Source: Halomicrobium mukohataei DSM 12286 (GTDB taxonomy: Archaea > Halobacteriota > Halobacteria > Halobacteriales > Haloarculaceae). Taken from it: a DNA stretch of 32,000 nucleotides. The position numbers and the translations under genes were made by a program. The stretch lies in contig NC_013202.1 of assembly GCF_000023965.1 (NCBI RefSeq), positions 300,001-332,000 on the forward strand. The letters are read 5' to 3'. Positions 1-32,000 of this stretch are shown here, piece after piece. The notes below the pieces were generated by a model, which saw only the letters and a list, made by a program, of their open reading frames with translations, searched no databases and was not told the DNA's origin. The number at the start of each line of letters is the position of its first letter. Within the stretch, counting starts at the first letter, position 1.

Positions 1-1434
1 GCGCTCCCCGCCAGAGAGATCGGTGAGCTGCTGTTCCATCACCGCGTCGAGCTGGAGGGGCTGGGCGATCTCGGTGTTCCAGTACGACGAGCCGAAGTCG
101 TCCGTGATCGAGGAGAGGAAGGCGTCGACCCGCATCGGCTGGTCGATCTCGATGTACTGGGGCTTGTACGCGATGTCGAGGTCGGCGTCGACGGTTCCCG
201 CGTCGGGTTCGAGCCGCCCGGCCAGCAGCTTCGCGAACGTCGACTTCCCGATCCCGTTCGGGCCGACGACGCCCAGCACCTCGCTCTCGCGGATCTGGCC
301 GGCCTCGACGTCCAGCGAGAACTCGCCGTCGCCGTAGGACTTCGTGAGGTCGGGGTACTCGGCGACCACGTCGCCCGTCGAGACCGAGCGCGGGGCGTGT
401 TCCTCGAACTCGATCTCCTGCTGGCGAAACCGCATGTTCTCGTTGTCGAGATAGCCAGAGAGGTACTCGTTGATGCCGTTTTTCGTCGACTTCGGGCTGG
501 TGATGATACCGTACGCGCCGGGCTCACCGTAGGCGACGTGGAGCGCGTCGGCCAGCAGGTCCAGGATCGCCAGGTCGTGCTCGACGACCAGCATCGACCG
601 GTCCTCGTCCTCGGCCAGTTCCTGGATCAGCTGGGCGGCGGTCATCCGCTGTCCGATGTCCAGGTACGGCGTGATCTCGTCGAGGAAGTAGAAGTCCGCG
701 TCGCGAGCGAGCGTCGCGACCAGCGCGACCCGCTGGAGCTCCCCGCCAGAGAGGTCGTCGATGTGGTTGTCGACGACCGGACCGATCCCCGTCCGCTCGA
801 TCAGGTCGTCCAGCGCACCGCGTTCGTCCGTTCGTTCGAGCAACTCGCTGGCCGTCCCGTCGAACTGGTCGGGGATCTGGTCGACGTACTGGGGCTTGCG
901 TGCGACGGTCATGTCGCCCTCGCGCAGGTCTTCGAGGTAGTCCTGCAGTTCGGTGCCCCGATACTCGTCGATGACGGCCTTCCAGGCCGGCTCCTCGTCG
1001 AACCGACCGAGGTTCGGCGTCATCTCGTCGGCGAGGATGTGGACGGCCGTCGTCTTCCCGATCCCGTTCGGGCCGAGGATCCCGGTGACCCGGCCCTCCT
1101 GGGGAGCTGGCAGTCCGTACAGCGCGAAGGAGTTCTCGCCGTAGCGGTGGACCGGCTCGTCGCCGAGTTCCTGTGGGAGGTTGATGATCTCGATGGCGTC
1201 GAAGGGACACTTCTCGACGCAGATCCCGCAGGACTCGCCCAGACAGATCTCCTCTGAGATCCACACCTGGTCGTCGCTGCCGGCGTAGTTGTCGTCCTCG
1301 TCGTACGCGTCGCCGCGCTTGACGATGCACTCCTTGCCCGTCCGGTTGGGCGGGCAGAAGTTCATACACTCGTAGTTACAGCGGTCGGGCTGACATCGGT
1401 CGAGGTCGACGACCGCGATACTGTCGTCGGCCAT
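1..1434 (-). CDS. rli: ABCE1 / RNase L inhibitor (RLI) ATPase with N-terminal 4Fe-4S domain; partial, C-terminus lies beyond the left window edge
   Basis: Minus-strand frame is open from the ATG at 1434 to position 1. It is absent from the ORF track because there is no stop in the window. Hand translation gives MADDSIAVVDLDRCQPDRCNYECMNFCPPNRTGKECIV...ISEEICLGESCGICVEKCPF (two Cys clusters). It then gives Walker A ILGPNGIGKTT (about 1050) and a second Walker A VVGPNGIGKS (about 250). The last codons at the edge read LSGGER (ABC signature). The twin-NBD plus FeS architecture is diagnostic of ABCE1. Confidence 0.93.
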   Translation of the reverse strand, partial: MADDSIAVVDLDRCQPDRCNYECMNFCPPNRTGKECIVKRGDAYDEDDNYAGSDDQVWISEEICLGESCGICVEKCPFDAIEIINLPQELGDEPVHRYGENSFALYGLPAPQEGRVTGILGPNGIGKTTAVHILADEMTPNLGRFDEEPAWKAVIDEYRGTELQDYLEDLREGDMTVARKPQYVDQIPDQFDGTASELLERTDERGALDDLIERTGIGPVVDNHIDDLSGGELQRVALVATLARDADFYFLDEITPYLDIGQRMTAAQLIQELAEDEDRSMLVVEHDLAILDLLADALHVAYGEPGAYGIITSPKSTKNGINEYLSGYLDNENMRFRQQEIEFEEHAPRSVSTGDVVAEYPDLTKSYGDGEFSLDVEAGQIRESEVLGVVGPNGIGKSTFAKLLAGRLEPDAGTVDADLDIAYKPQYIEIDQPMRVDAFLSSITDDFGSSYWNTEIAQPLQLDAVMEQQLTDLSGGER

Positions 1435-1435
1435 G

Positions 1436-1735
1436 TTAGAGTGCCGCCGTTGTCAGGAGGATTCCCCACGAGACGAACCAGAGCGAGAACGTCATGAACG
1501 CGACGAACAGGTAGTCCTTCGCGGAGAAGTCGTCGATGTCGACGCCCAGTACACTCAAGATCGGGAACTGAACGACGATCGCTGCGATCAGCACGGCGAC
1601 CGCGAGTCGATCACCCGCGCCGGCCGCTATCTCGTTGGCCGCGACACCGGCGGCTAACCCAGAGAGGGCCGCCAGTGTCGTGACAGTGAGCCCGCGCAAG
1701 TGCGAACTCATGCCCTCGACCGTGTCCGTTGCCAT
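1436..1735 (-). CDS. small hydrophobic membrane protein (about 99 aa, probably 3 TM), unknown family
   Basis: This is the internal Met of track ORF 1436..1915. The sequence MATDTVEGMSSHLRGLTVTTLAALSGLAAGVAANEIAAG...FVAFMTFSLWFVSWGILLTTAAL is hydrophobic. The upstream 60 codons are Arg-rich and look non-coding. The TAA stop at 1436-1438 lies 1 nt from the ABCE1 ATG at 1434, which suggests co-transcription. Confidence 0.55.
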   Translation of the reverse strand: MATDTVEGMSSHLRGLTVTTLAALSGLAAGVAANEIAAGAGDRLAVAVLIAAIVVQFPILSVLGVDIDDFSAKDYLFVAFMTFSLWFVSWGILLTTAAL

Positions 1736-1945
1736 ACGCCATGGTCCGCCGTCGGGGACCAAAAGCCGCCCGGTTCGGGCACGCTCGATGGCACGGTCAC
1801 GAGTCCCAGCCACGGGTCGGCGTCGAGCGCGGTCGCGAGTCGAACCCCCACCCAGAACGCCCGCGATACGGAGCAGTACGGGCAGCACAGTTCGTTGCTC
1901 GGCGTAACTCCTCAATCTTTATGGAGCCCGCGCCACTCGTGACAG

Positions 1946-2215
1946 GTGATGACCGAAACCGACGGGGAGGCCATCGCGGACCTTCCACCGAGCGCGAAGC
2001 TCGTGTACAAGGTTCTGGAGTACGACGGTCCACTCACCCAGAAGGGGATCGTCGAGGAGTCGATGCTCTCGGCGCGGACCGTCCGCTACGCGCTCGAACG
2101 CCTCGACGAGGTCGGCGTCATCGAGGAAGACGTCTACTTCGCGGACGCGAGACAGAACCTCTACGAGATCACCGACTCCGGAGCCGAACAGGCCGACGCA
2201 GCCGTCTCTGACTGA
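1946..2215 (+). CDS. small winged-helix (MarR/TrmB-like) DNA-binding protein
   Basis: 89 aa and acidic. It reads LPPSAKLVYKVLEYDGPLTQKGIVEESMLSARTVRYALERLDEVGVIEE, a typical wHTH recognition-helix and wing pattern. Confidence 0.75.
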   Translation: MMTETDGEAIADLPPSAKLVYKVLEYDGPLTQKGIVEESMLSARTVRYALERLDEVGVIEEDVYFADARQNLYEITDSGAEQADAAVSD

Positions 2216-2258
2216 CTCGTTTTCGCGGTCGTGTACGTGAACGGTGAGAACGGGGAGA

Positions 2259-2525
2259 CTACGCCGAAGCCTGCTGGAGGGCGTCTTCGAGATCTTCGCG
2301 CTGGGTGACGCCGACGAACCGTTCGACGATGCCGTCGTCGTTCTCGACGATCAGCGTCGGCAGCGAGCGGACCTGGTACTCGTTGGCCACGTCCTGCTCT
2401 TCGTCGACGTTGATCTTCTCGAAGCTCACGTCGCCCCAGTCGGCTTCCAGTTCTTCGAGGATCGGATCCTGCGTCTTGCACGGACCACACCAGTCTGCGT
2501 AGAAGTCCTTGAGCGTGACTGTCAT
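2259..2525 (-). CDS. trxA: thioredoxin
   Basis: 88 aa with the canonical active site FYADWCGPCK and a cis-Pro region (VRSLPTLIV). Confidence 0.93.
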   Translation of the reverse strand: MTVTLKDFYADWCGPCKTQDPILEELEADWGDVSFEKINVDEEQDVANEYQVRSLPTLIVENDDGIVERFVGVTQREDLEDALQQASA

Positions 2526-2642
2526 CGGTACTCGTTGGAGGTAGCCGACGGGCCCAGATAAGGATTGTCACCACGACGGATCCTGCCCGTGGCGGGGGAC
2601 GAAAGGGAAAGGCTTACTCGGCGGGACCGACGACGCCTCTGT

Positions 2643-2816
2643 ATGAGCAGCAGCGACAGCGGCGGACTGATGTCCAGTGCCGGACTCGTTCGGTACTTCG
2701 ACGCGGAAGACAGCAACACGATCCGAATGGATCCCCGGTCGGTCGTGGCATTCGGCGTCCTCTTTGGCGTGTTGATCCTCATGCTCAACGCGCTGTTCAT
2801 CCTGGGCGCGGTGTAA
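2643..2816 (+). CDS. secG: preprotein translocase subunit Sec61-beta (archaeal SecG)
   Basis: Internal ATG at 2643 of track ORF 2565..2816. It reads [57 protein letters not shown]. This has the conserved SAGL(I/V)RY(F/M)D motif followed by a single C-terminal TM, as in archaeal Sec-beta. The upstream 26 codons are Arg-rich. Confidence 0.8.
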
Positions 2817-2853
2817 CAGCGGGCTTTTCATCGCTCCGTCGCAACGGCCGTCC

Positions 2854-3228
2854 ATGCACTTCAGCCAGCGCGAGCAGCAGGCACTGGCCGAGGCCGGCCT
2901 CTCGACCGACGAGATCGCCGCCGCCTCGGAGGCCGTCGTCGCGGCCACCGACGAGGCCGCCACGACGCTAGAGGGCTTTTTCGCCGATCGCGAAACCGTC
3001 TACTCCGACATGGAGATGGCACACAGCGCCAGCGACGTACAGGAACACGCCGTCGACTATCTGGACCTCTTTACCCACGCCGACGACATCCGGGGTTACC
3101 TCCGCTTTGACTCGTGGGGCGTACCGGTCGAGGGCGGGCGCGTCCTGAGCGAGGACGTGGTCGAACTGACGCTCGGTCCGACCGTCGACGGCCGCGTGCG
3201 CTTCGCTCACGACGACGGCGCGCTATGA
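2854..3228 (+). CDS. acidic hypothetical protein (124 aa)
   Basis: Acidic composition and GC-rich third codon positions. Its stop overlaps the start of the next gene (ATGA at 3225-3228), which implies translational coupling with FAU-1. No family recognised. Confidence 0.6.
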   Translation: MHFSQREQQALAEAGLSTDEIAAASEAVVAATDEAATTLEGFFADRETVYSDMEMAHSASDVQEHAVDYLDLFTHADDIRGYLRFDSWGVPVEGGRVLSEDVVELTLGPTVDGRVRFAHDDGAL

Positions 3229-4613
3229 CCGTCCGGATCAGGGGGATCTACACGACCGCACTGACCGAACTGTTCCGAGGCGATCCCGGCGTCGTCCAGC
3301 CTTCGCCGCCGATCGTCGACCGGTTCGACGCCGAGTTCACTCACGAGCCGGCGACGGTGACAGTCGAGACGACAGCCGACAGGCAGGGCGTTCGCGTGAC
3401 CGGCGAGCACGACGCCGTCCAGGCGGTCTGCGAAGAACTCGGGGCAGTCGGGCGAGATGCCTTCGTCTGGCCAGATCCGACTCCCCGTGGCGCGGTCTAC
3501 GACGGTGCGGTGACCGAGACGCTCGGTGGTGGCGCGATCGTCGATCTGGGAGACGGCGAGGGGTACCTGCCCTACGGCGCGACCGACCGGCGGATCGAGG
3601 ACGGCGATGGGCTCCGCGTCCAGGTCGACGAACCGAGCCCGCCCTGGAGCGACGACCGGCCGACACTGGACACGACGATCCGGGCCCACGGCTCGCTGGT
3701 GACGCTCGTCCGCGGCGAGACGATCGAGCACACTGGGCCGGAACTCGCAGACATCCTCCCGGCCGATCCCGTCGACGGCTGGGGAAGCTCCTGGCACCGC
3801 CACAGCGACGACGCCAGTCTCGACGCACTGGGCGATGCGCTCGAACGGGCCAACGACCGCGCGGGGGCGCTTGACGACGCCCTCGCCGACGCGCCGGCAC
3901 CGGGTGACGACCCGCCGGACCGCCACGCCAGGCCAACGTCGACGGCGTGGGTCTGGTTCGGTCGTGAGAGTCGCTTCGCACTGGACGAGGCGCGGGACGC
4001 GGTGACGGCGACGATGCCGGGCCACCACCGGATCAAGGCCGGTTCGCGGAGCGCCTCGGCCGGCGTCGATCTGGCCGAGGCGGTCGCCGACGGCTTCCGG
4101 ACCGGCGAGCAGGACTTCCCCTTCGCCGCGGTGACGAGCCAGTTCGGACCCACAGCCGGCGACACCGTCCGACTCGACCACGGCAAGCCCGACGGTCGGA
4201 TGTACACGCTTGGCGACGCGGCGGTCGAGGGAGTCGAGCCCGACGGCACCGTGACCGTCGAGCGAGAGATGTCGCCCGGCGGAACCTACGACGCGCTCGG
4301 CGTCGACCGCCGGGCCGGCGACGTGGCGACGACGAAGGTCAAGGAGGGACGCTGGTGGTATCCGACCGTCTACGAGGGCGCGGACGGGACCAAGCGCGGC
4401 ACCTACGTCAACGTCTGCACCCCAGTCGAGGTGTTCCCCGACGCGGTCCGTTACGTCGACCTCCACGTGGACGTGGTCAAGCACGCGGACGGCCGCGTCG
4501 AGCGGGTCGACGACGACGAACTCGACGCGGCAGTCGAGGCGGGCCACGTCTCAGAGGGGCTGGCCGAGAAGGCCCGCAGCGTCGCGAAGGCCGTCAAACA
4601 CGGCCTTGAGTGA
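3225..4613 (+). CDS. fau-1: probable ribonuclease FAU-1 (RNA-binding protein with C-terminal DUF402 domain)
   Basis: Start re-set to the ATG at 3225. The track ORF from 3114 adds 37 Arg-rich residues. The N-terminus MTVRIRGIYTTALTELF is typical of archaeal FAU-1. The C-terminus GTYVNVCTPVEVFPDAVRYVDLHVDVVKHADGRVERVDDDEL is DUF402-like. Confidence 0.78.
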   Translation: MTVRIRGIYTTALTELFRGDPGVVQPSPPIVDRFDAEFTHEPATVTVETTADRQGVRVTGEHDAVQAVCEELGAVGRDAFVWPDPTPRGAVYDGAVTETLGGGAIVDLGDGEGYLPYGATDRRIEDGDGLRVQVDEPSPPWSDDRPTLDTTIRAHGSLVTLVRGETIEHTGPELADILPADPVDGWGSSWHRHSDDASLDALGDALERANDRAGALDDALADAPAPGDDPPDRHARPTSTAWVWFGRESRFALDEARDAVTATMPGHHRIKAGSRSASAGVDLAEAVADGFRTGEQDFPFAAVTSQFGPTAGDTVRLDHGKPDGRMYTLGDAAVEGVEPDGTVTVEREMSPGGTYDALGVDRRAGDVATTKVKEGRWWYPTVYEGADGTKRGTYVNVCTPVEVFPDAVRYVDLHVDVVKHADGRVERVDDDELDAAVEAGHVSEGLAEKARSVAKAVKHGLE

Positions 4614-6014
4614 TCACTCCGAACGCCGTCGACACCACGCGCCGGCACCGAGCAGTCCGAGCAGACCCGCGCCGACACCAGCGCCGGCTCCCGTCTCGCT
4701 GGTGGGCGTCGACGCCCGTCCCGACCGGGTGCCGTCGGTCGTCGTCGCGCCGTCGGCCGGCCGCTGGTCCGGAAACGCGAACAGCGCCGACTCCAGGGGC
4801 GAGTCGGCGGCGGTGTTGACACCGAACGCGCCGATGCTGGCCCCCAGGAAGAACTCGCCCGGCGCGGCAAGCTGTGCGGTCCAGAACTTCCCGCGGCCGG
4901 CGTCGCGCCAGTGGAACCGCTCGACGGGATCCGTCGCGTCGGTCACGTCGTGGACGGTGACCCCGCCCTGGTACCAGGCGGCGTAACAGCGCCCGTCGAC
5001 GAGCTCGAAGTTGTGGGCGGTCGTCCAGACGCCGCCGCGGGTGGGATCGGGCGTCGGCGGCGGGTCGATCGCCCCGAGTCGCGTCGGTTCGGCGGGGTCG
5101 GTCACGTCGTAGAAGGCGATCCCGCCCGGGCCGGTCGAGCCCGAGGCCGCCGCCCACGATTCGGTCCCGATCCCCAGCAGATCGCCGGTCTCGTCGACGG
5201 TGACGAAGTGGTCGTTGCCCGGCGGCTCCGTGCGCTCGCGTCGCCTGTTGGTAACATCGAGGAGCTCGTCGAGTGGCCGACCGCGCACCCGCGAAACGAG
5301 CGTCGGCTCGCCGGGGTCGGACACGTCGAGACACCAGGTGCCGGCGTCCCAGTAGGCCAGATACGCGCGGTCGTCGTGGACCCACACGTCGTGGAGGTTC
5401 ACCATGCCGAAGGGCAGCTCGGCCCAGCGGTCGTCGACGTCGACGACGCTCCAGCGGGCCAGTTCCGTGCCACTCTCGGGATCGGCGACGACCAGGGGCG
5501 AGCCGTCCAGACCGCCGCCGGTGAAGTAGCCGACGCCGTCCGCGAGCACGCAGTTGTGGGTGTAGAAGTCGACCTCGTGTTCGGCGAGAAGTTCGGGATC
5601 GGCGGGATCGGACACGTCGACGTAGCCAAAGCCACGGACCGAGTCGCGCCCACCGTTTGCCGGGCCGGCCACGAGCAGTCGGTCGCCGTCACAGTGCAGG
5701 TCCCAGATCCCAGACAGCGGCCCGTCGGCGTGGTCGGCCAGGAGCCGCTCGCGAGCCAGCACCCGCATCTCGGTCGGATCGCTCACGTCGACGACCGCGA
5801 AGCCGTCGACGGTGGCGACGTAGGCGACCGTCCCGTCGGGATTCAGGACCATCTCGCGGACGTTCTCGATCGAGACCGTCCCGAGGGGCTGGCTGTCCGG
5901 CGTCTCGGCGGGCGGCGTCCCGTCGCTGGTGGCAGTCGGGTGCCCGCTCGCGAGGCCGGCGCTCCCGAGCGCGAGACCGCTGCCGAGCGTTCGAAGGAGG
6001 GGGCGGCGACGCAT
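4614..6014 (-). CDS. secreted LVIVD-repeat beta-propeller protein with Tat signal and C-terminal membrane anchor
   Basis: The N-terminus MRRRPLLRTLGSGLALGSAGLASG is a twin-arginine signal. There are repeated (A/V)x(V/Y)(V/Y)DVSDPxxP units (FAVVDVSDPTEM, FGYVDVSDPADP, CLDVSDPGEP, FYDVTDPAEP, VHDVTDATDP). The C-terminus has a Thr-rich linker, then GAGAGVGAGLLGLLGAGAW and CRRRSE. Confidence 0.8.
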   Translation of the reverse strand: MRRRPLLRTLGSGLALGSAGLASGHPTATSDGTPPAETPDSQPLGTVSIENVREMVLNPDGTVAYVATVDGFAVVDVSDPTEMRVLARERLLADHADGPLSGIWDLHCDGDRLLVAGPANGGRDSVRGFGYVDVSDPADPELLAEHEVDFYTHNCVLADGVGYFTGGGLDGSPLVVADPESGTELARWSVVDVDDRWAELPFGMVNLHDVWVHDDRAYLAYWDAGTWCLDVSDPGEPTLVSRVRGRPLDELLDVTNRRRERTEPPGNDHFVTVDETGDLLGIGTESWAAASGSTGPGGIAFYDVTDPAEPTRLGAIDPPPTPDPTRGGVWTTAHNFELVDGRCYAAWYQGGVTVHDVTDATDPVERFHWRDAGRGKFWTAQLAAPGEFFLGASIGAFGVNTAADSPLESALFAFPDQRPADGATTTDGTRSGRASTPTSETGAGAGVGAGLLGLLGAGAWCRRRSE

Positions 6015-6050
6015 ACGCTCACTGAGGAGCGTGGACGGAGAAGCTTTGCG

Positions 6051-6632
6051 CTAGTTCCCCTGGATCGCGTCGATGACCATCGCGGCGGCGATGACGGCCT
6101 CCTTGGGGACGTTGCTCGCGTCGTCGATGGTGATCTCGTAGCGGTCCCGCAGCGAGAGCTGCCCCTCGATGGAGCCGACGTGGTTGCCGTCCACGTCCGT
6201 GATCTCGTACTTGTGGGGAATGATCTCGCCGAACGGGAGGAGGTTGCGAGCGAGCGTCACCGCGGCACCCCGAGAGTCGATCTTCGCGATGGCGCGCTCG
6301 TCGCCCGCGTCGCGGAGCGTCCAGGTGTCCTGCATGACCGAGTAGTCGTTGTCGAGGACCACGAGGTCCTCGCCGGTCTGGGCGTCCGAGAGCACGTAGT
6401 TGCCGGCCACGTCGATGATGCCGCCGGCTTTGACCGTGAAGACCTCGTTGCCGTCCCCGTCGGTGAAGGGGAACTCCTCTTTCATCTTGAGCATCTTCTG
6501 CTTGCCGCGGACGACGACGTCGCCGGCGGCGTCCATCGCCTTGTACTTGTTGCGGACCAGCGACTGTTCGACGGTGTAGCTGTTGTCGGTCAGTTCCAGT
6601 CCCTGGATGTCGTACTTCGAGAGGGCACTCAT
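6051..6632 (-). CDS. LURP-one-related (LOR/DUF567, tubby-C-like) family protein
   Basis: It reads YTVEQSLVRNKYKAMDAAGDVVVRGKQKMLKMKEEFPFTDGDGNEVFTVKAGGIIDVAGNY, typical of the LOR family. I prefer the ATG at 6632 (MSALSKYD) because an AT-rich box (minus-strand aaaattaa, 6659-6666) sits about 30 nt upstream. Alternative starts are at 6659 (MSKSRE) and 6689. Confidence 0.7.
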   Translation of the reverse strand: MSALSKYDIQGLELTDNSYTVEQSLVRNKYKAMDAAGDVVVRGKQKMLKMKEEFPFTDGDGNEVFTVKAGGIIDVAGNYVLSDAQTGEDLVVLDNDYSVMQDTWTLRDAGDERAIAKIDSRGAAVTLARNLLPFGEIIPHKYEITDVDGNHVGSIEGQLSLRDRYEITIDDASNVPKEAVIAAAMVIDAIQGN

Positions 6633-6658
6633 GTCCGGACGCTCACGCGATTTCGACA

Positions 6659-6666
6659 TTAATTTT
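6659..6666 (-). promoter_or_regulatory. TATA-box-like element upstream of the LOR-family gene
   Basis: Minus-strand aaaattaa is centred about 30 nt upstream of the ATG at 6632. This spacing is expected for a leaderless haloarchaeal transcript. Confidence 0.3.
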
Positions 6667-6746
6667 GTGTCTGGTGGTGACAGAGCCAACGAGTGTCAGC
6701 GGCGGACCGACAGCGTTTCACGCACCCAGACCTCAGAGGGCCGTAG

Positions 6747-9700
6747 ATGACACGAGAGTACATCGAGGTCCGCGGTGCGGAGGAACACAACCTCAAGGAC
6801 ATCGATGTTGAGATCCCGCGAGAGGAGTTGACGGTCGTGACGGGGCTGTCGGGATCGGGCAAGTCCTCGCTGGCCTTCGAGACGGTGTACGCTGAGGGAC
6901 AGCGCCGCTACATCGAGTCGCTGTCGGCCTACGCCAGAAACTTCCTGGGCCAGATGGACAAGCCACAGGTCGAGACCGTCGAGGGGCTGAGCCCGGCGAT
7001 CTCGATCGACCAGAAGAACGCCGCCAACAACCCCCGATCGACGGTCGGGACCGTCACGGAACTCCACGACTACCTGCGCCTGCTGTACGCCCGAATCGGG
7101 ACGCCACACTGTCCGGAGTGTGGCCGCGAGGTCGGCGAGCAGTCCGCCCAGAACATGGTCCGTCGGATGCTGGCCCTGCCCGAGGGGACCCGCGCGAAGA
7201 TCGCCGCACCGGTCGTACGCGACCAGAAGGGTGCCTTCGAGGAGCTGTTCGAGGAGCTGGTGAGCGAGGGGTACGCCCGCGTCGAGGTCGACGGCGAACC
7301 GTACGACCTGACGATCGACGACCCCGATCTCGACGAGAACTACGACCACACGATCGACGTGATCGTCGACCGCGTGAGCGTCAGCGCGGACGCCCGCTCG
7401 CGGATCACCGACTCCGTCGAGACGGCCCTCGAAGAAGGGGCGGGCATCACGAAGGTGATCCTCCCGGACCCGCCGGAAGGCGTGTCCCTCGGCGGGGCGA
7501 CGGCGCGCTCGACGGGCGATCTCGCGGGGACCGGCGACAGCGACGACCACAGCGACCGCGAGCGGCTCGTCGTCGAGTTCTCCGAGGAGCTCGCGTGTAC
7601 CCACTGCGGGATCGACATCTCCGAGATCGAGACCCGCTCGTTCTCGTTCAACAGCCCCCACGGGGCCTGTCCGGAGTGTGAGGGCCTCGGCGAGACCAAG
7701 GAGGTCAGCGAGGAGCTCGTCATCCAGGACCGTTCGAAGCCCCTCAAGCACGTCTTCGAACCCTGGAGCTACGACCGCACCTACTACTCGCGACAGCTGG
7801 ACAACGTCGCGGACCACTTCGGCGTCTCGCTGGAGACGCCCTTCGAGGAGCTGGACGAGTCGATCCAGCACCAGTTCCTCTATGGCACGGACGACCTCGT
7901 TCACTTCGAGTGGCAGACCAAGAACGGCACCCGCGAGAAGACCGAGCGCTTCGAGGGCGTCGTCCCGAACCTGGAACGTCGCCACGTCGAGACCGACAGC
8001 GACCGCGCCCGCGAACACATCGAGGAGTTCATGGCCGTCACCACCTGTCCCGAGTGTGAGGGCACCCGCCTGAAAGCGGAGTCCCGTCACGTCCTCGTCG
8101 ACGGGAGTTCCGCGAGCGATGCGAGCGGAACGTCGTCGGAGGTTTCCTCCGACGGTACGTCGATCACCGAGGTCAACCGGATGTCGATCGGCGACGCACT
8201 GGAACACTTCGAGGGGCTGGAAGCGTCGCTGGACGAACGCGACACGAAGATCGCCGAGGAGATCCTCAAGGAGATCCGCGCCCGCCTCGGGTTCATGGAG
8301 GAGGTCGGGCTGGAGTATCTCACCCTCGACCGGGAGGCGTCGACGCTGTCCGGCGGCGAGAGCCAGCGCATCCGGCTGGCGACCCAGATCGGCTCCGGAC
8401 TGGTCGGCGTGTTGTACGTGCTCGACGAGCCCTCGATCGGACTCCACCAGCGGGACAACGACCGGCTGTTGAACACGCTGGCTGAGCTGCGCGACCTCGG
8501 AAACACGCTCCTCGTCGTCGAGCACGACGAGGAGACGATGCGCCGGGCCGACAACATCATCGACATGGGTCCCGGCCCCGGCAAACGGGGCGGCGAAGTC
8601 GTCGTCAACGGCGACATGGACGAGGTGATCGACTGCGAGGACAGCGTCACCGGCGAGTACCTCTCGGGCGAGCGGACGATCCCGGTCCCCGACGACCGCC
8701 GAGCGTCGGACACCCACCTCACGATCGAGGGGGCACGCCAGCACAACCTCGCAGATCTGGACGTGGACCTTCCGATCGGCTGTTTCACCGCGATCACGGG
8801 CGTCTCTGGGTCGGGCAAGTCGACGCTGATGCACGACGTGCTGTACAAGGGCCTCGTCCGGCGGATGAACGACACCGACGTGAACCCCGGCGAGCACGAC
8901 GGCATCGAGGGGATCGACGAGATCGAGACCGTCCGCCTCATCGACCAGTCGCCCATCGGCCGCACGCCGCGCTCGAACCCGGCGACCTACACGAACGTCT
9001 TCGATCACATCCGCGAGCTGTTCGCCGAGACGAACCTCTCGAAGCAGCGCGGCTACGAGAAGGGACGCTTCTCGTTCAACGTCAAGGGCGGTCGCTGCGA
9101 GGCCTGTGGCGGCCAGGGCAACGTCAAAATCGAGATGAACTTCCTCTCTGACGTGTACGTCCCCTGCGAGGAGTGCGACGGGGCGCGGTACAACGACGAG
9201 ACGCTGGATGTCACCTACAAGGACGCCACCATCTCCGACGTGCTGGACATGAGCGTCGCAGAGGCCTACGACTTCTTCGAGGGCCACACCGGTATCCGCC
9301 GCCGCCTGAAGCTCCTGAAAGACGTGGGTCTGGACTACATGCGGCTGGGCCAGCCCTCGACGACGCTCTCCGGCGGAGAGGCCCAGCGGATCAAGCTCGC
9401 CGAGGAACTGGGGAAGAAAGACTCCGGCGAGACGCTGTACCTGCTCGACGAGCCCACGACCGGGCTCCACCCCGAGGACGAGCGCAAGCTGATCGACGTG
9501 CTCCACCGCCTGACCGACGAGGGCAACACAGTCGTCGTCATCGAGCACGAACTCGATCTGGTGAAGAACGCCGACCACATCGTCGACCTCGGACCCGAGG
9601 GCGGCGAGCACGGCGGGACCATCGTCGCCGAAGGCACGCCCGAGGACGTGGCCCGAAACGAGGAGTCCTACACGGGGCAGTACCTCCGCGATCTGCTGCC

Positions 9701-9767
9701 GAAAGTGGATCTGGAGGGGCCACGCGCCGACCGCGACGTGGCACAGCCAGCGGCGGACGACGACTGA
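6747..9767 (+). CDS. uvrA: excinuclease ABC subunit A (UvrA)
   Basis: 1006 aa. It shows [55 protein letters not shown], Zn-finger Cys pairs ([39 protein letters not shown]), a second Walker [10 protein letters not shown] and two LSGGE signatures. Confidence 0.97.
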
Positions 9768-9854
9768 GCCGGCGGAGCGGATCAGAAGAACCCGAGGAGC
9801 GGCCTCGACCCGAAGCCGACGGCGTTTTCCGTTCGAACGGGCCTTGAGCCTACT

Positions 9855-11084
9855 GTGACACTCGCGACGCGACTCCGGGGACTGGCCCGCTTCGATGCGC
9901 TCGTGCTGACGGCGTCGCTGTGGTTCATCGGGAAGTTCCTGCGATACGCCTTCCCGCCGCTCTTTGGCACGCTGGGCGAGAGCTACGGCGTCTCGCGGAC
10001 GGTGCTCGGGACCGCATTCACGGGGTTCATGCTCGTCTACGCCGCGATGCAGTTTCCATCGGGTGCGCTGGCCGACCGGCTCGGCTCCGTTCGGGTGATC
10101 GCCGCGGGGGCGGCGCTGGCGGCGACGGGCGCGCTCGTCCTCGTCGTCGACGCACCCTTCGCCGTGCTGGCCGGCGCAATGGTGCTGATGGGGGCAGGGA
10201 CGGGCGCATACAAGACCGTCGCCGTTCGGTTGCTCTCGGGGGTCTATCCAGACCGAACAGGGCGCGCACTGGGCGTGTTCGACACGGTCGGGGCCTTCGG
10301 CGGCGTCGCCGCGCCGGCCGCCGTCGTCGCCGTCGGTGGCGTCTCACTACTCACGGGCGCGCCGTGGCGAACGGTGTTTCTGGCTGGCGGGATCGCGACA
10401 ATCGTGCTGGCGGCGCTGTTCGTCCGTCGCGTGCCCCAGCGACTCTCGTCGCGGGCCGACGACGATGCGACGGCGACGGACGCGACCGGCGATGGAGTCG
10501 CGGTCGGCGACTACCTCACGATGTTCCGCGAATGGCAGTTCGCCGGGTTCGTCGCCGTGACGATCCTGTTTTCGTTCGCCTACAACGGAACGGTCGCGTT
10601 TCTGCCGCTGTATCTCGCCGACGAGACAGCGCTGACAGCGGCGACGGCGAACCTCCTCTTTAGCGCGCTCTTCGTCGTCTCGCTCGTCCAGCTCGTGACT
10701 GGCGAGGCCAGCGACCGCGTCGGGACCGCACCGATGCTGGTGGTGACACTCGCCGTCGCCACCGCGGGACTGGTCGCAGTCCTCGTGTTCTCGGCGACCG
10801 GCGGACCGCTCGCGCTGGGCGGAGCCGTCGTCGCGCTCGGCCTGGGAGCACACGGATATCGGCCGGTCAGGGGTGCGTACCTGATGGCTGTCGTCCCCGA
10901 GGACGTGGCCGGCGGGAGCCTCGGGGTCGTCCGAACGCTGCTGATGGGAGCCGGCGCGGTCGCCCCGGCGATCGTCGGCTGGCTCTCGGACGTGGCGAAC
11001 TTCCAAGTCGCGTTCGGGCTGCTGGCAGCGGCGCTGATCGGCGCGACCGGACTCACGGCGGCGCTGTGGCTGTTCGACCGCTGA
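9855..11084 (+). CDS. MFS transporter
   Basis: 409 aa with about 12 hydrophobic segments. It has an MFS loop 2-3 style motif (GALADRLGSVRV) and a central hydrophilic loop (RLSSRADDDATATDATGDG). The start is a GTG at 9855; there is no nearby in-frame ATG. Confidence 0.85.
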   Translation: MTLATRLRGLARFDALVLTASLWFIGKFLRYAFPPLFGTLGESYGVSRTVLGTAFTGFMLVYAAMQFPSGALADRLGSVRVIAAGAALAATGALVLVVDAPFAVLAGAMVLMGAGTGAYKTVAVRLLSGVYPDRTGRALGVFDTVGAFGGVAAPAAVVAVGGVSLLTGAPWRTVFLAGGIATIVLAALFVRRVPQRLSSRADDDATATDATGDGVAVGDYLTMFREWQFAGFVAVTILFSFAYNGTVAFLPLYLADETALTAATANLLFSALFVVSLVQLVTGEASDRVGTAPMLVVTLAVATAGLVAVLVFSATGGPLALGGAVVALGLGAHGYRPVRGAYLMAVVPEDVAGGSLGVVRTLLMGAGAVAPAIVGWLSDVANFQVAFGLLAAALIGATGLTAALWLFDR

Positions 11085-11642
11085 GCGGGGAGACTGCCGT
11101 GAGCCGAGAGCGCGGTACCTGGCCGGCTCGACGGAACGGGGATCACGTCAGTAGGAACTACGCCAGAGTTTGTTCGTCGAGTATACCATTCGACACACGA
11201 TTCGGGCGGTATCGACAGTAGCTTCGGTTTTCCAACCTCATTTACATCCTATTTCGGAGTGCTAGAGTGAGAGAATGAAACAGGTGAAGAGTTCGAGCCC
11301 TTCATTAGAGTTTTTGGTCGTAGACCAGCTATTCTGTCTACAAAGCAGAGATATGGGTTCCGAATCCACCGTAGGTGCGTGCGTTTGGAGTGTCCAAACG
11401 AGAAGGAGAGGCAGAGCGGGACGCGATCGGTCAGTGCGAGCCCGGAACGCTGGCGTCGACCGGTCGACGGGCGTTCGCGGAGATCGATGGGGAACGGTCT
11501 TCGCTCGATACCGTTCGGTCAGGCCGAACAGAAGAGATTGCCAGCGGTTCCGTGAACCGACGCCTGAAGCGCGCTTCCAGCCGAGGAGCGGGACCGACGA
11601 CCCGTTCGGAGAAGGCGGTATAGTAACAATTGAAACGATTTA

Positions 11643-11688
11643 CACACCGATCGCACTGCCGTCGTGCGATCGGGTGTGCATTGATTTT
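11643..11688 (+). other. strong imperfect hairpin followed by a T4 run (terminator-like or structured-RNA element) in an unannotated gap
   Basis: Arm cacaccgatcgcac (11643-11656) pairs with gtgcgatcgggtgtg (11664-11678). That gives 14 bp with one bulged G and a 7-nt loop tgccgtc. TTTT lies at 11685-11688. Function unknown. Confidence 0.35.
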
Positions 11689-12069
11689 CGATGGCTACTA
11701 TAACAGACCACTCGTCGGCGGCGTTCAGATAACAACAATACGGTCGTTATGTAAGCGAGCAGTCGGCCGCGTCGCCAGAGAAATCTATGCTCGTATTGTT
11801 CGTCTTTCCCGAACACCGCTGTCGTGGAGAACAGCGCGAACGCCCGAAGCGCGGGCCCACGAGTCCAGAACCCGGTGGAGACGGCCAACAGCGGGCCATC
11901 TGCGTTCGTCACCACCGAACGGCAGCGAGAGCGACAGACCGTCGTCTCATACTGCCGGCTGTACGTCTGTGAAGCATATCGCGACCTCGTGGTCGCGAAA
12001 TCTTGAAACAGTTACAGCCAGCAGTATCAGTCGGAAGCTATTTTTCGGCGAGTCGTGATAGCTCGACGC

Positions 12070-12903
12070 ATGGGTACCGGATACACGGCGATGATGTACG
12101 ACCCGACAGACGTCGAGACCGCGATCAGCGACGTCAGTGCCTGTCGGTACGACGGGATCGAGATCGGCCTCGGGAAGGTCCGCGACAACGACACCGCGAC
12201 GCTAAAGCGGTGGCTCGCCGACGCGGACGTCGAGCTGTACTGCGTGATGAGCGAGTGGATCGAGAGCGACGAGGCGGTCGAGCGGATCGTCGAAGACGTG
12301 CCGACGATCGCCGATCTCGGTGCCGAGTTCCTCGGCTTGCTCCCGCCACAGCGAGGGCGACACGACGAAGCGACGGTCGAGGCGTGGTTGACCCGGGTCA
12401 GCGACGCGGCGCTGGACGCCGGCCTGCGTCCGGTCGTCCACCACCACGGCGCGACGGCGGTCGAACGGCCGTCGGAGATCCGCCACTACCTCGACGCCGT
12501 CGACGGGCTAGAGTTGCTCTTCGATACGGCACACTACTACCCGTATAGCGACCACTTCCCCGAGGGCGACGTGACCGACGCCGTCGAGCGGTTCGGCGAC
12601 GACATCGCGTACGTCCACCTCAAGGACGTCGCTCCCGGTCAGGGGTTCGCCGACAACCGGGACGCGCTCACCGACGGGGACTTCCACCTGGACAACGTGA
12701 TCAACTACTTCCGGTCGTTCACGGACCTCGGCGACGGCGTCGTAGCGTTCGGGGCGCTCGCGGACGCCCTCGACGCGGCGGGGTACGAGGGCCACTACAC
12801 GATCGAGATCGAGAACCAGACCGAAAAGCCACTCGTCCACGCCAAGGAGAACATCGACCGCTGGAGGGAGCTGTCGGTCGAGAGAGCGGCCGACGGACGA
12901 TAG
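12070..12903 (+). CDS. xylose-isomerase-like TIM-barrel protein (sugar phosphate isomerase/epimerase family), inosose-dehydratase (IolE)-like
   Basis: Start re-set to the ATG at 12070 (MGTGYTAMMYD). Blocks VVHHHGAT, LLFDTAHY, YVHLKDV, a spacer of about 30 aa, FTDLGDGVVAF and GHYTIEIENQ line up by eye with B. subtilis IolE (YHHHMGT, LLYDTGH, HVHFKDV, VPGDGDLDF, GWIVVEAEQD). The IolE sequence is recalled from memory and was not aligned computationally. Confidence 0.8.
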   Translation: MGTGYTAMMYDPTDVETAISDVSACRYDGIEIGLGKVRDNDTATLKRWLADADVELYCVMSEWIESDEAVERIVEDVPTIADLGAEFLGLLPPQRGRHDEATVEAWLTRVSDAALDAGLRPVVHHHGATAVERPSEIRHYLDAVDGLELLFDTAHYYPYSDHFPEGDVTDAVERFGDDIAYVHLKDVAPGQGFADNRDALTDGDFHLDNVINYFRSFTDLGDGVVAFGALADALDAAGYEGHYTIEIENQTEKPLVHAKENIDRWRELSVERAADGR

Positions 12904-12909
12904 CGCCGA

Positions 12910-14145
12910 TCAGTGCTTTCGGTGGTCCTCGACGGCGTCCCAGTCGAGTTCGACGCCGAGGCCCGGTCCGTCGGGCACCCGAATGCGGCCGTCGCGGATG
13001 AACGGCTCGTCGCGGACGAGCAGGTCGTCCCACCACGAGACTTCGCGGGCGTGGTACTCCAGGGCCACGAAGTTGGGGACCGTCGCACCGACGTGGACCG
13101 TCGCCGCGGTCGCGACGGGACTACCGATGTTGTGGGGGACGAGCGCCTGGTAGTAGGTCTCGGCCAGCTCGGCGATCTTCTTGGTCTCGGCGATGCCCCC
13201 GGTCTTCGGAACGTCCGGAGCGAGGAAGTCGACGGCCTGCTCTGCGACCAGGTCGCGGAAGCCGTGACGGCCGTAGCGGTTCTCGCCGGTCAACAGCGTC
13301 ACGTCGACCCGGCGTTTCAGTTCCCGCATCGCGTCCGTGTTCTCCGGCGGGAGCGGGTCCTCGATCCAGGCCAGATCGTACGGTTCGATCGCGCGACAGA
13401 GTCGCTCTGCCGTCTCGGGACTGAAGTTCCAGTGGAGGTCGACCGCGACCTCGGCGTCGTGTCCGATCTCGTCGGTGACGGCCTCGACGACGCGGCGCTT
13501 GTGTTCGATCTCCGGCGGGTCGAAGTGCCGCGAGAGCGTGTCGATCTCCCGGCCGGAGGGCACGTCGAGGTCGAACTTCACGATGTCGAATCCGTCGTCG
13601 ACGGCCCCGCGGGCCGCCCGTGCGTAGGCCTGGGGATCGTACGTCGAGGCCTCCTGTCCCTCCCTGGCGGACTCGACCATCGCCTCGCCAGCGTGACAGT
13701 CCGCGTAGACGGCGACCGATTCGCGCAGCTTGCCGCCCAGAAGCTGATAGATCGGCTGGTCGAGGAGTTTCCCCGTGGCGTCCCACAGCGCGATCTCGAC
13801 GCCGCTGATCGCGATCGTCCCGATCCCCTGCTGTGAGCCGCGCCCGGAGAGGCTCTCGCGCATGAGGTTGTACAGCCGCTCGACGTCGGTCGGGTTCTCG
13901 CCGACCAGCACCGGTCGGAGGTAGTCGGTGATGACCTCGTGGACGCCCGGCGACGGGTAGCACTCTCCGATCCCGGTGACCCCCTCGCTGGTCTCGACGG
14001 TGACGATCGTCCACGGGAAGTTGCCGTCGACGACCACCGTCTGTACGTCGGTGATCTCGCCCGGCGGACCGTCCGCCCGGCGTGGCTGTTCGTCGAAATC
14101 GGCCCACATCGTCGCTGCGAGCGTCGATGCGAAGTCTTCGTACAT
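12910..14145 (-). CDS. enolase-superfamily sugar-acid dehydratase (mandelate racemase/muconate lactonizing enzyme family; galactonate/mannonate/xylonate-dehydratase-like)
   Basis: 411 aa. The capping domain reads TIVTVETSEGVTGIGECY...SGVEIALWDATGKLLDQPIYQLLGG. Barrel metal and acid-base positions include KFDLD, AVDLHW, WIEDP, LTGENR and LVPHNIGSP. Confidence 0.9.
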   Translation of the reverse strand: MYEDFASTLAATMWADFDEQPRRADGPPGEITDVQTVVVDGNFPWTIVTVETSEGVTGIGECYPSPGVHEVITDYLRPVLVGENPTDVERLYNLMRESLSGRGSQQGIGTIAISGVEIALWDATGKLLDQPIYQLLGGKLRESVAVYADCHAGEAMVESAREGQEASTYDPQAYARAARGAVDDGFDIVKFDLDVPSGREIDTLSRHFDPPEIEHKRRVVEAVTDEIGHDAEVAVDLHWNFSPETAERLCRAIEPYDLAWIEDPLPPENTDAMRELKRRVDVTLLTGENRYGRHGFRDLVAEQAVDFLAPDVPKTGGIAETKKIAELAETYYQALVPHNIGSPVATAATVHVGATVPNFVALEYHAREVSWWDDLLVRDEPFIRDGRIRVPDGPGLGVELDWDAVEDHRKH

Positions 14146-14199
14146 GTGTTGTCGTGTATCGACGTGTGGTTTCGCTTAGTGGTTTCGGTCCGTCTCGCG

Positions 14200-15282
14200 T
14201 CAGTAATCGCCCAGCAGCGGCGCTCCCTGGATCTGTCGGAACAGATCAGCGATCAGGCGCACGTCGGCCCGTCCCTCTTCGAAGGGGGTCCGGACCTCGG
14301 CGTCGCCGCGGATACAGGCGACGAAGTGCTCGACCTCTCGCTTGAAGCTCTCCTCGTAGGCGGGCGTTCGGGTCTCGTCGGAGATCTCGTCGGTACCGCG
14401 CTTGACCCGTACCGACGGCGGCGAGTTCCGGATGAACGGGTCGTCGAAGGACAGTTCGATCATCCCCGTCGGCGAATCGACGCGGACGAACTCCTCGAAC
14501 CACTTGCGGTCCGAGAGCCCGGAATCGAGCGTACACCGCCGGCCGCCCTCGTAGACGAGGTTCGCGGTCGCGTACCGTCCGTCGGCGTACAGGTCGACGT
14601 GGTCGATCGACTCGACGCCGCCGAACAGCCCCCGCAGGAGGTTCACGTCGTGACAGATGTGTTCGAGGTGCCAGTGGTAGTCGTCGGCCAGCTCGTCGTC
14701 GTCGCTGTCGATCACCTGCTTGCTGTCGGCGAGTTGCTTCTCGCGGGTCGTCTCGACGACCGACTCGGGGACCGCGCCGTCGACGAGATCGTACACCGCC
14801 TCGATGTTGCGCCCGTGGTTCGGGTCCACGTCGTAGGCAGTGATCTTGTCGACCCGATCGAGTGCCGCGATCTCCTCGCGGGCGGCCTCGACGGCGGGCG
14901 CGTAGCGCTTGTTGTAGGCGACCATCGCGGTCGCGTCGGCCGCCTCGGCCGCCGAGACCATCCGGTCGGCGTCCGCGACGGAGACCGAGAGCGGTTTCTC
15001 GACGAGCGTGTCGATCTCCGCGCCCAGCGTCGTCTCGACCACGTCGGCGTGCTGGCTCGGCGGCGTCAACACGATCACGGCGTCGAGTTCGTCGCCGCGT
15101 TCGGCGATCATCTCGTCCGCCGACTCGTACCGGTGGGAGACGTTGTAGCGCTCGCCCAGCGTCGTGACCCGCTCGGTGGCGGGGTCGGCCAGCGCGTACA
15201 GCTCCAGATCGGGCAGTTCCGTCACGTACGGGATGTGCATGATCTGAGCGATCGTGCCACACCCGATGATACCAAATCGCAT
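14200..15282 (-). CDS. Gfo/Idh/MocA-family NAD(P)-dependent sugar/cyclitol dehydrogenase
   Basis: Start re-set to the ATG at 15282. It has an MRFGIIGCGTIAQ Rossmann motif and a VEKPL motif. The track ORF from 15393 adds 37 non-coding-looking residues. It lies upstream of the dehydratase on the same strand, 54 nt away, so an operon is likely. Confidence 0.88.
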   Translation of the reverse strand: MRFGIIGCGTIAQIMHIPYVTELPDLELYALADPATERVTTLGERYNVSHRYESADEMIAERGDELDAVIVLTPPSQHADVVETTLGAEIDTLVEKPLSVSVADADRMVSAAEAADATAMVAYNKRYAPAVEAAREEIAALDRVDKITAYDVDPNHGRNIEAVYDLVDGAVPESVVETTREKQLADSKQVIDSDDDELADDYHWHLEHICHDVNLLRGLFGGVESIDHVDLYADGRYATANLVYEGGRRCTLDSGLSDRKWFEEFVRVDSPTGMIELSFDDPFIRNSPPSVRVKRGTDEISDETRTPAYEESFKREVEHFVACIRGDAEVRTPFEEGRADVRLIADLFRQIQGAPLLGDY

Positions 15283-15306
15283 ATACGCCGTATCCGGACA
15301 GTCGGT

Positions 15307-15314
15307 GTTATAAC
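15307..15314 (-). promoter_or_regulatory. TATA-box-like palindrome GTTATAAC upstream of the Gfo/Idh/MocA-dehydratase operon
   Basis: Centred about 28 nt upstream of the ATG at 15282. It lies in the 159-nt divergent intergenic region shared with the aldolase gene. Confidence 0.35.
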
Positions 15315-15441
15315 TTCCGATAGACCGGGTGGCCCCGTCCGCGACCCCGTGATTTATTTGCACTGGCGTCCCAGAGAGGAGACGAAGACACACGGCACAG
15401 CGACCGGCGAGTGCCCAGGAGTCGCTGTGTCATCCCCACAA

Positions 15442-16233
15442 ATGACACACGTCAAAGACGCAATCGAGGCCGGAGAGTCGCCGCTCGGGACGTGGATCTC
15501 CGTCGGCCATCCCACGATCACAGAGGCGATAGCACAGCTCGACATCGACTTCCTCCTCGTCGACATGGAGCACACGACGATGAGCTTAGAGACCGTCGAG
15601 AGCATCGCACGGAGTGTCGACGCCGCCGACGGCGAGACGGAGACGGTCGTCCGGGTCCCGTGGAACGATCCCGTCCGACTGAAGCGCGTCGTCGATATCG
15701 GCGTCGCCGGGGTCATGGTCCCGATGGTCGGGACGGCCGAGGAAGCCCGCGAGCTCGTCCGCGCAGTACGATACCCGCCCGACGGGATCAGGGGGATCGC
15801 GGGCAGCCGAGCGACAGAGTACGGCCGGAACTTCGAGGAGTACGTCGCGAACGCCAACGGGACGCTCCTCACGATCGCACAGATCGAGACCGAGGAGGGA
15901 CTGGAAAACGCCGCCGAGATCGCCGCCGTCGACGGCGTCGACGCCCTGTTCGTCGGCCCCGCAGACCTCTCGGGGGCGCTGGGGAAGTTCGCGGAGTGGG
16001 ACTCCCAGTCGCTCACGACGGCCATGGCGTCGGTCATCGAGGCCGGGAACGACGCGGACGTTCCGGTCGGGACGCTGGTCACCGACCTCGACGACATCGA
16101 CACACGGGTAGAGCAGGGCCACGACTTCCTCATCGCCGGGAAAGACGTCGCACTGCTGATGGACGGCGTCGACGAAGCCATCGACCGATACGACGACGCC
16201 TTCGCGGAGACGACGCCGGCCGAACAGGACTAA
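15442..16233 (+). CDS. HpcH/HpaI-family class II 2-keto-3-deoxy-acid (pyruvate) aldolase
   Basis: This is the real gene inside the 764-aa track ORF 13939..16233. Starting at the ATG at 15442 it reads MTHVKDAIEAGESPLGTWISVGHPTITEAIAQLDIDFLLVDMEHT...VRVPWNDPVRLKRVVDIGVAGVMVPMV...IAQIETEEGLENAAEIAAVDGVDALFVGPADLS. This is typical of the GarL/RhmA/HpcH family. Confidence 0.88.
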   Translation: MTHVKDAIEAGESPLGTWISVGHPTITEAIAQLDIDFLLVDMEHTTMSLETVESIARSVDAADGETETVVRVPWNDPVRLKRVVDIGVAGVMVPMVGTAEEARELVRAVRYPPDGIRGIAGSRATEYGRNFEEYVANANGTLLTIAQIETEEGLENAAEIAAVDGVDALFVGPADLSGALGKFAEWDSQSLTTAMASVIEAGNDADVPVGTLVTDLDDIDTRVEQGHDFLIAGKDVALLMDGVDEAIDRYDDAFAETTPAEQD

Positions 16234-16244
16234 CGGTCGGCGCG

Positions 16245-16264
16245 CTCGAACGTCGGCGTTCGAG
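16245..16264. terminator. 8-bp perfect hairpin between convergent genes (possible bidirectional terminator)
   Basis: CTCGAACG (16245-16252), loop TCGG, CGTTCGAG (16257-16264). It lies in the 46-nt gap between the aldolase stop (16233) and the aldehyde dehydrogenase stop (16280). There is no adjacent T-run. Confidence 0.3.
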
Positions 16265-16279
16265 GCGGACAGCGTCGGA

Positions 16280-17776
16280 CTAGCTGTACCAGCGCTCGAT
16301 CTCGATCGTCTTGTCCGTGTAGAAGGCGACGGCGTCCTCGCCCTGCGCGTGGAGATCACCGAAGAACGACTCCTTCGTGCCCCCGAAGTGGAAGAACCCC
16401 ATCGGCGCGCAGACGCCGACGTTGACGCCGATGTTGCCGGCGTCGACCTCGTATCGGTACTGGCGTGCCTCGCCGCCGTCCTCGGTGAAGATCGAGGAGG
16501 CGTTGCCGTACTCCGTGCCGTTGACCATCTCGATGGCGTCGTCCAGCGACGGCCGGGCGGCGAGACACAGGACCGGGCCGAAGATCTCGGTCTGGGCGAT
16601 CTCCATGTCGGCCGTGACGCCCGCCAGCAGCGTCGGCCCCAGGAAGTTCCCGTCGGGGTAGTCGGGGTGTTCGAACCCGCGTCCGTCGACGACGACCTCC
16701 GCGCCCTCCGCGACGGCCTCGGCGATCAGTTCCGTGACCCGTTCGCGAGACGCGCCGGTGATGAGCGGGCCGACGTCGGTGTCCTCGTCGAGGCCGCGTC
16801 CGACGGTCAGGTCCTCGACCGCATCGACGAGGGCTCCACGCAGCTCGTCGTACACGTCACCGACGGCGACGACCACGTCGTTGGCCAGGCAGCGCTGCCC
16901 GGCGTTGGCGTAGCCCGAGCCGACGATGTTTGGCACCGCCCGGTCGAGTTCGGCCGACGGCGTGACGACCGCGAAGTTCTTCGCGCCGCCCTGGGCCTGG
17001 ACGCGCTTGCCGTGCTGGGCGGCGGTCTCGTAGACGTGTCGAGCGACCGGCGTCGAACCGACGAACGAGACTCCCTCGATACCGTCGTGTTCCAGCAGCG
17101 CGTCGACCGTCTCGACGCCGCCGTTGACGAGAGTGACGACGCCGTCGGGGAACTCGACGGCCTCGATCGCCTCGAAGATGAGCTGTGCGGTGAGCGGCAC
17201 CTTCTCGCTGGGCTTGAGGACGAAGGTGTTCCCCGTCGCGACCGCGTAGGGGAGGAACCACAGCGGGATCATCGCCGGGAAGTTGAACGGCGTGACGGCG
17301 GCGAAGGTCCCCAGTGGCTGGCGGACCGCCGTCTCGTCCATCCCGACGGCGACGTCTTCGACGGTCCCGCTGGCCTCGCGGAGCATGTTCGGGATGCCGG
17401 TGGCGACTTCGACGTTCTCGATCCCGCGGCGGAGCTCCCCGCGGGCCTCCTCGACGGTCTTGCCGTGTTCCCGAGAGAGCGCGTGCGCGATCTGTTCCTC
17501 CCGCGCTTCCAGTTCGTGTTTCAGGTCGAAGAGGTACTGGACCCGCTCGACCGGTGGCGTTCGCCGCCACTCCTCGAAGGCGTCGTTGGCCGTCCGGACC
17601 GCTCGGTCGACGTCGTCGGCGCTGGAAAACGGTACGTCGGCGAGGCGCTCTCCCGTGGCCGGATCGACGACCGGCTGGCCATCCGCCGACCCGGACGCCC
17701 ACTCGCCGCCGACGTAGTTCCGGACGGCGTCGGGGATCGCAGTCGCTGCTGGGGGCTGCTCGTGCTTGCGTGTCAT
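16280..17776 (-). CDS. mmsA: CoA-acylating methylmalonate/malonate-semialdehyde dehydrogenase (MmsA/IolA-type ALDH)
   Basis: 498 aa ALDH. It shows FNFPAMIPLWFLPYAVATGNTFVLKPSEK, GGAKN and GQRCLA (catalytic Cys). The family-specific C-terminus is GVNVGVCAPMGFFHFGGTKESFFGDLHAQGEDAVAFYT. Confidence 0.88.
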   Translation of the reverse strand: MTRKHEQPPAATAIPDAVRNYVGGEWASGSADGQPVVDPATGERLADVPFSSADDVDRAVRTANDAFEEWRRTPPVERVQYLFDLKHELEAREEQIAHALSREHGKTVEEARGELRRGIENVEVATGIPNMLREASGTVEDVAVGMDETAVRQPLGTFAAVTPFNFPAMIPLWFLPYAVATGNTFVLKPSEKVPLTAQLIFEAIEAVEFPDGVVTLVNGGVETVDALLEHDGIEGVSFVGSTPVARHVYETAAQHGKRVQAQGGAKNFAVVTPSAELDRAVPNIVGSGYANAGQRCLANDVVVAVGDVYDELRGALVDAVEDLTVGRGLDEDTDVGPLITGASRERVTELIAEAVAEGAEVVVDGRGFEHPDYPDGNFLGPTLLAGVTADMEIAQTEIFGPVLCLAARPSLDDAIEMVNGTEYGNASSIFTEDGGEARQYRYEVDAGNIGVNVGVCAPMGFFHFGGTKESFFGDLHAQGEDAVAFYTDKTIEIERWYS

Positions 17777-17862
17777 GCGTTGATGGAGTCAGGACGAGAC
17801 CACATAGATGTTACGACAGCGACGTTCCAGAGCCGGGACCGCCGGCAGCGAGCGGCCGCGGC

Positions 17863-19602
17863 TTACTCTTCGAGGTCCGCGAGGTCCCACTCGCCGGTGA
17901 CGATCGCGCCGGAGTCGGGGTTGTCTGGCTCGACGACCGCCTCGACCATCGCGGGCCCGTCGTGGGCGATCGCGTCGTCGAGGACGGCGTCGAGGTTCTC
18001 GGGCTTGACGACGCGCTCGGCGTAGCCGAGGTTGAACGAGTCGGCCATCGCCATGTAGTCGACCCCCGAGTCCTCGTCGAACTCCGTGTTGAGGACGCGG
18101 TCCCAGCCGTACTTGTCGACCTGGAGGTTCCGGATCGACTTCCAGCCACGGTTGTTGAGGACCAGGTAGGTCACGTCGACGCCGTGTTCGACGGCCGCGG
18201 CCACCTCCTGGTTACACATCAGGAAGCTCCCGTCGCCCTCGACGTCGACGACGGGGCTGTCCGGCTTGCCGAGTTTGGCACCGATGGCCGCCGAGACGCC
18301 AAAGCCCATCGTCGAGAAGCCGCCACAGGAGACGTTCGTCCGGGGCTCGTACACCGGGAACTCGGGGTTGACCGTCTCCTGGGGCTGGCCGGCACTGGAG
18401 ACGACGACGCCGTCTCTGGGCAACACCTCGCGCAGCGACGCCAGCACGCGGGAGATGCTCATCGGGACGCTGTCGTCGTCCCAGCGCTCCTGGACCATCG
18501 CGGCCCACTCGTCCCACAGCTCCTGTATCTCCGCGTAGTAGTCGTTGTCTTCGGTCGAGACCGGCTCCATCCGCTCGCGCAGTTGCTCGGTGAGCTGGCG
18601 AGTGACCACCTTCGCGTCGCCCTGGATGCCGACCTCGATGGGGTAGTTCTTCCCGATCTCCTGGGGGTCGATGTCGACGTGGATCAGCTTGCTCGGCGGG
18701 ATCTCGAAGCTGACGCCCGCCTCGAACGACGAGGTGTGCATATCGGTGAAGCGACAGCCGACGGCGAGGATCGTGTCGGCGTTGGACGCCAGCTCGTTCC
18801 CGGCCGTCGAGCCGATCCACCCCGCGTAGCCGACGAACAGGTCGTGGTCCTCGGGGATGATCCCCTTGGCCTGGAACGTCGGGACGACGGGTGCCTGGAG
18901 GTGTTCGGCCAGCGCTTGCACCTCGTCCCAGGCCTCCGCGAGCATCGTCCCGCCGCCGGGAACGATCACCGGCCGGTCGGCCTCGGCAAGCAGCGTCGCG
19001 GCCTCCGAGACGGTCTCCGGATCGCCACCGGGGCGACTGTGCGGGCGGTGCTTGGTGGGTTCGGGCAGCGTCACGTCGGCGACAGCGCCCTGTACGTCCA
19101 TCGGAACGTCGACGTGAACCGGCCCCGGACGACCGGAGCGGGCGATCTGGAAGGCCCGCCGGAGCACGCGGGGGAGGTGCTCGACGGAGGTGACCTCAAA
19201 GCTCTGTTTCGTGACCGGCTCCATGACGCTCGGGAAGTCGCCGGGCTTCTGGCGTTCGATCTCCTGGAGGATCCCCTGTCCGTACTCGTGGGTCTGTGGC
19301 GCGCCGGTGAAGACGACCATCGGGATCGAGTCGACGTAGGCCGTCGCGACGCCGGTGACCGTGTTGGTCGCACCGGGGCCGATCGAGGTGAAGACGGCCA
19401 GCGGTTCGCCGGTCACGCGGGCGTACCCGTCTGCGAGGTGGGCGGCACCTTGCTCGTGACGCGGCTGGACGACCGATACGTCGGAGTCGTTGAAGGCGTC
19501 GAGCAGGTTCGTGCTCCCGTGGCCGGGAATCCCGACGAGGTACTCGACGCCCTCCTTCTCCAGATACGTGGCGATAATCTCGCCACCGTTCATTCGAGAC
19601 AT
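17863..19602 (-). CDS. thiamine-diphosphate-dependent enzyme of the acetolactate-synthase/IolD/Xsc superfamily; substrate not assignable from sequence alone
   Basis: 579 aa. The N-terminal Pyr domain has the canonical cofactor-activating Glu (PRHEQGAAHLADGYARV). It also shows SIGPGATNTVTGVATAY, ARSGRPGPVHVDVPMDV and the C-terminal ThDP motif VEGDGSFLMCNQE...LVLNN. Confidence 0.9.
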   Translation of the reverse strand: MSRMNGGEIIATYLEKEGVEYLVGIPGHGSTNLLDAFNDSDVSVVQPRHEQGAAHLADGYARVTGEPLAVFTSIGPGATNTVTGVATAYVDSIPMVVFTGAPQTHEYGQGILQEIERQKPGDFPSVMEPVTKQSFEVTSVEHLPRVLRRAFQIARSGRPGPVHVDVPMDVQGAVADVTLPEPTKHRPHSRPGGDPETVSEAATLLAEADRPVIVPGGGTMLAEAWDEVQALAEHLQAPVVPTFQAKGIIPEDHDLFVGYAGWIGSTAGNELASNADTILAVGCRFTDMHTSSFEAGVSFEIPPSKLIHVDIDPQEIGKNYPIEVGIQGDAKVVTRQLTEQLRERMEPVSTEDNDYYAEIQELWDEWAAMVQERWDDDSVPMSISRVLASLREVLPRDGVVVSSAGQPQETVNPEFPVYEPRTNVSCGGFSTMGFGVSAAIGAKLGKPDSPVVDVEGDGSFLMCNQEVAAAVEHGVDVTYLVLNNRGWKSIRNLQVDKYGWDRVLNTEFDEDSGVDYMAMADSFNLGYAERVVKPENLDAVLDDAIAHDGPAMVEAVVEPDNPDSGAIVTGEWDLADLEE

Positions 19603-19625
19603 CTCGTCCGTACTGACGGAACCCC

Positions 19626-19635
19626 AATTATTAAA
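19626..19635 (-). promoter_or_regulatory. TATA-box-like element upstream of the ThDP-enzyme gene
   Basis: Minus-strand tttaataatt is centred about 28 nt upstream of the ATG at 19602. It lies in the 63-nt gap after the F420/LLM gene. Confidence 0.35.
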
Positions 19636-19665
19636 CGTACCTCAAAGCGGACGGCCCGGTCACGC

Positions 19666-20643
19666 TCACAGCGACGGGATGACCTCGTCACCCATCACCT
19701 CGAAGAACCGTTCCGGCTCCGGACTGGTGTTGCCGAGCGCGATCCGGTCGAAGCCCATCTCCGCGTACGCTTCGAGCTGGCCGGCGATCTCGGCGGGGTC
19801 GTCGGCGATGAGGAACTTCGCCTCGACCTGTTCGCGCGTGGCCTTCTCCCCCTCGCGCTCGATCTCTTTCGGGTTCGCCAGCGCGCGGTCGAAGACGTCC
19901 TGCGTGGTCGCCCACCACGGACGGGTCGATTCGCGGGCCCGCTCGCGGTCCTCGTCGTAGGACGCGATCACGAGCAGCGTCGTCTCGATCTGGTCGGGGT
20001 CTCGGCCGGCGTCCGTCGCGTATCGCCTGATCGCCGGGTACATCCGTTCCGTGTACTCCTCGCCGGTCTTGACCGTGATGAATCCGTCCCCGTACTCGCC
20101 GGTCAGCGACGCCGTGCTGGGACCGTTGGCCGCGATCTGTACCTCGGGTCGTTCGTCGGGCATCGTGTAGAGGCGGGCGTCGTCGACCTCGTAGTGCTCG
20201 CCCTCGTAGCTGTAGAAGCCGTCGTTCTCCCAGAGGCCGTGGACGATCTCCAGGGTCTCTTCGAGGCGGTTGCGCCGGACGCCGTAGTCGGGCCACTCGT
20301 GTCCGAGCGGTTTCTCGTTCATCGCCTCGCCGGTCGAGAGCCCGAGGACGACCCGCTCGTCGTGCATCGACTGGAGCGTGGCGAAGGCCTGGGCGACGAG
20401 CGCGGGGTGGTAGTGTTCGCCTGCCGGCGTCACGCACGTCCCGACCGGGAGATCGACGCGCTCGATCGCCGCCCCGAGCCACGACCACGCGAACCCCGCC
20501 TCCGCGTCCGTGTGAAACCAGGGGTGGAAGTGATCCGACGTCCAGATGAAGTCGAACCCGTTCGCCGCAGCGAGCTCGGAGAACGCCAGTAGCTCCGACG
20601 GACTGTACTGCTCCTGGTGGGCCATGTAATCGACTGCGACCAT
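19666..20643 (-). CDS. LLM-class, F420-dependent glucose-6-phosphate-dehydrogenase-family oxidoreductase
   Basis: Start re-set to the ATG at 20643 (MVAVDYMAHQEQYSPSELL). The track ORF from 21039 adds 132 residues that run antisense across the iclR promoter and iclR 5' end. Blocks DYMAHQEQYSPSELL..FIWTSDHFHPW and CVTPAGEHYHPALVAQAFATLQSMHDERVVLGLSTGEAMNE parallel mycobacterial FGD (GYKASAEQFAPRELV..SDHFQPW; VLTPTFRYNPAVIAQAFATM..VFLGVGTGEALNE). The FGD sequence is recalled from memory. Confidence 0.85.
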   Translation of the reverse strand: MVAVDYMAHQEQYSPSELLAFSELAAANGFDFIWTSDHFHPWFHTDAEAGFAWSWLGAAIERVDLPVGTCVTPAGEHYHPALVAQAFATLQSMHDERVVLGLSTGEAMNEKPLGHEWPDYGVRRNRLEETLEIVHGLWENDGFYSYEGEHYEVDDARLYTMPDERPEVQIAANGPSTASLTGEYGDGFITVKTGEEYTERMYPAIRRYATDAGRDPDQIETTLLVIASYDEDRERARESTRPWWATTQDVFDRALANPKEIEREGEKATREQVEAKFLIADDPAEIAGQLEAYAEMGFDRIALGNTSPEPERFFEVMGDEVIPSL

Positions 20644-20774
20644 CGTACTCCCGGATTTCGGCGAGAACCGTATAGCCTTTTCCCTGTGAGACGCGGTCGT
20701 CGTTGCCCCCCGTCGCCGACCCGGATCCGTTTGGCTACCACGAACGCCCCCAATCGTTCGCACTAGCCGAACGA

Positions 20775-20781
20775 CTATATA
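20775..20781 (+). promoter_or_regulatory. TATA-box-like element (CTATATA) of the iclR-family gene
   Basis: Centred 26 nt upstream of the ATG at 20804, which implies a leaderless mRNA. It is immediately preceded by inverted CGAACG/CGTTCG half-sites. Confidence 0.4.
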
Positions 20782-20803
20782 CCACTGGCCTGTACAGCCG
20801 GGC

Positions 20804-21568
20804 ATGGCCAGCGAGCACCAGTCCCGAACGGTGGACGCGGTACAGACGAGCCTGGACATCATCGAGTTCCTCCAGTCGGTCGAGAGCGCCGGGATCACGG
20901 AGATCGCCGACGCGGTGGACCGATCGAAAGGGACGGTCCACGGACACATGGCGACGCTCGTCGACAACGAGTACGTCGTGAACGACGACGGCACGTACCG
21001 GCTGAGTCTCCAGTATCTCGACCTCGCCGAGACGGTCAAAGGCCGTCTCCAGATCTACGACGTGGTGCGCAAGGAGCTGGACGATCTGGCAGAGGAGTGT
21101 GGCGAGCTCGCGCAGTTCGCCACCGAGGAGCACGGAAAGGCGGTGTACATCTACAAGACCGAGGGCGAAGACGCCGTCCAGACCGCGTCGTCGGTCGGCA
21201 ACCGGGCGCATCTCCACTGTCTCTCGCTGGGCAAGGCGATGCTCGCACGGATGGACGAGAGCCGGGTCGAAGCGATCGTCGACGAGCACGGACTGCCGGG
21301 GTTCACCGACGCGACGATCACCACCCGGAGTGAGCTGTTCGAAGAACTCGAAGGGATACGCGAGCGCGGCTACGCCTTCGACCGCGAAGAGCGCATCGAG
21401 GGCCTGCGCTGTGTCGCCGCCCCGATCACGATGAACGACGAAGTGATGGGCGCGATCAGCATCTCCGGGCCGGCCAGTCGCTTCAGCGGACCGCTGTACG
21501 AAGACGAACTCCCGAACCTGGTGACGCGGTCGGCCAACGTCATCGAGATCAACGCGCAGTTCTCCTGA
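20804..21568 (+). CDS. IclR-family transcriptional regulator
   Basis: 254 aa. The N-terminal wHTH reads VQTSLDIIEFLQSVESAGITEIADAVDRSKGTVHGHMATLVDNEYV. The C-terminal IclR effector domain shows LHCLSLGKAMLA, GYAFDREERIEGLRCVAAPI and GAISISGPASR. Confidence 0.92.
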   Translation: MASEHQSRTVDAVQTSLDIIEFLQSVESAGITEIADAVDRSKGTVHGHMATLVDNEYVVNDDGTYRLSLQYLDLAETVKGRLQIYDVVRKELDDLAEECGELAQFATEEHGKAVYIYKTEGEDAVQTASSVGNRAHLHCLSLGKAMLARMDESRVEAIVDEHGLPGFTDATITTRSELFEELEGIRERGYAFDREERIEGLRCVAAPITMNDEVMGAISISGPASRFSGPLYEDELPNLVTRSANVIEINAQFS

Positions 21569-22203
21569 TGCCGTCGGTCGTGCGTCTGTACAGTAGTGCC
21601 GTGTCGGAGGCCAGACCGGCCAGGTGTCGAGCGGTAGAGAGTATGGGTTCGTCTCTCGCAAACGATTTGCCGTCGTTCGGTGACCGGCGGTCGTCTCAGC
21701 GACGACGCACGGAGTCCATCAGGAATAATCACACTGTTTCGACAATAGAATAACACGAGTACCGTTGATACGGGATTGTTTCGTTCCCGCCGCTTCGCAG
21801 AGAACTCGTCGAACGGAATTGCGTTTGGGAGTCGCGAACGTCGCGGTGTCGCGAACGCCGAGAGCGGTACCGAGAGACAGCGAGCGTTTCCTCATCGTCC
21901 CACAGTAGAACCGTCGAGACCGCAGATATCGGGCATCGTCTCGCGGGGCTCGCGAGCGGTCGGCCGCGGGCGCTCGACGCGACGGGCGGGGAAACTGCCG
22001 ACGACGCGGGGCTGTTACGACGGTTTCGTTCGGCCCTCCCGAACAGAGTGGCGGCGACTCGACGCGGTTTCGGACGGGTGCAGGGCGCTGTAGAACAGGG
22101 GACTGCGGATGGTTCGCGGTTGCGGTTCGTACCGTGAGCGATCCTGCGAGGTTCGCGACTCGGGGCCGGGGCGTCGTCGCGGCCGTTCAGCCGACCGCCT
22201 CGA

Positions 22204-23094
22204 TCACTCCGTCAGGAGGTCCCACCGGTCGACGAACAGTCCATCGACGCCCGCGTCGACGAGTCGTCTCGCGGTCTTCGAGTCGTCGACGGTCCACGTG
22301 TTCACCTCGAACCCCTCGGCGTGTGCCCGTTCGACGAAGTCGGTGTCGAGAACGAGGTCGACGCCGGGGTTGACCGCCACGCAGTCCATCTCGTCGGCGA
22401 AAGAGAGGCTCCGTTCCGGGGCGTCACTGACGAGGAAGGCGAGTGCGGCGGCGTCGTCGCGCTCGCGAACCTCGCGGAGCGCGTCCGGCGAGAACGACGA
22501 GAAGAGGACCTCGTTGTCGCACTCGTCGGCGGCGCTAACGACCTCCGCTGCCATGCCGTCGTGCTTGAGCTCGATGTTGACCGCCGTGTCCGACGGGACC
22601 GCCGACAGGAACGCCGAGAGTCGCGGGATGGTCTCCTCGGAGTCGAGGATCGTGAGCTCGCGCAGTTCCTCCCAGTCGGTCGTCGCGACCGGTCCCGTCG
22701 CGTCGGTCAGCCGGTCGAGCTCGTCGTCGTGGAACACGACGAGTTCACCGGAGCCACACCGCTGTACGTCGAACTCGATCATGTCGACGTGTGGTGCGGA
22801 CTGCTCGACGGCGAAGATCGTGTTCTCGGGGTACTGGTCGGCACAGCCGCGGTGACCGATGAGCCGAACGTCGTCCTCCCGAGTGCGCGAAGCCGTCTCG
22901 GTTCCGTGACCCGATCCCCCGGTACAGCCCGCGAGGAGCGTGGCGAGACCTCCGAGCCCCGACCGGACGAGTCCGCGCCGTCCCACCGGGAGAGAGAGCG
23001 GGCGAGCGGGACTCGCTCCGTCGTGCCAGCCTGCGGTGAGAGAGGCTGCTGGCGCGTCCGCACACGGGGCACCGTTCGCGAATGTCGGCCACAT
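22204..23094 (-). CDS. ugpQ: glycerophosphodiester phosphodiesterase (GDPD), predicted Tat-exported lipoprotein
   Basis: The GDPD catalytic N-terminus reads LIGHRGCADQYPENTIFA...IEFDVQRCGSGELVVFHDDEL. The signal is GRRGLVRSGLGGLATLLAGC (twin-Arg plus lipobox). The ATG at 23094 lies 4 nt after the upstream ATPase stop. An alternative GTG at 22986 would give the more canonical signal MGRRGLV. Confidence 0.85.
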   Translation of the reverse strand: MWPTFANGAPCADAPAASLTAGWHDGASPARPLSLPVGRRGLVRSGLGGLATLLAGCTGGSGHGTETASRTREDDVRLIGHRGCADQYPENTIFAVEQSAPHVDMIEFDVQRCGSGELVVFHDDELDRLTDATGPVATTDWEELRELTILDSEETIPRLSAFLSAVPSDTAVNIELKHDGMAAEVVSAADECDNEVLFSSFSPDALREVRERDDAAALAFLVSDAPERSLSFADEMDCVAVNPGVDLVLDTDFVERAHAEGFEVNTWTVDDSKTARRLVDAGVDGLFVDRWDLLTE

Positions 23095-23098
23095 CGTG

Positions 23099-24238
23099 TT
23101 ACTCCGTGACCACCGGTTCGGACTTCGTCGCTTCCGGAGCCGTCGAGTGATACAGCGCGTCGCCCGATCGAGCGTCGAAGAGGTGGAGACGGTCCTCGTC
23201 GAACCCGACCTCGATGGTCTCGCCCGGCTGGATCTCGCTGCGTGGCTCGACTTTGACGTGGATCTCGTCGTCGCCGAGCTGGCAGTGCAGTAACAGCAGC
23301 TCGCCGAGCGGTTCCCTGACCGTGGTCTCGACCGCGAACGTCTCGGCGTCGTCGGGCAGGTTCGAGGCCAGCGAGATGTCCTCCGGTCGAACGCCCATCG
23401 ACACCGAGGAGTCGCTCGCGGTGTCGAGCCCCTCGCCGTCGGGGAGCGAGATGCTGAAGCCGGCGTGGTCGGCGACGTAGTGTCCGTTGCGCTCGTGGAC
23501 GTCCACGGGGAACACGTTCATCGCCGGCTCGCCGATGAACTCCGCGACGAACCGGTTGGCCGGGAAGTCGTACAGCTCCTGCGGTGGCGCGACCTGCTGT
23601 AGTTCGCCCGCGTCGAGGACGGCGACGCGATCGCCCAGCGTCATCGCCTCGGTCTGGTCGTGGGTCACGTAGACCGTCGAGGAGTCGAGCTCCTCGTGGA
23701 GCCTGAGCAGCTCGGCGCGCATCTGGACCCGGAGCTTGGCGTCCAGGTTCGAGAGCGGCTCGTCGAGCAGGAACACCTCCGGCTCGCGGACGATCGCCCG
23801 GCCGATGGCCACGCGCTGGCGCTCCCCACCGGAGAGCTCCTTTGGCTTGCGGTCGAGGAGGTCGGCGATGTCGAGTGTCTCGGCGGCCTCCTCGACGCGC
23901 TGGTCGATCTCATCGCTGGAGAAGTCGCTGACCGACTTCATGCCGAACTTCATGTTCTCGGCGGCGGTCATGTGGGGGTACAGCGCATAGTTCTGGAACA
24001 TCATCGCGATGTCCCGGTCTTTCGGCGGCACGTCGTTGACGACCTCGTCGTCGATCCGCAGGGTCCCGGACGTGATGTCTTCGAGCCCCGCGATCATCCG
24101 CAGGGTCGTCGACTTGCCACACCCCGACGGACCGACCAGCACGAGGAACTCCCCGTCCTGTGCTTCCAGATCGATACCCTTGACTGCGAGTACGTCGTCG
24201 TACTGCTTCTCGAGATCTGTGAGTTGTATCCTTGCCAT
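23099..24238 (-). CDS. ugpC: ABC transporter ATP-binding protein (UgpC/MalK type)
   Basis: Start re-set to the ATG at 24238 (MARIQLTDLEKQY). It shows Walker A GPSGCGKST, signature LSGGERQRV and Walker B FLLDEPLSNLD, plus a C-terminal regulatory/TOBE-like domain. The track extension to 24673 overlaps the permease gene in another frame. Confidence 0.93.
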   Translation of the reverse strand: MARIQLTDLEKQYDDVLAVKGIDLEAQDGEFLVLVGPSGCGKSTTLRMIAGLEDITSGTLRIDDEVVNDVPPKDRDIAMMFQNYALYPHMTAAENMKFGMKSVSDFSSDEIDQRVEEAAETLDIADLLDRKPKELSGGERQRVAIGRAIVREPEVFLLDEPLSNLDAKLRVQMRAELLRLHEELDSSTVYVTHDQTEAMTLGDRVAVLDAGELQQVAPPQELYDFPANRFVAEFIGEPAMNVFPVDVHERNGHYVADHAGFSISLPDGEGLDTASDSSVSMGVRPEDISLASNLPDDAETFAVETTVREPLGELLLLHCQLGDDEIHVKVEPRSEIQPGETIEVGFDEDRLHLFDARSGDALYHSTAPEATKSEPVVTE

Positions 24239-24243
24239 AGTAA

Positions 24244-25128
24244 TCACTTCCGTTGGACAGCGAACGTCTGCAGGAGCGGCCGGTGAAGCACAATCAAGAC
24301 GAGCAGTGGCGGCAGCAGGGCGATACAGGCACCCGCCATGATCAGGCCCCAGGGCGTCAGTCCGGCCTGTGCCGACCCCTGAAGGTAGCTGATCCCGACC
24401 TGCACCACCTGCGAACTCTTGTCGTTGACCGCGACGAGGGGCCAGAGGAACTGGTTCCACGAGTAGATGTAGGTGATGACACAGACGCCGGCGATCATCC
24501 CCTTCGACATCGGGATCAGGACCTTGAACAGGAATGTGGCCGGTCCAATTCCGGACATCCGGGCCGTCTCGACCAGCGAACTCGGGATCGACATGAAGTG
24601 CTGGCGGAACAGGAACACGGCGGTCGCACTGGCGATGTACGGACCCGTCAGTGCGAGCATCGTGTTCGTCCACCCCAGGTCCGCCATCAGCTGGAACAGC
24701 GGGACGATACGGACCGGTACCGGCAACAGCAGCGTCAGGAGGATGAACATGAACACCGCACGTTCGTAGGGGAGTTCGTAGTAGACCAGCGCCAGCGCCG
24801 CCAGCAGCGAGATACCGACCTTGCCGACGACGATGATGATGCTCATCACGAACGAGTTGAGCAGGTACGTGGTGAACTGGTACTCAGAGAGGACCGTCTG
24901 GTAGTTCGACAGCCCCTGACTCCCCAGGCCGAGGTTCGTCACCTCGTAGACCTCGGAGGTCGTCTGCGTGCTCATGATGATCGCGAGCAAGAGCGGGGCC
25001 GCCATCGCGACGATCGAGAGGATGATCCCGACGTGCATCGCCAGGTTGTCGGGCAGTCGCTGGCTGATCGTCCGTGATTCGTCGACGGGCGTTGAGTCTG
25101 TTTCCGTTGTAGTTGCCATCGTAGTCAC
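24244..25128 (-). CDS. ugpE: ABC transporter permease, UgpE-like
   Basis: 294 aa. Blocks LLNSFVMS, ASATAVFLFRQHFMSIPSSLVETARMSG and VITYIYSWNQFLWPL parallel E. coli UgpE ([51 protein letters not shown]; recalled from memory). Confidence 0.88.
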   Translation of the reverse strand: MTTMATTTETDSTPVDESRTISQRLPDNLAMHVGIILSIVAMAAPLLLAIIMSTQTTSEVYEVTNLGLGSQGLSNYQTVLSEYQFTTYLLNSFVMSIIIVVGKVGISLLAALALVYYELPYERAVFMFILLTLLLPVPVRIVPLFQLMADLGWTNTMLALTGPYIASATAVFLFRQHFMSIPSSLVETARMSGIGPATFLFKVLIPMSKGMIAGVCVITYIYSWNQFLWPLVAVNDKSSQVVQVGISYLQGSAQAGLTPWGLIMAGACIALLPPLLVLIVLHRPLLQTFAVQRK

Positions 25129-26018
25129 GCTCCGTACTGTGCGTGGCCCTCGGTGGCCCTGAGCTGGATGTACATCAGGATCGCCACGAGGGCGAACAGG
25201 ATAACGGACTCGGCGGACGCCAGCCCGTAGTTACTGAACTCGAACGCGTCGCGGTACAGCTTGAAGATCAACAGGTTCGTCGCCCCGCTCGGGCCACCGC
25301 TGGTCATCAGATCGACCAGCGGGAACGTCGAGAAGAACGAGTAGATCGTGTTCATCACGACGAGGAAGATCATCGTCGGCGAGATCAGCGGTACGTACAC
25401 CTTGTACAGCATCTTGAGCCGGCCGACTCCGTCGAGCTGAGCGCTCTCGGTCAGCGTCTCTGGGATGTTGTTGAGCGCGGCGACCATGAAGATGATGTTG
25501 TACCCCAGCTGCTTCCAGATGGCGACGATCGCCAGCACGGCAAAGGCCTGTGGCCCGCTGTTGAACCAGTCGAGCGTCCAGGGGGTCAACAGCTCGAGGT
25601 AGTGGGTGAAGATCCCGAGGTTCGGGTGAAGCAGGAAGTTCAGCAGGATCGCCGCCACGGCGGGCGGGAGCGCGTAGGGCCAGATCGCCGCGACGAGGTA
25701 CGACGACGACCCGAGGTCGACGTCGAACAGCATGTAGCTGATCAACAGCGACAACACCAGCGTCCCGATCACGACGACGCCCGCGAACAGGACAGAGACC
25801 ACGAAGCTGTTGCGGTAGGTCGACGACGTGGCCAGTTCCACGAAGTTACCGATGCCCGTCCACCTGAGATCCTGTCCGAGGAACGCCGACTCGAACAGGC
25901 TCAGCCGAAACGTCTCCAGTGACGGGTAGTACAGGAACGCGACGAGCACGACGATCGTCGGCAGTAGCAGCGCCGCTGCCTGGAGCTTGGAATCGAATGG
26001 TTTCGTCTGTTCTGCCAT
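25125..26018 (-). CDS. ugpA: ABC transporter permease, UgpA-like
   Basis: 297 aa. Blocks PYALPPAVAAILLNFLLHPNLGIFTHYL, IWKQLGYNIIFMVAALNNIP and SGGPSGATNLLIFKLYRDAF parallel E. coli UgpA ([68 protein letters not shown]; recalled from memory). There is a 4-nt ATGA overlap with ugpE. Confidence 0.88.
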   Translation of the reverse strand: MAEQTKPFDSKLQAAALLLPTIVVLVAFLYYPSLETFRLSLFESAFLGQDLRWTGIGNFVELATSSTYRNSFVVSVLFAGVVVIGTLVLSLLISYMLFDVDLGSSSYLVAAIWPYALPPAVAAILLNFLLHPNLGIFTHYLELLTPWTLDWFNSGPQAFAVLAIVAIWKQLGYNIIFMVAALNNIPETLTESAQLDGVGRLKMLYKVYVPLISPTMIFLVVMNTIYSFFSTFPLVDLMTSGGPSGATNLLIFKLYRDAFEFSNYGLASAESVILFALVAILMYIQLRATEGHAQYGA

Positions 26019-26047
26019 AGTTGAGCAATAAAAGTTCGCGCTCGCGG

Positions 26048-27454
26048 TTACTCCTCTCCGCTGTAGTTGCCGGAGTAGCTCGACAGGGTCTCCTGGACCT
26101 GGGTGTCCATCTCCGAGAGGCCCTCTTCGACGCCGACGTCACCGTTGAGGATACTGACCGAGATCTCCGTGTTGATACTCCGCGCTTCCGGGAAGACGCC
26201 CATGACCGCGCCACGCGTGGCGGGCGAGTCCTTGGTGTCCTGCAACTGATCGAAGGCCGTACGGAAGTCGGGGTTCTCCTCGAACCAGCCGTCGCTTTCG
26301 AGCTGGTCGACGGCACCCTGACTCACCGGGAAGTACCCGCTGTTGCGGTGCCAGCGGGCCTGCTGTTCGGGCTGGACCATGTAGGCGATGAACTTGCCGG
26401 CGGCCTCTTTTTTCTCGTCTGCGAGGGCGTCGGGCACCCACAGCGAGCCGCCGCCGATGACGACGCCGTTGTTGGCACCGTCCGGTGCGGGCAGGTACGC
26501 CGACCCGAGTTCGAAACCGTTCTCCTCGGCACCGGCCTTCATCGAGACCATGTTCGACGTGGAGTCCCACAGCATCGGGACCTGGCCCGTGAGGAACGCC
26601 TGTCGTGCCTCGGACCACGCCTCGATACCCGGGTTCAGGTACAGGTCGTCGTCGGCCATGCCCTTCCACCACTCGTAGACGTTCCGACCGGCCTCGCTGT
26701 TGTAGTAGGTCTTGTCGGCACGACCGGCGCGACCGTTCTCCTTGTTGAGCAGCACCTGGTCTTGCTTCGCGAACTGCTGTTCGATCTGCATCCAGGAGTG
26801 GTTCGGCCAGGAGATGCCGGCCTCCATGTCGGTCTGGTCGACGATCGTCTCTGCGGCGCTGCGCACGCCGGAGAGGCTCCGTGGCGGATCCTCCGGATCC
26901 AGTCCCGCCTCCTCGAACGCCGTCTTGTTGTACAGCATGATCGTGTTCGAGGAGTTGAACGGCATCGAATTGAGCTCGTCGTCGATGCGGTAGTAGCTCG
27001 ACACCGACGGGAGGAGATCGTCGAAGTCGACCGCACCGTCGGGGATGACCTGCTCGATGGGCGTGAAGGCTCCGCTGTCGAGACACAGCTGTGTCCCGAT
27101 CTCGAAGATCTGGGCGACGCCCGGTGGGTCACCGGCTCGCGAGGCCTGCAGGGACTGGTTGAGGTTCTGGCGGTAGCCGTCCTTGTTGACCGCGTTGACC
27201 GTCACGCCGTCTGTCTCCTCGGAGAACTCCTGAGCGAACTGGCTCAGCGTCTCGCCGAGCTCGTCACCGTGGATGTGCCAGAAGTCGAACGTCACGTCAC
27301 TGCTTCCGCCGCTGTCGCCGGTCGAAGCGCCGTCGCTGCCGCCGTCACCGCCGTCGCTACCGCCGTCGCCGCCGTCTCCGGAACAGCCTGCGAGTCCGAC
27401 AATTGTTGCTGCACCGACTCCTCTAACGTAGTCTCTGCGAGTTGGTTTCTTCAT
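26048..27454 (-). CDS. ugpB: ABC transporter substrate-binding lipoprotein (CUT1 family; UgpB position in the operon)
   Basis: Start re-set to the ATG at 27454. MKKPTRRDYVRGVGAATIVGLAGC is a Tat signal plus lipobox. A Gly/Asp/Ser linker (SGDGGDGGSDGGDGGSDGASTGDSGGSS) follows, then an SBP fold of about 420 aa. Confidence 0.85.
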   Translation of the reverse strand: MKKPTRRDYVRGVGAATIVGLAGCSGDGGDGGSDGGDGGSDGASTGDSGGSSDVTFDFWHIHGDELGETLSQFAQEFSEETDGVTVNAVNKDGYRQNLNQSLQASRAGDPPGVAQIFEIGTQLCLDSGAFTPIEQVIPDGAVDFDDLLPSVSSYYRIDDELNSMPFNSSNTIMLYNKTAFEEAGLDPEDPPRSLSGVRSAAETIVDQTDMEAGISWPNHSWMQIEQQFAKQDQVLLNKENGRAGRADKTYYNSEAGRNVYEWWKGMADDDLYLNPGIEAWSEARQAFLTGQVPMLWDSTSNMVSMKAGAEENGFELGSAYLPAPDGANNGVVIGGGSLWVPDALADEKKEAAGKFIAYMVQPEQQARWHRNSGYFPVSQGAVDQLESDGWFEENPDFRTAFDQLQDTKDSPATRGAVMGVFPEARSINTEISVSILNGDVGVEEGLSEMDTQVQETLSSYSGNYSGEE

Positions 27455-27481
27455 CTCCACCCCCAGAGTTGTAGTAATAGA

Positions 27482-27487
27482 ATATAA
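27482..27487 (-). promoter_or_regulatory. TATA-box-like element upstream of the ugpB-like gene
   Basis: Minus-strand ttatat lies within aaagaattatattctatt, centred about 31 nt upstream of the ATG at 27454. It sits in a locally AT-rich patch. Confidence 0.35.
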
Positions 27488-27895
27488 TTCTTTGGTAGGT
27501 TTATCATTCATGTTCGATCGTTTAGGTCCCAATTACCCCGCTGGCTACCAGTTACTGGGCCAGTGGTGGGAGGTTGCGTCGACGATGCCTGCGGACCGAA
27601 CCGGGACAGATGGTGTTGTAGAGTTGTCATAGATCGATCACGTCCGTGGACTCGGGCGACTCGGTACGACGGCGAACGCCGACGATGCTGTCATCACCCG
27701 AGAGTGGGCGGGATGGTAGTAAATGGATTTATAATAGGAGTCCCCTATCGGCGCGGTGATTCTATCGGGCAACGAACCGATACGTTCGGGTATTGTTGGG
27801 TATAGATCGTCCAGAGCGGAGCGTCGACCGTCCGCGGCAGTCGATCCGTCTCTGTCACAGCGCCGCGAGCAAAGCGTCGTCCGGGAGGCGGACCG

Positions 27896-29209
27896 CTACA
27901 GGAACAGAATCACGATGCCGCCGAAGAAGACGCCGACGGCGATGAGGACGACGTTCCAGATCATCACCGGCCGAACCAGGTCCCAGTCGATCGTCGCAGC
28001 GAAGACGACTTTCACCAGGATGCTCGCCAGCGTCCCGGCGATGACGCCCGCAATCGCCAGGTCGCTGCTGATCTGGTCGGTCGCGACGAGCGTCACCGCC
28101 GTGGCCGTCGCGGTGCCACTGGAGATCAGGCCGGCGAGGAACGAAGTGGTGAGGAACCCGTTCGCGCCGAAGGTCGCCTCGGCACCCGCAGACACCACGA
28201 GCACCGCCAGGAACAGGCCACCGAACACCAGCGCGTTCCGCAGGCTGAAGGGTGAGGTGAGCTGGGCCTCGAAGTCCTGGTCTAGATCGCTGACGAACAG
28301 CGACAGCCCGATACCGGTGACGGTGATCGCACCGAGCGGAACGCCGACGATGAGCGCCGTCTCGGGCATGAACGGGACGACGACGAGTGCGTTGCGAAAC
28401 GCCATCGCGGCGTTGCTGATGAGGATCGCGCCGACCGCGAGGCTGCGCAGCGACGGCTGCTGTTTCGCCCGCTGTGCCATCTCGGCGATCACCGCAGTCG
28501 AGTTGACGAGACCGCCGAAAAAGCCCGTCGCAATGAACCCGCGGCCCCGGTATCGCTTGACCAGCACGTAGTTGACCAGCCCGATCCCGCTGACCGCGAT
28601 GACGAGCAGCCAGACCGTTCTGGGCTCGATGGCGTTCCACGGACCGAACGCCTCGTCTGGCAACAGCGGGTAGACGACGAACGCGAGGATCGCGAACTCG
28701 GTGGCGCTTTGCATCTCCTCTTTGGACAGTCCCCACGCGAACTCGTGGAGCTCTCGCTTGAGCACGAGCAACAGCGACGAGAGGACGGCGATCGTCACGC
28801 TTTCGATGAGAAAGCCCTGCGTGACGAGGATCCCCACGCCGTAGGCGACGAACATCGAGGCCGACGTGGTCAACGAGAGACTGGCTTCGGACGCGGAGCT
28901 GAGGAGACTCTGGACGGCCAGCAGGACGCTCATCGTGATCACGAGCAACGCGCCGGCCACGAGCAAGAGCGGTTCGCCGGTGATCGAGAGGATCGCACCC
29001 AGAAGCGTCAGGAGCGCGAACGTCCGAATCCCGGCGTTCTTCTCGGACCACTCGCGTTCGAGCCCGAGGAACATCCCCAGCAGAACCGCGAGGCCCAACT
29101 GGACGACTTCGGGGCTGATCTGTTCGAAGGCGAAGCTCTGGCCGTCGAGACCGCCGATCTGCAGGACGGACAGCACGGTTCCGGCGGCGTCTGTCAGTGG
29201 TTCCAGCAT
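27896..29209 (-). CDS. MgtC/SapB-family membrane protein fused to a DUF4010 domain
   Basis: 437 aa and polytopic. The N-terminus LGLAVLLGMFLGLEREWSEKNAGIRTFALLTLLGA is the MgtC signature region. A long multi-TM C-terminal domain follows. Confidence 0.82.
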   Translation of the reverse strand: MLEPLTDAAGTVLSVLQIGGLDGQSFAFEQISPEVVQLGLAVLLGMFLGLEREWSEKNAGIRTFALLTLLGAILSITGEPLLLVAGALLVITMSVLLAVQSLLSSASEASLSLTTSASMFVAYGVGILVTQGFLIESVTIAVLSSLLLVLKRELHEFAWGLSKEEMQSATEFAILAFVVYPLLPDEAFGPWNAIEPRTVWLLVIAVSGIGLVNYVLVKRYRGRGFIATGFFGGLVNSTAVIAEMAQRAKQQPSLRSLAVGAILISNAAMAFRNALVVVPFMPETALIVGVPLGAITVTGIGLSLFVSDLDQDFEAQLTSPFSLRNALVFGGLFLAVLVVSAGAEATFGANGFLTTSFLAGLISSGTATATAVTLVATDQISSDLAIAGVIAGTLASILVKVVFAATIDWDLVRPVMIWNVVLIAVGVFFGGIVILFL

Positions 29210-29741
29210 GGTCCCTATCCGCGATCACTCCGGCTCGGAGACGCCCGCTCGTCGTTCGACCGTTCGATCCAGAGTGGCGCGTCGGCGTCCGAACGTCGCA
29301 ACGAACGCCGTCGGAGCCCCCGGTTTCGGAGGGGCCCCGGAAGTAAAGCTGCTCGGCGGCGGTATTTTTGACTCATACACTGCCGCTATCAGTATGGATA
29401 TATATTAACCTTTGTCTATGTTTGTCTCGGGAGACCAATATACCAGTCACCCGACGCACACTCCGCCCCGGTCGACGGATCGCCGCCAGCGGACCGACGG
29501 TGAGCGCTCGCGACGGCGGTGGCCGAAAGCGGCCGGCGGACGGACAGCGAGCCCCGATAGAGACCGATCTACGCATGACAGACCACACGAGACGACAGAC
29601 AGACGCGAACAGGGAACAGCCGACGGCTCCGTCCCGACACCACAGCCGTCGTGGACAGCGCAGCGAGCCACAGCGGTCGCTACCGCGGCCCGCGTCGTCC
29701 CGGAGCGGCGGCGACCGGCCGCCCAAGCGTGGAAACGACCG

Positions 29742-30986
29742 ATGAACTTCGAAGACCGCATCCAGCGGCGGTATCGCAGTCAGGCGGGGACCCAGCGCGT
29801 CGTCGACCGGGCGGTGCTGTCGCCGACGACTCACCTGGCGGAGCCGACCGGCCGCGGCCCACTGCTGGAGCTCGTCCTCGATCAGCTCGACCCGATCTTC
29901 GCCGGTGAACTCCCCCGGGACACGTACGTGTGGGGAGAGCGAGGGACGGGCAAGTCCGCCATACTGGCGGCGCTGGTTCACCATCTCGACAGACACCCGC
30001 GCCCGCTGGGCCAGCTGATTCGGACGACCGCAGGCACTCACTCCCCACCGGTCCCCGAACTCGTCTACGTCGATACCCACCGGACTGCGAGCGGGTTCGA
30101 GTTCTACGCGACAGTGCTCGACCGCCTCACAGACGAGCCGGCACCACAGCGGGCCGTCGGCATCGAGGCGGTCCGAGAGGAACTCGACGCGGTGCTGGCG
30201 GAGCGACCGGTCGTCCCGATCGTCGATCACCTCACGGCGTCCAGACACGTGACCCCGGAGCGAGTGGCGACGCTGTTCGACCGGCTGACCGCAGACGTCG
30301 GCTGGGTCGGTGTCGGCCGGTCGCCGCCAGCAGCCCTCGACTGGACGCCGCCGGCCGCGATCGAGTTCACGCCGTACGAGACGAGCACGCTGGTCGACGT
30401 TCTCATGACCCGCGCCGACGACGCACTCGGCCAGCACGCGCTGGGCCACGAGCACGCCCAGCGTCTCGCCGAGTGGGCCGACGGCGACGCGAACGACGCG
30501 CTCGCGGCGCTGTTCGTCGCCGCGGACGCCGCCCTGCGGGCAGAGAGCGAGCAGATCGAGGACACACATATCACCACCGGCATCGCGGACGTGCCCACTC
30601 AAGCGGTCTCGCTCACGCGCGTGTTCGCGCTGTCGGCGGACTGTCTGTCGGTCCTGCGAGAGCTCGTCGCGCTCGACCCCGACCGCCATCCGACCGTCGA
30701 CGCGGCGGCGGCAGCGATCGCCGACCGGGACCCGATCGACCTCTCGACGAGGACGGTGCGGCGGTTCCTCCGAGAGCTGGCGACGGACGGCGTGCTCGAA
30801 CGGACGCGCAGTTCGGGCGAGAGCCAGGCGGGAACGCCACCCGAGCTACTCGAACCGCGCTTCTCCCCGATTCTGTTCAAGCGGCTGTACGACCACACGC
30901 GGTCGCCCGGCGAGACGACCGCGGCGTCCCAGTCTGACGGGTCGATCACCGCGACAGCACCGTCTCGAACAGAGAGTGAGCGTTAA
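29742..30986 (+). CDS. divergent Orc1/Cdc6-like AAA+ protein with C-terminal winged helix
   Basis: Start re-set to the ATG at 29742 (MNFEDRIQRRY). The 110 upstream in-frame residues are Arg/Thr-rich and unlike a haloarchaeal protein. Walker A reads YVWGERGTGKSAIL. The Walker B position reads VVPIVDHL (Asp-His rather than Asp-Glu). The C-terminal wHTH reads LSVLRELVAL...STRTVRRFLRELATDGVLER. Confidence 0.72.
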   Translation: MNFEDRIQRRYRSQAGTQRVVDRAVLSPTTHLAEPTGRGPLLELVLDQLDPIFAGELPRDTYVWGERGTGKSAILAALVHHLDRHPRPLGQLIRTTAGTHSPPVPELVYVDTHRTASGFEFYATVLDRLTDEPAPQRAVGIEAVREELDAVLAERPVVPIVDHLTASRHVTPERVATLFDRLTADVGWVGVGRSPPAALDWTPPAAIEFTPYETSTLVDVLMTRADDALGQHALGHEHAQRLAEWADGDANDALAALFVAADAALRAESEQIEDTHITTGIADVPTQAVSLTRVFALSADCLSVLRELVALDPDRHPTVDAAAAAIADRDPIDLSTRTVRRFLRELATDGVLERTRSSGESQAGTPPELLEPRFSPILFKRLYDHTRSPGETTAASQSDGSITATAPSRTESER

Positions 30987-31010
30987 GTAACGGGATTACA
31001 ACATCCGAGT

Positions 31011-31421
31011 ATGTCTCTGGATTCGACTGGCTACGCCGCCGTCGCGATGGTCTCGTGGGGCCTGTGGGCGGTGTTCGTCGAGCTCGCGATGTCGCGGTCG
31101 AGCCACCGACCGGTCCTGTTGCTCTCGTATGGCTTCGCCGCCGTCCTCGTCGTCGGCTACTCGGCGACGACCGGAGCGGGGTTCGACATCTCGGCGTCGG
31201 TGGTGGCGTTGAGCCTCGCTGGCGGCCTGTTTGCCGGCGGTGGAACGCTCGCGTACTATCTCGCGCTGGAGAACGGCGGGGTGGGAACGGCGACGACGAT
31301 CACCGCACTCTACTTCGTCGTCGCGGCCATCATCGGCGTGACGCTGCTCGACGAACCGCTGTCGGCCTCGAAGGTGGTCGGCATCGGACTGGCGGTCGCG
31401 AGCGTGGTCCTGATCTCCTGA
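31011..31421 (+). CDS. small EamA-like (DMT superfamily) membrane protein, single-domain
   Basis: 136 aa with 4-5 hydrophobic helices. It ends ALYFVVAAIIGVTLLDEPLSASKVVGIGLAVASVVLIS, typical of an EamA-domain C-terminus. Confidence 0.68.
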   Translation: MSLDSTGYAAVAMVSWGLWAVFVELAMSRSSHRPVLLLSYGFAAVLVVGYSATTGAGFDISASVVALSLAGGLFAGGGTLAYYLALENGGVGTATTITALYFVVAAIIGVTLLDEPLSASKVVGIGLAVASVVLIS

Positions 31422-32000
31422 CGCGGAGCCCCGACGTCGTACTCCCGGCGGCCGAACGTCGTCGTGTGGTCGATCCGGTACGGGCCGACACTACTCCGTC
31501 GGGGCCAGAGTGTGATGTCTCTCGCAGTCGAGCTCGCGATCGTACACACTCGACCCCGAAAGCGGCTGTGATCCCGCATCGACGGACAGAGTGAAGCGAA
31601 GAGAGGAGATTCGAGAGTCGAATTTCACCGCTCGGTACAGAATCCGGTGTCGAATTTGCTGTTTCCCATATTCGCCCATACGGATGGGATTCTATGCGTA
31701 GAACTGCGACAGTGTAGACGTATTCTAGTATACACTCGTATCCCACAGTATTCGGCGGTGAAATGTCCCTTCACACATTCGGCTCTCGAAATCTGCGTGC
31801 GTTCTCTCGGGTCGTCCAGAAGTGCGAGTCCCTCAATATCAGCGCGGCGACGTAAACAGCGAATGTGATCACTGTGTCTTGGCGAACTGGTGTAAATGCG
31901 ACCGCGGTCGGAAGAAAAACATTCGTAGAATTTAACCTGTTGCCGCGAATTAGGTGAAACGATATGGGTGGTCAACAGTTCGTAACGGAGTTCTCGCTGC

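Follow-up and report, generated by a model that had tools for sequence, protein, structure and literature searches.

An IclR-linked gene island of Halomicrobium mukohataei with a possible role in kinase-free cyclitol degradation

Genes and palindromes of the island

The window, the whole stretch of 32,000 nucleotides analysed from Halomicrobium mukohataei DSM 12286, carries an island of seven enzyme genes and one IclR regulator gene at positions 12070-21568, with all eight genes found at the coordinates listed here. Palindromes lie in the surrounding non-coding DNA.

11513-11920, no strand: three perfect palindromes (11513, 11798, 11904) in non-coding DNA preceding the TIM gene
12070-12903, plus strand: xylose-isomerase-like TIM barrel (TIM; PF01261), remote IolE relative and candidate inosose dehydratase
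12910-14145, minus strand: enolase-superfamily acid-sugar dehydratase of the mandelate racemase subgroup (ENO; PF02746, PF13378), candidate 5-deoxyglucarate dehydratase
14200-15282, minus strand: Gfo/Idh/MocA NAD(P) oxidoreductase (Gfo; PF01408)
15442-16233, plus strand: HpcH/HpaI class II pyruvate aldolase (HpcH; PF03328)
16280-17776, minus strand: CoA-acylating (methyl)malonate-semialdehyde dehydrogenase (MMSDH; TIGR01722), an IolA-type ALDH
17863-19602, minus strand: ALS-like ThDP enzyme of an uncharacterised clade (three ThDP Pfam domains), candidate ring-cleaving hydrolase
19666-20643, minus strand: F420-type luciferase-like oxidoreductase of the FGD/Adf family (LLM; TIGR03557)
20729-20772, no strand: two operator-like palindromes in the iclR/LLM divergent promoter region (perfect at 20756, one mismatch at 20729)
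20804-21568, plus strand: IclR-family regulator (PF01614, PF09339), divergent from the LLM-ThDP unit
21647-22044, no strand: palindromes in the 630 bp of non-coding DNA that follow iclR (perfect at 22028, one mismatch at 21647 and 21823)

Codon-position GC and the acidic composition of the proteins (16-21% Asp plus Glu) confirm the island genes as real haloarchaeal genes. The high GC content also gives rise to long spurious overlapping reading frames, such as 13939-16233 on the plus strand, the final part of which is the real HpcH gene. The TIM gene starts with an ATG at 12070. An earlier annotation made from the letters of the window (the sequence-only reading) had named the seven enzyme families and at least four transcription units beside the regulator; Pfam and NCBIfam models verify every family, and the units number five: TIM, Gfo-ENO, HpcH, LLM-ThDP-MMSDH and IclR. 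The Gfo and dehydratase genes, 54 bp apart, are probably co-transcribed, and LLM is the first gene of its three-gene unit. All eight genes are intact, their proteins are 96-99% identical between two Halomicrobium strains, and no pseudogene remnants are detectable at the island. The lack of IolB, IolC, IolJ and any kinase, also noted in the sequence-only reading, is borne out: homologues of the three proteins are absent from the 32-kb window, and Pfam annotation finds no kinase anywhere in it. The window also holds no lactonase, and no dedicated sugar transporter is evident within the island.

The palindrome GTTCG-N7-CGAAC is found in the TIM promoter region as well as in that of iclR/LLM-ThDP. 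The window has five perfect copies of it, compared with 0.13 expected, and all of them are in non-coding DNA flanking the island. In H. katesii the copies ahead of the TIM gene are conserved, and the iclR/LLM region contains the palindrome two to three times in ten orthologous loci. The divergent promoter between Gfo and HpcH does not contain it. No gene remnant and no Rfam match is detectable in the 630-bp stretch after iclR.

Assignment of the enzymes

The TIM barrel (PF01261, 73.5 bits) contains the HHH, DTAH, HLKDV and GDG motifs that had been ascribed to it. Its sole NCBIfam match is the IolE model TIGR04379, and a profile of 20 orthologues ranks IolE 3cny (E = 3.4e-11) and 9zmu first among solved structures. 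IolE-like character is thus retained in the sense that its only solved relatives are IolE, but the equivalog cut-off is failed (79.3 bits against 290). Orthologues are named inosose dehydratase by JGI and UniProt, and the IolO model, present in the library searched, gives no match. In the Gfo protein, PF01408 covers the N-terminal domain only. The IolG-like role suggested for this protein does not hold at the equivalog level, where it scores 88.9 bits on TIGR04380 against a cut-off of 355. Among PDB structures it matches glucose-fructose oxidoreductase and DgpA best and inositol dehydrogenases less well, and the XacA-type Gfo6 equivalog is likewise failed (68 against 350).

The best model for the ThDP enzyme is the acetolactate synthase (ALS) model TIGR00118, which is not passed (437 against 538), and PGAP names the protein merely thiamine pyrophosphate-binding protein. 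The placement in an "IolD superfamily" stands in the broad ThDP sense, but not for the IolD family: the enzyme shares 27% identity with a genuine IolD, and TIGR04377, on which a true IolD scores 890 bits, is not among its best 25 models, putting its score below 300 bits. IolD was accordingly rejected as an assignment. The enzyme is detectably related (173.6 bits) to the Azoarcus cyclohexane-1,2-dione hydrolase CDH (PDB 2pgn), a FAD-containing ThDP enzyme of ALS-like type whose hydrolytic opening of a cyclic 1,2-dione provides a precedent for the proposed role. It is nearer to ALS (279 bits), Gcl (235) and HACL/OXC (224) than to CDH, and this likeness in sequence is taken only as a lead.

Of the four proteins scored on equivalog models for the inositol enzymes, the ALDH alone passes, as the IolA-type assignment had anticipated: TIGR01722, the NCBI CoA-acylating MMSDH model, gives 521.8 bits against 448.5. 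Its identity to the MMSDH found in place of iolA in the iol operon of Priestia is 41%, and it reaches 354 of the 750 bits required by DioxValDhHalo, an alpha-ketoglutarate-semialdehyde dehydrogenase model. The dehydratase falls below every equivalog cut-off: GalD (218/311), gluconate/galactonate (192/750), ManD (182/550), RhmD (150/393) and GlucD (56/829). It is therefore nearer to the mono-acid dehydratases (GalD, gluconate, ManD) than to aldarate dehydratases; its best solved relative, 2qq6, is of unknown function. The HpcH aldolase (PF03328, 145.5 bits) lies nearest to HpaI (186/369) and GarL (180/407), followed by RhmA (129/441), and in the PDB it matches the dicarboxylate aldolases HpaI and GarL best, with YfaU behind them. 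LLM, which would use F420, passes TIGR03557 (238.8 against 210.4); in the PDB it is most similar to 1rhc, an F420 alcohol dehydrogenase (224 bits), and to FGD1 (204 bits).

Conservation of the cluster among haloarchaea

All seven enzymes have orthologues in one cluster that is conserved in more than 30 haloarchaeal genomes, including Haloarcula, Haloferax, Haloterrigena, Haladaptatus and Natrinema. ThDP orthologues are 77-99% identical across more than 30 haloarchaeal genera, dehydratase orthologues 73-88% across genera, and the IclR orthologues 59-77%; a Gfo orthologue in the Haloarcula sp. JP-L23 cluster is 58% identical. Within 10 kb on either side of the ThDP gene in 36 haloarchaeal loci, LLM was counted in 32, ENO in 29, MMSDH and IclR in 24 each, and HpcH and TIM in 22 each. 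LLM is immediately upstream of ThDP in 24 of these loci, Gfo-ENO adjacency is seen in six, and the gene order is shuffled among genera. In a longer view of the locus, the TIM gene lies 20 kb away.

The orthologous clusters usually contain IolM, further dehydrogenases (SDR, AKR, Zn-ADH and Gfo, many of them in full clusters) and a sugar transporter of the CUT1 ABC type. IolM, named iolM by PGAP, passes the scyllo-inosose 3-dehydrogenase equivalog (543.6 bits against 450) and is present in 29 of the 36 loci, directly beside the ThDP gene in 21; one short contig holds LLM, ThDP and IolM together. Among solved structures, 3ip1, probably T. maritima TM0412, is by far its closest relative. IolM is absent from the window, no Halomicrobium IolM is among the 120 homologues listed, and H. 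katesii likewise keeps seven intact genes without it. Homologues of IolN and IolO were not detected.

The neighbourhood comparison proposed with the sequence-only reading bears it out in that the genes co-occur across haloarchaea and the conserved cluster essentially never includes iolB, iolC, iolJ or a dedicated kinase. In 832 kb from 40 homologous loci, IolB has no match, and IolC and IolJ one weak match each; homologous islands thus do not regularly carry these genes.

A possible cyclitol route and its alternatives

The island is supported as a coherent, conserved unit. The overall interpretation of the sequence-only reading, an inositol pathway with a non-phosphorylative bypass of IolB, IolC and IolJ, is partly supported, and its link to inositol is backed independently, at the level of homology, by the IolM equivalog of orthologous clusters and the IolE-related TIM barrel. 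Tentatively, with a probability of about 0.4, we infer that the island is a reduced core of an IclR-controlled cluster, conserved among haloarchaea, that degrades cyclitols without phosphorylated intermediates, the most likely substrate being myo- or scyllo-inositol. One of the two oxidoreductases, Gfo or LLM, would convert the cyclitol to an inosose, which the IolE-like TIM barrel would dehydrate to a cyclohexane-1,2-dione. The ALS-like ThDP enzyme, assumed by analogy to cleave the ring as a non-orthologous stand-in for IolD, would yield 5-deoxyglucuronate, and the other oxidoreductase would oxidise C1 to give 5-deoxyglucarate or its lactone. The FGD-like enzyme had been proposed for this oxidation, but gene order (Gfo-ENO, LLM-ThDP) fits the opposite assignment equally well. 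Dehydration by the enolase-superfamily enzyme may then give 4-hydroxy-2-oxohexanedioate, which HpcH would cleave to pyruvate and malonate semialdehyde, the latter being converted by MMSDH to acetyl-CoA and CO2. This kinase-free, seven-step route is coherent as inferred; neither it nor growth, expression or enzyme data on the island were found in the searchable literature. If true, inositol-type ring sugars would be degraded without a kinase, by an undescribed route, across many haloarchaeal genera.

The cyclitol reading draws on the one-to-one mapping of the window's minimal seven-enzyme set onto seven steps, the verified families with orthologues in one cluster, the frequency of IolM, the TIM barrel's exclusively IolE relatives, the MMSDH and HpcH assignments, the near-absence of iolB/C/J and the shared operator. 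Against it are the placement of ThDP outside the IolD family, the low TIM and Gfo scores, the resemblance of the dehydratase to mono-acid dehydratases, the operator-free Gfo/HpcH promoter, and the lack in the window of a transporter in the island and of IolM, which carries most of the inositol signal. With the canonical Bacillus subtilis pathway (IolG-IolE-IolD-IolB-IolC-IolJ-IolA) the island shares the enzyme superfamilies of the first three steps (Gfo dehydrogenase, IolE-related TIM barrel, ThDP enzyme), a CoA-acylating MMSDH as the final enzyme, and malonate semialdehyde as the predicted last intermediate. The main differences are that none of the first three enzymes is an equivalog, that an enolase-type dehydratase, HpcH aldolase and LLM replace the phosphorylated branch of IolB isomerase, IolC kinase and IolJ aldolase, and that the regulator is IclR rather than IolR.

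The Thermotoga maritima inositol pathway is given as IolG-IolM-IolN-IolO (Rodionova et al. 2013, cited in PMC12632266 and PMC3750489). Both it and the haloarchaeal set are non-canonical inositol genes outside the classical iol operon, and they have the IolM equivalog in common, although not in the Halomicrobium window. The Thermotoga route is without ThDP, LLM, ENO, HpcH and MMSDH genes, whereas the haloarchaeal island is without IolN and IolO. The lower pathways for glucarate/galactarate (GudD/GarD and GarL) and homoprotocatechuate (HpaI) resemble the island in pairing an enolase-superfamily dehydratase with an HpcH-family aldolase that releases pyruvate and a C3/C4 acid semialdehyde. In the island, the dehydratase is not GlucD-like, the predicted substrate is a 5-deoxy aldarate, and the semialdehyde would pass to MMSDH instead of tartronate-semialdehyde reductase or succinate-semialdehyde dehydrogenase.

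It is rather unlikely that the cluster is cyclitol-related but runs other chemistry, in which an IolM-type diketo-inositol is formed or the ThDP enzyme opens inosose in acyloin fashion to a fully hydroxylated uronate or dialdose. Oxidation to an aldarate, glucarate-like dehydration and a GarL-style split to pyruvate and tartronate semialdehyde would follow, ending with the MMSDH-type enzyme; the IolM-less Halomicrobium island would be a specialised or partly decayed version. The proximity of IolM to ThDP, the nearly equal GarL and HpaI scores and the extra dehydrogenases of full clusters agree with such chemistry, as does a ThDP enzyme that, not being IolD-like, need not act on the product of IolE. 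However, it leaves the IolE-like dehydratase without a role, finds no IolN, IolO or IolO-like TIM barrel, must explain seven intact genes without IolM in the window and H. katesii, and requires an MMSDH acting on tartronate semialdehyde, of which we know no documented case.

Known haloarchaeal pentose and rhamnose clusters are controlled by IclR regulators. The Haloferax volcanii xac pentose cluster (XacR) and the rhamnose cluster have in common with the island this type of regulator, a Gfo-type dehydrogenase, an enolase-superfamily dehydratase, an ALDH, a kinase-free design and a frequent plasmid location. The island differs in having no lactonase, no FAH-type KDX dehydratase and an MMSDH in place of alpha-ketoglutarate-semialdehyde dehydrogenase, and its ThDP, LLM and IolE-like genes have no counterpart in those clusters. 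A pathway of the Dahms or RhmD/RhmA type, oxidising an aldose or deoxysugar without phosphorylation under IclR control, would make Gfo a sugar 1-dehydrogenase, consistent with PDB matches that oxidise hemiacetals (GFOR, aldose-aldose oxidoreductase), ENO an aldonate dehydratase, consistent with its galactonate, gluconate and mannonate neighbours, and HpcH the aldolase, with ThDP, LLM, MMSDH and TIM handling the aldehyde product or another substrate; the CUT1 transporters of orthologous clusters would also fit. We consider it improbable, as the lactonase is missing, the RhmD, RhmA and Gfo6 equivalogs are all failed, and a CoA-acylating MMSDH is unsuited to glycolaldehyde, lactaldehyde or glyceraldehyde. 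Moreover, four of the seven enzymes would be roleless despite tight co-conservation and a common operator, and IolM and the IolE-like TIM barrel indicate cyclitols.

Independent catabolic neighbours, or a non-functional Halomicrobium remnant after loss of the IolM, SDR, AKR and transporter genes found in other genera, would accommodate five transcription units with the operator at only two of their promoters, the shuffled gene order and the two long non-coding flanks with orphan operator copies, but this is very unlikely given eight intact genes without detectable pseudogene remnants and the co-occurrence of the same families across the rearranged loci of more than 20 genomes, a signature of functional coupling.

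Gene organization and conservation of the island

The base and protein composition of the window is typical of a haloarchaeon, with a GC content of ~66%, a GC3 of 0.84–0.92 in real reading frames, and proteins that contain 16–21% Asp plus Glu. Since such a high GC content yields many long spurious open reading frames, genes were picked by codon-position GC in combination with family matches. Three long frames overlap island genes on the opposite strand: 13939–16233 (+, 764 codons), 17314–20592 (+, 1092 codons), and 16349–18025 (+, 558 codons). Apart from the final 263 codons of the first, which constitute the HpcH gene itself, they are high-GC artefacts. No RNA gene was detected in the window by Rfam or tRNA scans, and a bacterial sigma-70 promoter scan was set aside as not applicable to archaea. 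The following eight genes, each with its Pfam family confirmed, make up the island:

12070–12903, +, xylose-isomerase-like TIM barrel (TIM)
12910–14145, −, enolase-superfamily dehydratase
14200–15282, −, Gfo/Idh/MocA protein (Gfo)
15442–16233, +, HpcH aldolase
16280–17776, −, aldehyde dehydrogenase (ALDH)
17863–19602, −, ThDP enzyme
19666–20643, −, luciferase-like oxidoreductase (LLM)
20804–21568, +, IclR regulator

These genes form five transcription units: TIM; Gfo followed by the dehydratase (54-bp gap); HpcH; LLM followed by the ThDP enzyme and the ALDH (63- and 86-bp gaps); and IclR. The sequence-only reading had described seven enzyme genes beside an IclR regulator, a TIM barrel carrying HHH, DTAH, HLKDV, and GDG motifs, and an absence of kinases and of IolB, IolC, and IolJ. 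This description is confirmed, as all families are upheld by Pfam at the mapped coordinates, all four motifs are found, and neither Pfam annotation nor tblastn identifies a kinase, IolB, IolC, or IolJ homologue in the window. The island is flanked on one side by ABCE1/RLI, UvrA, and an MFS transporter, and on the other by a glycerophosphodiester phosphodiesterase (GDPD) with a Ugp-like ABC transporter, MgtC, and Orc1/Cdc6. The MFS transporter (9855–11084), for which the weak family matches are organic-acid transporters (galactonate, phosphoglycerate, lactate), is 83% identical between two Halomicrobium strains; the island proteins are 96–99% identical.

The island represents the core of a gene cluster that is conserved in many haloarchaea. 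The region is 96–97% identical at the nucleotide level in Halomicrobium katesii DSM 19301, and Halomicrobium sp. IBSBa encodes a protein with 98% identity to the ThDP enzyme. Orthologues of the ThDP enzyme with 77–99% identity are found in Haloarcula, Haloferax sulfurifontis, Halogeometricum, Haloterrigena, Natrinema, Haladaptatus, Halomarina, Halopenitus, Salinigranum, and many metagenomes, frequently on megaplasmids. Within ±10 kb of the ThDP gene at 36 loci, the most frequent companions are LLM (32/36) and the dehydratase (29/36; 73–88% identical), followed by the methylmalonate-semialdehyde dehydrogenase (MMSDH) type ALDH and IclR (24/36 each), HpcH and the IolE-like TIM (22/36 each), and a window-type Gfo (14/36). 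The lower counts are partly an artefact of the flank length, because the TIM gene and a 58% identical orthologue of the window Gfo lie 18–20 kb from the ThDP gene when 42 kb of Haloarcula sp. JP-L23 is viewed. The gene order is conserved in two respects: Gfo immediately precedes the dehydratase (6 loci), and LLM immediately precedes the ThDP enzyme (24/36).

Fuller versions of the cluster contain additional genes. A Zn-dehydrogenase is present in 29 of the 36 loci and adjoins the ThDP gene in 21; the others are an SDR, an aldo-keto reductase (AKR), further Gfo and Zn-ADH paralogues, at times a second LLM, and a CUT1 ABC or DMT transporter. In Haloarcula sp. JP-L23 (L044, 28361–30414), a second TIGR03557-type LLM, 72% identical to that of the window, and a CtBP-type D-2-hydroxyacid dehydrogenase are positioned between the dehydratase and the CUT1 ABC transporter. 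The cluster on a Haladaptatus pallidirubidus plasmid (L047, 4321–20977) is compact, with HpcH, Gfo–dehydratase, and TIM arranged as in the window, a CUT1 ABC transporter in one unit with LLM, the ThDP enzyme, and AKR, and an annotated iolM gene; no MMSDH lies within this stretch.

Assignment of the island enzymes

The ALDH and LLM fall within named families. The ALDH scores 521.8 bits over residues 18–496 on the CoA-acylating MMSDH model of the IolA type, TIGR01722 (cut-off 448.5), and shares 41% identity with the MMSDH that occupies the iolA position in a Priestia iol operon, which upholds its proposed identity as a methylmalonate/malonate-semialdehyde dehydrogenase. LLM passes the model of the F420-dependent FGD/Adf family, TIGR03557, at 238.8 bits (cut-off 210.4), and its 242.8 bits on the FMN-type sister model TIGR03885 lie under the cut-off of 398.7. 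Among solved structures, it is closest to the F420 secondary-alcohol dehydrogenase Adf (1rhc) and to FGD1. LLM is thus predicted, at the family level, to be an F420-type enzyme of the FGD family, in agreement with the sequence-only reading.

The IolE-like character of the TIM barrel stands as a matter of closest kinship, but not at the equivalog level: its score on IolE TIGR04379 is 79.3 bits, over residues 108–264 only, versus a cut-off of 290 over the full length, and the Haloarcula orthologue scores 71.1 bits. IolE is nonetheless the sole NCBIfam match of TIM at E ≤ 1e-5; no match to IolO was obtained with the IolO model present in the library. When a profile built from 20 orthologues was run against the whole PDB, IolE 3cny (E = 3.4e-11) and the "Iole protein" 9zmu (3.1e-7) were retrieved ahead of all others (next at least 6.6e-5), and IolI, IolO, Hyi, and sugar epimerases were not found. 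TIM is therefore nearer to IolE than to these other xylose-isomerase-like TIM barrels, and its HHH, DTxH, HxKDV, and GDG motifs are aligned in the IolE comparison. Some UniProt entries and JGI/IMG already name TIM orthologues "inosose dehydratase". An AlphaFold2 model from the 20 orthologues (mean pLDDT 64.8) adds nothing, as its C-terminal half has a pLDDT <50 and the model is too poor to support a fold search.

The proposed IolG role of Gfo is not borne out by its profile score, which is 88.9 bits on IolG TIGR04380, confined to the Rossmann domain, versus a cut-off of 355 over both domains; for comparison, a Gfo protein of a Priestia iol cluster scores 320.7 bits. The best structural relatives of Gfo oxidize sugar hemiacetals. 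The HpcH aldolase is nearer to the dicarboxylate aldolases HpaI and GarL than to RhmA, and the dehydratase resembles mono-acid dehydratases more than aldarate dehydratases.

The ThDP enzyme, which had been placed with IolD, is not IolD. The IolD equivalog TIGR04377 (cut-off 715 bits) is absent from its 25 best models, each of which scores at least 300 bits, and the best of these, the acetolactate synthase (ALS) large subunit TIGR00118, reaches 437.2 bits versus a cut-off of 538. As a calibrator, the annotated iolD product on a Priestia plasmid, located with a partial IolD sequence that served as a probe alone, scores 890 bits on TIGR04377; the ThDP enzyme is 27% identical to it (179 bits). No ilvN-like small-subunit gene is present in the window or the orthologous loci, and PGAP labels the protein merely "thiamine pyrophosphate-binding protein". 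The enzyme is neither an IolD nor an ALS by the NCBI models, and is placed in an unnamed clade. A glyoxylate carboligase/Hyi reading of the ThDP enzyme and TIM was rejected (Gcl, 328 bits vs 791; no Hyi match), as were sulfoquinovose and levoglucosan readings (Xsc, 328 bits vs 676; an LLM of the FGD rather than the SsuD type; no LgdA-like Gfo in the window).

Haloarcula species contain a second ThDP paralogue (66–67% identity; L031, L032, and L007 18338–20074), which either immediately follows the dehydratase gene in the main cluster or is located elsewhere on the chromosome together with a Zn-ADH. Bacterial relatives with 44–48% identity occur in Rhizobium bangladeshense p4 (L042), on a Priestia megaterium plasmid (L043), and on an Arthrobacter plasmid (L046), where the recurrent neighbors are a HisD-like dehydrogenase, a GMC oxidoreductase, Gfo-family enzymes, ThuA, and an MFS transporter, with regulators of the LacI or LysR type. 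These genes appear to form an uncharacterized bacterial cluster for the oxidation of sugars or polyols, organized around the same ThDP clade. As a lead to inositol these homologues were uninformative, their neighbors not being iol genes; the neighboring bacterial LLM is unrelated to that of the window.

A putative cyclitol pathway and its alternatives

On sequence grounds, the best-supported reading of the island would be a cyclitol pathway without phosphorylated intermediates, and the cluster probably deals with some cyclitol. In favor of this reading, an IolE-like dehydratase and an IolA-type MMSDH occur together with a ThDP enzyme, the aldolase is near HpaI/GarL rather than RhmA, IolM is present in sister clusters, and cyclohexane-1,2-dione hydrolase sets a precedent as an ALS-like ThDP enzyme that opens a ring. 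Counted against it are a ThDP enzyme that is not IolD-like, a dehydratase more similar to mono-acid than to aldarate dehydratases, and the lack of a transporter in the island.

The IolM evidence comes from the Zn-dehydrogenase of the fuller clusters, which scores 543.6 bits over its full length on the equivalog of scyllo-inosose 3-dehydrogenase, NF041097 (cut-off 450), and carries the PGAP gene name iolM. Its best solved relative, scoring twice as high as any other, is 3ip1, which we take to be Thermotoga maritima TM0412. Rodionova et al. reportedly described, in 2013, an inositol route of T. maritima with IolM among its enzymes. The Thermotoga route is also cited in PMC12632266 and PMC3750489. 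IolM, SDR, and AKR are all missing from the Halomicrobium window and from H. katesii, no Halomicrobium protein is among the best 120 IolM homologues, and no counterpart of IolN or IolO was seen in the window or the orthologous clusters. The window, lacking IolM, thus differs from a Thermotoga-type pathway, which comprises IolM, IolN, and IolO. It also differs from the canonical iol pathway with IolB, IolC, and IolJ: tblastn with the Priestia proteins gave no match to any of the three in the window and, across 40 haloarchaeal loci (832 kb), none for IolB, one 23% identical PfkB-type protein for IolC, and one 29% identical aldolase for IolJ. Homologous islands therefore do not carry iolB/C/J.

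Halomicrobium has exactly seven enzymes, a natural minimum, and these map one-to-one on the seven steps of the kinase-free inositol route put forward in the sequence-only reading. In this route, the ALS-like ThDP enzyme would perform the ring opening as a convergent replacement of IolD, the F420-type LLM would catalyze one of the two oxidations, and an aldarate-like lower half would convert 5-deoxyglucarate via 4-hydroxy-2-oxohexanedioate to pyruvate and malonate semialdehyde. One correction applies: on present evidence, the roles of Gfo and LLM are interchangeable. The gene order, the hemiacetal-oxidizing relatives of Gfo, and the secondary-alcohol dehydrogenase relative of LLM would fit a scheme in which LLM oxidizes the cyclitol and Gfo oxidizes 5-deoxyglucuronate; the FGD analogy and redox considerations favor the reverse assignment proposed originally. 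With this exchange allowed, we put the probability of the specific seven-step route at about 0.4. That haloarchaea widely possess a complete kinase-free inositol pathway of this kind, with ThDP ring opening, oxidation by an F420-type LLM, and an aldarate-like lower half, is more doubtful.

The same enzymes could act on a cyclitol by other chemistry, in which an IolM-type diketone or a ThDP-dependent acyloin cleavage would lead to a uronate or aldarate and GarL-type cleavage would release tartronate semialdehyde; we regard this as unlikely. Similarly unlikely is an aldose pathway of the Dahms or Rhm type that has unrelated genes as neighbors; it would leave four co-conserved enzymes without explanation. 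The equivalog scores also argue against it (RhmD, 150 bits vs 393; RhmA, 129 bits vs 441), and no lactonase family is present in the window. A mosaic or remnant is improbable, given that the genes are intact and conserved across genera in spite of rearrangement.

A full-text literature search yielded no description of inositol degradation in haloarchaea, and no mention of 5-deoxyglucarate or 4-hydroxy-2-oxohexanedioate was found in the searchable literature. A survey from 2022 that covered 1,511 archaeal genomes (PMC9430895) found canonical iol clusters in only a handful and concluded that inositol capability is essentially restricted to bacteria. The hint of inositol is not wholly new, because IolM, MMSDH, and, in IMG, "inosose dehydratase" already figure in public annotation; what is new is the logic of the pathway, which is credible but unproven. 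A conserved archaeal route assembled from different parts, for a catabolism hitherto held to be essentially bacterial, would widen the known non-phosphorylative sugar pathways of archaea, give a new function to the ALS-like ThDP, enolase, and HpcH families, and correct generic labels such as "thiamine pyrophosphate-binding protein", "TIM barrel protein", and "aldolase" in many genomes. It would also define a catabolic role for coenzyme F420 in halophilic archaea, and could provide its first carbohydrate-catabolic role in haloarchaea, where its importance is termed "enigmatic" in PMC8305020. With seven enzymes and one regulator, the Halomicrobium island is a natural minimal version that would be useful for reconstitution.

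Operator-like palindromes and flanking non-coding stretches

The palindrome GTTCG-N7-CGAAC is present in two or three copies in the iclR/LLM divergent region of each of ten orthologous loci. The window contains five perfect copies versus 0.13 expected: one between iclR and the LLM–ThDP unit, together with a one-mismatch copy; three ahead of the TIM gene, in a non-coding stretch of 970 bp; and one in the 630-bp non-coding stretch after iclR, together with two one-mismatch copies. The palindromes are conserved in H. katesii. Their presence at both promoter regions ties the TIM gene to the LLM–ThDP–MMSDH unit. The palindrome does not define the whole regulon, since the Gfo/HpcH promoter is without a copy and perfect palindromes of the Haloarcula-type clusters are limited to the iclR/LLM region; it was rejected as a full regulon marker, as only the TIM and iclR/LLM promoter regions of the window are marked.

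Adjoining iclR, the minus strand at 22204–27532 encodes a Ugp-like operon with a UgpB-like binding protein (210 bits vs 411), two permeases, UgpC (453 bits vs 432), and GDPD. Its position beside iclR is seen in Halomicrobium only. GDPD and the operon were rejected as part of the unit on this ground and because no operator lies upstream. Free inositol would reach the island through this operon if glycerophosphoinositol were the diester, a link that is speculative because no operator copy precedes the operon.

The two stretches that flank the island, 11085–12054 and 21569–22203, are unusually long for non-coding DNA (970 and 630 bp), have a GC content of about 0.59–0.63, and hold four of the five perfect palindromes of the window as well as degenerate copies. 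Neither has an Rfam match. Remnants of IolM, SDR, AKR, Zn-ADH, EamA, and Gfo were sought in both stretches and ahead of the ABC operon, and nothing rose above noise. The palindromes of 21569–22203 have no obvious target gene, as iclR and the GDPD gene both have this stretch on their downstream side. The same stretch contains an element, GGGGAAACTG, that resembles the conserved promoter element preceding LLM in the Haloarcula clusters.
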